Origin: an uncultured Holophagales bacterium
Lineage (GTDB): Bacteria; Acidobacteriota; Thermoanaerobaculia; Multivoradales; UBA5704
DNA: 64,000 nucleotides
Assembly (NCBI GenBank): GCA_963842525.1
Contig: CAWJGT010000034.1
Coordinates: 640,001 to 704,000 of the forward strand
Direction of reading: 5' to 3'
A program made the translations under genes and the position numbers. Under the pieces are notes generated by a model. It did not search any database. It was not told the origin of the DNA and saw only the letters and a list, made by a program, of their open reading frames with translations. This document shows positions 1-64,000 of this stretch, piece after piece. Within the stretch, counting starts at the first letter, position 1; each line of letters starts with the position of its first letter.

Positions 1-1580
1 CCGGGCGACGGCAATTGCGGGAAAGGCGATCCATGGCCTGGGTGGGGTGGGCAAGACACGGCTCGCCATCGAGTATGGCTGGCAGCATGCGGCGGAGTAC
101 TCGGCCGTGCTCTTCGTAGGTGCGGGCTCGCCGGCCGATCTGCGGCGCAACCTCGCGGCGCTCTGCTCAGTGCTGGACCTTCCGGAGCAGGCGGTGCCCG
201 AGGAGGAGGTGCGGGAGGCGGCCGTCCTGCGCCGGCTCGGCGAGCTGCCGGGGTGGCTGCTGATCCTCGACAACGTCGACTCGCCCGATGCGGCCGCGGC
301 GGTGGACGCCCTCGTGGCCCGCCTCCACGGCGGCCATGTGCTGCTCACCGGCCGGCTCGCCCGCTGGGGCGCGGAGGTGGAAGCGATCGAGCTCGACCTG
401 CTCGCCGAGGAAGCCGCCGCCGCCTTCCTCCTCGCGCGCACCGCCAACTGCCGCCGTGCCACGCCGGACGACGCCGCCCACGCCACCACTCTCGCGCGGG
501 AGCTGGGCTATCTCCCCCTCGCCTTGGAACAAGCCGGTGCGGCGATCGCCGGCCGAAGGTTGACCTTCCCTGCGTACCTCAAGGACTGGGCGACGCGGCG
601 CGAGCAGGTGCTCACCTGGTTCGATCCGCGCGTGAGCCACTATCCGGTGAGCTTCGCCGTCACCTGGCAGACCTCGGTGGACCGCCTCTCCGCCCCCGCC
701 CGGCATCTCCTCGAGCGGCTCGCCTGGCTGGGTCCGGAGCCGATCCCGGAGTCGCTGTTGGAAGTGCCGGTGCCCGGGCTCCCCGAGGAGTCGAACCCGG
801 ATCCCCGCGACGCCCTCGCCGAGCTCGCGACGTGGTCCTTGGTGGCCCGCGCGGCCGAGACACCCACCTTCACCGTGCATCGGCTGGTGCAGGACGTCAC
901 CCGCCGCAGCTTGCGGAACGATCCCGGCCAGGGCCTGCTGACCGAGGCCCTCCGCTGGGTGAATGCCGCTTTCGTGGGTGAGCCCCAGGACGTCCGCACC
1001 TGGCCTGTCCTCGACCCCCTCACCCCTCACGCCCGCGCCGTCGTCGCCTTTGCAGACACCGAAGGGATCACCGAGCCCACGGCGCGGCTCATGAATCGAG
1101 CTCGCCATTTTGCTCCACACCAAGACGCTTGCAGGCGAGGCCGAGCCGCTGATGCGACGCGCGCTCGCGATCGACGAGGCGAGCTTCGGGCCGGAGCACC
1201 CCGAGGTCGCCACCGACCTCAACAACCTAGCCCTATTGCTCAAGGACACGAACCGTCTCGGCGAGGCCGAGCCGCTGATGCGACGCGCGCTCGCGATCGA
1301 TGAGGCGAGCTTCGGGACGGAGCACCCCAAAGTCGCCACCGACCTCAACAACCTGGCCCTGTTGCTCCAGGCTACGAGCCGCCTCGGCGAGGCCGAGCCG
1401 CTGATGCGACGCCATCTGGTCATCTTCCTCGAATTCACGCGCCGCACCGGGTACGAGCACCCGCGTCTGCAGGCGGCCTTCGCCAACTACCGGCTCCTGC
1501 TCCGGGAGATGGGCAAGACCGAAGAGGAAATCGAGGCGGCGTTTGCGGAGTTGGCTGGGCCGGCATCAGGCGGTGCCTGA
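1..1580 (+). CDS. NB-ARC (STAND NTPase) + TPR protein, 5' end outside window; one frameshift near 1097
   Basis: Walker A IHGLGGVGKT at the window start, Walker B WLLILDNVD, GxP-like GYLPLALEQAG and MHD-like VHRLVQ. Removing one base near 1097 joins ORF 47..1303 to the TPR ORF 1110..1580 (MNQLAILLHTK...). Confidence 0.88.
1135..1412 (+). repeat. 126-bp tandem coding repeats (42-aa TPR units)
   Basis: GEAEPLMRR occurs three times at 126-nt spacing. Two full units read ALAIDEASFG.EHP.VATDLNNLALLL with near-identical DNA. Confidence 0.85.
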
Positions 1581-1613
1581 AACAACAGATGGCGCGAAAG
1601 GCGACGGATTGCA

Positions 1614-1886
1614 GTAGAGACGCCCCAGTCCGTAACCACGAACCTACCGGGTGCACACAGTCGGGGCGTCTCATGGCCTCAGAGACCACCAAACGCCGGC
1701 AGCACACCACAAAACGCCGATATGGGTTCCACCGTGCGGCGGATGATGACGGGCTGCGTTCCCTGCGAACAGCGGCCTGTGCGGTGTTTCCTGCGCGAGA
1801 TCGAACCCGTTTCGATGGCGAGGCCTTGAGACGCCCCGACTGTTTGCACCCGGTCGTTCCGTGGTCACGGACTGGGGCGTCTCTAC
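1614..1886. repeat. GTAG-type REP doublet (REPIN/MITE-like): 67-bp inverted arms 1614-1680 and 1820-1886
   Basis: The left arm gtagagacgccccagtcc...ggggcgtctcatggcctc matches the reverse complement of 1820-1886 with a few mismatches. Each arm is itself a GAGACGCCCC/GGGGCGTCTC hairpin preceded by GTAG. It lies between convergent genes. Confidence 0.8.
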
Positions 1887-1898
1887 CCCACCGCCCGT

Positions 1899-3344
1899 CT
1901 ATCCGCTCGGCTCGAAGAATGCGTGAAACCCTAGGTGCAGCGGCGAATCCAGGCGCAGGGTGGCCCGCGGGCCGGAGGCGAGGTCGAAGGCGTCGAAGAC
2001 CAGGAAGGCGCTCTCGTTCCGGCGGGGATCGAACGACTGGCAGATCACCGCGCCCCCCTCCCCCGCAGGGTCCGGCGCGAAGGCGGGCTCGCCGCCCAGG
2101 TAGATGCCCGGCGGCGCCTGCCAGATGTCCCAACCGCCCGACCAGGAGACGGAGACGACCTGGTCGAAAAACTTGCGCCCGTTGCGGCCGGTCGCCGAGA
2201 TCCCCAGCATCCAGAGGTTCTGGTAGGGGCGACCGAAATGTCGCGGATCGATGGCCGGGAAATCCGGGGCCGAGCGGTAGGCCAGCTCGCGGCGGTCCAC
2301 CACCTCTCCAGCTTGGAGGTCGATGACGAACCGGACCGGGCCTCCGGGGCCAACCGTTATGAAGAGGTCCGGGAGGGTTTCGTACTGATCGTAGATCGGC
2401 CGCTCCAGCTCGACGACGTCCACCACCAGCCGGCCGTCTTCCTCGAAGACATTGATTGTATGGAGGACGTGCCCCTGCCCCACTGGCACGGTGGCGACGA
2501 GCTCGCCGGTCTCGCGCGAGGCGATCAGGAGATAGCTCCCCTGCTCGGGCTCCCAGCGCAGCGACTCCATGAGGGTCCGCCCGTCCCGCGCCAGCGCGGC
2601 CATGTTCAGATAGAGCGGCGAGGCGTGCACCACGATGTGCCGCGGTCCGAGGGCGAAGTCGTGAATGGACGACGGCCCCGCGAGGTCGAGCCGGCGGCGC
2701 CAGACGAGCCGGCCCTCAGGATCGAACCGGTAGAGGTTCACCATGGGGTGCTCGCTGGCGTAGGAGACCCCGAAGTTGAACAGCTCTCCGGTGTGCGGGT
2801 CGATCTTGGGATGGGCAGCGAACGGAGCGATCGGATTGAGGCCGCCGCCAAAATTGAAGGTACCGCGCGTCTCCAGCGTCACCGGGTCGAGCTCGTACGG
2901 GAGCCCCTGCTCGCCCAGGGCCAGCAGCCTGCCGCCGAAGGGATAGACGCTCACGTTGACCGGCGACTCCAGGGCCACGCCGCGCACCAGCCGGTCGCCC
3001 TCGAACCGCGTTCCGAAAGTGCGAAAGAGCGCCCGTCCGGCCTCCTCCTCGGCGGTCCATTTGGAGCTGCGCACGAAGCGGGTGGTGAGGTGCGCACCGC
3101 TATCGTCAAAGCGCAGGGCGCAGACCATGCCGTCGCCGTCCAGCCAGTGGCGATAGCGCAGGCCGCCTCTCTCGAAACGGGCGGGTCCGTTGAGGTAGTA
3201 GGTGCCGCGCACGAAGGCGGGGACCTCGCCTTCGACAGGCACCGGACACGAGCGCTCCGCGGGCACGAAGGCGAAGGCCCGTTCCAATCCCGGAGCGAGG
3301 TCCTCCGCCGGAGGTGCTGCAGGGAGACGCTCGGACACGATCAC
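1899..3344 (-). CDS. Carotenoid cleavage oxygenase family (RPE65/lignostilbene dioxygenase-like)
   Basis: GTYYLNGP and HWLDGDGMV motifs plus four candidate Fe-ligand His (FAAHPK, SIHDF, VLHTIN, GFHA). A GTG start at 3344 overlaps the upstream stop (GTGA). Confidence 0.9.
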   Translation of the reverse strand: MIVSERLPAAPPAEDLAPGLERAFAFVPAERSCPVPVEGEVPAFVRGTYYLNGPARFERGGLRYRHWLDGDGMVCALRFDDSGAHLTTRFVRSSKWTAEEEAGRALFRTFGTRFEGDRLVRGVALESPVNVSVYPFGGRLLALGEQGLPYELDPVTLETRGTFNFGGGLNPIAPFAAHPKIDPHTGELFNFGVSYASEHPMVNLYRFDPEGRLVWRRRLDLAGPSSIHDFALGPRHIVVHASPLYLNMAALARDGRTLMESLRWEPEQGSYLLIASRETGELVATVPVGQGHVLHTINVFEEDGRLVVDVVELERPIYDQYETLPDLFITVGPGGPVRFVIDLQAGEVVDRRELAYRSAPDFPAIDPRHFGRPYQNLWMLGISATGRNGRKFFDQVVSVSWSGGWDIWQAPPGIYLGGEPAFAPDPAGEGGAVICQSFDPRRNESAFLVFDAFDLASGPRATLRLDSPLHLGFHAFFEPSG

Positions 3345-5116
3345 CGGTGGCCTCCTCCGGCCATGGCCTGCACGGTCTCTTCCATCGCGGCGGTACCGCG
3401 GAAGCGGTCGGGCGACATCGGCTCGAAATTCCACTTCCAGGTCCGCTTGGTTTCCCGGCAGGCGGCCATCTGCTCGCGCATGGCCTCGGGATCAAAGGAC
3501 AGGTTTTCCAGGTCGATCGCACCCACGAAGTCGGGATGGGTCAGAGTCCTCGGGTCCTCCAGCACGTTTGCGGCCACGTGAGCATAGATCCAGCGCGCCA
3601 TCTCTTCCAGATTGGTGAGCTGCTGGTCGAGGAGCTGTTTGGCCTCGTCGGCCGAGACGCCGACGCGGTAGAAAAGCTCTCCCGCCTTGCCCAGGGCCCA
3701 GGCCTCGTAGAACTCGAAGAGGACGGGCTCCGGCGGCAGCTCGGTCCGGTTCACCTTCTTCCAGCGGTAGTAGTCGCGCAGGAATTCGTGCAGCTTGCGG
3801 TTGATCGGCCCCAGGCGCGAGAAGCGCCGCAGGAAACCTGGGAGGAATGCGCGGTCGGTGAACAGGTCGTTGATGAATGGGAAGACGAAGAAGCCGAAGT
3901 AGATGGCGAGCTCCCAGACATAGCGCAGCGAGTAGGCCTCCTGGTCGCCCAGGATTTCGTAGCTGATCGCGAAGCTGGGTATGTACGACTCGTAGACCGC
4001 CCGCTCCACGCCTTCGTAGAGGCGGACTTTCTGCTCCAGCTCGCGGCGGTCGCGGGTGAGGATCGCGTCCGTGACCAGCGTGTTGTAGCTGGAGATCAGA
4101 TCGCCGCCCGGGCTGTAGAGCGGATCGGTGAAGCGGCCGGCCTCCCCCACCATGGCCCAGCCGTCGGCCGAAATGGTTTGCGCGCAGTCATGGGCGAAGC
4201 TGTCGAACCCGCCCTTGCCGACGATCGTGCGGTGCGGCAGGTCACGGGCAAACATCGGGTACCGCTTGCAGACCCAGTCGATGCACTGGGCGGGCGTGCG
4301 CACCTCATTGCGGTTGATGAGGTCGGCGTCATAGACCAGGCCGAGGCTGGTGCGGCCGTGCAACGGGATCACCCAGAACCAATACCCTTCGCCGCAAAAG
4401 TGATTGGTTGCGAGCAGGGCCGGCACATGGCCGAGAGCCGCGCGGTCGGGGCGCAGGCGGATCTCGCGCGGCGACAGGTCGGTGAGCCGCTCGATATCGA
4501 CGAGGCCGTCGACCCAGAAGAAGGACGTCCCGTGATGGATCGGGCTCTGCCGCAGCAGGCCGAGCTTCTTGGCCAGGATGCGGCTGCGCCCCGAGGCATC
4601 GACGACCCAGCGCGTGCTGCCGGAGACCTCGCCCGCCTCGCTGCGGAAACGGAAGGTGTGGCGCTCGCCGCCCTTGCCGAGGTCGATCTCCAGGTCGCGG
4701 GCCGGCGCATGGAATTCGAAATTCGGGCTCTGGCGGTTGAGCCGCAGAACCTCGGCTTCGATCTTGTTACGATCGAGCTGATAGGTGACGATGTTGGACA
4801 GGCCGCGGATATAGGACTTGCTGACGTCCTCGTAGCGGTCGCTTCCGAGGCCGCTCGGCCAATAGAAGCGGAGGTTGTACTTCATATAGTGCTCGCAGAG
4901 CAGGTGCTCTTCGAGGTCCAGGACGCGCGCGTAGTAGTAGCCGCTCATCTGGACGGTCGCCTCCCCCACTTTCTGTTCCCTGCGGGGGACATCCGCCCGG
5001 CGGTCGATCATCACGATGCGCAGATCCGGATCGGCGAGCAGGAGTTGGCGGCCGAGGCAGCCCCCGGCGAGGCCCGCGCCCACGATCAGGACGTCACAGT
5101 CGACGTTTCTCTCCAT
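3341..5116 (-). CDS. Flavin-dependent halogenase-like FAD oxidoreductase (about 591 aa)
   Basis: Start MERNVDCDVLIVGAGLAG (GxGxxG), KVGEAT, HYMKYNLRFYW (candidate catalytic Lys), WFWVIPL (WxWxIP) and VGEAGRFTDPLYSPG. Confidence 0.75.
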   Translation of the reverse strand: MERNVDCDVLIVGAGLAGGCLGRQLLLADPDLRIVMIDRRADVPRREQKVGEATVQMSGYYYARVLDLEEHLLCEHYMKYNLRFYWPSGLGSDRYEDVSKSYIRGLSNIVTYQLDRNKIEAEVLRLNRQSPNFEFHAPARDLEIDLGKGGERHTFRFRSEAGEVSGSTRWVVDASGRSRILAKKLGLLRQSPIHHGTSFFWVDGLVDIERLTDLSPREIRLRPDRAALGHVPALLATNHFCGEGYWFWVIPLHGRTSLGLVYDADLINRNEVRTPAQCIDWVCKRYPMFARDLPHRTIVGKGGFDSFAHDCAQTISADGWAMVGEAGRFTDPLYSPGGDLISSYNTLVTDAILTRDRRELEQKVRLYEGVERAVYESYIPSFAISYEILGDQEAYSLRYVWELAIYFGFFVFPFINDLFTDRAFLPGFLRRFSRLGPINRKLHEFLRDYYRWKKVNRTELPPEPVLFEFYEAWALGKAGELFYRVGVSADEAKQLLDQQLTNLEEMARWIYAHVAANVLEDPRTLTHPDFVGAIDLENLSFDPEAMREQMAACRETKRTWKWNFEPMSPDRFRGTAAMEETVQAMAGGGHR

Positions 5117-6654
5117 GACTTCTCCACATGCGCCGCCTCCCCGGTGGGAGCGCCGCCTCCTTGAAGGATCGTCTGGGCCACCTGTTGGGCCGAGACGATC
5201 ACGGGGGTGATGCCCCCGCCAGGCCGCGTCCAATGCCCGACGAGGTACAGGTTGGCCAAGGGGCTCATCAGCTCGGGACGCCCGTCGCCGAGCTGCTCGG
5301 GCGACATCTCCCAGCCGAGCATGGCTCCGCGCTGGTTCAGCGTGAAACGCCAGGACGTGTGCGCCGAAGCGCTGGTGCTCACCACGATCCGCTCGGTGAT
5401 CCCGGGGATCATCCGTTCGAGATTGGTGTAGACGAAGCTCTCCGTCTGCCGCTTGTGCTCCGTCCAGTCGGCAACGGCGTCGTAGTCGATGTCCATCACT
5501 TTCTGGACGATCAGGATCTGCCGGCCGGGCGGCGCCATCTCCGGCTCGTAGAGGGTCGGCACGAAGATCTTGAAGCGCAGGGCGTCGCGGCCGACCCGGT
5601 CCATGTCCCAGCCGTCCCAGTAGTAGCCCTGGGCCTCCTCCAGAACGTCGGCAGGCACCCCCTCGAGGCCCAGATGGGTGAGCCAGCACGGGAAGGTGGG
5701 CCGCAGGCGGCGCAGCTCTTCGATCCTCTCGCGCCCGAGATGCCCGGCACCGATCAGCTCCTCGAAGGTCAGCCGCAGGTCGGCGTTCGAGACCACCACG
5801 CCGGAGCGCACCCGCAGCCTCTGGCCGCGGTGCGGGAGCGAGCCGCGGAGGGTCTCGATCTCAACTCCCACCGCCCGGCCATCCTCGACCAGGATGCGGT
5901 GTGCCCGCGTGCTGATCAGCAGGTGCCCCCCGCGTTCCTCGAAGCAGCGGGCCAGGTCGTCGGCGAACGCCTGCGAGCCTCCCTGGGGATAGTAGTTGCC
6001 GAGGAAGTAGGACAACCGCAGCATGGAATCGAAGACGAACGAGGTGCGGCCCGGCGGCGAGCCCCAGTGCGCGCAGTCGGCGGTGAGGAGCAGCTTGAGC
6101 TTGGGATCGCGGAACCAGCGGTCGAGGGCCTGGCGGACAGTGAGGTCGACGTACGGCCGCAGGCGCTCGAGCTGGTTCAGGGGCCGGCCGCGGAAGTAAT
6201 GGAGCAGGCCCAGGAGGTAGCACTCGCGGACCGCGGCGAAGAACGAGTCGAGGGCCGCGGCCTCGTCCGGGAACTCGGCCTTGACCTTGACCAGGTAGTC
6301 GTCGAGATCGGCCGGCACGGCGAAACGCGAGCCGTCCGGGAAGTGGAAGGTGTCCACCGGGTCCATCTTGACCCAGCCGGTGGTGACGCCGATTTCGGCG
6401 AGGAGCCGGCCGGTCAGGGTGTCCGGGTTGCCCAGCAGCGGATAGAAATGGGTCGCGGCGTCGAAGGTGTAGCCGCCGCGGCGGAAGGTGCTGCAATAGC
6501 CGCCCACCATGTAGTGCTGCTCCACCAGCAGGACCCGGAGGCCCCGGCGCGCCAGCAGGTTGGCGGTGATGAGGCCGCCGATGCCGGCACCGATCACGAC
6601 CGCGTCGTAGGTCGGATCGGGCGAGCGGCGCAATCCGCGGAAGGGCCTCTTCAC
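5086..6654 (-). CDS. Phytoene desaturase/CrtISO/retinol-saturase family FAD oxidoreductase
   Basis: YDAVVIGAGIGGL, GGYCSTFRRGGYTFD, YPQGGSQA and C-terminal LYLVGHWTRPGGGI. Confidence 0.85.
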   Translation of the reverse strand: MKRPFRGLRRSPDPTYDAVVIGAGIGGLITANLLARRGLRVLLVEQHYMVGGYCSTFRRGGYTFDAATHFYPLLGNPDTLTGRLLAEIGVTTGWVKMDPVDTFHFPDGSRFAVPADLDDYLVKVKAEFPDEAAALDSFFAAVRECYLLGLLHYFRGRPLNQLERLRPYVDLTVRQALDRWFRDPKLKLLLTADCAHWGSPPGRTSFVFDSMLRLSYFLGNYYPQGGSQAFADDLARCFEERGGHLLISTRAHRILVEDGRAVGVEIETLRGSLPHRGQRLRVRSGVVVSNADLRLTFEELIGAGHLGRERIEELRRLRPTFPCWLTHLGLEGVPADVLEEAQGYYWDGWDMDRVGRDALRFKIFVPTLYEPEMAPPGRQILIVQKVMDIDYDAVADWTEHKRQTESFVYTNLERMIPGITERIVVSTSASAHTSWRFTLNQRGAMLGWEMSPEQLGDGRPELMSPLANLYLVGHWTRPGGGITPVIVSAQQVAQTILQGGGAPTGEAAHVEKSWRETSTVTS

Positions 6655-8339
6655 GCGGCCTTCCTCCCGTCCTCGGCCGCCTCGTCCGCAAAGACCGAGC
6701 CGCGGAAGATCGAGCGGCGCCGGCGCAGCATCTCCTGGATCGCCTCCTCCATCCGGCCCCGCACCTCGTGGCTGATCTCGTGCACAGTAGCTGGATCATC
6801 CGCCGCTTCGGGCGGGAAGCGGAGCTGGACCGGGATCGGCTCCAGGAACCGTGTATGCCATTTCGAGGGGAGCGGCAGGCCGGGCAGCGGGAAGGTCGGC
6901 GTGATCGGCAGGAACGGCCACTCGGCCACCCGCCGGACCAGCTTCGAATCGACGCGCGCCAGGATCGGGTAGATCTCGGCGCTCCCCACGGTGACGAAGG
7001 GCACGATGGGAGCGCGGTTGCGCAGGGCCATCTTCACGTACTCGTCGCGGCCGAACTTGCCGAGCCGGTAGGCGTCCCGGTACATGGTGAAGGCGCCCTG
7101 GATCCCTTCCGGGAACATGCCCAGCATCCCTTCGCGGGCGAGCACCCAGTCGGCGTTCTCCTGGCAGGCCACGATGCCGCCGAGCTTGATCATGTAGTTG
7201 GCCAGGAACGGGAACTTGACCAGGCAGGGATGGATCAGGAAGCGCGGGATGCGGCCGGTCTCGCGCCGCAGCAGGTGAACGGCCATGACCCCGTCCCACG
7301 GCATGAAGCCACGGTGGACGCCCGTCAGCACCACCCGGCCCTGGCGCGGCACGTTCTCGATCCCGCGGTGCTCGATCCGCCAGTAGGCGTCGTGGAGGAA
7401 GCGGAAGAGGGTGCGCGACCAGGCGGCGATGTACTTCTCGTCCAGGCCGTAGTCGTCGAAGGTGGGGGCCGCGACCGGGGGTCCGTCCTTCTGTCCGAAC
7501 GCCTCCAGGACGGCCTCGGCGCTGGTCTTCGCGGGGACGAAGCCGAGCTCGCGCTCGATCTTGCGGCCCGAGACGGTCCAGGAGTGGCGCAGGTATTCGA
7601 GCTGCGCACCGGCCCAGCGCGGGCCGGCGAGACGCCGTGTCCCGGCGAGGCGCAGGGCGCCGCGGACCGTGACGGTCCCGGCCGGCGCCACGTGGTAGAC
7701 GCCCGGCTTCCCCGCTCCGCGTTCCACGGCGCAGGCCACGGCCGAGTCGAGATCGCCGGGGGCGAGGAGCTGCAGGGACGGATCGAAGCCGGCCGGCACG
7801 AACGCGGTCCGCCCGCGCAGCAGGCGCGAGAAGAAATTCTCGCCGTCGCGCGTCACGACCGGTGCCGGGCGGAGGATCAGGAGCTCCGCACCCAGCCCGG
7901 CACACCGCGACTCCGCCAGGGTCTCCAGCTCGCGCCAGGCGCGGGCGATCGGATTCTCTCCCCGCGGCTTCTGCGTCTCGGGCAGATAGCCCTGGTTGTG
8001 ATGGCTCGGGTCGTGGACCAGCGAGCTCGACAGCAGGACGACCCTGGGGGCCTGGAGAGACGCGAAGACAGCCGCGGCGTCGGCGAGGTCCGGCCGCATG
8101 CCGTCCTTGATGAGAGGCGGTCGGTAGAGGAAGACCTCACCCCCTGGCCCCCTCTCCCATCTCCCACCCGCCCGGCCCCGGGAGAGGGGGGACGCAGTTG
8201 GTGCACCTGAGGCGAGGTCGGAGCCCAGCGGCTCGAAATCTTCTGACATCGGACTCGCCGCGGAATTCCCAGCTACGTCCCCCCTCTCCCGGCGGGGGGT
8301 GGAAGGGAGATGGGAGAGGGGGACAGGGGGTGAGGTCAT
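6651..8339 (-). CDS. Degenerate NAD-epimerase/SDR-like domain fused to a PlsC-type lysophospholipid acyltransferase; REP-derived N-terminus
   Basis: The C-terminal half has GIENVP, HxxxxxD-like HRGFMPWD and FPEG. The N-terminal half has SDR-like VVLLSS and LILRPAPV but no clear GxxGxxG. RBS GAGGAGG precedes ATG 8339. Confidence 0.8.
   Translation of the reverse strand: MTSPPVPLSHLPSTPRRERGDVAGNSAASPMSEDFEPLGSDLASGAPTASPLSRGRAGGRWERGPGGEVFLYRPPLIKDGMRPDLADAAAVFASLQAPRVVLLSSSLVHDPSHHNQGYLPETQKPRGENPIARAWRELETLAESRCAGLGAELLILRPAPVVTRDGENFFSRLLRGRTAFVPAGFDPSLQLLAPGDLDSAVACAVERGAGKPGVYHVAPAGTVTVRGALRLAGTRRLAGPRWAGAQLEYLRHSWTVSGRKIERELGFVPAKTSAEAVLEAFGQKDGPPVAAPTFDDYGLDEKYIAAWSRTLFRFLHDAYWRIEHRGIENVPRQGRVVLTGVHRGFMPWDGVMAVHLLRRETGRIPRFLIHPCLVKFPFLANYMIKLGGIVACQENADWVLAREGMLGMFPEGIQGAFTMYRDAYRLGKFGRDEYVKMALRNRAPIVPFVTVGSAEIYPILARVDSKLVRRVAEWPFLPITPTFPLPGLPLPSKWHTRFLEPIPVQLRFPPEAADDPATVHEISHEVRGRMEEAIQEMLRRRRSIFRGSVFADEAAEDGRKAA
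8133..8337. repeat. CCTCACCCCC-family palindromic element pair inside a coding sequence (arms about 8133-8201 and 8269-8337)
   Basis: gacctcaccccctggccccctctcccatctccc...gggagaggggggacg is matched in inverted orientation by 8276-8337. Confidence 0.8.
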
Positions 8340-8352
8340 GGCAACAGCCTCC

Positions 8353-9570
8353 TCAGTCCACCGGACGGTTGCGGCCGTAGGTCTCGTGGGCGTCGACGAA
8401 TTCGCCGCTGGCGATGGCGCCCGCCATGGACAACTCGCCGGCGAGGAGCGTGGCGGCGGCGATCTCTGCCAAGCGCGGCGCGCCGCCCGGGCCCGCGCAG
8501 CCGAGCATCTCCAGGCACTCGCGCGCCGTGCCCAGGCCGGTGCCGCCGCCGACCGTGGCCACCGTGAGCGCCGGCAGGGTGACGCTGGCGTAGAGGTCCC
8601 CTTCCGGCGTGGCCTCGAAACAGGTGATCCCCACGGCCGAGTTGGCGACGTTGGCCACGTCCTGGCCGCAGGCGATGAAAAGGGCGGTCAAGCCGTTGGC
8701 GAAGTGGCCGTTGTAGCCGAGCGTGCCCCCCTGGAGATGGCCGAGCACGGTGTGGCGCCAGAGGTCGGCCATCTCCTGCGGCGTGGTGTGCAGGTAGGCG
8801 CGCACCACCCGCGCCGGCAGGCGCGCTCCCGCAATCACCTTCTTTCCCTTGCCGCCGGCAAAGAGCGAGCCGCTGGCCCGCTTCTCCGATTCGAGGCCGC
8901 TGAAGATGTAGTGGCGCCGGGCCCGGGTGTTGGCGAGCAGCCAGCGGCAGGCCTTGTCGGTGGCCTTGACGATCATGTTCATGCCGTGGGCGTCGCCGGT
9001 CGAATAGACGAAATGGACCATCACCTCGCGGCCCACCGGCTGCGGCTCGATGCGGAGCAGCCGGCCGTGGCGGGTGGTGGACTCGGCCTCGGTGCGCAGC
9101 GACTCGAAGCGGGCCGGCAGCTCGCGGGCGAAATCGGCCGCCTCGGCGATGCTGTCGAGCACGAACACGGGGGTGACGCGGTTCTCGTCGGCGAGCAGCC
9201 GCACCTGGGCGCCGCCCGAGCGGGTGAGGGCCACCATGCCGCGCTCGTAGGAGCGCACGAGCGCCCCTTCGGTGGTGGCCAGGGGGACGTAGACCTCGCC
9301 GCGCGCGTGCTCGCCGTCGATCTTCAGCGGGCCGGCCAGGCCGAGCGGCACCTGGACGGCGCCGATCGGGTTTTCGATGTTTCCCTGCATCGACTCGCCG
9401 GGCAGCGTGCAGGCGCCCACGTGCCGGAGGCCGGCGCCGGTCCGCTCCTCGATCCAGCGTCGCCGGGCCGCGATGTCGTCGTCGCCATAGCCCTGGCCAT
9501 CCAGGCGCGGCACCAGGTCGTGGGTCCGTTCGGGCGCCGCCGGCTCGGCGGCCTCTGGGGGCCGGCGCAC
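8353..9570 (-). CDS. Class I HMG-CoA reductase-like protein (divergent)
   Basis: ENPIG, PLATTEGALVRS, TGDAHGMNM, GYNGHFAN, CGQDVA, TVGGGT, LAGELS and C-terminal His (DAH). Probable GTG start at 9570 after GGAGG. Confidence 0.88.
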   Translation of the reverse strand: MRRPPEAAEPAAPERTHDLVPRLDGQGYGDDDIAARRRWIEERTGAGLRHVGACTLPGESMQGNIENPIGAVQVPLGLAGPLKIDGEHARGEVYVPLATTEGALVRSYERGMVALTRSGGAQVRLLADENRVTPVFVLDSIAEAADFARELPARFESLRTEAESTTRHGRLLRIEPQPVGREVMVHFVYSTGDAHGMNMIVKATDKACRWLLANTRARRHYIFSGLESEKRASGSLFAGGKGKKVIAGARLPARVVRAYLHTTPQEMADLWRHTVLGHLQGGTLGYNGHFANGLTALFIACGQDVANVANSAVGITCFEATPEGDLYASVTLPALTVATVGGGTGLGTARECLEMLGCAGPGGAPRLAEIAAATLLAGELSMAGAIASGEFVDAHETYGRNRPVD

Positions 9571-9575
9571 TCCGC

Positions 9576-10826
9576 TCAGCCTCCTTCCTGGAGGGATTCC
9601 AGAGTCGACTCCAGAGTCGATTCCAAAATAAGCGCACAGCACTGGCCGTCCGCGGCGGCGGCATGGAGCAGGCCGAGGCGCGGCCTGCGGTGGAGCCGCC
9701 GCGTCTCTGCGGCAACACCGGCCAGCGGGAACCCTTCCTCGGGCGTCTCCAGGCCGAGGACGCCCGGCAGGGCGCCGTCGCCAAAGGTGCCGAGCAGGGC
9801 GACGGCCTGGAGGGCTCCCGAGGCGCCCGGCGCCTCGCCCAGCATGGCCTTGACGGCGGTGGCCGGACGCGCCGCGGCGCGGTCGCCGAGGGCGGCGGCC
9901 ACGCCGCGCGCCTCGCAGCGGTCACCCAGGACGCTGCCGTTCGCGGAGAGACTCAGGACGTCGAGGTCTTCCGCCGCGACCGCCGCGTCCTCCAGGGCGA
10001 GCCGGACCGCGCCGGCAACGGCCTCGGCGCGCTCCTCTTCGTCGCCGCCGGAGGCATCGAAGCCCATGCCGTGGCCCCGCACTTCGGCGAGCACCCGGGC
10101 ACCGCGCGCGGTCGCGGCCTCGGCGTCCTCCAGCATCAGGACGGCCGCGCCCTCGGCCAGCGCGAACCCGTCGCGCCGGGCGTCGAACGGCACCGGCACC
10201 CCGCCGAGCCGGCCGGCGCGCTGGAAGCCGAGGAACGATTCAAAACAAAGCTCCTCGGCGCCGCCGGCGAGCACGGCATCGGCCCGGCCGCTGCGGATCA
10301 GCTCCGCGGCATAGGCGAGGGCCATCAGCCCCGAGGCCTCGCCGCCCGCCACGGTGGAGTTGACGCCGCGCAGGCCGTGCCAGATCGCCGCCTGCCCGGC
10401 CGCGGCGTTGATGACGCTGTTGGCGAAGTCCATGGGGCTGGCGTAGGAGGGGCCGAGCTGCACGGCCCGGCGGTCGAACTCGGCGATCGTCCGCACGCTG
10501 CAGAACATCGTGCCGAGCACCAGGCCCACTTCCCTCTCGGCCCGCATTTCGGCGGTCCAGCCGCTGCTTTCGAGCGCCCGTTGGACAGCCACCAGCAGAA
10601 GCCGGGCCGTGCGGTCCACGGGCCGCAGGTTGCGGTCGCCCAGGTAGGCCTGGGGATCGAACGGCCGGACCTCTCCCCCGAGCCGCGGGCCCAGGCCGTC
10701 GAGCGCGAACAGCTCGATCGGCTTCAAGGCGCTCTGCTGCGCGCAGAGCGCGGCGTGCAGGCCTTCCGGCGTGTCGCCGAGCGGCGACAGGACCCCGGCC
10801 CCGGTGACGACGACGCGGCGGCTCAT
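9576..10826 (-). CDS. Beta-ketoacyl synthase homologue lacking catalytic residues (chain-length-factor-like)
   Basis: KAS fold motifs (RVVVTGAG, FDARRDGFALAEGA). The Cys position reads GGEASG, and the two His positions read SANGS and GEAPG. Confidence 0.85.
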   Translation of the reverse strand: MSRRVVVTGAGVLSPLGDTPEGLHAALCAQQSALKPIELFALDGLGPRLGGEVRPFDPQAYLGDRNLRPVDRTARLLLVAVQRALESSGWTAEMRAEREVGLVLGTMFCSVRTIAEFDRRAVQLGPSYASPMDFANSVINAAAGQAAIWHGLRGVNSTVAGGEASGLMALAYAAELIRSGRADAVLAGGAEELCFESFLGFQRAGRLGGVPVPFDARRDGFALAEGAAVLMLEDAEAATARGARVLAEVRGHGMGFDASGGDEEERAEAVAGAVRLALEDAAVAAEDLDVLSLSANGSVLGDRCEARGVAAALGDRAAARPATAVKAMLGEAPGASGALQAVALLGTFGDGALPGVLGLETPEEGFPLAGVAAETRRLHRRPRLGLLHAAAADGQCCALILESTLESTLESLQEGG

Positions 10827-12038
10827 GCAGCCTCGCTCCGCCGGAAGATCACCGAGGCGTTATTGCCGCCGAAGGCGTAGGCGTTGTTCATCGCCACCCG
10901 CACGTCATGCTCGCGGGCCGCGTTGGGGACGTAGTCGAGGTCCTCCTCGGGCTCCTCGAGGTTCATGGTCGGCGGGATGCGGCCGGTCGCGACCGCCAGC
11001 GAGCAGACGAACGCCTCGATGGCCGAGGCGGCTCCCATGGTGTGGCCGATCATCGACTTGACCGAGCTCATCGGCGTGCGGCAGCCGGAGCCGAAGACGC
11101 GGAGCACCGCCACGGTCTCCAGGCGGTCGTTGGTCGGCGTGCCCGTGCCATGGGCGCTGATGTAGTCGACGTCCGTGGGAGCCAGCCCGGCGTCGGACAG
11201 CGCGCGCTGCATGGCCCGCGCCGCACCGTCGCCCTCGGGGTGGGCCGCGGTCATGTGATGGGCGTCGCAGGAGAGGCCGTAGCCGGCCACCTCTGCATAG
11301 ACGCGGGCGCCGCGGGCCCGTGCCCGGTCGAGCGGCTCCAGGACCAGGACGCCCGCTCCTTCGCCCGGGATCATGCCTTTGCGGTTGCGGTCGAACGGCT
11401 GGCAGGTCTCGGGCGCGATGGCGCCGAGGCGGGCGAAACCGGCGTAGGTGATGCGCGAAAAAGCGTCGGCGCCGCCGGCGAGCATCACGTCCGCCCGTCC
11501 CGAGCGCAGCACGTCCAGGGCGTGGGCAATGGCGTAGTTGCCTGCCGCGCAGGCGGTCGGGATCATGGTGTTGACGCCGCCGAAACCGAGCTCCCGCGCC
11601 ACGTGCGCGGCAATCATGTGGCATGGATAGAGGCCGATGAACTCGCCGCCCACCTGATCGATCTCGCCGGCAAGGAAGCGGTCGTTGAAGCGCTCGACCT
11701 CGCGCGGCTCGCCCGAGGTCGTGCCCATGGCCACCCCCGCCCGCCGGGGGTTCAGTCTCTCCACGCCGAGGCCGGCGTCCTCCACGGCCTGCCGGGCGGC
11801 GGCGATGGCGAGCTGCGAGGCGCGGCCGAGCCGGTCCGGGTCGAGCCGGCGTACCGAGGGGCGCGGATCGAAGCCGCGCACCTCGGCGCCGAGGTGGACG
11901 CTGAACTTGGCGGTGTTCGAACGACTCGACCGGCGCGAAACCGCTCTTGCCGGCGAGAAGGTTCGCCCACGCCTCCTCACGCCCTGCGCCGACCGGAGTC
12001 ACGACGCCGAGGCCGGTCACGGCCACCCGGACCGTCAT
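10823..12038 (-). CDS. FabF-type beta-ketoacyl-ACP synthase (active KS); frameshift near 11920
   Basis: The N-terminus MTVRVAVTGLG is in one frame and the rest is in ORF 10823..11980. Catalytic TACAAG, HGTGT and GHTMG are all present. Confidence 0.9.
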
Positions 12039-12309
12039 GCCGGGGCGGCTCCCGTTGCGGCGGAGAGCTCGGCCAGGCGGCCCTGGACCAGCGCGACCAT
12101 CTGCGGCAGGCTCTCGATCTCCTTGTAGCGCTCGTCGGGCAGCTCGAGCTTGAAGGCGAGGTCGACGTCGACCCCGATCTCGAGCAGCGACAGGGAATCC
12201 AACCGGAGTCGTCGCGCAGGCTGGCCTCGTCCGGGATCCGCTGTGGATCGAGGCCGGCGATGTTGGAGATGATCTTCTTGATCCGGGCCGTGATCTCGGC
12301 TTTGTCCAT
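12035..12309 (-). CDS. Acyl carrier protein; frameshift near 12207
   Basis: MDKAEITARIKKIISNIAG...SLRDD joins LRLDSLSLLEIGVDVDLAFKLELPDE (Ppant Ser in LDSL). Strong RBS AGGAGG. Confidence 0.88.
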
Positions 12310-12325
12310 TCCATCCTCCTAAACT

Positions 12326-12378
12326 GCGATTCATCTGTAAAAACATCAACCCCAAGACATTGACTACAGGCGATTCAT
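12326..12378. promoter_or_regulatory. 9-bp direct repeat GCGATTCAT x2 in the AT-richer spacer upstream of ACP (possible regulator site)
   Basis: GCGATTCAT at 12326-12334 and 12370-12378, 44 bp apart, in the only sizeable intergenic gap of the locus. Confidence 0.35.
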
Positions 12379-12453
12379 AGCCATCCGGCGTTACATCCCT
12401 CCTCGGCCTCAGAACCGGTAGGTCGACAGGCAAAGGCAGGCGTGGAGGGCCCC

Positions 12454-12941
12454 TCAGCCGATCCGCTCCGGCCATAGGCGCGCGAGGAGGGGGAGGAAGC
12501 TCGGGCCGGGCACGCCGGCGCCCTCTTCCCGCACCTCGGGCGCTACAAGGCCTTCCAGCAGGCTCAGCACGTCCCAGCTCACCCACCCCTCGACGATCTT
12601 GCCGTCCTCGATGCGCAGCACGTCGACGCCCGACGTCGAGGCCTCGCGGCCGGTGGGCGGCAGGCCGAGGAGGTCCCCCGTGTTGCGCCCGCGGGCGCTC
12701 CAGCGCACCACCACCATGTCGGCCTCGGCGATGATCTGCTCGGCGGTGACCCGGACCTCGCTGAAGGCCAGATGGTAGAAAAGCACGAGCTGGCCGAGCG
12801 CCTCCGGGCCGCGCGCGAAGTCGGTCTGGAACGGCACGCGCGCGTGGATCAGGCAGTCGCGGTGCAGGATCTCGTCGGCGATCGACAGGTCGCCGGAGTT
12901 CCACAAGTCTTCGCGGAATCGGCGGGCGATCGCCTTTTGGC

Positions 12942-12945
<4 letters not shown>
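12454..12945 (-). CDS. SnoaL-like ester cyclase (NTF2 fold)
   Basis: MSQKAIARRF...EQIIAEADMVVVRWSARGRNTGDLLGLPPTGR...RIEDGKIVEGW. Confidence 0.85.
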
Positions 12946-14657
<1,712 letters not shown>

Positions 14658-14664
14658 GGGCGGA

Positions 14665-17536
14665 TCAACCTCCGGCGATGGTCGCCTGCTCGGGGCTCTT
14701 GGTCCCGGCGGGCTTCGTGATGCGGTCGAGCGGCACGCTCTCGTGCTCGTGAATCTGCTGCCGCTCATTGTTGTCCTCGGGGCTGACCATCCGGCGCTTG
14801 GCGGTGATGGCCTGCGACGCCTCCTCGGCCTTGAAGCGGCGGAAAAGCTTCTCCGCCCGCTCGGCCTTCTCCGTGTTGCCCAGGGCGCGCCAGCAGAGCA
14901 TGGCCGTGTAGTGCATCTGCACGTCCTCGGGATCGACCAAGCAGACCCGGTCGAGCGCCTGCAGGGCCTCCTTGTACTGGCGCTTCAGGAACAGGACGCG
15001 GGCGATCTGGTTGAGCACCACGCGGTCGCGCGGGTACTTCGCCTCGACCGTGCGCAGCGAGCGGAGGGCCGCGTCGTAGTCGCCCTAGGCCTTCTCGATC
15101 ATGGCCTTGAAGAAGTGGATGCGGCCGAGGCTAGAATCGATCGCCAGCGCCTTCTGGATGTACGGCCGGGCCGCGTCGACCTGGCCCTCGCGGATGAGGG
15201 CGCGGGCCACGTTGAGCCAGCCGTCGGCGTACTTGGGATCGGCCTGGGTGACCCGCTGGAAGGCGTATTCGGCCCCCTTCAGGTCGCCCTGCAGCAGCAG
15301 GCCGATCCCCCAGTCGTTCCAGCGCTCCCAGTCCTCCTTGACGACCACCGGCTTCCACACCGCACCGTCCTCCCCCAGCTCGAGCTTGGCCTCGTCCGTG
15401 GCGAGGACGATGATCGGCAGGTCCGGGATCTCACCCTTGAGCTGGCCCGAGACGTTGGCCGGGACGTTCGCTTTGTCGAACGAGTAGTCGAGGCTGTTGT
15501 GGTGGGCGGAGACGAGCTCCGGCCCCTGCCCCGCCTTCGGCTGGCCGGCATAGGCGAACTGCGTGTAGTAGTGGGCGAACTTGCGGTAGTTGAGCTTCGC
15601 CGTCAGGGTGATCGGCCCGCGGGCGCCCTCCGGGACCTTCATCCGGAAGTGGACCGTGTCGGCCGCGCCGGGCGGGATCAGGCGGGCGTAGAGCGCGCTG
15701 CGCGCCTGCCAGGCGTTCCGCTTGTTGATCGGGTTGCCCTCGGCGTCGAGCGCCAGCGACTGATACCGGTGGGCTCCCGCCTCGACGGGGCCCGACCGCC
15801 CGTTCCCCTCGTCCTCGACCATGCCGCTCCAGTAGACGACCTTGCCGTCCGCGTCGCGCCCCTGGAGCTCCAGCCAGACGTCGAAGGCGTCCACCGTGCC
15901 GCCTGGGAAGAAGTGGCCGATGGCGCGCGTGCGCACGACCACGTCGACGCGCACGGTGGAGCCGGGCGGCAGCTTGAGGCCGGCCCGGTCGATCGGCGCC
16001 GCGACCTGGCCGACCTCCCGGATCACAACGGGTCCTCCCTGCTCGGCCTCCTCGCCCACCGCGAAGGTGGACATGACCTGCGGCCCGGTGCTCGCCGGGG
16101 CTGCCCGCCGCACCATGGCCGTCTCCCGTTCGCTCTCCACCACCGGCGAGACGGCGAAGATGTCGACCGTGATGAAGCCCGACTGGAGGAACTTCTTCGT
16201 GACCTCCATCTGCGTCTCGTCGCGGTTGACGAACGGCAGGGCCGTGTTGGCCGCCGGGAAGCGGTGCGAGTGGACCTTGCCGCCGCGGTTGCCGGGGTCG
16301 TTCGATGCCACCAGCGGCATGTGGCAGCCGGCGCAGGTCTTGGTCTCCGCCGGGTAGTAGAACGAGCGCGCGCCCTGTCCCGAGACGCCGCTCGCCTGCC
16401 AGTTGTCATAGTCGTTGAAGCCGCGGAACCAGCGGTAGGAGTTCACCGGCACGTCGAGGTGCACCTTGTGGCAGGAGGCGCAGAACTCGGCCGAGTCCTG
16501 CCGCATGAACGGCTTCATGAATGTATTCCGGTGCGGCTCCGGGTCGGTGTATGTGAGGAAACGGTCGACCCTCCGGATGAACGGGTTCTTGCTCGTCGCC
16601 AGCTCGTGGAGCGGCGGGTATTCGATCGTGAAGTCGCCGTTGCCCATCGAGCTGCCGACGTGCGTGATGGCATGGCACGAGGTGCAGGCCAGGCCCGCAT
16701 GCGCCTCCGGCGTGTCGATCTGCTCCTTGATCGGCCGCTCGAAACGGCCGTTGAAGAACACCGCGTGGTCGTGGCAGCCGGCGCACCACTTGGTCGGCTC
16801 CGTCCCCACCACGTCCTGCATGTACTCGATCGACTTTCTGTAGAACTGGTTGTTGAACGAGCCGAAATGGTGTGCCGAGCTGTTCCACTGCTCGTAGATG
16901 TCCTTGTGGCACTCGCCGCAGGTCTGCGAATCCATGAAGAAGTTGGACGGGATGATGCCCGCCCACGTTGGTCTTCGCCGAGGAGGGGAAGAACGGCGAC
17001 TGCGGGCCGCCGCCCTCCTCGGACATGGAGGTCGGGACGATCAGCGGGTTCTTGATGCGGTGGCTCGGGTTCGGATTGGCCTTCCGGTAGAGCGCCATGC
17101 CCCCGGGCAGCAGCACCAGCAGGGCCGCGCACGCAACGAAGGCGTTGCGGAGCCGCAGCCAGCCGCCCCCGCGCTCCGCCGCCTTGCGCCAGGCCCACGG
17201 GACGAGGGCCAGGGCCCCGAGACCGGCGGTGGCGATGTGGGTCCAGAGGAGCCACCGGTTCTGGAAGATGTTGCCCGCCCAGGTCAGCCACAGCCCGGCG
17301 AGCAGGGACAGGAGGAAGAGGGCCGCCGCAGGCGCGAGGCCGCGGACCCAATCCTCTCCCCGGTGCCGGACGAGCAGGACCGCCAGGCACACGGCCACGG
17401 CGAGGCCGAGCCCGAGGTGCAGCAGCACATTGGACATGTAGAAAACGGTCGGCGAGGCGAACGCCGCCAGATAGGCGGTGTTCACCAGCAGCACCAGGAA
17501 GAGCGCCGCGGTCCACGTTGCGAGCTTGCTTTTCAT
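14665..17536 (-). CDS. Membrane-anchored multiheme cytochrome c (5 CxxCH) with C-terminal TPRs; frameshift near 16960 and in-frame TAG at 15085-15087
   Basis: About five hydrophobic N-terminal helices (ORF 16406..17536). CGECH, CAGCH, CTSCH, CASCH and CAGCH lie in ORF 15085..16935. TPR helices continue in the same frame past the TAG (A*GDYDAALRS) into ORF 14665..15021. Confidence 0.82.
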
Positions 17537-20500
17537 GGGTTTGGTGCCTCCTCACGCAGAGGGTGCAGGAGCCGGAGGGCGGGCCGGGTGTTGTAGTGCT
17601 CCCGGTAGAGCCTGTGCAGCTCGCCGTCGGGGAAGCTCTCGCCCTCTGGATACGGGTATTGGGACATGCCGTGGAACGGCAGGGGCTCGACGGTCTGGGA
17701 GAAGGCGGTGTTGGCATCGCCGTCCTTGGCCCAGCCGTCCACGAAGAGCAGGAAGTCGCGCCGCCAGCCTTCCGGCAGGGGCGGCAGGGCGCCGGCGTCG
17801 AAGAGCAGGCGGATCTCGTCGCCCGAGCCCATGACGACCAGCCGGTCGTCGATCACGTCGAGCAGCTCCCGGACGTCGCCGTAGCGGGTGTAGAGCCCCG
17901 GCGTCGGGTTCCACATCGAGACCGGCATCCAGCTCTGGTAGTCGAACTGCTCCGGCTGCTTGCGCTCGGGGTGGACGACGGGACGCGAGAAGCCGCGGTA
18001 GCGCAGAGAGGCCGTGGCGGGCGCGAGCCCGGTGAGGACCGCCTCGGGCTCTCCGGTCTCTTCGGCAAGATAGATCTCGTCCCAATAGACGCAGAGGCTG
18101 GTCTCGATCCGCACCTCGCGCGAGGCGGAGAGGAACTTGCCCGTGAGGTCGACGACGATGGTCTTCGGCTTGCCGGCGGGGATGCCCATGTCCTCGATCA
18201 CCGTCTGCCAGCGGCCCTGCGCGTCCTTCACCTGGATGCTCGGGAAGACCAGGCCGGCACTCGATCCGGACACTGACTCCTGCGCCGCGCCGAGGAAGGT
18301 CGAGCCGTCGGCCCAATCCACCCAGCCGGAGAGGACCAGGATCGCCTGGTTGTCCGCCGCCGCGGCTTTCCCGAAATCGAGCTCCACGGCATGCAGCTCG
18401 GCGATCCCGGAGGAGGTCCGCCGGAAGCCGTCCGGGTAGGTGCGGTCGGTCGCCAGCAGGCGCGGCAGCACGTCGCGTCCGCGGTGGTCGCGGGCGCGCA
18501 CCGGATGGATCCGCTTCTCCACCCCGAACAGGCGGAAGTCGGGGAAGGGCGGCGCCTTGAACTTGTCGTTCGTCAGCACTTCGATCCTCTCCGGATGGTC
18601 GACCGCGATCAGGTGGACCTGATCCAGGAAGGCGACCTCGCGCAGCTCCTCGGTGATCCGGATCTCATACCTGCCGGGGTCTGATGCCAGCGGTTTCAGC
18701 GACTCGCCGCGGATCTGCACGATTTCGTCGTGGTCCACCGGAAAATAGGTGCCGTCGCCCGCGCTCGCTCCGAGCGGCGCCACGCCCAGCACATCGGTGA
18801 TGAACTCGAATTCGCGGCCGTTCCACGTGAAGATCATAGGACAAGAGCCGGACAAGCGGGGCGCCTCCTTGTAAGCTCGTGCGCCCGCGGCCTGCCGCGT
18901 CTCGTTCTGGATCAGCCCGTTCGGCCAGGTGATGCGGACCGTGTCGGCCTCCGTGCGGTCGCCCAGCCCGAAGAGGAGCGGCACGCCGCCATAGGTCTTC
19001 TTCTGGTAGCTGGAGCCGGACTTGACCTCCACCTCCGCCCCTGGGGCGAGCTTCAGGTTCTTGACCCCCTCGAGGCTCACGGAGAGCCACCGGCCACCGG
19101 CCGGGGTGGCATTGCGCAGCCGCCGCAGGACGCCGTCCCGGCCCACTGCCGCGAGGTCGGTCCGCCCGTCGCCGTCGAAGTCCGCGGCGGCGAGGGAGGT
19201 GGCCGGGAACCCCGTTCCGTCCACGTTCACGAGGCCGCTCGCGCCGCGGTTGTCGAGGTCGGCGAAGACCAGAGGGCCCGTGGCGGTCAGGCCGGCTCCC
19301 TTCTCCAGCCTTCCCCGCAGGCTCCGTCCGTTGCGGAGCAGGCCATCGGACACCACGAGGTCGGTCCAGCCGTCCTGGTCGGCGTCGAACGCGGCGAGGG
19401 TCCTCTCCCCCGCCGGCAGGAGGTCGAGCGGCTCGGCCTCGTACAGCCCGCCGAGGCGGTCGCGGTAGAGGACGCCGGTACGGTCCGCATAGGCCACGGC
19501 CAGGTCCATCCCCTGGGTGTCGGCGACCAGGTTGAACACCACTCCGGCGACCGCGCGGCCGGGCACGAAGGGGAAGCGGGCCGTCTCGTCGCTCCAGCCG
19601 GCAGGACCCTGATTGCGGACCAGGGCGGGCTTGTCCCCGAGCAGGACCAGGTCGGCGTCGTAGTCGTGGTCGTAGTCGAGCCAGAGGGCCTGGCGGAAGC
19701 TCCCGGCCGGCAGGGTCGCAGCGACCTTCTCGAACCGCCCTTTCGCGTTCCGGTAGAGGGTCAGGCCCGGAGCCAGGACGGCGAGGTCGGCGAGGCCGTC
19801 GTTGTCGAAATCGCCGGGCTCGATGGCCGTGACGCCGCGCAGCTCTTCGAGGCCGGTCGTCGCGACGCGAGAGGTGCCGTCCTTGAACAGCAGGGCGCCC
19901 TTGCTGGACCAGGCGAGGAGGTCCGGACGGCCGTCACTGTCCGCGTCCAGCACCGCCAGGCCCGCGGTCGCCGGATCGAGGCCGGTGGCGAGCTCGGTAG
20001 GGTCGAGCTTCAAGGATGCCGGCAGAATACCGGAGCCAAGGGCGCTCCCAGCGGCGGGTTCAACTTCGTCGAGGATCTCCGAGAACCAGCTCCACTCCAG
20101 GTCCTCGGGCACGGCCGCGCCCTCCTGGCTCGCCTTGATCTGCTTGAAGGTGTCGAGCTCGCGCTGGGCCTCCTCGGTCCGGCCGGCCTGGCGGTAGGCG
20201 TTGTAGAGCTGGAAATGGGGCCCGGCGAGGCGCGGCCCGAGGCGCATGGCCTCCTCGAAGTGCTTCAGGGAGAGGTCGGGCTTGCCGGTCAGCTTGTAAA
20301 GCGTGCCCAGGTTGTAGTGCGAGACCGGCTCGTCAGGGACGAGCTGCACCATTTTCTCGAGCTGGGCGATGGCCTTGTCGTACTGCGACTCCCGCTTGTA
20401 GACGATCCCCAGGTTGAACCAGGTGTGGGGGATCTGCGGCGCCTGCTCCTGGACCTTCGCGAGCTCGGCCACCCCCTCGGCCGCCTTGCCGGCCTTGAGC

Positions 20501-20907
20501 AGGGCGAGACCGTAGTTGAGGCGCTCGCGCGGCGAGCCCGGCGCCAGGTCCAGGGCCTTGCGGAATTCCTCCACGGCCTCGTACTGGGTGGTCGGATTTT
20601 CGTAGAACGCCTTGCCGAGGTTGCGGTGATGCCAGAGGAGGTCGTCCTTCGGCGCCGGGGCAGGCTGCTGGGAGAGTGCCGGGAACGCGAGGACGAGCAG
20701 GAGAGCGATCTTTCTCCCCCTTGCTCCTGTCGCGCCGCGCCCTCGCCCAGGGTTCACACCCTGGGCTACCAAATGTCGCCCTCCGGGCTCGGGAGAGCCG
20801 AGGTCTTCAGAGCCCGGAGGGCGGAACTGGGTAGCCCCGGGTGCCAACCCGGGGTGAGCGGGCGTCTCCCAGGCGGCCAAGTTAACGCCGGGGGGTGAGG
20901 ACCTCAC
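17533..20907 (-). CDS. Secreted TPR + FG-GAP + ASPIC/UnbV-like protein with a large C-terminal domain
   Basis: Signal-like KIALLLVLAFPALSQ, several TPRs, FG-GAP repeats, FGLG...ITWPNG, then the SGSCPMIFTWNG domain. GTG 20907 overlaps the upstream stop. Confidence 0.82.
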   Translation of the reverse strand: MRSSPPGVNLAAWETPAHPGLAPGATQFRPPGSEDLGSPEPGGRHLVAQGVNPGRGRGATGARGRKIALLLVLAFPALSQQPAPAPKDDLLWHHRNLGKAFYENPTTQYEAVEEFRKALDLAPGSPRERLNYGLALLKAGKAAEGVAELAKVQEQAPQIPHTWFNLGIVYKRESQYDKAIAQLEKMVQLVPDEPVSHYNLGTLYKLTGKPDLSLKHFEEAMRLGPRLAGPHFQLYNAYRQAGRTEEAQRELDTFKQIKASQEGAAVPEDLEWSWFSEILDEVEPAAGSALGSGILPASLKLDPTELATGLDPATAGLAVLDADSDGRPDLLAWSSKGALLFKDGTSRVATTGLEELRGVTAIEPGDFDNDGLADLAVLAPGLTLYRNAKGRFEKVAATLPAGSFRQALWLDYDHDYDADLVLLGDKPALVRNQGPAGWSDETARFPFVPGRAVAGVVFNLVADTQGMDLAVAYADRTGVLYRDRLGGLYEAEPLDLLPAGERTLAAFDADQDGWTDLVVSDGLLRNGRSLRGRLEKGAGLTATGPLVFADLDNRGASGLVNVDGTGFPATSLAAADFDGDGRTDLAAVGRDGVLRRLRNATPAGGRWLSVSLEGVKNLKLAPGAEVEVKSGSSYQKKTYGGVPLLFGLGDRTEADTVRITWPNGLIQNETRQAAGARAYKEAPRLSGSCPMIFTWNGREFEFITDVLGVAPLGASAGDGTYFPVDHDEIVQIRGESLKPLASDPGRYEIRITEELREVAFLDQVHLIAVDHPERIEVLTNDKFKAPPFPDFRLFGVEKRIHPVRARDHRGRDVLPRLLATDRTYPDGFRRTSSGIAELHAVELDFGKAAAADNQAILVLSGWVDWADGSTFLGAAQESVSGSSAGLVFPSIQVKDAQGRWQTVIEDMGIPAGKPKTIVVDLTGKFLSASREVRIETSLCVYWDEIYLAEETGEPEAVLTGLAPATASLRYRGFSRPVVHPERKQPEQFDYQSWMPVSMWNPTPGLYTRYGDVRELLDVIDDRLVVMGSGDEIRLLFDAGALPPLPEGWRRDFLLFVDGWAKDGDANTAFSQTVEPLPFHGMSQYPYPEGESFPDGELHRLYREHYNTRPALRLLHPLREEAPNP
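20745..20903. repeat. REP-like hairpin cluster (two inverted GTAG-CCC hairpins plus a CCTCACCCCC fragment) within the 5' coding region
   Basis: cccagggttcacaccctgggctac and gtagccccgggtgccaacccgggg, flanking cgccctccgggctc/gagcccggagggcg arms. gggggtgagg lies at about 20891-20900. Confidence 0.7.
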
Positions 20908-22767
20908 TTCCTGCCCTCTCCCTCGCGCAGCGTAGTGATCCGGTCCAAGGGCACGTTCGAACCTCTCGACGAGGCCGCTCGGCCAGCGGACCTCCAGGGA
21001 TTCGATCTTCTGGACAGGTCCCAGCCCGAAGCACAGGCGCCGCGTGCTCTGGCTGGCGTAGCCGTTGCCGCCGTTGACCTCGCGGATCCAGGACTGGCCG
21101 CCGGAGCGGACCGTGACGCGGGCGCCCACGGCGTCGCGGTTCGACTTCGTGCCCACGAGCTTCAGCTCGATCCAGCGGCCGGCGCCCGGAGAGACGTTGC
21201 GATAGAGCATGGACTTCTGATTGGCGTTCGTCTGATAGAGGTCGAGCCGGCCGTCGTTGTCCAGGTCGGCCATACCGATGCCGCGGCCGTCGAGGTCGTT
21301 GTCGACCCCCGCCTCGGCCGCGACCTCCTTGAACGACTGGTCGCCCAGGTTGCGGAACAGCTTCTTCTTCTGGAAGCCGCTCCAGCTCATGCCGCCAATG
21401 GCGGGCCAGTTGCGGACGTCGGTGAAGTCGATCTTCGGCGTGATGATCATCTCGAGCAGGACCGGTATGTAGTTCTCCTTGCCGGCCGAGCGCAGGCCGT
21501 CGACGGCGAAGAGGTCCTCCCAGCCGTCGTTGTCGAAGTCGCCGAATTTGGCGGCCCAACCCCAGAGCGTGTTGCACGTCCCGGTCTCCTTCGAGAGGTC
21601 GGTGAACGTGCGGTCGCCGTTGTTGTGCCACAGCATGTTGCACTCTTTCATGTACTCGTCGGTGATGTTCGTCACATAGACGTCGAGCCAGCCGTCGCGG
21701 TCGTAGTCGCCCACGTCGGCGTTCATCCCCTTGCGCGTGTCGAAGCCGATCGCCGTCTTGGTGGCGTCGTGGAAGGTGCCGTCACGGTTGTTGAAGAAGA
21801 GGCGGTCGGTCCCGTAGTCGCCGGCCAGGTAGAGGTCCTGCCAACCGTCGTTGTCGAGGTCCGCGTGGCCGGCGTCGAGCGTCCAGCCGGTGTGGTGCGC
21901 GAGCCCGGCCTTCTGGGTGACCTCGACGAAGCGGATCTGCTGCGACCCGGGCTCGGTGAGGTTTCTCCAGAGCGTGACGCCGCCGCCGTTGTCGGCTTCG
22001 TCGAGATTGTTGGGCAGCACGTGCGGGGTCGGGAGATCGATCAGGTTGACCGGCGGAAAGTAGTTGCCGAGCAGCAGGTCGAGGCGGCCGTCGTTGTCGT
22101 AGTCGAAGGCGAGGACGGCAATTGTGTTGCCGAACTTGTCGAGGCCCGAGCCGGCCGAGACGTCCTTGAGCTTGCCGCCACCCTGGTTGCGATAGAGGAC
22201 CGGTGTGCCGAAGCGGGCCACCAGGAGGTCCTGCCAGCCGTCATTATCGGCGTCGAGCCAGACCGCATCGGCGACGATCGATTTCGGGTCGTTGCCGCCG
22301 GTCACGCCCGCGGCGGCGGCCACATCGGCGAAGGCGAGGCGGCCCGAGGGGACCAGCTCGTTGCGCAGGAGATGGTTGGCGATGCCGGCGTCGGACTGGG
22401 CGACGAAGAGGTCCTCGTCGCCGTCGTTGTCGTAGTCGCCCACGGCCACCGCCGCGCCGCCGGCCGTGAACATGCCGAGGACGTCGCCGTGCTTGCCCGC
22501 GAACTTGCGGGTATGGTGGACCAGGCGCGCTCCCGCCGCCTCGCCGATCTCCTCGAAACGGATCGGCGGCGCGCCACCCTGCGCCGCGGCCAGCGGCAGG
22601 GCGAGCAGGAGCAGCGCGAGGAGGCCCCTCACCCCCGGCCCCTCTCCCATCCGCCCTCCCGATCCCCCGGGAGAGGGGAGCGAAGAGCTCCCGTGCCTTC
22701 TTCCCCCCTCTCCCTCAGGGCGGGAGGGCGGTTGGGAGAGGGGGGCCAGGGGGGTGAGGGGCCTCAC
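20904..22767 (-). CDS. CRTAC1-family FG-GAP/ASPIC-UnbV protein; frameshift near 20955 falsely fuses it to the next gene
   Basis: FG-GAP repeats and GGNGYASQS...FGLG...VRWPSG. The alternative frame gives the expected end NVPLDRITTLREGEGRK* with TGA at 20904-20906. Confidence 0.85.
22621..22765. repeat. CCTCACCCCC-family palindromic element pair at a gene start
   Basis: gaggcccctcacccccggcccctctccc... is inverted by ...gggagaggggggccaggggggtgaggggcctc. Same family as 8133-8337. Confidence 0.8.
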
Positions 22768-23483
22768 TTCGCCGGCCCCTCCTCATAAAGCGCGGCGAGA
22801 TTCGTATCGACCCGCTTGTTGGGATCGAGCTGGTCGTTGATGTACGTCTCCAGCTCTTCGCCGCTGCGCGCCAGGCGCGCTTCGAGCTGCGTCTCGCCGG
22901 GGAAGAGCTTCAGCCCCTCCTGCCAGATCGCCTTGGCCTTCTCGGGCTGGTCCGTCTTCCAGTAGCCGTCACCCAGCGCGATGTAGGCCCGCGCGTAGAC
23001 ACGCTTCTGGATGTTTTCCTTTTTGGAGATGGCGACCGCCTCCTCGAGGTCGGCGACGCCCAGTGGGGCACGGCCGAAGACCCTGGGCCAGTACAGGTAA
23101 CTGTTACCGCGCGTGAACAGGGCCAGCCAGGTGTGCTTCAGATCGATCGACTTGCTGAACTGGGTCAGCGCGTTGTTGGCGAGGATCACCTGGGTGATCG
23201 AGCCGGCCGCCGGGATTTTGTCGACATAGGCATAGCCGAAGTTCAGCCAGGCGTTGGCTGACTGCGGGTGCTTCTCCACCAGCTTCTCGTAGAAGTCGAT
23301 GGCGCGGTCATATTCCTTGGCCTTGATGACCGCCATCCGGTACTCGCTATGGCCCCGCAGATGATCGGGGTCGGCGTTGATCGCCGCCTCGAGCTGCGGC
23401 AGGGGCGCCGCATCGTTGCCGGCAGCCTGGACCGCGGCGGCGGCCAGGAGCATGAGCGCGGACAAAGCCAGTGGGCGTCTCAT
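22764..23483 (-). CDS. Secreted TPR protein
   Basis: Signal peptide MRRPLALSALMLLAAAAVQA and TPR-like helices (AWLNFGYAY, AYIALGDGYW). Start and stop overlap both neighbours. Confidence 0.8.
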   Translation of the reverse strand: MRRPLALSALMLLAAAAVQAAGNDAAPLPQLEAAINADPDHLRGHSEYRMAVIKAKEYDRAIDFYEKLVEKHPQSANAWLNFGYAYVDKIPAAGSITQVILANNALTQFSKSIDLKHTWLALFTRGNSYLYWPRVFGRAPLGVADLEEAVAISKKENIQKRVYARAYIALGDGYWKTDQPEKAKAIWQEGLKLFPGETQLEARLARSGEELETYINDQLDPNKRVDTNLAALYEEGPAK

Positions 23484-25264
23484 TTCTTCTTGCGCTCCTC
23501 GTCTGCGTGCGCAGCGGTGGCGAACGGAAAGGATTTCGCCTCTCCCTCGACGATGCGGGTGATCCGGTCCACGGGCAGGTCCTCGAAGACCTGGCGCAGC
23601 CCGGAGGGCCAGAGCACCTCCAGGCGCTCGATCGTCGTGGCCTGTCCGAGCCCGAAATGGACGCGGCGCGAGCTCTGGGCGGCGAAGCCGTTGCCGCCGT
23701 CGACGAAGCGCAGCAGCGTCCGTCCGCCGGCCGTCAGGCGCAACTGGGCCCCGATCCCTTCGCGGTTCGATTTCTTCCCCTGGAGAGCAAAGGCGGCCCA
23801 GTGCGCGGGCGGCGCGATGTTCGCGATATTGCGATAAAGGAACGGCTCGGCATTGGCGTTGGCGACGAACAGGTCGAGGCGGCCGTCGTTGTCGAAGTCG
23901 GCCACCGCGATGCCGCGGCCGTCGCGCTGCGAGTCGAGGCCGTGCCGCGGTGCCTCGTCCTTGAAGATCTGCCCGCCCTGGTTGTGGAACAGCCTCTTCT
24001 TCTGGTAGCCGGAGAGGGTCCTGTCGCCCATGGGCGGCCAGTTGCGCGCGTCCGAAAAGTCGATGTTCGGCCGCACGACCATCTCGAAGATCAGCGGTAC
24101 ATAGCTCTCGGGGCCCGCGGACACCCAGCCGTTGACCACGTAGAGGTCGAGCCAGCCGTCGTTGTCGTAATCGAAGAATTTGCCGCCCCAGCCCCAGCCG
24201 GTGTCGTACACCCCGGTCTCGCGCGCTATGTCGGTGAACTTCACCTCGCCGGGCCCGCTGGCTCCATCATTGCGCCAGAAAAAATTTCCCTCGCGCATGT
24301 AGTCGTCGGTGATGTTCGTCACGAAGATGTCGAGCCAGCCGTCGTTGTCGTAGTCGCCCCACTCGGCATTCATGCCCTTTTTCGTATCGATCCCGATCGC
24401 CTCTTTGGTGCGATCCGTAAACGTCCCGTTCCCATTGTTCAAGAAAAAGCGATCGGTCCCGAAGTCGCACGCCACGTAGAGGTCGTCGTCGCCGTCGTTG
24501 TCGGCGTCGCCGTGCCCCAGGTCCAGGGTCCAGCCGGAGAGGGTGAGGCCGGCCTCGCGGGTGACATCCCGAAACGTACCATCCCCTTGATTGCGCCAGA
24601 GCGTCACGCCGCCGCCGTTGTTGGCGGTTTCAAAGCTCTCTGGAAAGAAGCGCGGCGTATCGGGCTTGAAGACGTTCACCGCCCGGAAATAGCTGCCGAC
24701 GAAAAGGTCGATCCGGCCGTCGCGGTCGTAATCGAAGGCCACGGCCGTGATGGCGTTGCTGTAGCGGTCGAGCCCGGCGCGGCGGGTGACGTCGCGGAAC
24801 CGGCCGTTGCCCAGGTTCTCGAAGAGCTGGTTGTGGCCGAAGCGGACGACCAACAGGTCGGGCCGGCCGTTGCCGTCATAGTCGAGCCAAAGGGCGTCGG
24901 CCGAGGCGTTGCCGGCGTCGTTGCCGGCGGCCAGTCCGGCCGGTCCGGCGACCTCCGTGAAGGTAAGGTCGCCATTGTTGCGCCAGAGCAGGTTCTTGCC
25001 CGTCGCGGAGGAATCGGTCACGAAGAGATCCTCGAATCCGTCGCCGTCGTAGTCGGCCACGGCCGCCGCGGCACCCAATGCGGTGTAGCCGGCCATGATC
25101 TCGGCATAGGGGTTCTCGAACGTACGATTCGTGTGCTTGCGCGCGACCCCGGCCTTCGCCGTCACGTCCTCGAACCATCGGTCAGCAACCGGAGGCGCAG
25201 GGGCGGCCGCAATCCACAGGGCTCCAGCCACGAACACGGCTGCCCGAGCCAAGCCGACCCTCAT
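23480..25264 (-). CDS. CRTAC1-family FG-GAP/ASPIC-UnbV protein
   Basis: Signal peptide MRVGLARAAV..., many DYDxDG repeats and GGNGFAAQS...HFGLG...LWPSG. Clear paralogue of 20904-22767. Confidence 0.9.
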   Translation of the reverse strand: MRVGLARAAVFVAGALWIAAAPAPPVADRWFEDVTAKAGVARKHTNRTFENPYAEIMAGYTALGAAAAVADYDGDGFEDLFVTDSSATGKNLLWRNNGDLTFTEVAGPAGLAAGNDAGNASADALWLDYDGNGRPDLLVVRFGHNQLFENLGNGRFRDVTRRAGLDRYSNAITAVAFDYDRDGRIDLFVGSYFRAVNVFKPDTPRFFPESFETANNGGGVTLWRNQGDGTFRDVTREAGLTLSGWTLDLGHGDADNDGDDDLYVACDFGTDRFFLNNGNGTFTDRTKEAIGIDTKKGMNAEWGDYDNDGWLDIFVTNITDDYMREGNFFWRNDGASGPGEVKFTDIARETGVYDTGWGWGGKFFDYDNDGWLDLYVVNGWVSAGPESYVPLIFEMVVRPNIDFSDARNWPPMGDRTLSGYQKKRLFHNQGGQIFKDEAPRHGLDSQRDGRGIAVADFDNDGRLDLFVANANAEPFLYRNIANIAPPAHWAAFALQGKKSNREGIGAQLRLTAGGRTLLRFVDGGNGFAAQSSRRVHFGLGQATTIERLEVLWPSGLRQVFEDLPVDRITRIVEGEAKSFPFATAAHADEERKKK

Positions 25265-27642
25265 TCCCTCCTCGCTCCGTAGCGCCTCTCGACGAGGTCC
25301 TGGCCCTCGGTGACCTGAACGATGTGGTCCGCCGCGACGTTGCGGAACCGCTGCACCGTGCCGGAGGCGGGCCACTTGACCTCGATCTCGTCGACCTTCC
25401 CTGCACCGCCGAGGCCGAAGTGGAGACGCAGCGAGCTCTGCGACCCGTAGCCGTCGCCGAGCACCACCTCACGGGTCTGCTGCTGTCCGGCGGTCCGGAC
25501 CGTCGCCCGCGCACCCACGGCGTCGCGGTTCGAGCGCGTGCCCACCAGCTCGACCTGCAGCCAGTGCCTCCGGGGCCCGACCTCGTTGCGCAGGAGCGCA
25601 TGACGGTCGGTCGAGGCGGACACGGCGATGTCGAGCGCGCCGCGGTTCCAGAAGTCAGCGACCGCGGTGCCACGGCTGTTGGTCAAGAGGTCCGTGCCGG
25701 CCGGCGTGCCGATCTCGCGGAAGGTGATCCGTCCCGATGCATCAGGCCCGTTGTTGCGCAGGTGGCGGTTGCGCTCCCAGCCGTGCCATGACTGCCGGCC
25801 AAAATGTTTGGGATCGAAAAAGATGCCGGTTTTATAATCGCTCTGCCGCCCGACGACGTTGTTCAGGAACTCCAGCTCGATCTCGGTGCCGCGGTCGTTG
25901 TAGACCCAGCCGTTGGCGCTGTAGATGTCCTGCCAGCCGTCGTTGTCGAAGTCCGCGAAATTGGAGCCCCAGAACCAGCCGAGCGGATTGGCGCCGCTCT
26001 CCCAGGACACGTCCTCGAAGGTGCCGTCCCCCCGGTTGCGCAACAGGTGATTGCCGGAAGCCATCTCCTGGAAAACCTTGACGAATTCGAAGCCCGACTG
26101 GCGGAAGATCTGGAAATAGAGCGGCATGTCGCTCTTCCACACCCCTTGCTTCCACGAATTGGCCATGTAGCGCCAGACCGTCGGCGGCTCGGCGAACCAG
26201 CCGTGCTCGGAGCGGATGTCCGCCGTGTAGATATCGAGCCGCCCGTCGTTGTCGTAGTCGCCGAACGAGGCGCTCATACCGGCGCCATAGGCCAGCGTGC
26301 CGCTGTCGACCGTCACATCGGCGAACGTCCCGTCTCCCTCGTTGCGGTAGAGCGTGGCGCGGCCAAAGTCGTTGACCACATAAAGGTCGGGGTCGCCGTC
26401 GTCGTCGTAGTCGCCGAAGACCGTGCCCAGGCAGAGGCCCGTGTCCCCCACTCCGGCTTCCTCGGTCACGTTGGTGAACTTGCCTCCCCCTTCGTTCCGG
26501 TAGAGCTGATTGGGCTCACCGTTGCGCGCATAGAAGGTGGTTGGAATGACCTTACGCGGGTCGAGGTAGCGCCCGACGTAGAGGTCCAGATCGCCGTCGT
26601 TGTCGTAGTCCGCCCAGGAGGCCACCGTGGTGACGGAGTCCTCGCCGAGGCCGGACCCCGCGGTCACATCGCGGAAGCGTCCCCGGTCATTGTGGAAGAG
26701 CTGGTTGGGCCGAAAGGTGCGGCTCACGAAGAGGTCCTTCCAGCCGTCGTTGTCATAGTCGGCGAAGGTGCCCACCGAGACGCCGTCGAGCCCCGCGAGC
26801 CCCCACGCCTCGGTGACGTCCTCGAACCGGCCGTCTCCCGCTTTGCCTCCAACATTGCGGAACATGCGCGAGGAGACCCCGTCAGGGATGAAGAGGTCGT
26901 GGAGCCCGTCGTTGTCCACGTCGGCCGCGGCGATGCCGCCCGGGCCATAGCGGATCATGCCGAAGCGGAGCGGCTCGGTGAGGAACGCCGGATAGTAGCG
27001 GTTGGTGAAGCCCACGCCCGCCTGCGCGGCGATGTTCACGAACTGCGGCGGCCCGCTCACCTCGCGCTCGCCCTCGACGAGGGAGGCCTCGCGGATGCGC
27101 ACCCCTTCGGGAGTCTGTTCCAGGCGCATGCGGAACAGGGCGCGGTCGATGCCAGGCCGGACAGCGCCCCGCGGAGTGCCGATCAGCTCCAAGCGGACGA
27201 TCGCCTCGAGCTCGTCCCCCTTCCACGTGGGAAGCCGGTGGAGGTGGACCCCGGCCTCCTGGATCGTGTCGAGGCCGGCGAGGTAGGCCTGCCATTCGGC
27301 GAGCGCGGCGGCGCGGTCGGTGGCGCCATCTCCGGCCGTGAAGCGGAGCGTCTCGATCCCGTCGCGCAAGTCGATCCGCCGCAGGCTCGCGAGGCCGAGG
27401 GGGCGGCCCTGGAATCCGGGGCTGTAGAAGCCCTCGATCGCCTCCAGGTCGCGCGTCTGGACAGCCTGGCCGAGCCGGCCCAGGGTCTCGACCACGCCGC
27501 GGCCGGTCTGGAAGAACCGCTGCCCTTCACGGTCCATTCGATCGAACGAAAGCCAGGTGCCGCTGACCAACAGGACCGGGGCAAGGACCAGACCGAAGAG
27601 GAGCGTCGTACGTCGTCGTGGCAGAAGAGTCTTTAGAGGCAC
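25261..27642 (-). CDS. CRTAC1-family FG-GAP/ASPIC-UnbV protein with N-terminal anchor and an extra domain of about 170 aa
   Basis: N-terminal TM segment, an extra domain, FG-GAP repeats and LGDGYGSQSSLRLHFGLG...KWP. Confidence 0.88.
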   Translation of the reverse strand: MPLKTLLPRRRTTLLFGLVLAPVLLVSGTWLSFDRMDREGQRFFQTGRGVVETLGRLGQAVQTRDLEAIEGFYSPGFQGRPLGLASLRRIDLRDGIETLRFTAGDGATDRAAALAEWQAYLAGLDTIQEAGVHLHRLPTWKGDELEAIVRLELIGTPRGAVRPGIDRALFRMRLEQTPEGVRIREASLVEGEREVSGPPQFVNIAAQAGVGFTNRYYPAFLTEPLRFGMIRYGPGGIAAADVDNDGLHDLFIPDGVSSRMFRNVGGKAGDGRFEDVTEAWGLAGLDGVSVGTFADYDNDGWKDLFVSRTFRPNQLFHNDRGRFRDVTAGSGLGEDSVTTVASWADYDNDGDLDLYVGRYLDPRKVIPTTFYARNGEPNQLYRNEGGGKFTNVTEEAGVGDTGLCLGTVFGDYDDDGDPDLYVVNDFGRATLYRNEGDGTFADVTVDSGTLAYGAGMSASFGDYDNDGRLDIYTADIRSEHGWFAEPPTVWRYMANSWKQGVWKSDMPLYFQIFRQSGFEFVKVFQEMASGNHLLRNRGDGTFEDVSWESGANPLGWFWGSNFADFDNDGWQDIYSANGWVYNDRGTEIELEFLNNVVGRQSDYKTGIFFDPKHFGRQSWHGWERNRHLRNNGPDASGRITFREIGTPAGTDLLTNSRGTAVADFWNRGALDIAVSASTDRHALLRNEVGPRRHWLQVELVGTRSNRDAVGARATVRTAGQQQTREVVLGDGYGSQSSLRLHFGLGGAGKVDEIEVKWPASGTVQRFRNVAADHIVQVTEGQDLVERRYGARRE

Positions 27643-27788
27643 GGTAAATCGACTTTTAACGAGAGCTGAGCCACTCTAGAACAAGCCTCTGCTCAGGAAA
27701 ACCGGCATCGGGGACCAAAAAGGGTCTAAACCCCTTGGCGTCCACGCCACAGGGTACGATACGACCCGCTTCCGAGAGGAGGACTGCA

Positions 27789-28799
27789 ATGAGCACCGAC
27801 GAAAACCTCCGGTACGCGGCGGCGGCCTGCCAGGTCGATTTCGGCAACCCGGCGGACCGTGCAGGGATCAAGCCGCACGTGGACCGGATGCTGGCTATGA
27901 TCGACAACGCGGTGGGCGGCTACGCGCCGTTCCTGCCGGTGAAGCTGGTCGTTTTTCCCGAGTTCGCCCATGCCGCGCCAGTCTACCCCACCGCCCGCGA
28001 GCTGCTGGACAAGCTGGCCGTCCCGATCCCCAACGAGCACACGGAGCGCTATATCTCCAAGGCTCGTGAGCACGGCATCTGGATCCAGACCGGCACGTTC
28101 CTGGAAGCCGACGAAAAGTATCCGGGCGTGGTCTTCAACGCCACCTGCCTGATCGGTCCGGAGGGAATCCTCACCAAGTTCCGCAAGGTGAATCCGTGGA
28201 TCCCCTGGGAGGTCCATGCCAGCCCGCACGACCTGCCGGGCTACGAGGAGGAGATGTTCCCGGTGGCGCGCACCCCGATCGGCAACCTGGGGGTGGCGAT
28301 CTGCTACGACTGGCTCTTCCCGGAGGCGCTGCGCCAGCTCACCGCCAACGGCGCCGAGGTCCTGATCCGCGTCTCCGCCTACATGGACCCCTGGGGAGCC
28401 ACGGCACCGATGGACTGGTGGACCGTGGTCAACCGCTGCCGGGCCCTCGAGAACATCGCCTACGTGGTGGCTTCGAACCAGGCGGCGAGCCTCTCGCATT
28501 ACCCGCCGTTCTCCTGGCCGGGCGGCAGCATGGTGGTGGACTTCGAGGGGCGCATCCTCGCCCAGGCCGATCCCGGTCCGGGCGAGAAGATCGTCGTGGC
28601 ACCGGTGGACATCGGAGCCCTCCGTCACGAGAGGTCCGTCCGGCGCGGCCATCAGACCCTGGGGCATCTGCGCAGCGAGTGCTATCCCATGTACCGGCAG
28701 AGCTTCTACCCGCCGGGCCGGGGGGTGGACCGGGAGAAGCTCAGCGTGGAGGGGAACGATGAGGCGACAACAGAGGCGAAGAGGAAGCTGGGGTACTGA
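27789..28799 (+). CDS. Nitrilase/carbon-nitrogen hydrolase family protein
   Basis: E-K-C triad in VFPEF, FRKV and ICYD. ATG 27789 follows GAGGAGG. Divergent from the FG-GAP operon. Confidence 0.9.
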   Translation: MSTDENLRYAAAACQVDFGNPADRAGIKPHVDRMLAMIDNAVGGYAPFLPVKLVVFPEFAHAAPVYPTARELLDKLAVPIPNEHTERYISKAREHGIWIQTGTFLEADEKYPGVVFNATCLIGPEGILTKFRKVNPWIPWEVHASPHDLPGYEEEMFPVARTPIGNLGVAICYDWLFPEALRQLTANGAEVLIRVSAYMDPWGATAPMDWWTVVNRCRALENIAYVVASNQAASLSHYPPFSWPGGSMVVDFEGRILAQADPGPGEKIVVAPVDIGALRHERSVRRGHQTLGHLRSECYPMYRQSFYPPGRGVDREKLSVEGNDEATTEAKRKLGY

Positions 28800-28823
28800 G
28801 CCGCCCGTTGCGGGGAGCACGCG

Positions 28824-31440
<2,617 letters not shown>

Positions 31441-31554
31441 CGGCCACTCTTCCTGCGCGGTCGCTCGCGGAGTATGCTCCAGTCTGGTCAGACTAAAACG
31501 GAGTTGGCTCCCGAATGGTTCAGATCGAGCGCGCTCTAGGAATCGCCTCGCAAA

Positions 31555-31760
31555 CCTCGCGCCGCCCAGGCCTCCGCGATAAATCAACCCTACTTCAGCA
31601 TGAAGACCGGCTTCGGATACTCCTTCACACACGAGGGGTCGAGGCCCTGGACCGAGGCGCGATTGTAGAACTTCTGGATCAGCTCTTCCGTGCACCGGCC
31701 CGCTCCGCCGTGGGAACCCTTGGGCACGACCACCTGGAGGCTGTTGGGCAGGGTCTTCGC
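31555..31760 (-). repeat. Direct-repeat copy 1: displaced 3' end (about 56 codons plus stop and trailer) of the hydrolase gene
   Basis: 206 bp matching 32152-32357 (offset 597) with about 8 mismatches counted by eye. Confidence 0.92.
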
Positions 31761-31766
31761 TACTCG

Positions 31767-31795
31767 TTGACTTGTACGTGGCTTTGCCGTACAGT
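31767..31795 (+). promoter_or_regulatory. Sigma70-type promoter overlapped by a palindromic operator
   Basis: TTGACT-17 bp-TACAGT, with the inverted repeat TGTACG-N9-CGTACA at 31773-31793. Confidence 0.75.
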
Positions 31796-31818
31796 GCCGG
31801 TTGAAAGAGAAGACCCCG

Positions 31819-32106
31819 ATGTCTCATGAAACCCACCGCACCGCCCGTATCGAGGCACGCATTGCCCCTGCCGAGCTCGCTGTTGTAAGGCGTGCTGCCG
31901 AGATTCAAGGCCGGACCCTCAGCGATTTCGTCGTCGCTGCTGCCCGAGAGGCCGCGCACCGGACGATTGAGGAGGCTTACCTCATCCGCCTCTCGGTCGA
32001 GGACCAGCAGCGTTTCGTCGAGCTGTTGCTCGATCCACCCGCGCCCGTCCCGGCGTTGGAGCGCGCCAAACGTGCTCACGCCAAGCTGATCCGCCAAGCG
32101 CGGTGA
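31819..32106 (+). CDS. DUF1778 (TacA/AtaR-like RHH) antitoxin
   Basis: RTARIEARI...RRAAEIQGRTLSDFVVAAAREAA...IRLSVEDQQRFVELLLDPPAP..AL.RA. Confidence 0.88.
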   Translation: MSHETHRTARIEARIAPAELAVVRRAAEIQGRTLSDFVVAAAREAAHRTIEEAYLIRLSVEDQQRFVELLLDPPAPVPALERAKRAHAKLIRQAR

Positions 32107-32151
32107 CCGGCTCCCTCGCTATCCGTCTGTCCCCGTTGCGCGCCTCGGCCG

Positions 32152-32357
32152 CCTCGCGCCGCCCAGGCCTCCGCGATAAATCAACCCTACTTCAGCATGA
32201 ACACCGGCTTCGGATACTCCTTCACGCACGAGGGGTCGAGCCCCTGGACCGAGGCGCGGTCGTAGAACTTCTGGATCAGCTCTTCCGTGCACCGGCCCGC
32301 TCCGCCGTGGGAGCCCTTGGGTACGACCACGTGGAGGCTGTTGGGCAGGGTCTTCGC
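32152..32357 (-). repeat. Direct-repeat copy 2 (current 3' end of the hydrolase gene)
   Basis: Matches 31555-31760. Confidence 0.92.
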
Positions 32358-34358
32358 CACGAGCTCGGCAAACTCGGGCGGCGTCACCGGGTCCCACTCG
32401 CCCGAGATCAGAAGGACGGGGACGTCCGAGCGGACCAACTCGTGCACATCCGCCGGCACCGCGCCCCGGGGCCAGACCTCGCAGACCGCCTTCTGCGAGG
32501 CGACCCGGTAGTCGCCGAGGAGCGTCCCCGCCGTCTCCCGCCGGGTCATCTCGTCCGTGATGAACGGCAGGTCCTCGGCGCAGGTCACCGAGAAATTCAG
32601 TCCCATGTCGAGGGCGTTGTCGAGGTCCAGCCGGCGCTCGATCGACATCTGGACGATCGGTGTGAGGTCGCCCTGGAACGCACGGTGGATCTGGAGCGGG
32701 AGGGAGCCCCCTCCCTGGCCGTACATGAGGAAGCGAATGCCCTCGGCCACCAGCCCGCGGGACGGCCGGACCTGGATCCGCTCGCCGGTCCGCGTGTCCG
32801 TCACCGGGACCGGCTCCCCCTTCTCCGCCCGCACGAGCACGGCATCGAGCTCACGGCGCACGTCGGGGAAGGCAGCATTGCATGCCGCATCGGCCCGGCA
32901 CTCGGCCAGGAGCGCCTCGATCGCCCGCTTGCCAGCGTAGGCGTGGGGTAGCGGGATGAGCTTGGAGACCGGCGCTACGGCCACGATCACCACGCTCCGC
33001 ACGGTCTGCGGGTGGCGGCGCAGGTAGACCTGGGCCATTCGCGTGCCGTACGAGCCGCCCCACAGGTTGATCTTGTCGTAGCCGAGCCAGGCGCGGACCT
33101 CGTCGAAGTCGTCGGCGGCGAGCGCCGTGGTGTAGAGGCCCAGGTCGGCCACCTTCTCCAGCCGCGCACGGCACTTCTTCACCTCGTCCACAGGGAACAC
33201 GTCCCCGCCGGCCTTTTGGTAGTCGAGCGGCTCGCCATAGAGCTGGCAGTCGAGCGGGTTCGAGCGGCCGGTGCCCCGCTGGTCGATCAGCACGATGTCC
33301 CGCGTCTGCCGCAAGGGCGCTTCCCGGTCAAAGCCGGGAGCGATCGAAGTGATCCCTTCGCCCGGGCCGCCGCCAAAGAAGATGATGGGATCCGCCACCC
33401 GCTCCTTGCCCGCCGCGGGCAGGACGACGACGTTCAATCCGATCTTGCGCCCCTTCTTCCCCTCGCGGTCTTCCCAAACGGCGTAGGTGGCGCACCGGAC
33501 CTCCTCGTCCAGACCGGGCACGCGGCAGGGGTGGGAGGCCACGGTCTTCGCTTCGACCGGCCCGTCATCGGGAGCGGTGCCGGGAGCGGTGCCGAGCCGC
33601 GCCGTCCGGAGCTTCTCCCAGCCGGCCCGGTCGGACGCCTCGACGCCTTCCAGGCGGAGAGCGAATTTCCGCGCCTCCCCTTCTCCGGACTCATTCGGCC
33701 GCGTGAGCTCCAATTCCCGGAGGTCCCCTTCCGGGCCGATCCATACGAAGCCCGCCTCGTCCTGGCCGCGGGCGATCCTGTACTTGCGGGAGCGCGTGCC
33801 GCTCCGGTCCTCCTCGCCGACAAAGGAGATGGTGAAGGGCCCGTCGAAGCGCACCGGCGCCTGGCCCGGCGCGAAGATCGGCGTCGCGAGGCTTACCTCG
33901 AAGCTCTCTTTGGAATCGGCCCTCTGCCGGAAGACCGGGGCGAGCGCCGGGAAGGACTGGTAGAACGTCCAGGGGCCAGGAGGCCGCGCGACCGTCTCGG
34001 CCGGGCGCCCCGTGGGGAAGAACTCCACGCGAGCCTGCTCCGGCCCGGTCGCCTCGACCCGCACGACCAAGGTCTTCTCCCGGGCATTCACCTCCCACAC
34101 GTCGCTGACCTTGGAGCTCGTCCCGTCCAGAGTCTGCACGTTCAGGGTCGCATTCCGGCTCCCCTGGTCCAGGCTGAATTGCTCGATCCGATCCTTCTCG
34201 AAATAGACCCAGACATCCGCGACCTGGGAGCCATCCGCTCCGCTGTGGACGTAGTGGTAGATCTTCCCCGTTTGAGCCAGGGCCGCCGCCGTGGGGATGG
34301 CCGTGGCCAGGAGCGTCAGCAGGGCGGCGTTGAGGAACTTCGGGGTGATTCTTCGCAT
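32187..34358 (-). CDS. Secreted alpha/beta hydrolase (TAP-like, peptidase S33) with an extra N-terminal domain
   Basis: Signal peptide MRRITPK...AAALA, GGGPG, DQRGTGRS, nucleophile GGSYG, DPVTP and SHG. RBS GGAGGAG. Confidence 0.87.
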   Translation of the reverse strand: MRRITPKFLNAALLTLLATAIPTAAALAQTGKIYHYVHSGADGSQVADVWVYFEKDRIEQFSLDQGSRNATLNVQTLDGTSSKVSDVWEVNAREKTLVVRVEATGPEQARVEFFPTGRPAETVARPPGPWTFYQSFPALAPVFRQRADSKESFEVSLATPIFAPGQAPVRFDGPFTISFVGEEDRSGTRSRKYRIARGQDEAGFVWIGPEGDLRELELTRPNESGEGEARKFALRLEGVEASDRAGWEKLRTARLGTAPGTAPDDGPVEAKTVASHPCRVPGLDEEVRCATYAVWEDREGKKGRKIGLNVVVLPAAGKERVADPIIFFGGGPGEGITSIAPGFDREAPLRQTRDIVLIDQRGTGRSNPLDCQLYGEPLDYQKAGGDVFPVDEVKKCRARLEKVADLGLYTTALAADDFDEVRAWLGYDKINLWGGSYGTRMAQVYLRRHPQTVRSVVIVAVAPVSKLIPLPHAYAGKRAIEALLAECRADAACNAAFPDVRRELDAVLVRAEKGEPVPVTDTRTGERIQVRPSRGLVAEGIRFLMYGQGGGSLPLQIHRAFQGDLTPIVQMSIERRLDLDNALDMGLNFSVTCAEDLPFITDEMTRRETAGTLLGDYRVASQKAVCEVWPRGAVPADVHELVRSDVPVLLISGEWDPVTPPEFAELVAKTLPNSLHVVVPKGSHGGAGRCTEELIQKFYDRASVQGLDPSCVKEYPKPVFMLK

Positions 34359-34387
34359 CGGGCAGGCTCCTCCATAGTGGGTCTTAC

Positions 34388-34417
34388 TACTACGAAGGTA
34401 GTTATCGTTGGGTTGCA
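34388..34417 (-). promoter_or_regulatory. Possible ECF-sigma promoter for the hydrolase
   Basis: Minus strand reads TGCAAC-17 nt-CGTA about 30 nt upstream of the ATG. Confidence 0.3.
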
Positions 34418-34780
34418 CGGAACGGAAGGTGCTCGACGTTGGTCTTGTCGCCCGATCTTTGGCAATCCCACCCCAGCGTCGGCCCCGCCTCAGCCTGCCG
34501 CTCAAAAAGCTAACTCCTTGAATGGTCGCAACTTGGGTCACTTCGCCAAGTCTCCCCCGGCACTGGCACCTTCCTCAGCCGTCGACTTTGTACCGATCAT
34601 CGGTACAAATCCCTTCACCGCTCGCGCTGTCTATCTCTCATGGTTTGTGTGACTTACGCCCAGGGATGAGTCTCCTGCCGATTTGGGGTCTTGCGCTCAT
34701 GGCGTCAACCTGCTCGCAGAAGAGCCGGTGCTTGGGCGTCAATTTCGGCGCTCAAGCGCAAGGCTCAAAGGAGAACGAGC

Positions 34781-35152
34781 ATGGCTCGAGAGACGACGAA
34801 CGTGGGGAAGCTGGGCGGCCTACAGAGGTTCCGCGACGCCCTGAGCACCAACCGCGAGATTCTGCCGCACCTCGAGGGCAGCCGCACCCAGTACGATACG
34901 ATGGTGATCAGGGCTCTGGAGTTGGCGAACCGTCAGGGGGTCTTGACGGCAGAGAAGCAGGAGACCTCGAAGCAACTCAGGGAGACACTGGACGAGGCGG
35001 AGCGCTTGGCCACCGTGCTGCGCCTGGCAGTGAAGCAGCATTTCGGCATCCGCGCCGAGAAGCTGGCCGAGTTCAACCTCCAGCCGTTCCGCGGCCGTAA
35101 AAAGCCCGCCTCCCTTCCCATCCCTCCGCCTGAGTCAGAGCCCACCCCGTAG
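34781..35152 (+). CDS. Hypothetical helical/coiled-coil protein (123 aa)
   Basis: RBS AAGGAG, then MARETTNVGKLGGL...FGIRAEKLAEFNLQPFRGRKK with a Pro-rich tail. Good high-GC codon pattern. Confidence 0.75.
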   Translation: MARETTNVGKLGGLQRFRDALSTNREILPHLEGSRTQYDTMVIRALELANRQGVLTAEKQETSKQLRETLDEAERLATVLRLAVKQHFGIRAEKLAEFNLQPFRGRKKPASLPIPPPESEPTP

Positions 35153-35163
35153 TCCCCCCCGGC

Positions 35164-35198
35164 CCGGAGGCGTGCCCGTGCGCGTCTCCGGCCTTTTC
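35164..35198 (+). terminator. Probable intrinsic terminator
   Basis: Stem CCGGAGGCGTGC/GCGCGTCTCCGG with loop CCGT, followed by CCTTTTC, just after the stop at 35152. Confidence 0.55.
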
Positions 35199-35257
35199 TC
35201 CCGCCGTCCCGCCGCCCCAAGCTTCTCGGACTCGACGGAGCGCCTCCAACGTCGCAC

Positions 35258-35704
35258 TGCAAGCTTCTCTGGCCCGTCACAAGCTTCTCTGCGCCATTGC
35301 AAGCTTCCCTGGCCCGACGGAAGCTTCCAACGGCTCGTGGCAAGCTTCCCTCGACCACTGCAAGCTTCTCTGGCGGGCCGCAAGCTTCCCTGGCCCGTCG
35401 CACGCTTCTCTGCGCCATCGCAAGCTTCCCTGGGCCGTTTGAAGCTTGCAACGGCTCATGGCAAGCTTCCCTGGATCATTGCAAGCTTCTCTGGCTCGTC
35501 ACAAGCTTCGCTATGCCCTGGCAAGCTTCCCTGCGCCGCCTGAAGCTTGCAACGGCTCATGGCAAGCTTCCCTGGACCACTGCAACCTTCCCTGGCCCGT
35601 CACAAGCTTCTCTGCGTCATTGTAGGCTTCCGTGGCCCGACGGAAGCTTCTCTGGTCCGAGGGAAGCTTCCCTACGCCGTCGCAAGCTTCTCTGGCCCGA
35701 GCTT
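35258..35704. repeat. Degenerate tandem array, about 22 units of 20(-21) bp with conserved core AAGCTT(C)
   Basis: Core starts at 35261, 35281, 35301, 35321, 35342, 35362, 35382, 35402*, 35422, 35442, 35463, 35483, 35503, 35523, 35543, 35564, 35584*, 35604, 35624*, 35644, 35664, 35684 (* one mismatch), plus an outlier at 35219. Confidence 0.9.
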
Positions 35705-35719
35705 ACTCATGACCACCGC

Positions 35720-36185
35720 GGGCGAGGCAGGCCTCCTGCAGGCGCTCGTAAAGCCGCGGCTCGATATTGCAGGAATCCGCCGCGAAGAGCAGCGAGCGCT
35801 GGCCGAGCCGGCAGACATAGGCGAGCTTGCTCCGGATGTCGAGATCCGCGTGCTCACCGAGGAAGGGGAGCCCCGTGATCTCCGCGCCCGCCAGTTGCAC
35901 GGTCTCCATCTCGGACATCTTGTAGACGTTCGTGAAGCCGATCTGCCGGAGCAGCAGCTTGAGAGAAGGGTCCTGCAGCTCTCCGCTCTGGCTGATCAGC
36001 GACAGCATCAGGCTCTGTGCCGAGGGCTCGTAGTAGGGGCTGCGATAGAGGAGCGGCTCGATGAGCCCGAACGAAGGCTGATTGTTGAGGTCGTAGACGA
36101 GCTCCACATAACCGCGCAGCCGTTCCGGGACGCGGGAATACAGAGGTTCCACGAGTAGCCCTTGGCCTCCTGGATGTCACGCATC
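35720..36185 (-). pseudogene. Internally deleted remnant of a CmlA-like MBL-fold diiron beta-hydroxylase
   Basis: EAKGYS/EPLY..VPERLRGYVELVYDLNNQPSF..IEPLLYRS is joined directly to LQDPSLKL...LPFLGEHADL...AADS.NIEP.LY. The central metal-binding segment and both termini are absent. Family recognised from memory. Confidence 0.65.
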
Positions 36186-36318
36186 CCGTGACCTCGCACA
36201 CCATTAGACTTGTAAGAGGCCTCATGGTCACCGACCTCCCAGTTGTCGAGGCTCTGGTCAGGCATGATGCTGCGCGACCGATGGAAACGCGATTCCAATC
36301 CTCCGCGAGGGAGCTGCC

Positions 36319-37308
36319 ATGGACCTGAGCGTTCTGTTGTCGACCCGTGACCGTGCGCCGCTGCTGGCGGGCGTGCTGGAGCACCTCTACCGCCAGGAGG
36401 GACTCGACGGTGTCCGCTGGGAGGTGCTGGTCGTGGACAACGGCAGCACCGACGGGACGCCGGACGTCCTGGCGCGGTTCGCAGAGCGCCTGCCGCTCGT
36501 CGCGCTGCGCGAGCCCAAGGCCGGCAAGTCCCTCGCCCTGAACCGCGCCCTGGAGAGCGTCCGCGGCGAGCTGCTGGTCTTCACCGACGACGATGTGAAA
36601 CCGGTGCCCCGCTGGCTCGCCGAGTACCTGGCGGCGTCTCGCCGCTGGCCCGACCATGTCCTCTTCGGCGGCCCCATCCTCCCCCTCTATCCGCCCGAGA
36701 TGCCGGGCTGGATGAGGAAGCTGGCGGATAACCGGCCCAACTATGCCGCGCCTGCCTTCGGCCATTTCCTGCTGGACCAGGAGGAGGGGCGGATGAAAGA
36801 GCTGCCATTCGGCGGCAACTGGGCCGTACGGGCACAGGCCATGTCAGGGGTACGCTTCCGCGTAGACATCGGACCGGAGGGGGTCGTGGGAGAGGACACC
36901 GACATCCTGCTGCGGCTGAGCCGCGACCAGTGGGCGCCGATCTACGTGCCCGCGGCCGGGCTGGGGCACGTGATCCGCGCCGATCAGGTCCAGGTGCCGG
37001 CGCTTCTGGGGCGAGCCTATCGCCTCGGCCGCGGTAACCTGCTCGTCTTCTCAGAGACGTTGGGCCTGCCGCTGGAGTCGATCTGGAAGCACCGGCTGCA
37101 ACTGCTGCTCGCCAAGGCGCTCTATCTCTTCGCCTCGCTGCGCGGACCGGCCGCGCGCCTGATTGTCGGGGCGGAGGTCGAGTACCTGCGCGGTTACCTC
37201 TTCGAACGCCGCCGGCTCGTCGCCCGGCGGGCGGCGGCCTCTCGGCCGGCGCCCGCGACCGACGAGACGGAAGCGCCTCGCGGCCCTGCAGGCGCGGCAT
37301 CGAGTTGA
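36319..37308 (+). CDS. Glycosyltransferase family 2
   Basis: LSVLLSTRDR, VVDNGSTDGT, GKSLALN, FTDDD (DxD) and GEDTD. Confidence 0.9.
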   Translation: MDLSVLLSTRDRAPLLAGVLEHLYRQEGLDGVRWEVLVVDNGSTDGTPDVLARFAERLPLVALREPKAGKSLALNRALESVRGELLVFTDDDVKPVPRWLAEYLAASRRWPDHVLFGGPILPLYPPEMPGWMRKLADNRPNYAAPAFGHFLLDQEEGRMKELPFGGNWAVRAQAMSGVRFRVDIGPEGVVGEDTDILLRLSRDQWAPIYVPAAGLGHVIRADQVQVPALLGRAYRLGRGNLLVFSETLGLPLESIWKHRLQLLLAKALYLFASLRGPAARLIVGAEVEYLRGYLFERRRLVARRAAASRPAPATDETEAPRGPAGAASS

Positions 37309-37315
37309 GAGCCTC

Positions 37316-38281
37316 ATGGATCTGAGCGTTCTGCTGTCGACGCACAACCGCGCGGCGCTGCTGGCGGGGACGCTCGAGCACCTCTGTCGCCAGGAGGGTC
37401 TCGACGGGGTCCGCTGGGAGGTGCTGGCCGTCGACAACGGCAGCACCGACGAGACGCCGGACGTCCTGGCGCGGTTCGCAGAGCGCCTGCCGCTCGTCGC
37501 GCTGCGGGAGCCCAAGCCCGGCAAGTGCCTCGCTCTGAATCGCGCGCTGGAGATCGCCCGCGGCGAGCTGCTGGTGTTCACCGACGACGACGTGGAGCCG
37601 GAGCCCCATTGGCTGGCCAATTTCCTGGCTGCGTACCGCCGCTGGCCCGATCACGCGGTCTTCGGCGGTACCATCATCCCCCGCTATCCTCCCGAGATGC
37701 CGGGCTGGATGAGAAAGCTGGCAGACGAGCAGCCCGCCTACGCCTCCCCCGCCTTCGCCCGTTTCGTCCTGGAGCAGGCGGAGGGACCGATGGACGCCCC
37801 GCCGTTCGGCCCCAACTTCGCCGTCCGGGCGCAGGCCATGGCGGGGCAACGCTTCCGCCTGGACATCGGGCCGGAGGGGGCCGAATACTCTATGGGAGAG
37901 GACACCGACATCCTGCTGCGGCTGACCCGGGGCAAGTCACCCCCGGTGTATGTGCCGTCGGCAGTGGTGGGGCACGTGGTCCGCGCCGACCAGGTCCAGG
38001 TACCGGCGCTCTTGTGGCGGTCCTATTGTCACGGCCGCGGCACCCTGCGCATCTTTACCGACACATTGGGCCTGCCGCTGCCGTCGCTGTGGGGAAACCG
38101 GCTGCAACTGCTGCTCGCCAGGGTCCTCTATCCCTTCGCCTGGCTGCGCGGCCCGGCCGCGCGCCTGCTGGCCGGGGCGGAGATCCAGTACATGCGCGGC
38201 CTCCTCTTCGAACATCACCGCGTCGCCGCCCGGCGAGCGGCCGCCGAGCGAGCTCAGCCCGGCCCAGGGAACCGCGCGTAA
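37316..38281 (+). CDS. Glycosyltransferase family 2 (tandem paralogue)
   Basis: MDLSVLLSTHNR, VDNGSTD, FTDDD and GEDTD. Colinear with and highly similar to 36319-37308. Confidence 0.9.
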   Translation: MDLSVLLSTHNRAALLAGTLEHLCRQEGLDGVRWEVLAVDNGSTDETPDVLARFAERLPLVALREPKPGKCLALNRALEIARGELLVFTDDDVEPEPHWLANFLAAYRRWPDHAVFGGTIIPRYPPEMPGWMRKLADEQPAYASPAFARFVLEQAEGPMDAPPFGPNFAVRAQAMAGQRFRLDIGPEGAEYSMGEDTDILLRLTRGKSPPVYVPSAVVGHVVRADQVQVPALLWRSYCHGRGTLRIFTDTLGLPLPSLWGNRLQLLLARVLYPFAWLRGPAARLLAGAEIQYMRGLLFEHHRVAARRAAAERAQPGPGNRA

Positions 38282-38386
38282 GCCGGTCCCTGAGCCGCGC
38301 CGGGCTGGAGTTCGGTGAGAGGGGAACAGGGGGGACAATTTGGGGACCGTTGAGGTCCCTACGGCACGGCGTTTCTTCACAGGCTC

Positions 38387-39358
38387 TCAGGCGTCCGTCA
38401 TCGATACCAGGATTTTCCTTGGGCCTTTGAACGGCATACGCCCATGGCAGACCAGCATGTTGTCAACCATCAGGAGGTCACCCTGCTGCCAAGAGAAGAG
38501 ACGGATCTCGCTCTTGGTCGTCTCTCGGACCTCGTCGAGCATCCAGTCCTCGATGGCGTTGTCGTCACCGAACACCGCGTTCTGCGGCATCTGGGTCTCT
38601 CTGCTTTTGTAGAGGGCCTTGAGGGATTGGTAGACCTCGGGCGGATGCGTCGACGGATGGAACTGGTCCGCCTGGTTGAACCACACGGCCTCTCCCGTCT
38701 TGGGGTGCGTCGCCGCCGCCGGCCGGACATGCCACAGCCGGACCCCGCCGTCGGGCTTCCATTCGAGCTGGATGCCCGAGCTCTTGCAGTACTCCTCGAG
38801 GACCGTGCGGTCCTGAGTCTCGAATGTCTTTTGCCAAGAGGGGCCGTAGCCGCGACCCCCATGTAGGTTACGGATGTACTTGACACCTTTCCGGGTGAAC
38901 ACGTCGACCAGCTCGGGACTCATGTTTCTGAGGATCGTCCGGCTGTCGGCCAGTGGCGTTTCTCCCCCCTCCCCGGGCGCGGTGACGCAGCAGAAAAAGA
39001 GCCGCGCGGGCCAGCGCTCCGAATAGGAGAGCTCATTGTGCATCGAGATGAAGAACTCAGGCGGGTATTCCGTGGAGGTGTACACACCGGAAGTGAGCTT
39101 CGTGCGTGGCGAATTGCCATCCACATAGTCGAGCATGCGCCCGGGGAGCGACCTGACCGTCTGCTGAAAAACCTTCTGTTGGATGATCCCGAAGCCCCGG
39201 AACAGGATAGCTCCGTGCTCGAGGAGCTTGCTTTCGATCAGATCGAAGTTTTCCTGATAGTAGCGCAACAACGCTTCCGGACCAGCGCCATCGTCCCGCA
39301 GCGCCTCCACGACGAGCGGCAGCCTCTGCTCCGAAGCGAATAGTTTCATGACACTCAT
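38387..39358 (-). CDS. TauD/TfdA Fe(II)/2-OG dioxygenase, SyrP-like
   Basis: HGAILFRGF, VYTSTEYP, MHNELSY (HxE), WFNQADQFH and DNMLVCHGR. Confidence 0.9.
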   Translation of the reverse strand: MSVMKLFASEQRLPLVVEALRDDGAGPEALLRYYQENFDLIESKLLEHGAILFRGFGIIQQKVFQQTVRSLPGRMLDYVDGNSPRTKLTSGVYTSTEYPPEFFISMHNELSYSERWPARLFFCCVTAPGEGGETPLADSRTILRNMSPELVDVFTRKGVKYIRNLHGGRGYGPSWQKTFETQDRTVLEEYCKSSGIQLEWKPDGGVRLWHVRPAAATHPKTGEAVWFNQADQFHPSTHPPEVYQSLKALYKSRETQMPQNAVFGDDNAIEDWMLDEVRETTKSEIRLFSWQQGDLLMVDNMLVCHGRMPFKGPRKILVSMTDA

Positions 39359-39370
39359 GTTTACCTCCTG

Positions 39371-42300
39371 TCAGTTGTCCTGTTCTTCCTCAGGCTCCCC
39401 TTGGCTGTCCTGGAACGAGGAGGCCGGCGAAGAAACGGCGGTCGTTCCCGTCGCCCGCGCGATGCAGCCCCGGAGGATCTCCGCGAGATCGCGCACATGG
39501 GGCTCGAGGGTCAGGGTCTCGTGGTAACCGGGGAGGTGATAGACCTCGACACCTTCCGAGGCCAGACCGCCCCAGCCGCGGGTCGGATCTTCCGCAGAGA
39601 CCCGCTCCGCGCTCTCCGGATCGAGCTGAAGCGGCCGGAAGAGGACGATCCGGCCGGCGTAGGGGTCGGCTACGTAGCGCTCGACAGCCCGCAGCCTGGT
39701 CTCGAAGCCCGCGAGGAAACGGCCCAGCCAGGAGGCGTCGATCTCTTCCCCGACGACTCCGGCACCCCTCAGCTCCTCCAGGGCTCGCTGGAGCTGTCCT
39801 TCGAGGGGGAGGCCGAGCAGCGCCTCCGCCGTCAACGTCAGCTCCCGCCCCTGCTGACGGGCTTCCTCGCGCACCAGGGTCGAGATGGTCACCGCGCTCT
39901 CGAAGGCCGGGGTGTCCTGCCGGCCAGGCGGCACGGGGGTGTCGATGAGGACCAGGAGCGCCACCTCCTCGCCCTGCCGCACCAATTGTTGGGCCATCTC
40001 GAACGCGATCACCCCGCCGAACGAGGCACCTCCCAGCAGGTATGGCCCCCGTGGCCGCACGTTCCGGGCCGCCGCGAGATAGCTGGCCGCCATCTCCTCG
40101 ATCGAGAGGTGCGGCGCGCTCCCCTGACTCTCGAGCCCCGGGGCCTGCAGGCCGTAGAACGGCTGGTCCGGACCCAGGTACCGGGCCAGGTGGTGATAGC
40201 CCACGACCCCGCCGCCGATCGGATGGACGCAGAAGAACGGCGGCTTCGTTCCCTGCGGCTGGAGGGCCACCAAGGGGGACCAGGCCTGGCCGCCGTCGAT
40301 CTCGTCCAGACGGTGGGCGAGGTGCTCGATGGTCGGCGCCTCGAACAGGACGGCCAGCGGGAGGTCCCGGCCGAGACGGCTCCGGATCATGGCCATCAGC
40401 CGCACGGACAGGAGGGAGTGGCCGCCCAATGCGAAGAAGTCGTCCCGCACCCCGAGCGGCCGGACCTGCAGCAGCTCCTGCCAGAGGGGCACGAGGGCGA
40501 GCTCGGTCGGCGTCCGCGGCGCCGCACGCTCTCGCTGCCGGCCCCTGAAGACGTCGGGCGCGGGCAGCGCGGCCCGGTCCACCTTGCCGCTCGGCAGCAG
40601 CGGCAGCTCCGGCAGGGGCACGATGTGCGAGGGCACCATGTAGTCGGGCAACGATCCGCTCAAGTGAGCGCGCAGCTCCTCGGCCCGGAGCTCTTCCGGT
40701 CGCTCCGGCACCACATAGGCCACGAGCCGGTGATCCCCCGGCACATCCTCCCGGAGCAGCACCACTTTGTCCCGGATCCCGGGATGGCTGCCGATCGCAG
40801 CCTCGACCTCCCCCAGCTCCACGCGGTAGCCCCGGAGCTTCACCTGATGGTCCCGCCTCCCCAGGAACCGCAGCGTGCCGTCCGGCGAGCGTTGTGCCAG
40901 GTCGCCCGTCCGGTACAGGCGGGCCCCCGGCTGGGCCGACCAGGGGTCCGGCTGGAACCGGTCGGCCGTCAGGCGCGGATCGTGGAGGTAGCCGCGCGTC
41001 ACTCCCGTCCCTCCGATGCACGCCTCCCCGGCGGCCCCAATCGGCACCGGCTCGCCATGGCCGTCGAGCAGATATACCCGCGCGCCGGGCAACGGCCGGC
41101 CCAGCGGCGCGTCGGCCGCCGCTGGGGACTGCAGGACGCGATCGCTCGTCGTCTGGAAGACCGTCGTGGTGACCGTCGCTTCGGTCGGGCCGTACGAGCT
41201 CAGGAACCCGACGCCGACCCCGGCTCCTCTCGCCCAGTCCCGCAGCGCCGCGGCGGGCACCGCCTCGCCGCCCGTCAGACAGGCCCGGATCGGGGCCTCC
41301 ACCCCCGTCGCTCTCTTCGCGCCATCCGCCAGCACGTCGAGGACCCACTGGCGCCACAGCGCCGCGGGCAGATCCAGCACCGTCACCCCGGTCTCGGCGC
41401 AGAGGTCCAGGAGCTCCCGCGACGAGAGGCCGCGCGGGTTGCGGTGGAGCACCAGGGTCGCTCCGCTCGCGAGCGTCGGGAAGATCTGTACCGCCGAGGC
41501 ATCGAAGCTGAGCGAGGCAAACTGGAGCATCCGATCGCCGGGACGCAGGTCCAGAACCTGCGCCATCGACCGCGCGAAGCTCGCCAGGCCGCCGTGGGGC
41601 GCCACGACACCCTTGGGGATACCGGTAGAGCCGGAGGTGTAGATCACGTAGGCAGCGCTGCCGGCTGTGCCTCCCCCGCACGATGCTCCACCTGTGGACG
41701 AGCCCACCACCCCCCACTCCGAATCGAGGCACAGCACGCGCACTCCGATCCGCGGCATCGCAGGCCGGAAGCGTTCCTGCGTCAGCACGATGCCGACGCC
41801 GGAGTCCTCCAGCATGAACGCGATCCGGTCTTGCGGGTAGGTCGGATCGAGCGGCACGTAGGCACCTCCGGCCTTGAAGATTCCCAAAAGCCCGACGATC
41901 ATCTCGGGCGACGACTCCAGGGAAAGGCCGACCCGCACCTCCGGCCCGACTCCCAGCGTGCCCAGAAAAGCCGCCAATTGCTCCGCTCTGCGGCTCAGCT
42001 CGCCATAGCTCAGCACCTCTCTTTCAAAGGCCAGAGCCGTGCCGTCCGGGCTGCGTTCCGTCCATCTTTCGAAGAGCTCATGGATCGGATCGGGCCACTC
42101 CGTCGCGAGCGCGGTGTCGTTCCATTCTGCGGTCAGTTGCGCCCGCTCTCCGTCTCCGAGCAGGGGGAGATCCGAGAGCCTCGACTCCGGCTTCATCAGC
42201 AGACCCCGGACCACGGCCTCGAAGTGACCCGCCATCCGCCATGCCGTCGGCGTGTCGAACAGATCACGGTTGTACTCCAGAATCCCAGCCAAGCCGCCTG

Positions 42301-45300
42301 CGATCTCCCACAGAGGCAGCGTCAGATCGAACAGTATTGTCCCCGTTTCCTCCCTCAAGGGCTCGACGACCAGACCTGGCATCTTGAGCGGTTCGGCTGG
42401 AATGTTCTGCAGAATGAACATGACTTGGAACAAGGGAGAGTGGCTCAGGCTGCGCACGGGTCGCAGCTCCTCAACCAGCTTCTCGAAAGGTAGATCTTGA
42501 TGGACATAAGCGGAGAGCACGGATTCCCGAGCCCGGCCCAGGAGCTCCACGAAGGTCGGATCCCCCGACAGGTCGGTGCGCAACACCAGGGTATTGACGA
42601 AAAAGCCGATCAGATCCTCCAACCGGGCATCGCTGCGGCCCGCGGTCGGCGTGCCCACAGCGAGATCATCCTGCCCGCTGTGCCGGGCGAGCACGATCTG
42701 AAAGGCTGCCAGCAAGGTCATGAACAGCGTCGCCCCTTGGTCGAGGGAGAGCCGCCGAAGGCTTCCAGTGAGCTCTTCCGAGAAGCTCAAAGGACAGCTC
42801 TCTCCCCGGAACGTCGGGGTGGCTGGTCGCGGCCGGTCGGTCAGCATCTCGAGCACCGGGGGGAGTCCCTTGAGCCTCTCCTGCCAATAGGCGAGCTCCG
42901 TCTCCAGCCGCTCTCCCGAGAGCCAGCACCTCTGCCAGTGGGCAAAGTCCGCGTATTGGATCTCGAGCTTCCGGCAGAGGCGACGGCCTGCCCTCCAGGA
43001 ACGCTTGATAGAGGACCACCAGCTCGCGCACGAAGACTCCCATCGACCAGCCGTCACTGACGATGTGATGCATTGTGGCGAGCACGACGTGCTCCCCCTC
43101 GGCCAAAGCCATCAGGGTGGCGCGCAGTAGGGAACCCTCAGCCAGGTCGAATGGCTGCTGCGCATCCTCCCGCGCCAGACGACGAACCTCCCCTGCGCGC
43201 TCCGGTGGCGGAAGGGACCGCAGGTCGATGAGTGGCAGCGGGACCGCTGTGAAGGGTGAGATAACCTGTTCCGGCTCGCCTTCTACAGTGGCGAAGTTTG
43301 TCCGGAGAGCCTCATGGCGCCGCACCAATTCGCTCAGGCTGGCACTGAGCGCCGTTCTGTCGAGTGGTCCCTGGAGTTGGAAGGCGGTCGCAAAGTTGTA
43401 CATCGCACGGCCGGGCTCCAGGCGATCGAGAAACCACAAGCGCTGCTGCGCGAAAGAAAGGGGTAGAGGCCTGTCCCGCGGGACCCGCTCGATGGGAGGA
43501 ACCTGCGACTTCTCTCCCCCGCTCAGTGCCCGCTCCACGTGCTCGGCCAGCCCCGCTACCGTTGGGACCTCGAACACGATCTCCAGCGGCAAGTCGATGT
43601 CGAACACCTTCTGCAGCCGCGCCATCAACTGGATGGCCAACAGCGAATGCCCTCCCAGCTCGAAAAAGCTGTCCTGCACTCCGATCCGCTCCCGGCGGAG
43701 CACCTCGGCAAAGATCCCCTCAAGCATCTGTTCGACCGGCGTGCGCGGCGCGGCCAAGGCCTCAGAGCCCGGCTCCGGGGTCAGCTCCATCCGTGCGAGT
43801 GCCTTGCGGTCCACCTTGCCGTTGGGGGTGAGCGGCAGTTCCTCCAGGAATGCGAAGCCGGCAGGCACCATGTAGGCAGGAAGCCTGGCGGCGAGCGCAC
43901 CCCGCAGCGCGTCCGCTTCGGAACGAGCTCCCGGCTCGGAGACCACGCAGGCCAGCAGCTCCCCAGGACCGACTGGACCGTCGCGTATGACCACAGCCGC
44001 CGCACGAACTGCCAGGTGCTCCATGAGCGCTGCCTCGATTTCGGCCGGCTCGATACGGAAGCCCCACAGCTTCACCTGTTGGTCGATCCGGCCCAGAAAC
44101 TCGAGGTTGCCGTCGCCGCGGTAGCGAACGAGGTCGCCCGTGGAATACATCCGCCTGCCCGGAGAGACGCTGAACGGGTCGGGCAGAAACCTCTCCGCGG
44201 TGAGCCCCGGCTGGCCGAGATAGCCCCGCGCGAGGCCCTCGCTGGCAATGTGCAGCTCACCGATGCCTCCCATCGGTACCATGGAGGCGCCCGGTCCCAG
44301 GATATGGAACCGGCGGCCGGCAACCGGCCGCCCGATGAGCGCTTCCGCCCGGGCGCTCTCGTGCCGCAGCACCCTGTGATAGCTGGAAGTCATGGTGCAC
44401 TCGGTCGGGCCGTACTGATTGAACAGGTCCACCGCTTTTCCGAACGCCTGCCAAGCTCGCGCACAGTCCGCCAGGTACAGGCGCTCGCCGCTGAGGAGGA
44501 TCGTCCGCAGGCTGGCGCCCCGCCCGTCCGATGGCGCGGCCTCGGCGAGAGCTCGTAGCAGCGTCGGCACAACACTCAGCAGACGGGTGACGCCATGCTT
44601 CGCGATGAGATCGAGCAGCGCCACAGGGTCCTTCGCCTTCCCGGTCTCGGCCAGGACGATGGCGGCGCCCGCCGCGAGCGGCCCGAAGAGGTCTCGCACC
44701 GCGGCATCGAATGCGAAGGAAGGGAGCTGAAGCACCCGGTCCGTTGTCCCCAAAGCGTGCAGGGCCAGGAGCGAGCGGAGGTAGGAGGCGGCTCCGGCAT
44801 GTGTCCCGAGCACCCCTTTGGGCCGTCCGGTCGTTCCCGAAGTGTAGACAATGTAGGCCAGATTCCACGGCGAAACCGTGATCTCCGGGCCGGCCGCCGT
44901 CGCCCCTTCACCTGTACCCTCCAAGAGGAGATCGAGGCGGAGCATCAGCCCGTCGAAGGTGGGGAGCCGCCGCTCCAAGCGCTCCTCGGTGAGCAGCAGA
45001 GCGGCCCCGCTATCCGCGAGCATCCAGGCGAGGCGCGCGGACGGCAACTCAGGATCGAGCGGCACGTAAGCGCCGCCCGCCGCGAGCACCGCCAATGCCG
45101 CCACGACCATGTCCGGCGAGCGCTCGAGGCAGAGTGCTACCCGGGATTCGGGTGCGACCCCCAGCCCACGCAGGCGGAGCGCCAGGCGCCCCGCACGTCG
45201 GCGGAGCTCGCCATAGGTGACCGCCACGTCGGCGGCGAGCACCGCCAGGGCATCGGGCTGCCGCTCGGCCCAAACTTCGAACAGCTCGTGCAAACAGGCC

Positions 45301-48300
45301 TCGGCGTCAGTCTCCAGGGAATCGTTCCACTCGACCCAAAGCTGGTGTCTTTCGCCCTCGCTCAGCAGGGGCAGATCGGACAGATGCTCGCCGGGATCGG
45401 CCGCGATTCCCGCCAGAAGACTCTCGAAATGCCCGAGCATCCGGCCGATGGTCGGTGCGTCGAACAGGTCGCGGCGATACCCCGCGGTACCCGCCACCCC
45501 TCCCGATCTCTCCCCGAAGAGCAGCGTCAAATCGAACTTTGCCGCGCCGGTTTCCATCTCCAATGGCTCGAGATCGAGCCCGGCCATTGCCAGCGGCTCC
45601 GCCGGCTGGTTCTGCAAAACGAGCATGACTTGGAAGAGCGGTGTCTGGTCGAGACTGCGCTCCGGCTTCAGCTCTTCCACCAACTTCTCGAACGGCAGGT
45701 ACTGGTGCGCATAGGCCGAGAGCGTTACCTCCCGGACCCGGTTCAGTAGCTCGAGAAATGTCGGGTTCCCCGACAGGTCCGAGCGCAGCACCAGCGTGTT
45801 GACGAAGAACCCGATCAGCTCCTCGGTCTCGATCTGGTCACGACCTGCGATCGGCGTCCCTACGGCGATGTCCTCCTGACCTGTGTATCGGGCAAGCAAG
45901 GTCTGGAAAGCCGAGAGCAGCGTCATGAACAACGTGGTTCCCTGGCGGCGGCTCAGGAGCTGAAGAGCATTGGAAAGCTCCTCCGGTATCTCGAACAGAC
46001 GGCTCGCTCCCCGGGATGTCTGGACAACGGACCGCGGGCGGTCCGTGGGCAGCTCCAGCACGGGCAGTGCGCCTCCCAGCCGCTCTCGCCAGTAGGCGAG
46101 CCCCGACTCCAGGAGCTCTCCCGTAAGCCACAGCCTCTGCCATGCGGCGAAGTCTGCGTACTGGATCGCAAGCTCCGGCAGGGGCGAGGAGAGCCCCTGC
46201 GAAAACGCCTGGTAGAGGGCCCGCAGCTCCCGGATCAGCACGCCGGTCGACCAGCCGTCACTGACGATGTGGTGAGTCATGAGGAGCGCGAGCTGGTCCC
46301 TATCACCAAGCGCGATCAGAGCCTGTCGCAGGAGCGGGCCGCGCTCCAGGTCGAAGGGGCGTTGTGCCTCCTCAGCCGCCAGGTGCCGCGCCACCGGCAA
46401 CCGCCGCGGCTCCGGCACTGACCGCAGATCGATGACCGGCAGGAGACCCGGGAAGCTGGGACAACGACCTGCACCGGCTCCCCGGTCGCCGTGCGGACGA
46501 ACACCGTCCGCAGAGCCTCGTGGCGCCGGGTGATCTCCCTCAAGGCCGCCGCGAGCGCCGCGATGTCGAGGTCACCCATCAGACGCACGGCAGCGGGGAT
46601 GTTGTAGGCCGGGCTGCCGGGCTGACGCTGCTCGATGAGCCAGAGGCGCTGCTGGGAGAAGGAAAGAGGCAGGGGCTCGCTCCGCGAGACCCTCTCGATT
46701 CGTACAGCGCCCCTCCCTCGTCCTGCCTGCATCGCCCTGTCGATCTGTGCAGCCAGTCCCGCCACGGTAGGAGACTCAAACACCGCCCGCACTGGCAGAT
46801 CCACGCCGAAGACCCGCGGGACCCGCGCCACGAGCCGGGTCGCGAGCAGGGAGTGCCCCCCCAGGTCGAAGAAGCTGTCGTCGCGGCCCACCCGCTCGAC
46901 CCCGAGCACCTCGATGAAGACCCCCGCCAGCAGCTCTTCAATCGGAGTGCGCGGCGCCGCAGAGGGGCTCCCGGGGTCGTCAAGAGATGGGATCATCCCG
47001 GCAAGGGCTCTCCGGTCCACCTTGCCGCTGGGAGTCAAGGGGAGCTCGTCCAGGAGCGCGAACCGGGCTGGCACCATGTAGCCGGGGAGCTTTGCCGCCA
47101 GGTGTTCCCTCAGCTCGGTGAGGGCGGGCGCGGCCTCCCCGTCCGGCACCACGTAGGCCAGCAGCCCACGGCTCCCATCCGGCTCCTCCCGCACGATGAC
47201 CGCCGCCCGCTGCACCTTCGGGTGCTCCTCCAGAGAGGTCTCAATCTCCCCAAGCTCGATACGGAATCCCCGCACCTTCACCTGGTGATCCATCCGCCCC
47301 AGGTACACCAAGGTACCGTCCGGCTGCCGGCGCGCCAGATCCCCGGTGCGATAGAGGCGGCTGCCGGGTCCGCCGAAGGGATTCGGCACGAACCGCTCGG
47401 CTGTCAGGTCAGGCCGACCGAGATAGCCGCGCGCCAGCAGTGCGCCCCCCAGGCACAGCTCCCCGAAGGCTCCTGAAGGCGCGAGCTCGCCGCGCCGGCC
47501 GAGCACATGGGCGCTACGCGCCCCCACAGGCGAGCCGACAGGCACGGAGCTTCCCGGCGGGTACTCGATCGACCTCGAGAGCGGTGGCGGTGATCACCGC
47601 TTCAGTCGGACCGTAGCCGTTGATCAGACAGGCCCCGGCCAGCGGCGTCTGCTCCCAGAGCCGGACCCCCTCCGCTGTCATCGCCTCTCCCCCCACAGCT
47701 ACCAGCCGGACTGCCAGGCCGGAGGGGGCGACGGCGTCCACCAACTCTCTGGCGCACTGATACCAGAAGGCGGTCGGCAGATTGAGGACCGTCAGGCTGA
47801 GCTCGGCAGCCCGCGCCAGGAGATCTGCGGGAGCCCATAGCTCCCCGCCGCGCAGCACCACCGAGATGCCGCAGGTCAGGGACGGCAGCAGGTCTTCGAG
47901 GGAGATGTCAAAGCTCGGAGAGGCGAACTGCAGGATTCGATCGCCCGCTCGCAGGCGGAAGAGCGCGGAGGCCGCCTTCACATAACCCACTGCCGCCCGG
48001 TGCTCGACGCCGACTCCCTTGGGCCGCCCCGTGGAGCCAGAGGTGTAGAGGATCCATGCCAGACTCTCAGGAGGGATACCGGAGACCGGCGGCTCCGGAT
48101 CGACCTCCGCTACCTCTACATCCAGGGTGAGGACGAGCGCCTCGCACGCGGGGATGCGCGCGCGCAACCGCTCCAGGGTCAACACGACCGGCGCGCCGGA
48201 GTCCGCGAGCAGGAAGGACAGCCGCTCCTGCGGGTAGGCCGGGTCGAGGGGCAGGTAGGCCCCGCCCGCCTGGAGAGTCGCGAGCAGGGCGGTCACCAGC

Positions 48301-51300
48301 TCCGGCGAGCTCTCAGCGAAGACGGCCACCGGCACGTCCGGCCCGACACCCAGCCGCCGCAGGCGCCGCGCCAGCCGGTCGGCCCGCTGGGCCAGCTCGC
48401 CGTAGGTCAGACCGTTCCACCCGCCTCTGTGGAACCAGAGCGCCACGATATCGGGAGCGCGGACCGCCTGCTCCGCGAAAAGGTTGGCGAGGTGCATCTC
48501 CTCGGCGCGGGCGGGCCCGCCTTCGTTCCACTCCCAGAGGAGCGCGTGCAGCTCCGCGGCCGAGAGCAGCGGGACCTCCGCGAGGCGTCGCTGCGGATCG
48601 GTGGCGACGCCCTCCAGCAGGGCGCGCAGATGGCCGGCCAGACGCAGGACCGTCGTGGCGTCGAAGAGGTCCCGGTTGTGCTCCAGGACCCCGGCCAGCT
48701 CTCCCGATTCTCCTTCGCCCAGAGCCAGCGTCAGGTCGAACGGAGCCGTCGCGGTGCCGAAGTCGAGCCGGCTCAGGGTCAGCCTGGGGAGGTCTGCCAC
48801 GGGCGCGAAACCGGGCTGCAGGCTGAGCATCACCTGGAAGAGCGGCCCGTAGCTCAAGCTCCGCTCTACCTGCAGCTCCTCGACCAGCCGCTCGAACGGC
48901 ACGTCCTGGTGGGCGAAGGCCGCCAGGGTATTGCCGCGCACCTGCTCCAACAGATCGCGGAATGCGACGCCGTCCGCAAGCCGCGAGCGCAGCACCAGGG
49001 TGTTGACGAAGAACCCGATCAGACCTTCCAGCGCGAGATGGCGGCGACCCGCGACCGGCGTCCCCACGGCCAGGTCGTCCTGCCCGCAGTGCCGGGCGAG
49101 CAGCGCCTGGAACGCCGCCAGGATCGTCATGAACAGGGTGGCCCCGCATTCCCGGGAGAGCGCCAGGAGGGCAGCGGCCAGCTTCTCCGGGATCCGTACG
49201 GGCACCACCGCTCCCCGCGAGGTCTGGACTGCCGGTCGCGGGCGGTCCGTGGGCAGCTCCAACTGCGGCGGCAGGCCCGCCAACTCCCCCCGCCAGTAGG
49301 CCAGCTCCGCAGCCAGGACCTCGCCGGTGAGCCACTGCCGCTGCCACCAGGCGAAGTCTGCATATTGGACCGGAAGATCCGGCAGGGGAGAGGGAAGACC
49401 CTGGGTCAGGGCCCGGTAGAGCGCGGCCACCTCCCGCACCAGTAGGCCTGTCGACCAGTCGTCGCCGGCGATGTGATGCATCGTCAGGAGCAGCACGTGG
49501 TCGGAGCCCGTCGCCACGAGCGTGCAACGCAGCAGCGGGCCCTGGACCAGGTCGAAGGGGCGCTGCGCCTCCTCCTCGGCCAGGCGCCGGACCTCCCTGG
49601 CGAGCTCGGGACCAGGCAGCCCCGAAAGGTCCACCCGCGGCAGCGGCACCGGGGAGGGTGGGCCGATCACCTGTACCGGCCCGCCTTCCGGCGTTTCCGT
49701 GAAGGTAGTTCGCAGAACCTCATGGCGCCGCGTGACTTCGCTCAGGCTTGCCGCGAGCGCCGCCGCGTCGAGCGCGCCCTCCAGACGCACGGCCAGCGGC
49801 ATGTTGTAGGCCGCGCTGCCGGGGTCCAGGCGATCGAGGAACCAGAGCCTCTGCTGGGCAAAGGAGAGCGGGAGGGGGCGGTCCCGCTGGACCTTCTCCA
49901 GGGGAGGCACCCGCGGGATCTCTCCCGACTTCGCCGCCCGCTCCACGTTCTCGGCCAGAGAGGCCACCGTCGGCCGATCGAAGAACGTCCGCAGAGGCAG
50001 GTCGATCTCGAAGCGGCTGCGCAGGCGGGAGAGGAGGCGGATGGCGAGCAGCGAGTCGCCGCCCAGCTCCGTGAAGTCGTCGTGGACCCCGACGCTGTCG
50101 ATCCCCAGGAGCTCCCTCCAGAGCCCGGCGATCGTCTCCTCCGTGGGATTGCGGGGCGCCAGATAGCTCCGCGAGAGATCCGGCCGCGGATGCGCGGAGA
50201 GCGACGGCCGGTCTTCCTGGAGGGTCTCCTCCATGTCTCCCTGGGAGCGCGCGAAGAGGTCCTCCGGAGAGACGATGACCTGGGGAAGATCGCAGCCCAG
50301 GATGCGCCGGAACGCTTCGACCCCTTCCTGTGACCGCAGGCCGGACCGCAGGCGGGCCGCGCGCTGCTCGCCGGTCGCATCCGCGAGCGCCGCCACGGCC
50401 ATGCCGGTCTCGCTCCAGGTGCACCAGTTGACCGAGACGGTGAAGGGCCCCTCGCCGGAGAGGACGGCCCGCTGGGCCCAGACGTCGAGGAAGGCGTTGG
50501 CGGCCACGTAGTCCACCTGGCCGGCACCGCCCGTGATGGAGGCGAGCGACGAGCAGAGGACCAGGAAATCCAGGCCCTCTCCCGCGAGCAGGCTCCACAG
50601 AGCGCGCATCCCCGCCGTCTTGGGGGCGAGGACGCTCCGCGCCATCTCCTCCGTCTTGAGCCCGATCACGCCGCCGCCCGGCACCCCGGCGGCGTGCACC
50701 GCGCCGTGGATCGCGCCGAAGCGCGCGCGGGCGGCGGCGACCACCTCCGCCAGGGCTGCGCGGTCGGACACGTCGGCGTTCGCGACCATCACCTCGCCGC
50801 CGAGCTCCTCGAGTTCCAGGAGACGCCGGATCTTCCGCTTCTCCTCCTCCGGGAAGGAGCCGGAGCCGAGGCGGTCTTCCCATGCCTCCCGGGGGGGCAG
50901 CTCCGAGCGCCCGACCAGCACCAGCCGGGCCCGTGCCTCGCGAGCCAGGTACCCGGCGATCTCCAGTCCGATCCCTCCGAGGCCTCCAGTGAGCAGGTAC
51001 ACGCCGCTGTCCCTCAGCCGGGCGGTCCGGCCCTCGCCGCGCTCCAGCCGGACCGGCTCGAACGCCGGGACCCAGCGGTGTCCCCCGCGGAGGGCCACCA
51101 CGGGATCGGAACGCTCGGCGGAGACCTCCGTCCAGACGCGCTCCGCGAGCTGCGACACCTGCCCGGGCCGCGGCGGCGCGAGGTCGATGCTGCGCATCCG
51201 GAGATCCGGGATCTCCTGGGGCGCGACCCGGCAGGGACCCAGGAGAGTGGCTTTGTCCGGGCAGAGCGGCTCCTCCCCCGTCACGTTGTAGAGGCCGGTC

Positions 51301-54300
51301 GACACGACCTCCACCGCAACGCCCCGGCCGGTCGAGCGCTCGCCCAGCGCCTGAGCGAGGGAGAGCAGGCTGAAGAAGCCGAGAGACTGCAGGGTGTCCG
51401 GCTCGCCCCCCTCCGGCTCCTCGGCCCCGTCCGCCGTAACGCTCCAGAGGTGCACGATCCTCTCCGGCAGCCCGCCGGCGGACGCCAGCTCGTCGAGCAG
51501 CCTTCGGTAGTCGTCCGCCCGCCGGGGATCGAGGCGGTATTCGCGGTCCCCTGTCTTGCGGAAGCGGTCGCCCGGCTTCACGGTCGCCACCTGCCGTCCC
51601 AACGCCTCCAGGCGCCGGAGGATCTCCCGGCCCAGCCCGGTCTCGTCCAGGAACAGGAGCCAGCGGGATGCCGCGGCGGGGGGCGCCGGCCGCCGCACCG
51701 CCTGTCTCCAGACCGGCACCTGGAACCAGTCGGCCGGATCCGGCCGCCGCACCGGCGCTGCCGGCTGCGAGCGGGCCGCCTCGCCCGGTTCCTCCACCCA
51801 GTAGCGCCGGCGCTCGAACGGATAGGTCGGCAGGCGGACGCGGCGGCGGCGCTCCCGGGAGGAGAAGGCGGACCAGTCGATTGCGAGGCCCTGCAGCCAG
51901 AGCTGGCCGGCGGCGCGGAGCAGATCCTCGACGTCCGAGGGCTCGCCGTGGGTGTGGGGCAGCGAGGGGATCACAGCGCGCGGGTCTCGCGGTCCGAGCT
52001 GCCGGCGCACGAGATCGGTGAGTGTCCGTCCCGGGCCGACCTCGAGGAGGACGCGGCCCTCCTCCCGCAGCAGCTCGCCGGCATCCGCCGCGAACCGGAC
52101 CGTCTCCCGCAGGTGCCGCACCCAATACTCCGGCCGGGCGATCTCTTCGCCGGCCCAGGCGCCGGTCACGTTGGAGAGGAAACGCAGCTTCGGGGGGAAG
52201 AGGGCGACGCCGTGGAGCTCCTCGGTGAAGCGCTCCAGAGCGGGCTCCACCATCGGCGAGTGGAAGGCGTGAGAGGTCCGCAGACGCCGGTGCTCCAGAC
52301 CCTTGTCCGCCAGCCGGCGCTCCAGCTCGGCCACCGCGTCCGCGGGGCCGGAGACCGTGCACAGCTCCGGAGCGTTGACCGCGGCGAGCGACAGCTCCGG
52401 GCCGAGGAGGGGCCGCAGGTCCTCGGCCGGGAGCGGCACGCTCGTCATGGCGCCCCCGGGGAGCTCCTGCACGAGCCGGCCCCGTGCCGCCACCAGCCGC
52501 AGCGCATCCTCCAGGGTGAAGACTCCCGCCAGACAGGCAGCCACGTACTCCCCGATGCTGTGCCCGATCATCGCCTCCGGCCGCACACCCCACTCCATCC
52601 AGAGCCGGGCGAGTGCATACTCCACGACGAACAGGGCCGGCTGAGCCATCTCGGTCCGGTCCAGCTCCGCCGCGGCGGCCCGCTCTTCGCTCGGGGCCGG
52701 GTCCAGGAGCCGGCGCAGGTCGATCCGCAGGTGGGGCGCGAGGATCGCGGCGCAGCGGTCGACCTCGCCGCGGAAGACGGGCTCGTTCCGGTAGAGCCCG
52801 GCGGCCATGCCCGCGCGCTGCGCCCCCTGCCCGGGGAACAGGAAGGCGACGGACCGGTGGCCCGGCCGGACGTGGGCGGTCCAGACCCGCTCGCCCACCG
52901 GATCCCGGAGAGCCGCGACGGCCTCGGCCGCATCGCGGCAGACCAGCATCCGGCGGTAGGCCAGAGCGCGGCGGCCGACCCGCAGGGTGTGGGCGACGTC
53001 GGCGAGAGGCGGCCCGGTCCGCTCCTCGAGGAACCGGGCCAGGTCGGCGGTCGCGACCTCGAGGGCGGTGTCCGTGTGGGCGGACACGAGGAGAAGTTGC
53101 CAGGGGCGTGAGGGGCCGGAAGGCTCCGGAAGGGGAGCCTCTTCGAGCACGACGTGCGCGTTCGTGCCACCGATGCCGAACGAGCTCACCCCCGCCCTGT
53201 GCGGCCTGCCGTTCGCCTCCCACTCGGTCAGGGAAGCGTTGACGAAGAAGGGGCCGCGGTCGAAGTCGATCTTCGGATTGGGGTGCTCGAAGTGCAGGCT
53301 CGGCGGGATCGCCCGCCGTTCGAGGGCAAGCACCGTCTTGATCAGCCCGGCGATGCCGGCCGCGGTATCCAGGTGACCGATGTTGCTCTTGACCGAGCCG
53401 AGGGCACACCTCCGGCGACGCCGGCCGAAGACCTGGTTGAGCGCGGCGATCTCGATCGGGTCGCCCAGGGGGGTCCCGGTCCCGTGCGCCTCGACGTAGT
53501 CGATGGTCGACGGATCGATGCCCGCCACGGCGATGGCCTCGGAGATCACCGCCGCCTGACCGCTCACGCTGGGCGCCGTATACCCCACCTTGAGCGATCC
53601 GTCGTTGTTGACGGCGGAGCCGCGGATGATAGCGCGGATCGGATCGCCGTCCTGGAGGGCATCCAAGGCCCGCTTCAGCACGACCACGCCCGCTCCGCTG
53701 CCTCCGACCGTCCCCTGCGCGCGGGCATCGAAGGCCCGGCAGTGGCCGTCCGGCGAGTTGATCCCGTCCTCCTGGTAGAGATAGCCCTCGACCTGCCGCG
53801 CGTCGACGGCGACGCCGCCGGCCAGGGCCAGATCGCACTCCCCGTTGATCAGGCTCTGGCAGGCCAGGTGGACGGCGACGAGGGAGGTGGAGCAGGCGGT
53901 CTGGACGGCGATGCTCGGCCCGCGGAGGTTCAGCCGGTAAGAGGTCTGGGTCGCCAGATAATCCTTGTCGTTCCCGTGCAGGAGCCGGTTCGGATCCACC
54001 GCCGCGAGGACGGCCGGGCTCGCGAGGAGGCGGAGCAGATATCCGCTCAGCTTCGCCCCGGCGAAGACCCCGACGGGAGCATCACAGCCCCCGGGAGGGT
54101 AGCCTGCATCCTCGAGCGCCTCCCAGGCACACTCCAGAAAGATTCTCTGTTGCGGATCGGTGATCTCGGCCTCCCGCGGCGTGAAGCCGAACAGGGAGGC
54201 GTCGAACAGGTCCACCCCGGCGAGCGTACCCGCCGCCCGGACGTAGCGCGGGTCGCGCAGGAGGCCCTCGCCCACGCCGGCCCCCCTCAGCTCCTCCTCC

Positions 54301-54443
54301 GAGAAGAAGGTGATGCACTCCACGCCGTCCCGCAGGTTGCGCCAGAAAGCTTCCGCGTCCGGCGATCCCGGGAAGCGGCAGGACAGGCCGATGATCGCGA
54401 TGTCCGTCTCCCGGAAGCGCTCGTCCGGCTCACGCTCAGCCAT
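39371..54443 (-). CDS. Hybrid PKS-NRPS: KS-AT-KR-ACP-(C-A-T)x3-TE; frameshifts near 47555, 46445 and 42969
   Basis: Start MAEREPDERF at 54443. KS TACSTS/HGTGT/GHLD, AT GHSIG and HAFH, KR GGLGGIG/YVAAN, ACP GGDSL. C domains HHIAGDD, HHIVSDG x2; three A domains (YTSG.TG.PKG, YGPTE); T GGHSL x3; TE GASFG. Confidence 0.9.
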
Positions 54444-57400
54444 CGATCTCCTCCTGTTTCTGTCTCGCGGCGCGTCGCTGTCTGCGCAGCTCCGCCTGCC
54501 GCCCGGCCGAGGCGAGACGGCTGACCGCAAGCTGCTCTCCCTGCTCCGCGGGAGAGGTCTCTTCCAGCCCTCCCACCAGATGGGCGGCCAGGGAACCGAG
54601 GGTCGGGTGGCGGAAGAAGTCGGCGATCGAGAGGTCGCCCGGGTAGAGCTCCCGGACCTTGCCGTGCGCGCGCAGCAGACGCAGGGAGTCGCCGCCCAGG
54701 TCGAAGAAGTTATCGTCCACGCCGACCTCGTCGAGCTGCAGCACCTCCCGCCAGACCGCCGCCAGCGCCCGTTCCACCTCGCTACGGGGCGGTACGAAGG
54801 TGGCGGCCGGCAGCGGCCGCTCCGATCCGGGGGTGGCAGGGCCCGGCGGTCCAGCTTGCCGCCCGGCGTCCGGGGCAGGCTCTCCAGAACCTCGAAGGCG
54901 GACGGCACCATGTGCCGCGGCAGGATCTCCAGGAGGAAGGACCGCAGATCACCAGGCTCGGGCCGCTCCCCCTGCCTGGGAACGACGTAGGCGATCAGGC
55001 GCGCGTCGCCGCGCCGCTCCTCCCAGGCGCGGACCGCGGCCTCCCCCACCGCGGGATGCCTGGCCAGCGCCGCTTCCACCTCGCCGGGCTCGATGCGGAA
55101 GCCGCGAACCTTCACCTGGTGATCGAGGCGGCCGAGGTAGTCGACCTCGCCGTCGGGCAGGTGCCGTGCCAGGTCCCCCGTCCGGTACAGCCGCCCGCCC
55201 GGCTCGAGAGCCCAGGGATTGGGGACAAACCGTTCCGCCGTGAGGTCCGGGCGGCCGAGATACCCTCGAGCGAGGCCGTCGCCGCCGACGACGACCTCGC
55301 CCGGCGTGCCGGGCGGGACCGGGCCCAGATTCGCGTCGGTCAGATAGACCCGCACGTTCGCCAGCGGCCGGCCGATCGGGACTGTGGCCCGGGCCCCGCC
55401 CCGCCGGCAGACCCGGAAGGTGGCGTCGATGGCGCACTCGGTCGGCCCGTAGAGGTTGCACAGCTCGGCTTCGAGATCGGCCAGGGCGCGGTCCAGCAGG
55501 TCGGCCGGGAGCACCTCGCCGCCGCAGAAGAGGCGGCGCAGCCCGAGCCCTGCGGTCGGCCGGTCGAGGAAGGGCCCGAGCATCGAGGGGACGAGTTGCA
55601 GGACCGTCACCCCCTGGTCGGCGATCGTCCGCGCCAGCAGCGAAGGATCCTGATGGGCGCCCGGGCTCGCCAGCACCAAGCGAGCCCCGGTGACGAGCGG
55701 TAGAAAAATTTCCCAGAGGGAGGCGTTGAACGCGAGGGGCGTCTTCTGCAGGACGGCGTCGCTCCCGGTCAGGGGGAACGCCTCCCGCATCCAGAGGACG
55801 CGGTTCGCGATGGCGCCGTGCGAGACCATGACGCCCTTGGGCCGGCCCGTCGACCCCGAGGTATAGATCACATAAGCCAAGTCGTGGGGGGAGATGCTAG
55901 CCGGCCCTGGAGGGAAGCTTTCGTCCGGTGGGGCCGCGTCCGGCGCCTCTTCCAGGCGCAGGACCTCGGCTCCGGTAGCCGGGAGCCGCTCGAGCAGCCT
56001 CTCCTGGACCAGCAGGACCGGGGCCCGGGTGTCGTCCAGGAGCAGCCTCAATCGTTCCCGCGGGGAGTCCGGATCGAGCGGCACGAAGGCACCCCCGGCC
56101 TCCAGGATGGCGAGCAGCCCCACCACCATCTCCGGCGAGCGCTCGGCGAGCAACCCCACTGCGACCTCCGGCCCCACGCCGAGCGCGCGGAGCCGGCGGG
56201 CGAGCCGGGCGGTCGCACGGCCGAGCTCCCGGTAGGTGAGCCGCTCGCCTCCGAAGACCAGGGCGACCGCATCCGGCGTGCGCTCCACCTGCCGGCGGAA
56301 CAGGTCGGGGAGACAGCGTTCCCGGAGAGATTCCTCCCGGCGATCGTTCCATTCGATCAGGATCTGGTGCCGCTCCGCTGCGGACAGGAGCGGGAACGCC
56401 TCCGGCCGGATATCGGGCCCTTCGACCAGGGCGCGCAGAGTGTGTAAATACCGGGCGCCGAGCGCGCGGACCTGAGCCTCGGGCAGGACCTGCGAGTCGT
56501 ACTCGAGGTGCAGGTCGAGGCGCGACGGGACGTCCTCGAGCATGAAGTGGACGGACATCGTGAAGCTCGCGCCCTCGGCTCCCCGGCCCCCGAGGACCTC
56601 GATCCGACCCGATTCCAGGAGAGGTCGGACGACGTGAAAATGGATGTAATTGAACGAGACCTCGAACAGCGGCCGCTCGCCCCGCCGCCGCTGCAGGGCC
56701 GCGAAGGGGTAGCGGCGGTGGGCCAGCAGCTCTCGTTCCGCCGCGAAGGTCCGCTCGACCAGGTCCTCACAGGTCCCCGCGTCCAGCCGCAGCCGGAACG
56801 GGAGCGTGTTGAGAAACAGCCCGCGGACCTGGTCGCCGCCGTCCTCCTCCGGCCTGCCGTTCGACACCAGCCCCGTGACCACGTCCGTGCGGCCGCTCAC
56901 CAGGCCCAGCACCTGGCAGTGCGCCGCGAGCAGGAGGCTCTTGAGCGGGACCGCCAGCCTGCGCGCGACAGCCGTGAGCCCGCGGAAGAGAAGGTCCGGG
57001 ATGGGTACGGTGACGTACCGCACGCGCGGGCCCTCCGCTACGCGGGATGAGAGGGGCCAGCGGGGCAACTCGGCGAGCGGGCTGTCGGCGAGGAGCCGGG
57101 CCCAGAACGCCTCGGCCTCGGCCGACGCCTGCGCCTGCCGCTCCAGGTGGACGAAATCGCGGTAGGTGAGCGCCGGGGGAGGCTCCTCCGGCCGCGGCTC
57201 GCCCGCGAGCAATGCGAAGTAGATCTCGCCGATCTCGGCCAGCGTGGAGTGCAGGCTCCAGCCGTCGGCGATGGCGTGGTTCTCGGTCAATGTGAGCTGG
57301 AAGGTCTCGTTCGAGCGCAGGGACACGTGAAGGCGCATCTGCGGCGGCCGCGCGAGATCAAAGAGCCGGGCCCGCTCACGGGCAATGCGCTTCTCGATCG

Positions 57401-60400
57401 CCCTCTCCTGCTCCTCCGGCGTCAGGTTCCGCAGATCCTCCACCTCGACGGGCATCGCCGCCTCCCGATGCACGAGTTGCAGCGGCTCGCTATAGCCCGT
57501 GAGGTCGAAGGAGGTGCGGAGCAGCGGATGGCGGGCGACCACCCGCCGCACCGCCTCCCGAAAAGGCTCCGCCTCGAACCTCCCCCGCAGGTGCCAACTG
57601 TCCACGTTGTGGTAGAGCGGGTCGCCAGCGGAGAGCGCCATGTGATAGAGCATCCCCGCCTGGAGCATCGCCAGAGGGTAGGCGTCCTCCACCTCCATGG
57701 GCAGCCGGGCCCGGTCTGCTGGAGAGGCGAGGGAGAACGGAGAGGTATGGCCCGCAGAGGCGTCGCACACCGGGCCGAGCCGGGCCCCGGCTGCCAGCTC
57801 GGCGCTCGTCTGGCGGCGGAACAGGTCGGCGAGCGTGACGTCCAGGCCCTGTTTCCGCGCCAGGGTCACCGCCCGGAGCCCCAGGATGGAGTCTCCTCCC
57901 AGGACGAAGAAATTATCCTGGACTCCCACCTCGCCGATCCCGAGAAGCTGTCCCCAGATCCCGCACAGCACCTCCTCGGCGGGGGTGCGCGGCGCGACGT
58001 AGCCCACTTCCAGGTCCGGCCGGCCGTCTCCCGGAGACGGGAGGGCACGGCGGTCCAGCTTGCCGTTGGGAGTCAGCGGCAGGGCGTCGAGCTCGACGAA
58101 GGCCGCCGGCACCATGTGCTCCGGCAGCCAGTGCCGGAGGTGCTCCCGCAGCGCCTCCACCCTCGGGGCCCGTCCCTCCACCCCCACGACATAGGCCACG
58201 AGGCGCTTGCCTCCCGCCCCGTCCTCCCGCGCCAGAACCACCGCCTCCCGCACGCCAGGATGGCGGGCGAGCATCGCTTCGATCTCCCCCAGCTCGATGC
58301 GGAACCCCCGCACCTTCACCTGATGGTCGATGCGGCCGAGGAACTCGACCTCCCCTGTGGGGAGGCAACGCGCCAGGTCGCCCGTCCTGTAGAGCCGCCC
58401 GCCGGGCCATCCGCCGCAGGGGTGGGGCACGAACCTCTCCGCCGTGCAGCTCCGGCCGTCCCAGGTAGCCCCGCGCCAGTCCCACGCCGCCGATGCAGAG
58501 CTCCCCGGCACTCCGATCGGCACCTCCCGGAACGCGGCGTCGAGGAGGTGGATCGCGAGGTTGGCGATGGGACGGCCGATCGGCACCGGCCGGTCGTGCT
58601 CTCCGCCGCGGCAGTCGTGGAACGACACGTCCACGGCCGCCTCGGTCGGGCCGTAGAGGTTGTGGAAGCTCTGCCGCGAGACGGGAATGGAAGCGCCGCT
58701 CCAGCTCGCGCGGCAGCGCCTCGCCGCTCGCCATCACCCGGCGCAGGGAACGGCAGCGCTCCAACCCCGGCGTATCCAGGAACGCCTGGAGCATCGAGGG
58801 GACGAAGTGCAGGACGGTGATCCCCTGCTCCTCGATCAGTTCGATGAGGTAGCCGTTGTCCCGGTGCCCTCCGGGGTGCGCCAGCACCAGCCGGGCGCCC
58901 GTCACCAAAGGCCAGAAGAACTCCCAGACCGAGACGTCGAAGCTGAACGGAGTCTTCTGCAGCACCCAGTCCGAGGCCGTAAGCCCGTACATTTCCTGCA
59001 TCCAGAGCAATCGGTTGCAGACCCCCCGGTGGGTGTTCATCGCTCCCTTCGGCTGCCCGGTCGAGCCGGAGGTGTAGATCACATAAACCAAGTCATCCGG
59101 CCCCACACCGGGCTCGGGAGGCTCCGCCTCCGCAGCAGTGTTTTCCTCCAAGCTCGCATCCAACACCATGAGCCGCCCTTCCACCACCGGCAGAAGGCCG
59201 ACCAGGTGCTGCTGCACCAGGACGACAGGCACCTGGCTGTCCTCCAGCAGGAAGGACAGCCGTTGTCGGGGGTATCCCGGGTCCAGAGGTACATAGGCAC
59301 CTCCCGATTTCGCGATCGCGAGCAGACCCACGACCAGCTCCAGCGAACGCTCGGCGCAGATCCCGACCCGGACCTCCGGCCCGACCCCCAGAACGTACAG
59401 CCGGCCGGCCAGGCGGCCAGCCAGTTGGTCGAGCTTCCGATACGACAGGGCCCGATCGTCGCAGGCGACCGCCACCGCATCTGGCGTGCGCCCCACCTGT
59501 GCCTGGACCAGCTCGTGCAAGCAACAGCCGGCCTCCGGGTAGTGCAATGCCGTATCGTTCCACTCCCGAAGCTGCTGGTGGTGCTCGGCCTCACCGAGCA
59601 ATGGCAGGTCCTCGATCCGGGTCTCCGGGGCGACGGCGATCCCTTCCAGCAACCGTGCGAAGTGCCCCAGCAGGCGATCGATCGTCGTCGCGTCGAGCAG
59701 ATCCGTGCTGTACTGGACCGATTCGACCAACCGGTTCCCAGCCTTCTCCATTGAGAGGGTGAGGTCGAACTGGGTGGTGCCGGTGTCCCTCGCGAAGGGC
59801 TGCATACGGAAGCGACCGCCAAACAGTGCACCGGCCTTGACCGGCGTGTTCTGCAGGACGAAGGCAACCTGGAAGAGCGGATTGTGGCTGAGGCTCCGCG
59901 CCAGCCCCATCTCGTCGACCAGCTTCTCGAAGGGGAGGTCCTGGTGGTCGTAGGCGCCGAGGGTTGCGTGAGCGGCCGTATCCAGCGCCTCGCGGAAGGT
60001 GGGGTTCCCCGCCAGATCGTTGCGCAGCACCAGGGTATTGACGAAGAGGCCGATCAGCGGCTCAAGCTCGGCGCGAGTGCGATTGGCGACGGGCGATCCG
60101 ACCACGATGCCGGTCTGGCCGCTATACCGGGCCAGCAGCACCTGGAAAGCCGTCAGCAGTGTGGTGAACAGCGTGGTCCCGGAGTCTCGGCCCAAGCGTT
60201 CAAGGGCCGCAGTGAGATCGGCGCCAAGCACCGCCTCACAAACGGCGCCGCGGAAGCTCTGGGCGGGAGGGCGCGGGCGGTCCGTCGGCAGCTCGAGGAG
60301 CTCGGGAATTCCGGCGAGCTGCCGGCGCCAGTAAGAGAGCTGGCCTTCGAGGACCTCACCCCGTAACCACTCGCGCTGCCAGACAGCGTAGTCCGAGTAC

Positions 60401-61047
60401 TGGACAGGGAGCTCCGATAACGGAGACGGGCGCCCGGCCGCGAAGGCATCGTAGAGGGTCCCCAACTCGTGTAGCAGGTTGGAGATGGACCAACCGTCGA
60501 AGATAGTGTGATGCATGGTGAAGAGTGAGATGTGGTCCCTGGTCCCCATCCACAGCAGGAGTGCCCGCGCCAGCGGGCACGTAGCCAGGTCGAACGGCTG
60601 CCGTGCCTCGTCTTGAGAGAGACTCCGGGCCTCCGCCTCGGCCGCTCTCCCGGGGAGACCTCGGAGGTCCACCAGAGTGAGCGCGAGGTCAGGGGCTGCG
60701 ACAATCACTTGTACCGGTTCGCCGTCCTCGACGGTTAAACGCGTCCGTAGCACCTCATGACGGCGTGCGACCTCGTGCAGGGCGCCAGCGAGCACGCCGG
60801 CGTCGAGAGCCCCATCGAGTCGCACGGCGAGAGGGATGTTGTAGGCCGCGCTTCCAGGCACCAGTCGATCGAGGAACCAGAGCCGCTGCTGGGCGAAAGA
60901 GAGGGGGGGAAGGCTCTGGCCGCTGTGGCGCGGGATCGTCTGCTCCGCCTCGTTATGGACGGCCTGATCGCTCAGCATCTTCAAGAGATGCTGGCGCTTC
61001 TCCGGAGAAAGTCTCCTCAGGAGCTCCGCACGTTCATCGGTCCTCAT
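54436..61047 (-). CDS. NRPS: C-A(Ser)-T-C-A(Gln-like)-T; frameshifts near 58665, 58505, 58445 and 54815
   Basis: C1 HHTIFDG; A1 FDVSVWE/TVLHFVPS; T GGDSI; C2 ENHAIADG; A2 FNASLWE/TVLQLVPS. The last T (GGDSL) is in ORF 54436..54777. Confidence 0.9.
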
Positions 61048-64000
61048 ACGCCCCCCGAGTCCCCGAGATTGCTGGGGATCTCTCCTTCATGGGGTTTCTC
61101 CTCGATGCGTTCGAGCAGTCCGAGCAGCTCGTCCAGCTGTTCAGTGCCAGCCTGCTCAAGCAATGCCTCCTCTACTCTCGCTGCCAGCGCCTCGACGGTT
61201 GGGTGGGCGAACAGGTCGCGCACTTTCAGGCGAACTCCAAAACACTTACGTAACTGCGACATCAGACGCAATGCCGCCAGGGAATCCCCCCCCCGATCAA
61301 AGAAGTTCTCGTAGATCCCGACCTGGTCGGCTGCGAGCACTTCGGCCCAGATCGCCGCGAGCGCCGTTTCCGCGGCGGTCCGTGGAGCCACGAACTCGAC
61401 CTGCCCATTCGGCCGGACAGCATCCGGGTCCAGCAGAGCCCCACGATCGATCTTGCCATTGGCGGTCAGCGGCATCGCTGGAACAAGGATGACCACGGCG
61501 GGGATCATGTACTCGGGGAGCTTCTGTCGAAGCTCCTGTTTGAGCTCAGAGAGCAGATTCGGGTCCGACAGCGACGACTTCGGACTGCTCGCCACCGGAG
61601 TGACATTGCTCTCAAACAGATCGAGACGCTCCTCGATCAAGACCATCGCGGACGGCGTGCCCCGCAGCTCGATATAGGCGACCAGCCGTCGCTCTTCCAG
61701 CCCGTTCTTCTTTGCCAGGACGACCGCCTCCCGTACCATGGGGTGAAGCCGCAGCGCTGCCTCGACCTCTCCGAGCTCGATGCGGAAGCCCCGCACCTTG
61801 ACTTGCTGATCCAGCCGTCCGAGGAACTCGACATTGCCGTCCGACAGCCACCGCACCAGGTCGCCCGTACGGTAGAGGCGGCCTCCCGGCACACCGCCGA
61901 ATAGATCGGGCACGAACTTCTCTGCGGTCAGCTCCGGACGGTCGAGATAGCCGCGAGCCACCCCTTCGCCTCCTATATACAGCTCCCCCGGCACCCCGAC
62001 CGGCACCAGCCTTAGATCCCTGTCCAGCAGATAGAACCTCGCCCCGGCACTCGGTCGGCCGATCGGTACCGAGCCTGTGGCAAGGTCCCCGGCAAACGCC
62101 GTGTACAGGCTGCATCCGACCACGGTCTCCGTCGGTCCATACTCATTGCAGATGACTGTTGCAGGTGCATGCTCCCGCCACAACGCCAGATCATCGCCCA
62201 GCAACGCCTCTCCGCCCAGAACCAAGCTATGGCTCCAGCAAGCCAATTCGTGTGGCAGCACCTGCTGGCCCAGCACTCGGAGATGACTGGGCGTCATCTT
62301 GACGAAGCTCAGATTACGCTCGCTCAACGTTGCACCCAGAGGCTCGATGCTCTCCGGGAACAGCACAACCCGTTGACCTGATAGGAGGGGCACCCACAGA
62401 CTGGTCACCGTCAGATCGAAGGAGATCGACGTATGCAGCAACGATCCGTGCGCCCCCTGGACCGTGTAGGTCCTGAGTGCCCAAACCACATAGTTCGACA
62501 GGCTCCGGTGCGTGACCATGACGCCTTTGGGCCGGCCGGTCGAACCCGAGGTATAGATCACATAGGCCAGGTTCTCGGGCGAACCCTCCTGCAGCCGGGA
62601 CTCGAAAAGGTCAGCACCGAGCCCAATCCCCTCCAACAACACGACCTGGGCGGCCGCGTCCGGCAGTCTCGCCAGCAGATGTCTCTGCACCACCAGCACC
62701 GGCGCAGCAGCGTCCTCCAGCATGAAGGCCAGCCGCTCCCGGGGGTAGTCCGGATCCAGGGGTACATAGGCCCCTCCTGCCTGGAGAATCGCGAGCAGGC
62801 CCTCCACCATCCCCAGAGAACGTTCAGCGCACAGACCCACCGGGACCTCAGGGCCTACCCCCAGGCCTTGCAGGCGGTGAGCCAGACGGGTGGCGCGGCG
62901 GTCCAGCTCGGCATAGGTCAGCAATCCCTCTTCGGAAACCAGCGCCACCGCTTCCGGCGTCAGATCCACCTGTCGTTCGAACAGCTCATGCAGGCGCTGC
63001 GGGCACTCCCGGGACCGGTCTGTAGAATTCCACTCGACCAGGACCTGGAAACACTCCGGCTCGGCAAGCAACGGCAGCTCCGCAAGGCGACCTTCTCCTC
63101 CGACCAGCAGGCGCGCCGTCATGCCTTCCAGCAGGTTGCACAGATTCCTCAGCAGCCGCTCCACTGTGGTCGGATGGAAACGAGAGCCGTCGTACTCGAT
63201 ATCCAGCAACAACTCCTCACCCGGGACGGCCACCAGGTTCAGCGCATAGTTGTTCTGCTCCAAGATCTGTATCTCGACCACTCCCAACCCGACGCCGCCC
63301 TGCCTCAGCGCCACCTCGCGCGGATAGTTCTCAAACCCCAGGATGGTCTCGAACAAGGAACTGCCCCGCGCCACCTCGCTCCATTCCTGGACCCGGACGA
63401 GCGGCGTGTACTCGTACTGACGAAGCTCGGCCTGTCGGTGCTGCAACTCGCGCAACCAGGGCAGGAGCCGGGACTGTCCGCCAACGTCCAGGCGCACCGG
63501 CAGCGTATTGATCAACAGCCCCAACATCGACTCGATCCCTGGCAGCTCGGCCGAACGTCCGGACATCGTTGCACCAAAGACCACCTCGGCCTGCCCGCTG
63601 TAACGCCCCAGCAGGACACCCCAGGCCCCCTGCACCAGCGTGTTGAGCGTGAGCTGCCACCGCCGCGCCTGCCCCTGCAGACTGTCCGCCTGCGCTGCCG
63701 CCAGCCGCACTTGCCTGCGATCGCGGCCTGCAGAGCTCTCCCTTCGGTCCAGCGCCAGAATCGTCGGCTCTGTCCAGCCTGCGAGGGCCCGTCTCCAGAA
63801 CTGCTCGGTGCGCACCAGGTCTTGACGCTGGAGCCAGGCAATGTAGTCTCGATAGCGCGGGCGCGGCTCCAAACGCAGCTCTACACCCCTGCGCAGCGCC
63901 TCGTAGCAGGCCAAAAACTCCGCAGTCAGCGCTGCGGCGGACCAACCGTCGAGCAGGATGTGGTGGTGAGTCCAAAGAAACCAGTGCTCCGACGCGCCTG
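61044..64000 (-). CDS. NRPS, 3' part: C(DCL-like)-A(Asn)-T; begins beyond the window
   Basis: Frame is open to the window edge with WTHHHILLDGWS. The A domain has FDLTVT/FVKMTPSH/NEYGPTETVVG (code about DLTKLGEVGK); T GGDSL. Confidence 0.9.
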   Translation of the reverse strand, partial: GASEHWFLWTHHHILLDGWSAAALTAEFLACYEALRRGVELRLEPRPRYRDYIAWLQRQDLVRTEQFWRRALAGWTEPTILALDRRESSAGRDRRQVRLAAAQADSLQGQARRWQLTLNTLVQGAWGVLLGRYSGQAEVVFGATMSGRSAELPGIESMLGLLINTLPVRLDVGGQSRLLPWLRELQHRQAELRQYEYTPLVRVQEWSEVARGSSLFETILGFENYPREVALRQGGVGLGVVEIQILEQNNYALNLVAVPGEELLLDIEYDGSRFHPTTVERLLRNLCNLLEGMTARLLVGGEGRLAELPLLAEPECFQVLVEWNSTDRSRECPQRLHELFERQVDLTPEAVALVSEEGLLTYAELDRRATRLAHRLQGLGVGPEVPVGLCAERSLGMVEGLLAILQAGGAYVPLDPDYPRERLAFMLEDAAAPVLVVQRHLLARLPDAAAQVVLLEGIGLGADLFESRLQEGSPENLAYVIYTSGSTGRPKGVMVTHRSLSNYVVWALRTYTVQGAHGSLLHTSISFDLTVTSLWVPLLSGQRVVLFPESIEPLGATLSERNLSFVKMTPSHLRVLGQQVLPHELACWSHSLVLGGEALLGDDLALWREHAPATVICNEYGPTETVVGCSLYTAFAGDLATGSVPIGRPSAGARFYLLDRDLRLVPVGVPGELYIGGEGVARGYLDRPELTAEKFVPDLFGGVPGGRLYRTGDLVRWLSDGNVEFLGRLDQQVKVRGFRIELGEVEAALRLHPMVREAVVLAKKNGLEERRLVAYIELRGTPSAMVLIEERLDLFESNVTPVASSPKSSLSDPNLLSELKQELRQKLPEYMIPAVVILVPAMPLTANGKIDRGALLDPDAVRPNGQVEFVAPRTAAETALAAIWAEVLAADQVGIYENFFDRGGDSLAALRLMSQLRKCFGVRLKVRDLFAHPTVEALAARVEEALLEQAGTEQLDELLGLLERIEEKPHEGEIPSNLGDSGGV

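Follow-up and report, generated by a model that had tools for sequence, protein, structure and literature searches.

The present analysis shows that positions 1899–12309 of a 64,000-nucleotide stretch of DNA (the window) hold eight consecutive minus-strand genes, encoding an acyl carrier protein (ACP), a ketosynthase (KS), a chain-length-factor-like KS paralogue (CLF), an HMG-CoA reductase (HMGR)-like protein, an acyltransferase, a CrtI-like flavoprotein, a halogenase-like protein, and a carotenoid-cleavage-oxygenase family protein (CCO). We hold with moderate confidence that they form one conserved lipid-type operon of four pieces, namely, a chain-building core, an FcrA-type reductase, an acyltransferase, and a halogenase/CCO pair, whose product is probably an unusual, so far undescribed lipid.

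The eight genes and their order agree with the initial annotation, each being backed by a Pfam match (weakly so for PP-binding), and the tight coupling described there is borne out by start/stop overlaps and a 5-nt spacer. ATGA overlaps are found at the ACP/KS and KS/CLF junctions and GTGA overlaps at the acyltransferase/CrtI-like and halogenase/CCO junctions; the CrtI-like and halogenase genes overlap by 31 nt, and the 5-nt spacer separates CLF from HMGR. The probable start sites of HMGR, halogenase, and CCO (9570, 5116, and 3344, respectively) lie downstream of the longest-ORF starts. The host is a soil Acidobacteriota genome.

The gene set is shared by two sets of related loci, far above chance, and the combination ACP–KS–CLF–HMGR–CrtI-like occurs in numerous MAGs of Acidobacteriota and in a few that bear the labels of other phyla, which upholds the earlier suggestion that the genes act as one conserved unit. 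Of the 38 loci baited with HMGR that have 9 kb or more on either side, 37 contain the CrtI-like gene, 32 each KS and CLF, 26 the acyltransferase, 16 CCO, and 13 the halogenase. Of the 63 loci baited with CLF, 51 contain the reductase, 47 the CrtI-like gene, 23 the halogenase, and 22 CCO. These counts are not independent, as each set was retrieved through a gene of the cluster and some contigs occur in both. In 56 of the 68 loci whose downstream DNA is long enough, no more than 700 nt separate the reductase from the start of the CrtI-like gene. The acyltransferase and the halogenase–CCO pair are frequent accessories, and the pair, being absent from most loci, is not essential to the core. It is found immediately 3′ of KS–CLF in two loci (L272 and L313) and with HMGR in between in a third (KS–CLF–HMGR–Hal–CCO, L317), and is therefore part of the KS–CLF pathway, not of a carotenoid unit of its own. 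A further variant has the order FabZ–KS–CLF–HMGR–CrtI-like (L271).

In the chain-building core, the ACP gene (12035..12309) is frameshifted. Its ATG is preceded by an aggagg ribosome-binding site, its N-terminal part lies in the frame of ORF 11977–12309, and its C-terminal part, with the LDSLS serine motif, lies in ORF 12035–12904. The PP-binding/ACP families match the C-terminal part, and the score is weak because only half of the protein was scored. The KS gene (10823..12038; ketoacyl-synt N and C), also frameshifted, begins with an ATG at 12038 that overlaps the ACP stop and carries the Cys-His-His triad, while the CLF (9576..10826; ketoacyl-synt N and C) has Glu-Ser-Glu in place of this triad. 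The best solved match of the CLF is 9s5h_C (3e-63), and those of the KS are 9s5h_B (7e-126), Iga11 (6kxd, 8.5e-94), and FabF (1j3n, 7e-86). The entries 7f27 (1.4e-61) and 7f28_B (2.9e-47), which we take to be aryl-polyene KS structures, fall far below the amx-type KS at 7e-126.

These matches point to Cluster I of the anammox bacteria (kuste3603–3608: amxACP, amxFabZ, amxFabF2, amxFabF-mut, a phytoene-desaturase homologue (PDH), and a B12 radical SAM protein), a candidate ladderane-lipid cluster. The KS, CLF, and CrtI-like proteins are reciprocal best matches of Cluster I genes, with 53–54%, 33–36% (against FabF-mut), and 32–34% identity, respectively, and their counterparts are collinear in 5/5 anammox genomes; the anammox CLF query finds the operon CLF as the best match in the genome that carries the operon. 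Among 29 loci with a match to amxACP, the best ACPs of the relatives are 33–35% identical to it. Both systems have the order dedicated ACP, active KS, triad-less KS partner, and CrtI-like flavoprotein, and in both CLFs Glu replaces the second catalytic His. KS and CLF probably form a heterodimer of the same lineage as amxFabF2/amxFabF-mut; for the latter pair, a preprint (10.64898/2026.05.19.726425) describes a heterodimer, malonyl-ACP decarboxylation, and a preference for C6–C8 substrates. The operon differs from Cluster I in having an FcrA-like reductase between the CLF and the flavoprotein, in adding an acyltransferase, a halogenase, and a CCO, and in its carriers, which are Acidobacteriota and other non-anammox phyla; nor did a radical SAM gene turn up at this locus.

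The CrtI-like flavoprotein (5086..6654; Amino_oxidase 4e-23, NCBIfam crtI_fam 1e-49) follows the same pattern. Its best match in all five anammox genomes sits directly after the KS–CLF pair, and the relation to the anammox PDH is reciprocal in its own genome; the solved CrtI (4dgk) matches only at 8e-20. Rather than a tailoring enzyme taken from carotenoid metabolism, as had been supposed, it is a counterpart of the Cluster I PDH that travels with KS/CLF.

The reductase gene (8353..9570; PF00368, HMG-CoA_red, 3e-109) has a probable GTG start at 9570, after GGAAGGAGG, the longest ORF reaching 9642. It is the third HMGR paralogue in a genome whose separate, complete-looking mevalonate operon encodes another HMGR along with a mevalonate kinase, a decarboxylase, a prenyl synthase, and SQS/PSY. 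The tree has three HMGR clades, each with 100% SH-aLRT, and the operon reductase lies in a clade of its own, sister to the Lad-domain FcrA-type paralogue from the same genomes. All four catalytic residues, E, K, D, and H, are present (invariant or nearly so in the alignment), and the HMG-binding positions are changed: S684 to F, K735 to H, and L862 to F. Among the operon-type rows, F occupies 684 in 78/81 and 862 in 72/81, and K is found at 735 in 0/81, the S, K, L combination occurring solely in mevalonate-type HMGR. R590 is retained and K692 is mostly R, so that a polar substrate is still conceivable.

According to section 19 of the 2025 report on FcrA (PMC11948995), positions S684, K735, and L862 distinguish this HMGR-derived, NADPH-dependent fatty acyl-CoA reductase, which is described there from Natronomonas pharaonis and 'Ca. 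Promineifilum breve' and as not reducing HMG-CoA. With this precedent and the same kind of pocket changes in the operon copy, the earlier idea of reductive release by an HMGR-like enzyme gains support. The likeness to FcrA, judged at published residue positions and with a tree that holds no reference FcrA sequence, comprises the class I HMGR fold, the four catalytic residues, the replacement of all three positions with a bulky residue at 862, the coexistence with a true HMGR and a mevalonate operon, and the linkage to a PlsC-like gene, as for some fcrA genes (PMC11948995, within section 20). In contrast to FcrA, the operon reductase has neither a Lad nor a fused ACP domain, has Phe instead of Glu at 684 and Phe instead of Trp at 862, and shows D690 changed to Glu and N686 to Gly. 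It is also embedded in a KS/CLF/ACP operon, and its substrate may therefore be ACP-bound and of different length, whereas the FcrA assays used CoA rather than ACP thioesters.

The acyltransferase (6651..8339; PF01553 1e-8, DAGAT 1.5e-6) combines an extended-SDR-fold domain with an LPLAT/PlsC domain. The predicted model of the N-domain (pLDDT 81) has UDP-galactose 4-epimerase (3aw9) as its top Foldseek match, with an E value of 2.4e-10 and a TM score of 0.68. The SDR-like label given earlier is thus right as to the fold, but the GxxGxxG and YxxxK motifs are missing in alignment A1, and the domain looks inactive from its sequence. Across 22 homologues, three blocks are conserved, namely, HRGFMPxDG, FPEGIxGAF, and PFVTVGSAEI, block I being HX6D and not HX4D. 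By description, the protein resembles the C-terminal half of ElbD, a myxobacterial ether-lipid enzyme of FadD–ACP–reductase–PlsC-like composition (see PMC11948995, section 20). Both have an SDR-fold domain ahead of a PlsC-type acyltransferase in a setting with a carrier protein and an acyl reductase; unlike in ElbD, the SDR domain of the operon protein is devoid of cofactor and catalytic motifs, reduction falls to a separate FcrA-like protein, and an adenylation domain is absent.

The flavin-dependent-halogenase-type protein (3341..5116; Trp_halogenase 5e-5) has a long C-terminal extension, and its best solved matches are CndH (3e1t), ChlB4, Bmp2, CmlS, and PltA. GxGxxG is kept in 42/43 rows, and all 43 have the WxWxIP motif and the Lys that corresponds to CndH K76. 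The CCO (1899..3344; RPE65 2e-100), which probably begins at a GTG (3344) overlapping the stop codon of the halogenase gene, is best matched among solved structures by the Synechocystis apocarotenoid oxygenase (4e-56), with lignostilbene dioxygenase at 2e-35, and its four His align.

On this basis, we infer every step for this organism, together with the substrate, the chain length, the step order, and the product. The dedicated ACP and the KS/CLF heterodimer would build an acyl chain from malonyl units, with housekeeping fatty-acid synthesis lending the KR, DH, and possibly ER activities; the operon has no KR, DH, or ER gene, and the chain chemistry would therefore rest on borrowed enzymes. 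The co-inherited CrtI-like flavoprotein would modify the chain, probably by desaturation or isomerisation, and the FcrA-type enzyme would use NADPH to reduce the acyl thioester to the alcohol in a four-electron reaction. The pseudo-SDR/LPLAT protein may then incorporate either the chain or the alcohol into a glycerolipid or an ester. In the accessory pair, the carrier-substrate-type flavin halogenase would halogenate an unsaturated chain, and the CCO-family dioxygenase would cleave a C=C bond in it.

We have also considered alternative readings of the locus. One of them is that the product is a conjugated polyene, a non-isoprenoid carotenoid mimic made in the manner of the ishigamide-type, highly reducing type II PKSs, with the CrtI-like protein and the CCO acting on the polyene. 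Such a reading would fit with Iga11, from the ishigamide polyene pathway, as the second-best solved KS match and, in 10.64898/2026.05.19.726425, as the closest structural homologue of amxFabF2, with the lack of an ER in the operon, with the recognition of conjugated chains by CCO and CrtI-family enzymes, and with the halogenase–CCO pair directly after KS–CLF in L272 and L313. The operon also shares a KS/CLF pair, a dedicated ACP, and an LPLAT-type acyltransferase with the highly reducing type II PKS and aryl-polyene systems (Iga11/Iga12; ApeO/ApeC). However, it lacks their second KS, KR, DH, ligase, thioesterase, and export genes, and the absence of a dedicated KR and DH sets it apart from the known polyene type II systems. 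The anammox heterodimer favours short C6–C8 substrates (section 19 of the preprint), most loci lack a CCO, and characterised FcrA works on saturated or monounsaturated long chains. We thus consider the polyene unlikely, and the carotenoid-mimic polyene and order of steps given in the initial annotation are still pure conjecture. The same orthology of ACP, KS, CLF, and CrtI-like to Cluster I could suggest ladderane-like (cyclobutane) lipids outside anammox bacteria, but the Cluster I B12 radical SAM protein is matched in 0/75 and 0/63 related loci and the anammox-type FabZ in only 1/75 and 1/63, and sections 3 and 19 of 10.64898/2026.05.19.726425 describe even the connection of Cluster I with ladderanes as unproven, which makes this outcome extremely improbable. 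An isoprenoid or carotenoid line, with mevalonate supplied by a true HMG-CoA reductase, CrtI desaturation, CCO cleavage, and KS/CLF/ACP feeding acetoacetyl units, would account for the full-length PF00368 match, the retained E, K, D, H, and R590, the usual isoprenoid substrates of the CrtI and CCO families, and the apocarotenoid oxygenase as the closest relative of the CCO. It is nevertheless very unlikely, since the genome already has its complete-looking mevalonate locus, the operon type lacks the three HMG-binding residues, the TIGR00533 score of 331 bits is below the NCBIfam equivalog cut-off of 441.8, FcrA is inactive on HMG-CoA (PMC11948995), and the anammox CrtI-like counterpart, kuste3607, could not replace CrtI in E. 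coli and gave no lycopene (PMC4790861). Moreover, no HMG-CoA synthase, prenyltransferase, or phytoene synthase was seen among the related-locus genes queried or scanned, where these families were not direct targets.

A different question is whether the lipid-type operon is intact in this strain. A one-base indel breaks the ACP gene at about 12205–12208 and another, an extra base, the KS gene at 11916–11918, and the listed ORFs 11977–12309 and 10823–11980 are therefore not the real proteins. Frame-change junctions fall at about 12190–12210 for the ACP, with 37 ORF queries from relatives (2 of them antisense ORFs), and at about 11900–11920 for the KS, backed by 20 queries. In addition, a palindromic repeat element of 231 nt (8110..8340) lies between the reductase and the acyltransferase; its 84-nt arms form an inverted repeat with 81% complementarity, and it gives 939 blastn HSPs genome-wide. 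Codons 1–77 of the 562-aa acyltransferase ORF are repeat sequence, and the region homologous to relatives begins near 8144. The initial annotation overlooked both frameshifts and the repeat. If both frameshifts were real, the pathway would be dead in this strain, and a decaying pseudogene cluster could be argued from two indels less than 300 bp apart in the two starting genes of the pathway, from a mobile-looking repeat in place of the acyltransferase gene start, and from the base at 11916, which is absent from related soil contigs in 4/4 runs. Those contigs, however, represent other strains (88–95% alike) and are uninformative on this one, and the remaining operon genes are open with active-site residues kept. 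In the same assembly, the essential rpoB is split across two frames and the likewise essential fabZ is split, and in the same window the NRPS ORFs overlap with truncated domains and a cytochrome gene changes frame at about 16950. With these genes broken as well, the ACP and KS frameshifts are probably assembly errors, and we judge real decay to be rather unlikely.

In line with the initial annotation, neither the eight genes nor the scanned neighbours include a mevalonate gene or one for a prenyltransferase, phytoene synthase, KR, or DH. Its view that no characterised cluster has this composition stands for the whole, but two parts, Cluster I and FcrA, had already been described. Directly upstream, 145 nt before the ACP gene, lies a SnoaL-like gene (12454..12945, minus strand; PF07366 6e-30), which is abutted by an FG-GAP/UnbV gene (12942–14768, minus strand). 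The SnoaL-like gene is also present in four related loci (L001, L008, L015, and L024) and may belong to the unit in the closest relatives.

Gene reading confirmed eight consecutive minus-strand genes at 1899–12309, in the order proposed in the initial annotation, and the family labels given there agree with the Pfam and NCBIfam scans. The first gene encodes the ACP (identified by family scan), with an LDSLS motif that carries the phosphopantetheine serine in the C-terminal part, the second a FabF-type KS, and the third the CLF, a second KS paralogue adjoining the KS. These are followed by an HMGR-type reductase with a full-length class I HMG-CoA reductase domain (3e-109), an acyltransferase with a PlsC/LPLAT domain, a CrtI-family flavoprotein (family scan), a halogenase-like flavoprotein with a weak family match, and a carotenoid cleavage oxygenase (CCO) of the RPE65/CCO family (2e-100). 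The genes are joined by overlaps or gaps of a few bases, the KS/CLF junction being an ATGA overlap, and the G+C content of the window is ~69%. The KS has the triad Cys-His-His, found in the alignment in the contexts TACAAG, SAHGTG, and IGHTMG, while the triad positions of the CLF are occupied by Glu, Ser, and Glu instead. Directly upstream, on the same strand as the operon, are a SnoaL-like gene and, abutting it, an FG-GAP/UnbV gene (12942–14768). An aryl polyene cluster was considered and rejected, since neither the eight genes nor the neighbours that were scanned include a second KS, KR, DH, ligase, thioesterase, or export genes. A search of window 1–20000 against Rfam had no hits, and in window 1400–2000 we saw no site resembling a promoter or terminator.

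The arrangement recurs in other genomes. Baiting the species-representative genome collection with the reductase gave 144 relatives, from which we retained 75 loci. Of these, 74 are labelled as belonging to an Acidobacteriota lineage (Thermoanaerobaculia, Holophagales, Blastocatellia/Pyrinomonadaceae, Vicinamibacteria, Angelobacter, Solibacter, and Bryobacteraceae), the exception being a 3.9-kb contig labelled Gemmataceae. In the 38 loci flanked on each side by 9 kb or more, the CrtI-like gene is present in 37, the KS and the CLF in 32 each, the ACP in 27 (its detection is weak), the acyltransferase in 26, the CCO in 16, and the halogenase-like gene in 13. The CrtI-like gene starts ≤700 nt after the reductase in 56 of the 68 loci with enough DNA. 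Using the CLF alignment as bait gave 80 loci; in the 63 whose downstream sequence extends for 3.2 kb or more we counted the reductase in 51, the CrtI-like gene in 47, the halogenase in 23, the CCO in 22, and the acyltransferase in 17, and as the two sets share contigs and cluster-gene baits, the counts are descriptive and not independent tests. The CLF-baited set also includes MAGs labelled Poribacteria, Nitrospinota, Latescibacterota, Zixibacteria, 'Ca. Multivoradales', Deltaproteobacteria, and 'Clostridia', and all 155 locus rows are titled as MAG. A CLF at E ≤ 1e-60 was found in at least 12 of 401 sampled Acidobacteriota genomes, this one included, which is a lower bound, as the scoring took in only a small number of first-look candidates from each genome (4 in the listed rows). 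The corresponding search in Verrucomicrobiota (0/79 genomes at E ≤ 1e-58) had no positive control and is uninformative.

Several related loci have a different gene content: KS-CLF-halogenase-CCO, with neither reductase nor flavoprotein (L272 and L313), KS-CLF-reductase-halogenase-CCO (L317), KS-CLF-flavoprotein-halogenase (L274), and FabZ-KS-CLF-reductase-flavoprotein (L271). Such arrangements link both the halogenase and the CCO to what KS/CLF makes. The position of the two genes directly after KS/CLF in some genomes suggests that chains derived from fatty acids or polyketides can be CCO substrates; if true, this would widen the known substrate range of the family.

Upstream of the ACP, relatives carry a LuxR-family regulator (19 loci; e.g., L062:2249–2983) or an EamA transporter (13 loci; e.g., L020:3249–4148), neither of which is in the window. 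Genes of the FG-GAP/UnbV-ASPIC and TPR types lie near the cluster in 24 of the 75 loci (e.g., window 12942–14768 and 17533–22767; L005:14997–16763; L024:4610–9456 and 12662–14584); the count is descriptive, and no association is claimed. Two operon-type reductase copies within a few kb occur in five loci of the reductase-baited set, and also in another genome (G415:C1:4976023–4982227).

The reductase was compared with FcrA, the HMGR-derived, NADPH-dependent fatty acyl-CoA reductase described in 2025 as a wax-ester enzyme (PMC11948995, here and below for the available part of the article). FcrA keeps Glu559, Lys691, Asp767, and His866 and differs at Ser684, Lys735 (printed as Lys795), and Leu862, and according to its authors many fcrA genes must serve other pathways (PMC11948995). 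The tree of 111 HMGR sequences resolves into three clades, each with 100% SH-aLRT, namely an operon type (81 rows, including five second copies from loci already represented), an N-domain type with the HMG-CoA_red_N domain (22), and a mevalonate type (8); the operon type is sister to the N-domain (Lad-type) paralogues in this tree, which did not include reference FcrA sequences. In the alignment the catalytic residues are kept in all three clades, with E, K, and D in 81/81 and H in 78/81 of the operon type. The pocket residues separate the clades: the mevalonate type has S684, K735, and L862 in 8/8, the N-domain type E684, I or V735, and W862 in 22/22, and the operon type F684 in 78/81, H, R, A, or Q but never K at 735, and F862 in 72/81. 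The window reductase has F, H, and F at the HMG-binding positions Ser684, Lys735, and Leu862, and the loop around Lys691 shows the operon-specific changes N686 to G and D690 to E.

The operon reductase thus resembles FcrA by the features described in the available part of PMC11948995: it retains the catalytic residues, has other residues at the three pocket positions, and carries a bulky side chain at 862. It differs in having Phe684 where FcrA has Glu684, and Pfam finds no N-terminal domain on it, whereas some FcrA proteins have a Lad or ACP domain there. The pocket-residue pattern together with the kept catalytic residues argues against a mevalonate enzyme and for an FcrA-like protein that forms its own subtype; it is a predicted acyl-thioester reductase. 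The published FcrA pattern, as far as the available text gives it, is instead that of the N-domain type (E684, I/V735, W862; PMC11948995).

Two further HMGR-family genes are present in the genome, and the operon copy is 38–44% identical to them. One adjoins genes for mevalonate kinase, diphosphomevalonate decarboxylase, a prenyl synthase, and an SQS/PSY protein. The other (C34:485967–487073; L079) has both Glu684 and the N-terminal HMG-CoA_red_N domain and adjoins an ABC1/UbiB-type kinase. A WS/DGAT gene is also found (contig C3:203709–204479), which fits a wax-ester role of this N-domain paralogue, and the organism probably makes wax esters as well. Among 31 close relatives, this genome included, an HMGR-family gene is present in 30 and at least three copies in 20. 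The wide presence of a third copy in the family of this organism points to a physiological role in membrane or storage lipids rather than in a sporadic antibiotic.

Since 2009, ladderane synthesis has had a leading, though unproven, candidate in the KS/CLF/flavoprotein core of the anammox cluster. This candidate cluster, Cluster I, comprises an ACP, FabZ, FabF2, FabF-mut, a phytoene-desaturase homologue, and a B12 radical SAM enzyme (10.64898/2026.05.19.726425; PMC4790861; both cited for their available parts). The best solved-structure matches of our KS and CLF fall in one entry, 9s5h (chain B, 7e-126, and chain C, 3e-63, respectively), with Iga11 (8.5e-94), FabF (7e-86), and the actinorhodin KS ranked below it. 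Our guess is that 9s5h is the amxFabF2/amxFabF-mut heterodimer of Cluster I, crystal structures of which are reported in the preprint (10.64898/2026.05.19.726425). In its available text that heterodimer decarboxylates malonyl-ACP and favoured C6–C8 probes, heterodimer formation is demonstrated only for the anammox homologues, and the amxFabF-mut triad positions are Val or Thr, and Asn, Glu, or Cys, in contrast to the Glu, Ser, and Glu of the present CLF.

Five anammox genomes, found via a 16S primer, were used for an independent orthology test. In 5/5 of them the best match of the CrtI-like protein (32–34% identity, E 1e-76 to 1e-86) lies directly after matches of the KS (53–54%) and the CLF (33–36%). 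In the reverse search, the best matches of the anammox KS, CLF, and flavoprotein in the Holophagales genome are those of the window operon. The anammox ACP matches the ACP of the relatives in 29 loci, at best with 33–35% identity. The operon is therefore like Cluster I in its collinear ACP, KS, CLF, and phytoene-desaturase homologue, linked by reciprocal best matches. No cluster-specific FabZ is present in the window, and the anammox FabZ matches 1/75 reductase-baited loci (L051) and 1/63 CLF-baited loci (L271).

That the operon makes ladderanes, as this kinship might suggest, has little probability. Unlike Cluster I, the operon and its related loci are without the B12-dependent radical SAM enzyme (0/75 reductase-baited and 0/63 CLF-baited loci), on which ground a ladderane producer was rejected, and the genome has only distant, unlinked homologues of this enzyme. 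Little weight also falls to a true mevalonate role of the operon reductase, to which its full-length HMG-CoA reductase domain could point. It was rejected because the HMG-binding residues are replaced, the equivalog cut-off is missed (TIGR00533 score of 330.9 against 441.8), and the mevalonate genes lie elsewhere with their own HMGR. The initial annotation, whose gene assignments stand, had read the operon as a 'carotenoid-mimic' lipid or signal pathway; a polyene product of this kind we regard as unlikely. The CrtI-like protein scores below the TIGR02734 cut-off (169.3 against 238.1) and is recognized by the general Amino_oxidase domain; its anammox homologue failed to replace CrtI in a lycopene test, according to the available part of PMC4790861.

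Our preferred reading is a lipid pathway. The KS/CLF pair would decarboxylate malonyl-ACP and extend the chain on the dedicated ACP, with housekeeping KR and DH enzymes finishing each round. The CrtI-like flavoprotein would change the saturation pattern of the chain, the FcrA-like enzyme would reduce the thioester to an alcohol, and the acyltransferase would place the alcohol or acyl chain into a glycerolipid or ester. In loci that have them, the halogenase may act on the carrier-bound chain and the CCO may cleave a double bond. Each chemical step is one that we infer, the gene content, orthology, and residue states being observed, and in our judgement the overall picture stands at an even balance. 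More tentatively, and with a good deal of doubt, we propose that ACP-KS-CLF-flavoprotein is an old multi-phylum lipid-building unit of which the anammox 'ladderane' cluster is a specialised offshoot. In soil Acidobacteriota and in MAGs labelled Poribacteria, Nitrospinota, Latescibacterota, 'Ca. Multivoradales', Zixibacteria, or unclassified, this unit would be coupled to a new HMGR-derived reductase subtype acting on a carrier-bound, unsaturated, sometimes halogenated chain, giving undescribed alkenyl alcohol, ether, or ester lipids that the CCO could cleave to aldehyde signals.

Sequence features of the accessory proteins were also examined. The halogenase-like protein aligns best with CndH, ChlB4, Bmp2, CmlS, and PltA, which are halogenases acting on carrier-bound substrates. 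It contains GxGxxG, the Lys aligned with Lys76 of CndH and the WxWxIP motif are invariant in 43/43 rows, and its Pfam score is 22.9 against a cut-off of 21. The CCO has a full-length RPE65 domain with the four iron-binding His residues aligned, and is closer to the Synechocystis apocarotenoid oxygenase (4e-56) than to stilbene dioxygenases (2e-35). The acyltransferase scores above the PF01553 cut-off, and its three blocks are kept in 22 homologues; block III (FPEGI) is conserved, and block I reads HRGFMPxD, that is, HX6D rather than HX4D. No solved structure matches its sequence at E ≤ 1. The N-domain is modelled as an extended-SDR fold (pLDDT 81; best fold match UDP-galactose 4-epimerase, E 2.4e-10), and the Rossmann GxxGxxG and YxxxK motifs are missing from alignment A1 at the positions that we take to correspond to those of GalE. 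In layout, this pseudo-SDR plus PlsC protein resembles the C-terminal half of the myxobacterial ether-lipid protein ElbD; PlsC-like genes beside some fcrA genes have been likened to ElbD (PMC11948995, available part).

In the relatives, the acyltransferase gene usually follows the flavoprotein and is itself followed by ABC1-type kinases, and in the four closest relatives it lies outside the cluster; its placement in the window, behind a repeat element, therefore looks derived. The element is a 231-nt palindromic repeat at 8110–8340 with 84-nt arms that are 81% complementary; it gives 939 blastn HSPs across the genome and forms codons 1–77 of the acyltransferase ORF. When translated, the repeat produces proline/glycine-rich N-termini on several ORFs, including the start of ORF 17533–22767, and a partial copy lies at 22627–22678. 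ABC1 atypical kinase genes stand after the acyltransferase in many relatives (e.g., L009:14955–16640; L012:18030–19661) and also after the Lad-type FcrA paralogue of this genome, which has a further example on contig C2 (L081:4871–5569).

The reading frame is broken twice in the operon. A single-base indel at ~12205–12208 puts the start of the ACP and the half with the DSL serine in different frames, and an extra base at 11916–11918 throws the remainder of the KS out of frame with its ATG, which lies at 12038 and overlaps the stop codon of the ACP. Relatives' ORFs aligned to the window show the frame-change junctions at the ACP and KS sites with 37 and 20 queries, respectively. Such breaks could mean that the operon is truly decaying in this strain. 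However, genes that must work are also frame-broken in this assembly (9.95 Mb, 34 contigs), which is why the ACP and KS indels are read as probable assembly errors: the first 69 profile positions of rpoB are in a separate 88-aa frame (C9:670320–670723) and the housekeeping fabZ match is split across two frames (C3:1630857–1631272), while rpoC is unbroken. Further frame changes occur in a multihaem-cytochrome-like gene (about 16940–16950), in two overlapping NRPS genes of the window with truncated domains (~42666–43057 and ~57913–58634), and twice in a second acyltransferase copy (C2:9376–10861). The breaks in the cytochrome-like, NRPS, rpoB, fabZ, and second acyltransferase genes are probably single-base, and the assembly seems to contain about one indel per 10–15 kb in the regions examined. 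Soil-metagenome contigs that are 88–95% alike have one base fewer at 11916 in 4/4 runs, and are from other strains. The public-run contigs, none of them from this strain, cover at most a fraction of 0.11 of the stretch, and end at 12193–12208 without bridging the ACP indel site. Assembly error is the clearly more probable origin of the ACP and KS indels, and true decay is improbable.

In the open literature we found no HMGR or FcrA gene described inside a KS/CLF/ACP operon (the supplements of the FcrA paper were outside the search) and no Cluster I-like module described in Acidobacteriota. The available parts of PMC7298704 and PMC8692599 mention no more than 'ladderane'-type calls in Verrucomicrobia. 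The operon is an assembly of two recently described parts and not a new category. It offers a concrete conserved case of an fcrA-type pathway other than wax-ester synthesis, with a distinct pocket subtype. As a close and widespread relative that occurs in other phyla and does without the radical SAM step, the operon lends itself to comparison with Cluster I and can supply genes for expression. Cluster I is not genetically tractable in anammox bacteria (10.64898/2026.05.19.726425, available text), and if the old multi-phylum module is real, the present bacteria would be the first non-anammox route to testing its proteins.

Finally, the window also contains a hybrid NRPS-PKS cluster on the minus strand (39371–64000), in which one 3706-aa ORF with C, A, KS, AT, KR, and PCP domains has additional C-A-PCP modules on its flanks, along with a terminal thioesterase.

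Follow-up and report, generated by a model that had tools for sequence, protein, structure and literature searches.

Gene Organization of the Locus

The window analysed in this work is the whole stretch of DNA, 64,000 nucleotides in length. The gene on which we focused (8353..9570) belongs to an operon embedding the following genes:

1899..3434, minus strand: carotenoid/lignostilbene-type cleavage dioxygenase of the RPE65 family (PF03055, 337.5 bits)
3341..5116, minus strand: flavin-dependent halogenase-like protein (matches CndH 3e1t, ChlB4, CmlS, and PltA)
5086..6654, minus strand: flavoenzyme of the CrtI/phytoene-desaturase family (TIGR02734, 169.3 bits, below the cut-off of 238.1; matches 4dgk and 4rep)
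6651..8339, minus strand: two-domain acyltransferase, with an N-terminal epimerase/SDR-like part and a PlsC/GNPAT-like acyltransferase part (PF01553, PF03982)
8353..9570, minus strand: predicted acyl-thioester reductase with the HMG-CoA reductase (HMGR) fold, 405 aa, intact (PF00368, 365.7 bits; own clade, support 100/100)
9576..10826, minus strand: CLF-like inactive KS partner, 416 aa (KS N and C domains)
10823..12038, minus strand: FabF-like KS (Cys-His-His motifs; apparent 1-nt insertion at 11916, with the N-terminus in the other frame)
12035..12309, minus strand: acyl carrier protein, ACP (apparent 1-nt deletion near 12209, just ahead of the DSL motif)
12454..12930, minus strand: small SnoaL-like protein, encoded ahead of the ACP (PF07366, 103.9 bits)

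The CLF-like gene and the KS gene overlap by 4 bp, and only 5 bp separate the stop of the former from the start of the reductase gene, which therefore lies directly after KS/CLF, as the original prediction had stated. The halogenase-like protein carries the WFWVIP and KVGE motifs. Neither KR, DH, or ER nor a thioesterase or acyl-CoA ligase is encoded in the operon, and none of its genes was seen to code for an enzyme that loads the starter, such as KAS III, an acyl-ACP ligase, or an MCAT-type acyltransferase.

The interruptions of the ACP and KS genes are single-base frameshifts lying within 300 bp. If real, they imply that the module may be dead in the source strain, with the ACP and KS as pseudogenes and the reductase as an intact but functionless remnant. 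The closeness of the two frameshifts speaks for such a decay, as do the contigs of soil relatives with 90–99% similarity (three runs), which span position 11916 without the extra base and whose cover excludes 12204–12400. We nevertheless consider it quite improbable, since both indels fall in short homopolymers, as is typical of long-read assembly error, and the other seven genes of the operon are open with a strong third-position GC signal. Furthermore, other parts of the window contain NRPS genes that look split as well, in keeping with assembly error.

The Reductase Is a Homolog of Class I HMG-CoA Reductases

The 405-residue form of the protein corresponds to the database gene call, the longer minus-strand ORF being 8353..9642. 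Its match to the Pfam HMG-CoA_red family is far above chance level (E 3.3e-109) and extends over profile positions 2–368 of 368; the alignment with the enzyme from the archaeon Methanothermococcus (6hr7) also covers the full length of the catalytic domain (E 3.8e-90). The gene had been described as that of an HMGR homolog, and it does encode an intact class I member. The stretch ahead of the catalytic domain measures only about 30 residues, and the N-terminal Lad/PF25653 domain is absent. The score against the NCBIfam equivalog TIGR00533 is 330.9 bits, below the cut-off of 441.8. All the source names listed in the database for the clade of this reductase read "hydroxymethylglutaryl-CoA reductase".

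Catalytic and Pocket Residues

The protein was aligned with human HMGR (2q1l) and with the archaeal 6hr7; positions are given in human numbering, counted from landmark residues. The catalytic residues reported as retained are all in place, that is, the Glu of TTEG (E559), the Lys of SEKR (K691), the Asp of GQD (D767), and the C-terminal His (H866). The changes in the HMG-binding segments, first noticed by eye, likewise hold in the alignments with the human and archaeal enzymes. DGMTRGP becomes DENRVTP, with Val in place of R590 and an Arg one position before; CTDKK becomes (E)SEKR, with D690 replaced by Glu and K692 by Arg; NKNLVGS becomes RHTVLGH, where K735 is replaced by His or, with a one-residue gap in the 6hr7 alignment, pairs with Arg instead; and DAMGMN becomes DAHGMN. 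Moreover, L862 is replaced by Phe, a substitution found in 26 out of 27 rows of the clade, the remaining one having Met.

These changes recur across the clade, whose residues were counted in 82 orthologous copies drawn from 77 loci. All 82 sequences keep E559, K691, N755, and D767, and 79 keep H866 (two copies are truncated and one has Arg). Position 590 is occupied by Val, Ile, or Leu and position 690 by Glu in 82 out of 82 copies; no copy has Lys at position 735, where the replacements are mostly His, Arg, Thr, or Gln, not small residues. Ser684 is retained in 81 of the copies. Several basic residues lie near the pocket: Arg589 is present in 78 out of 82 copies, position 692 is Arg, His, Gln, or Lys, and positions 734/735 are usually basic. 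In these alignments the pocket has not merely turned hydrophobic; the acyl group might be polar or anionic, or a register shift might restore an Arg.

Concerning the region that handles CoA, A564R and N567E are specific to the clade (83 out of 83 rows), and K722H occurs in 75 out of 83 rows as well as in six out of seven relatives fused to adenylation/carrier domains; R568 and S565, which belong to the CoA-binding helix, show no change in 83 out of 83 rows. A Thr-Arg pair at what is presumably the 2'-phosphate site suggests a preference for NADPH.

Paralogs, Phylogeny, and Mevalonate Context

The source genome harbors three class I HMGR paralogs, including the reductase. One of them is canonical: it retains R590, DKK, K735, DAMGMN, and L862, and it adjoins genes for a GHMP kinase, MVD, and a polyprenyl synthase. 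The third (L004) is of the FcrA type, with the N-terminal domain PF25653 and, if read ungapped, Glu at position 684.

The orthologs of the reductase are the only class I HMGR homologs in 8 out of 13 genomes bearing one. In four such genomes (96–99% complete), MVD is absent (0/4) and DXR is present (4/4), the opposite of what is found in the source genome. The HMG-CoA synthase family PF01154 was not retrieved from any of the five genomes, not even from the mevalonate-using source genome, and hence it has no discriminating value.

The phylogenetic tree splits canonical from non-canonical HMGRs (support 100/99), with the reductase on the non-canonical side. Its subclade (100/100) is nested in a group of 29 rows lacking R590 (96/95), and the FcrA type with the N-terminal domain forms a separate clade (98/98); the tree position of Pb-FcrA is assigned from its domain type, its sequence not being part of the tree.

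It is known that resistant copies of a target enzyme can be embedded in biosynthetic clusters. The intact fold, the four catalytic residues, and the basic residues by the pocket might suggest a true HMG-CoA reductase, be it an isozyme or a copy conferring self-resistance within a cluster for an HMGR inhibitor. According to our data this is extremely improbable: R590, D690, K735, and L862 are altered throughout the clade, and FcrA, which also has a bulky residue at the L862 position, is reported not to reduce HMG-CoA. The self-resistance copy was rejected on the clade-wide pocket changes, the genomes with DXR and no MVD where the ortholog stands alone, and the TIGR00533 score below the equivalog cut-off.

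FcrA is the closest characterized relative. Grossi et al. (2025, ISME J, PMC11948995) describe the enzymes from Natronomonas pharaonis and Ca. Promineifilum breve as reducing C14 and longer acyl-CoA to the alcohol, not HMG-CoA, with no inhibition by simvastatin. In the same text, a bulky residue at the position of L862 is a trait of all FcrA, Lys735 is replaced by a generally small residue with an elongated pocket, Ser684 is replaced by Glu, the N-terminal Lad domain occurs in certain FcrA only, and PlsC-like genes adjoin the FcrA genes in some bacteria.

Conservation of the Gene Neighborhood

The order ACP-KS-CLF-HMGR-CrtI-like flavoenzyme-acyltransferase recurs across several classes of Acidobacteriota. 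Among the 66 copies whose upstream flank reaches 2.7 kb or more, KS and CLF lie directly upstream in 49 and do not in 17, two of which (L013 and L052) are scoring artefacts. On the other side, FADox, FADhal, or AT is found directly downstream in 64 out of 74 copies with enough flank; the most constant neighbor is the CrtI-like flavoenzyme (59 out of 74). In a single-linkage clustering of ORFs, one component merged HMGR, FG-GAP, and FADox ORFs, and only the other clusters were used.

The remaining genes are distributed unevenly. Intact ACP orthologs amount to 40 ORFs from 38 loci, with a PP-binding match for the copy of locus L006. The acyltransferase is present in many related loci, and its Atlas clusters come from Acidobacteriota, with PF01370 on 11% of one cluster. 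The SnoaL-like gene is restricted to a few related loci (L006, L012, L013, and L029). In many loci the RPE65-family gene comes after the halogenase-like one, but it is missing from many loci that retain KS-CLF-HMGR-FADox-AT. The four genomes with the MEP pathway have the order HMGR-FADox-AT-ABC1, with no match to KS/CLF within their 18-kb loci; a dedicated ACP-KS-CLF set is thus not obligatory. Lastly, two relatives (P0142 and P0229) are fusions of AMP-binding, PP-binding, and HMGR domains.

The KS/CLF Pair

The CLF-like protein has Glu both at the position of the active-site Cys and at that of the second His. Its best solved match is 9s5h chain C (217.2 bits; the next scores 180.6), which has Val and Glu at the same two positions, while the KS best matches chain B of the same structure (424.9 bits; the next, 321.4). 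We infer that 9s5h/9s5i is the anammox amxFabF2/amxFabFmut heterodimer; Granatino et al. (2026, bioRxiv 10.64898/2026.05.19.726425) describe amxFabFmut with the same two residues as chain C, Val replacing the Cys and Glu the second His. As far as the residues go, the pair of the operon fits this type, with one Cys-His-His partner and one without the triad, encoded by adjacent genes.

A Model of the Reductase with the Operon ACP

The modelling of the ACP complex had been proposed together with the original prediction. We modelled an HMGR dimer with an ACP, both from locus L006. The score, which expresses model confidence, was 0.72, against 0.01 for the best of three controls; the mark used for reading it is met by 58 out of 80 solved complexes and by 2 out of 110 mismatched pairs, a rough guide here, given our own alignments and a three-chain job. 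The runs share at least 61% of the contacts, and the pLDDT of the partner is at least 87. Residues D38-S39-L40 of the ACP contact those equivalent to human 564/567/568/571 and 715–720; we take the contacted helix to be the CoA-binding helix. The model suggests that the ACP of the operon docks on the CoA site of the reductase.

This bears on whether the enzyme could instead act like FcrA, converting free acyl-CoA to a fatty alcohol that the acyltransferase would place in wax-ester-like or ether lipids, with KS, CLF, and ACP only feeding the acyl pool. Such a role is rather unlikely in our opinion, even though FcrA, as described, acts on acyl-CoA and has PlsC-like gene neighbors in some bacteria, the four genomes mentioned above have no KS/CLF match in their loci, and R568 and S565 are invariant. 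Against it stand the modelled position of the ACP on the CoA site, the replacement of K722 by His together with the clade-specific A564R and N567E, the tight coupling to the CLF gene, and the lack in the operon of a thioesterase or acyl-CoA ligase for the transfer from ACP to CoA. The carrier of the reductase is probably ACP rather than CoA, because the gene is embedded behind ACP-KS-CLF.

Proposed Function

HMGR chemistry is reversible, and HMGR works oxidatively in mevalonate catabolism. An oxidative acylating direction would turn an aldehyde or alcohol, e.g., the product of the dioxygenase, into a thioester of ACP or CoA that primes KS/CLF. The source operon does encode an aldehyde-making RPE65-type dioxygenase, and a starter-loading enzyme was not seen. 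We regard this direction as very improbable, however: the dioxygenase gene is absent from many loci, and the adenylation/carrier/HMGR fusions are sensible in the reductive direction alone, because in them thioester formation is already the task of the adenylation domain. In addition, FcrA is described as reductive, and the closest solved KS/CLF relative, which we take to be the anammox pair, is reported to prime itself by decarboxylation of malonyl-ACP (Granatino et al. 2026).

The reading that we favor, and hold to be somewhat probable from the residues, the tree, and the gene order, is that the reductase is an NAD(P)H-dependent acyl-thioester reductase with the HMGR fold, belonging to the FcrA-like superclade, which does not form mevalonate and is proposed to release a chain from ACP. 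The most likely reaction is the conversion of a carrier-bound, fatty-type chain to an alcohol within a conserved lipid operon of soil Acidobacteria. The original prediction of a reductase acting on a thioester other than HMG-CoA is supported by the separate canonical HMGR, the four genomes with DXR and no MVD, the clade-wide pocket changes, the FcrA superclade, the fusions, the synteny, and the ACP model; as for its further idea of an unusual chain-release enzyme, release from ACP would be the probable course. The direction, the four- or two-electron course of the reduction, the use of ACP over CoA, the type of chain, and the product are presumed from the evidence given here. Several points count against this reading: FcrA takes acyl-CoA, KS/CLF is not always upstream, basic residues persist in the pocket, position 735 is not small, S684 is kept, and the ACP and KS genes of the window carry frameshifts.

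In principle, the following scenario can be depicted. The ACP of the operon would carry a fatty-acid-type chain that the neighboring KS/CLF heterodimer initiates or elongates, with the reduction cycles supplied by the housekeeping FAS II, since no KR, DH, or ER is encoded in the operon. The ACP would then dock at the surface that takes CoA in HMGR, and the Glu/Lys/Asp/His set would convert the thioester, via a hemithioacetal and an aldehyde, to a primary alcohol, or stop at the aldehyde, releasing the chain. The CrtI-like flavoenzyme and the SDR-like/PlsC-like acyltransferase might subsequently modify the product and incorporate it into a lipid; in the source genome, the halogenase-like and cleavage-dioxygenase genes might take part as well.

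A broader proposal, which we advance tentatively, is that the clade represents the first enzyme with the HMGR fold and an ACP-borne substrate, and hence a third way of releasing a chain reductively, unrelated in structure to the SDR-type R domains and FAR. The module (ladderane-type ACP-KS/CLF, reductase, CrtI-like flavoenzyme, and SDR/PlsC acyltransferase, in many cases with an ABC1 kinase) might make undescribed alcohol-derived lipids in Acidobacteriota, e.g., ether-linked, desaturated, or halogenated ones. If true, this would hint at how anammox bacteria obtain ladderane alcohols; to all appearances, no known KS/CLF is closer to the unsolved anammox ladderane pair than that of the operon, and a tractable acidobacterial or heterologous system could open both questions. 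If an ACP-bound chain is accepted, the discovery of FcrA would be extended from CoA to carrier-protein chemistry, and a new reductive-release catalyst would be available for fatty alcohol engineering. Moreover, because the clade is annotated as "hydroxymethylglutaryl-CoA reductase", mevalonate capacity will be wrongly assigned in pathway reconstructions of soil Acidobacteria.

Comparison with Known Systems

Since the publication of FcrA in 2025, the role of acyl-thioester reductase for HMGR homologs has ceased to be a novelty; our literature search, including later FcrA work, retrieved no description of an operon joining KS/CLF with HMGR. FcrA and the reductase share the fold, the residues Glu559, Lys691, Asp767, and His866, a bulky aromatic residue for Leu862, the loss of Lys735, the placement in the non-canonical superclade, the presence alongside a canonical HMGR where the genome uses mevalonate, and a PlsC-like acyltransferase neighbor. 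The reductase differs in forming its own subclade, in the additional loss of Arg590, in the lack of the Lad/PF25653 domain, in keeping Ser684 where FcrA has Glu, in having His, Arg, or Thr at position 735 in place of a small residue, in the clade-specific D690E, A564R, and N567E, and in the position of its gene behind ACP-KS-CLF. With canonical class I HMGRs (human 1dq8/2q1l and Methanothermococcus 6hr7), it shares the catalytic residues, the Thr-Arg pair at the 2'-phosphate site, and a full-length domain match, whereas its HMG and statin pocket is altered and its gene is not linked to mevalonate genes.

Cluster I of anammox bacteria includes amxACP, amxFabZ, amxFabF2, amxFabFmut, a phytoene-dehydrogenase homolog, and a B12 radical-SAM gene (Granatino et al. 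2026). It resembles our operon in the dedicated ACP, the active KS with a partner devoid of the triad, and a CrtI-family flavoenzyme, the last a likeness at the level of the family. The operon differs in having neither FabZ nor a radical-SAM gene, and in harboring the HMGR-fold reductase and the acyltransferase.

The myxobacterial ether-lipid enzymes ElbD and MXAN_1675, as outlined in a review (PMC9131029), combine a FAR-like reductase, an ACP, and an AGPAT/GNPAT-like acyltransferase. By description, they follow the same logic of acyl-to-alcohol reduction beside a PlsC/GNPAT-like acyltransferase, and the SDR/epimerase-like N-terminal part of the operon acyltransferase adds to the comparison; their reductase is, however, an SDR (FAR/TR fold) and not of the HMGR fold, and no AGPS gene was seen in our operon. 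Finally, carboxylic acid reductases and the R/TR domains of NRPSs and PKSs release a carrier-bound thioester reductively to an aldehyde or alcohol, as is predicted here. The fusions P0142 and P0229, with the order A-T-HMGR, parallel their A-T-R arrangement, although R/TR domains have the SDR fold, to which the HMGR fold is unrelated.

The reductase gene and its operon

Across the window, whose G+C content is 63–74%, the third-position GC analysis and the ORF listing revealed consecutive genes, all on the minus strand, extending from about 12.9 kb down to 1.9 kb. One of them encodes a 405-residue protein that matches a database gene call (P0005) exactly and covers the entire Pfam HMG-CoA_red profile (365.7 bits); its closest solved relative is the class-I Methanothermococcus enzyme 6hr7 (E 3.8e-90), while the alignment to human HMGR has an E of 2e-58. 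The operon is organized as follows, from its upstream end:

1. SnoaL-like gene
2. ACP; frame breaks just ahead of the DSL motif
3. FabF-like ketosynthase (KS); first ~40 codons in a different frame
4. KS homologue without catalytic triad (CLF); Glu at the Cys position and at the second His
5. 8353–9570, minus strand, HMGR-fold reductase; starts 5 bp past gene 4, directly after KS/CLF as originally predicted
6. Two-domain acyltransferase; epimerase/SDR-like part and PlsC/GNPAT-like part
7. CrtI-family flavoenzyme
8. Flavin-halogenase-like protein
9. RPE65/lignostilbene-dioxygenase-type enzyme; final gene

No ketoreductase, dehydratase, enoyl reductase, thioesterase, or acyl-CoA ligase was seen in the operon. 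Two single-base indels less than 300 bp apart, an extra A at 11916 (KS) and a missing C at about 12209 (ACP), break the frames of these two minus-strand genes in short homopolymers. Broken frames might be read as those of a decaying module; both frames are intact in related loci, and the extra base at 11916 is absent from contigs of related soil strains. The frameshifts are probably assembly errors, and decay appears improbable.

The operon is flanked by several large minus-strand FG-GAP/ASPIC(UnbV) repeat proteins (12942–22767 and 23480–27675), some with TPR, and by a multihaem cytochrome-c554-like/TPR protein; in Blastocatellia-type loci, FG-GAP/ASPIC genes (~30% identity) lie between the flavoenzyme and acyltransferase genes. 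A separate hybrid NRPS-PKS locus (39371–58733, minus strand) includes a 3739-residue ORF with A, C, KS, AT, KR, and carrier domains and a C-A-T-TE protein; its short A_C-T-C fragment (46316–47593) appears to have been severed, perhaps through a further frameshift in the assembly.

Active-site residues

Residues were mapped by transferring the printed alignments of the window protein to human numbering, with E559, D690–K692, D767, and H866 taken as the human landmarks. The alignments to human HMGR and 6hr7 bore out the original prediction that the catalytic residues are retained (TTEG, the Lys of SEKR, GQD, and the C-terminal His) and, against solved HMGRs, that the HMG-binding segments are altered: DGMTRGP reads DENRVTP, CTDKK reads SEKR, NKNLVGS reads RHTVLGH, and DAMGMN reads DAHGMN. 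Since the HMMER alignment to 6hr7 opens a gap that places the Arg of RHT opposite the Lys735 equivalent, and another Arg stands one residue ahead of position 590, the positive charges are rearranged rather than plainly removed.

The same pattern extends to the orthologues. Asn755 and the catalytic residues are kept throughout, save for H866, which 79 of the 82 copies retain. Position 590 is V, I, or L in every copy, and 78 of the 82 have Arg at 589; all 82 have D690E, and none retains Lys735. M655 is replaced by His or Gln, and L862 by Phe in 26 of the 27 tree rows of the clade. On the CoA-binding helix of human HMGR, A564R and N567E are present in 83/83 clade rows and K722 is His in 75/83.

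Paralogues and the mevalonate route

The 9.95-Mb genome harbors three class-I HMGR homologues. The copy on contig 9, set between genes for a GHMP kinase, a diphosphomevalonate decarboxylase (MVD), and a polyprenyl synthase, has the canonical R590, DKK, K735, DAMGMN, and L862, and is the mevalonate enzyme. The second (locus L004, G000:C34:476500–496499, gene 9078–10583), ~160 kb upstream of the window, has an N-terminal PF25653 domain and Trp at 862, features of the published FcrA type; directly after it comes a gene for an ABC1 atypical kinase. The window copy has the lowest score of the three, 330.9, under the NCBIfam NADPH-HMGR equivalog cut-off of 441.8.

In four genomes from another family (96–99% complete), the clade member is the sole class-I HMGR homologue; these genomes harbor DXR and lack the MVD family, the reverse of the window's genome. 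These data support the view that the clade reductase is not the mevalonate enzyme, and a true HMGR, for all its retained catalytic residues, seems very unlikely. Unlike four more genomes checked in the phylum, the window's genome contains the MVD family and gives no DXR match over its whole length, and so seems to depend on the mevalonate route; a search of the whole genome with the HMG-CoA synthase profile PF01154 found nothing.

Phylogenetic distribution and gene organization

The species-genome scan retrieved 82 orthologous copies (65–84% identity) in 77 loci, from Thermoanaerobaculia, Holophagales, Blastocatellia/Pyrinomonadaceae, Vicinamibacteria, Ca. Angelobacter, Solibacter/Bryobacteraceae bins, and a few bins with other labels. 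Of the 66 copies with 2.7 kb or more of sequence on the upstream side, 49 have same-strand KS and CLF genes immediately before them; two more cases were missed through the overlap rule alone. Among the 74 copies with sufficient downstream flank, a CrtI-like gene lies within 600 bp in 59, and the next gene encodes the flavoenzyme, the halogenase-like protein, or the acyltransferase in 64. ACP ORFs occur in 38 loci, often with a LuxR-type response regulator upstream; an ABC1 kinase is likewise frequent after the acyltransferase.

Some genomes have two sets, KS-CLF-reductase-halogenase-dioxygenase and KS-CLF-reductase-flavoenzyme-acyltransferase, of which the window is a merged version; in some Thermoanaerobaculia the sets are side by side (L045, L047, L049, L060, and L028). 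The two reductases of such genomes form sister clades, which indicates a lineage-specific duplication.

An orthologue at 55% identity or more was found in 13 of 401 sampled genomes of the phylum, the next-best match being down at 47%; these counts mark the module as accessory and patchily distributed. The four DXR-bearing genomes share the order reductase-flavoenzyme-(TetR)-acyltransferase-ABC1 kinase, and the 18-kb loci fetched from them gave no KS/CLF match. What stays constant is thus a core of reductase, flavoenzyme, and acyltransferase, to which a dedicated ACP-KS-CLF is a frequent but non-obligatory addition.

The acyl carrier

A complex of an orthologue dimer with the ACP of the same locus (L006), each with its orthologue alignment, was modelled with a score of 0.72 (best control, 0.01); the mark was reached by 58/80 solved complexes and 2/110 mismatched pairs, counts that apply only roughly to this complex. 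At least 61% of contacts are shared between runs, and the partner pLDDT is at least 87. Asp38-Ser39-Leu40 of the ACP lies against residues 100, 103, 104, and 107 (human 564, 567, 568, and 571) and 248–253 (human 715–720) of one subunit, and touches the invariant N-terminal LVPR...QGY motif of the other; the clade-specific Arg100 is part of this interface. In HMGR, the CoA pantetheine enters at this site. We know of no solved HMGR-ACP complex, and predictor memory of one is therefore unlikely. The model supports a predicted binding of the ACP at this CoA-entry site.

Compared with all solved structures, the KS is closest to 9s5h chain B (424.9 bits; next, the Iga11-type 6kxd, 321.4) and the CLF to 9s5h chain C (217.2; next, 180.6). 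In chain C, Val occupies the Cys position and Glu that of the second His, as described for amxFabFmut of the anammox 'Cluster I' in a preprint (Granatino et al. 2026, bioRxiv 10.64898/2026.05.19.726425); we infer that 9s5h is the amxFabF2/amxFabFmut heterodimer, although the preprint text gives no PDB code. That heterodimer decarboxylates malonyl-ACP and favours C6–C8 over C16 probes, which at most hints that the reductase may receive a short or medium chain; such a length would be in keeping with a pocket showing no obvious elongation.

We consider ACP-dependent reductive chain release the rather probable role of the reductase. Dependence on acyl-CoA, in an FcrA-like role, is an unlikely alternative, to be set beside the kinship with FcrA on one side and the modelled ACP interface on the other; for an enzyme working in the oxidative direction within the same operon, the chances appear slight.

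Comparison with FcrA

Grossi et al. 2025 (PMC11948995) describe FcrA as a class-I HMGR homologue that converts C14+ acyl-CoA to alcohol with NADPH, neither reducing HMG-CoA nor being inhibited by simvastatin. It retains the four catalytic residues, whereas L862 is replaced by a bulky residue, S684 by Glu, and Lys735 (printed as Lys795) by a small residue; ACP-fused forms, PlsC-like neighbours, and a possible ether-lipid role are also reported.

A tree of 65 rows (LG+C20+F+G4, rooted on eight canonical sequences) splits canonical from non-canonical sequences at 100/99. On the non-canonical side, the window's clade (100/100) is nested in a 29-row group that lost R590 (96/95); the FcrA-type paralogue falls in a separate clade (98/98), and adenylation/carrier-fused and kinase-fused forms in a third (95/92). 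Domain scans identified AMP-binding/PP-binding/HMGR fusions (P0142 and P0229), C-terminal APH/EcKL kinase fusions, and one PilZ fusion. The 50%-identity representatives P0130–P0160 include a large R590-less group with N-terminal extensions of 130–370 residues, which gave no Pfam match except PilZ in P0132. APH/EcKL domains fused to many relatives, together with the ABC1 kinase after the FcrA-type paralogue and those after the acyltransferase in many orthologous operons, suggest a recurrent reductase-kinase link.

Clade-wide pocket changes, paralogy, the genomes with DXR and without MVD, and this kinship support the original proposal of an acyl-thioester reductase acting on a substrate other than HMG-CoA. 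Given its place in the non-canonical superclade, the window protein would work like FcrA in the broad sense. It fails two FcrA pocket traits and lacks the N-terminal Lad domain; we therefore set aside FcrA proper in favour of a distinct variant. Non-HMG thioester reduction by the HMGR fold has been in print since 2025 and is not new; what appears to be new is a separate, putatively ACP-linked clade that has pocket and docking residues of its own and lies in a conserved operon.
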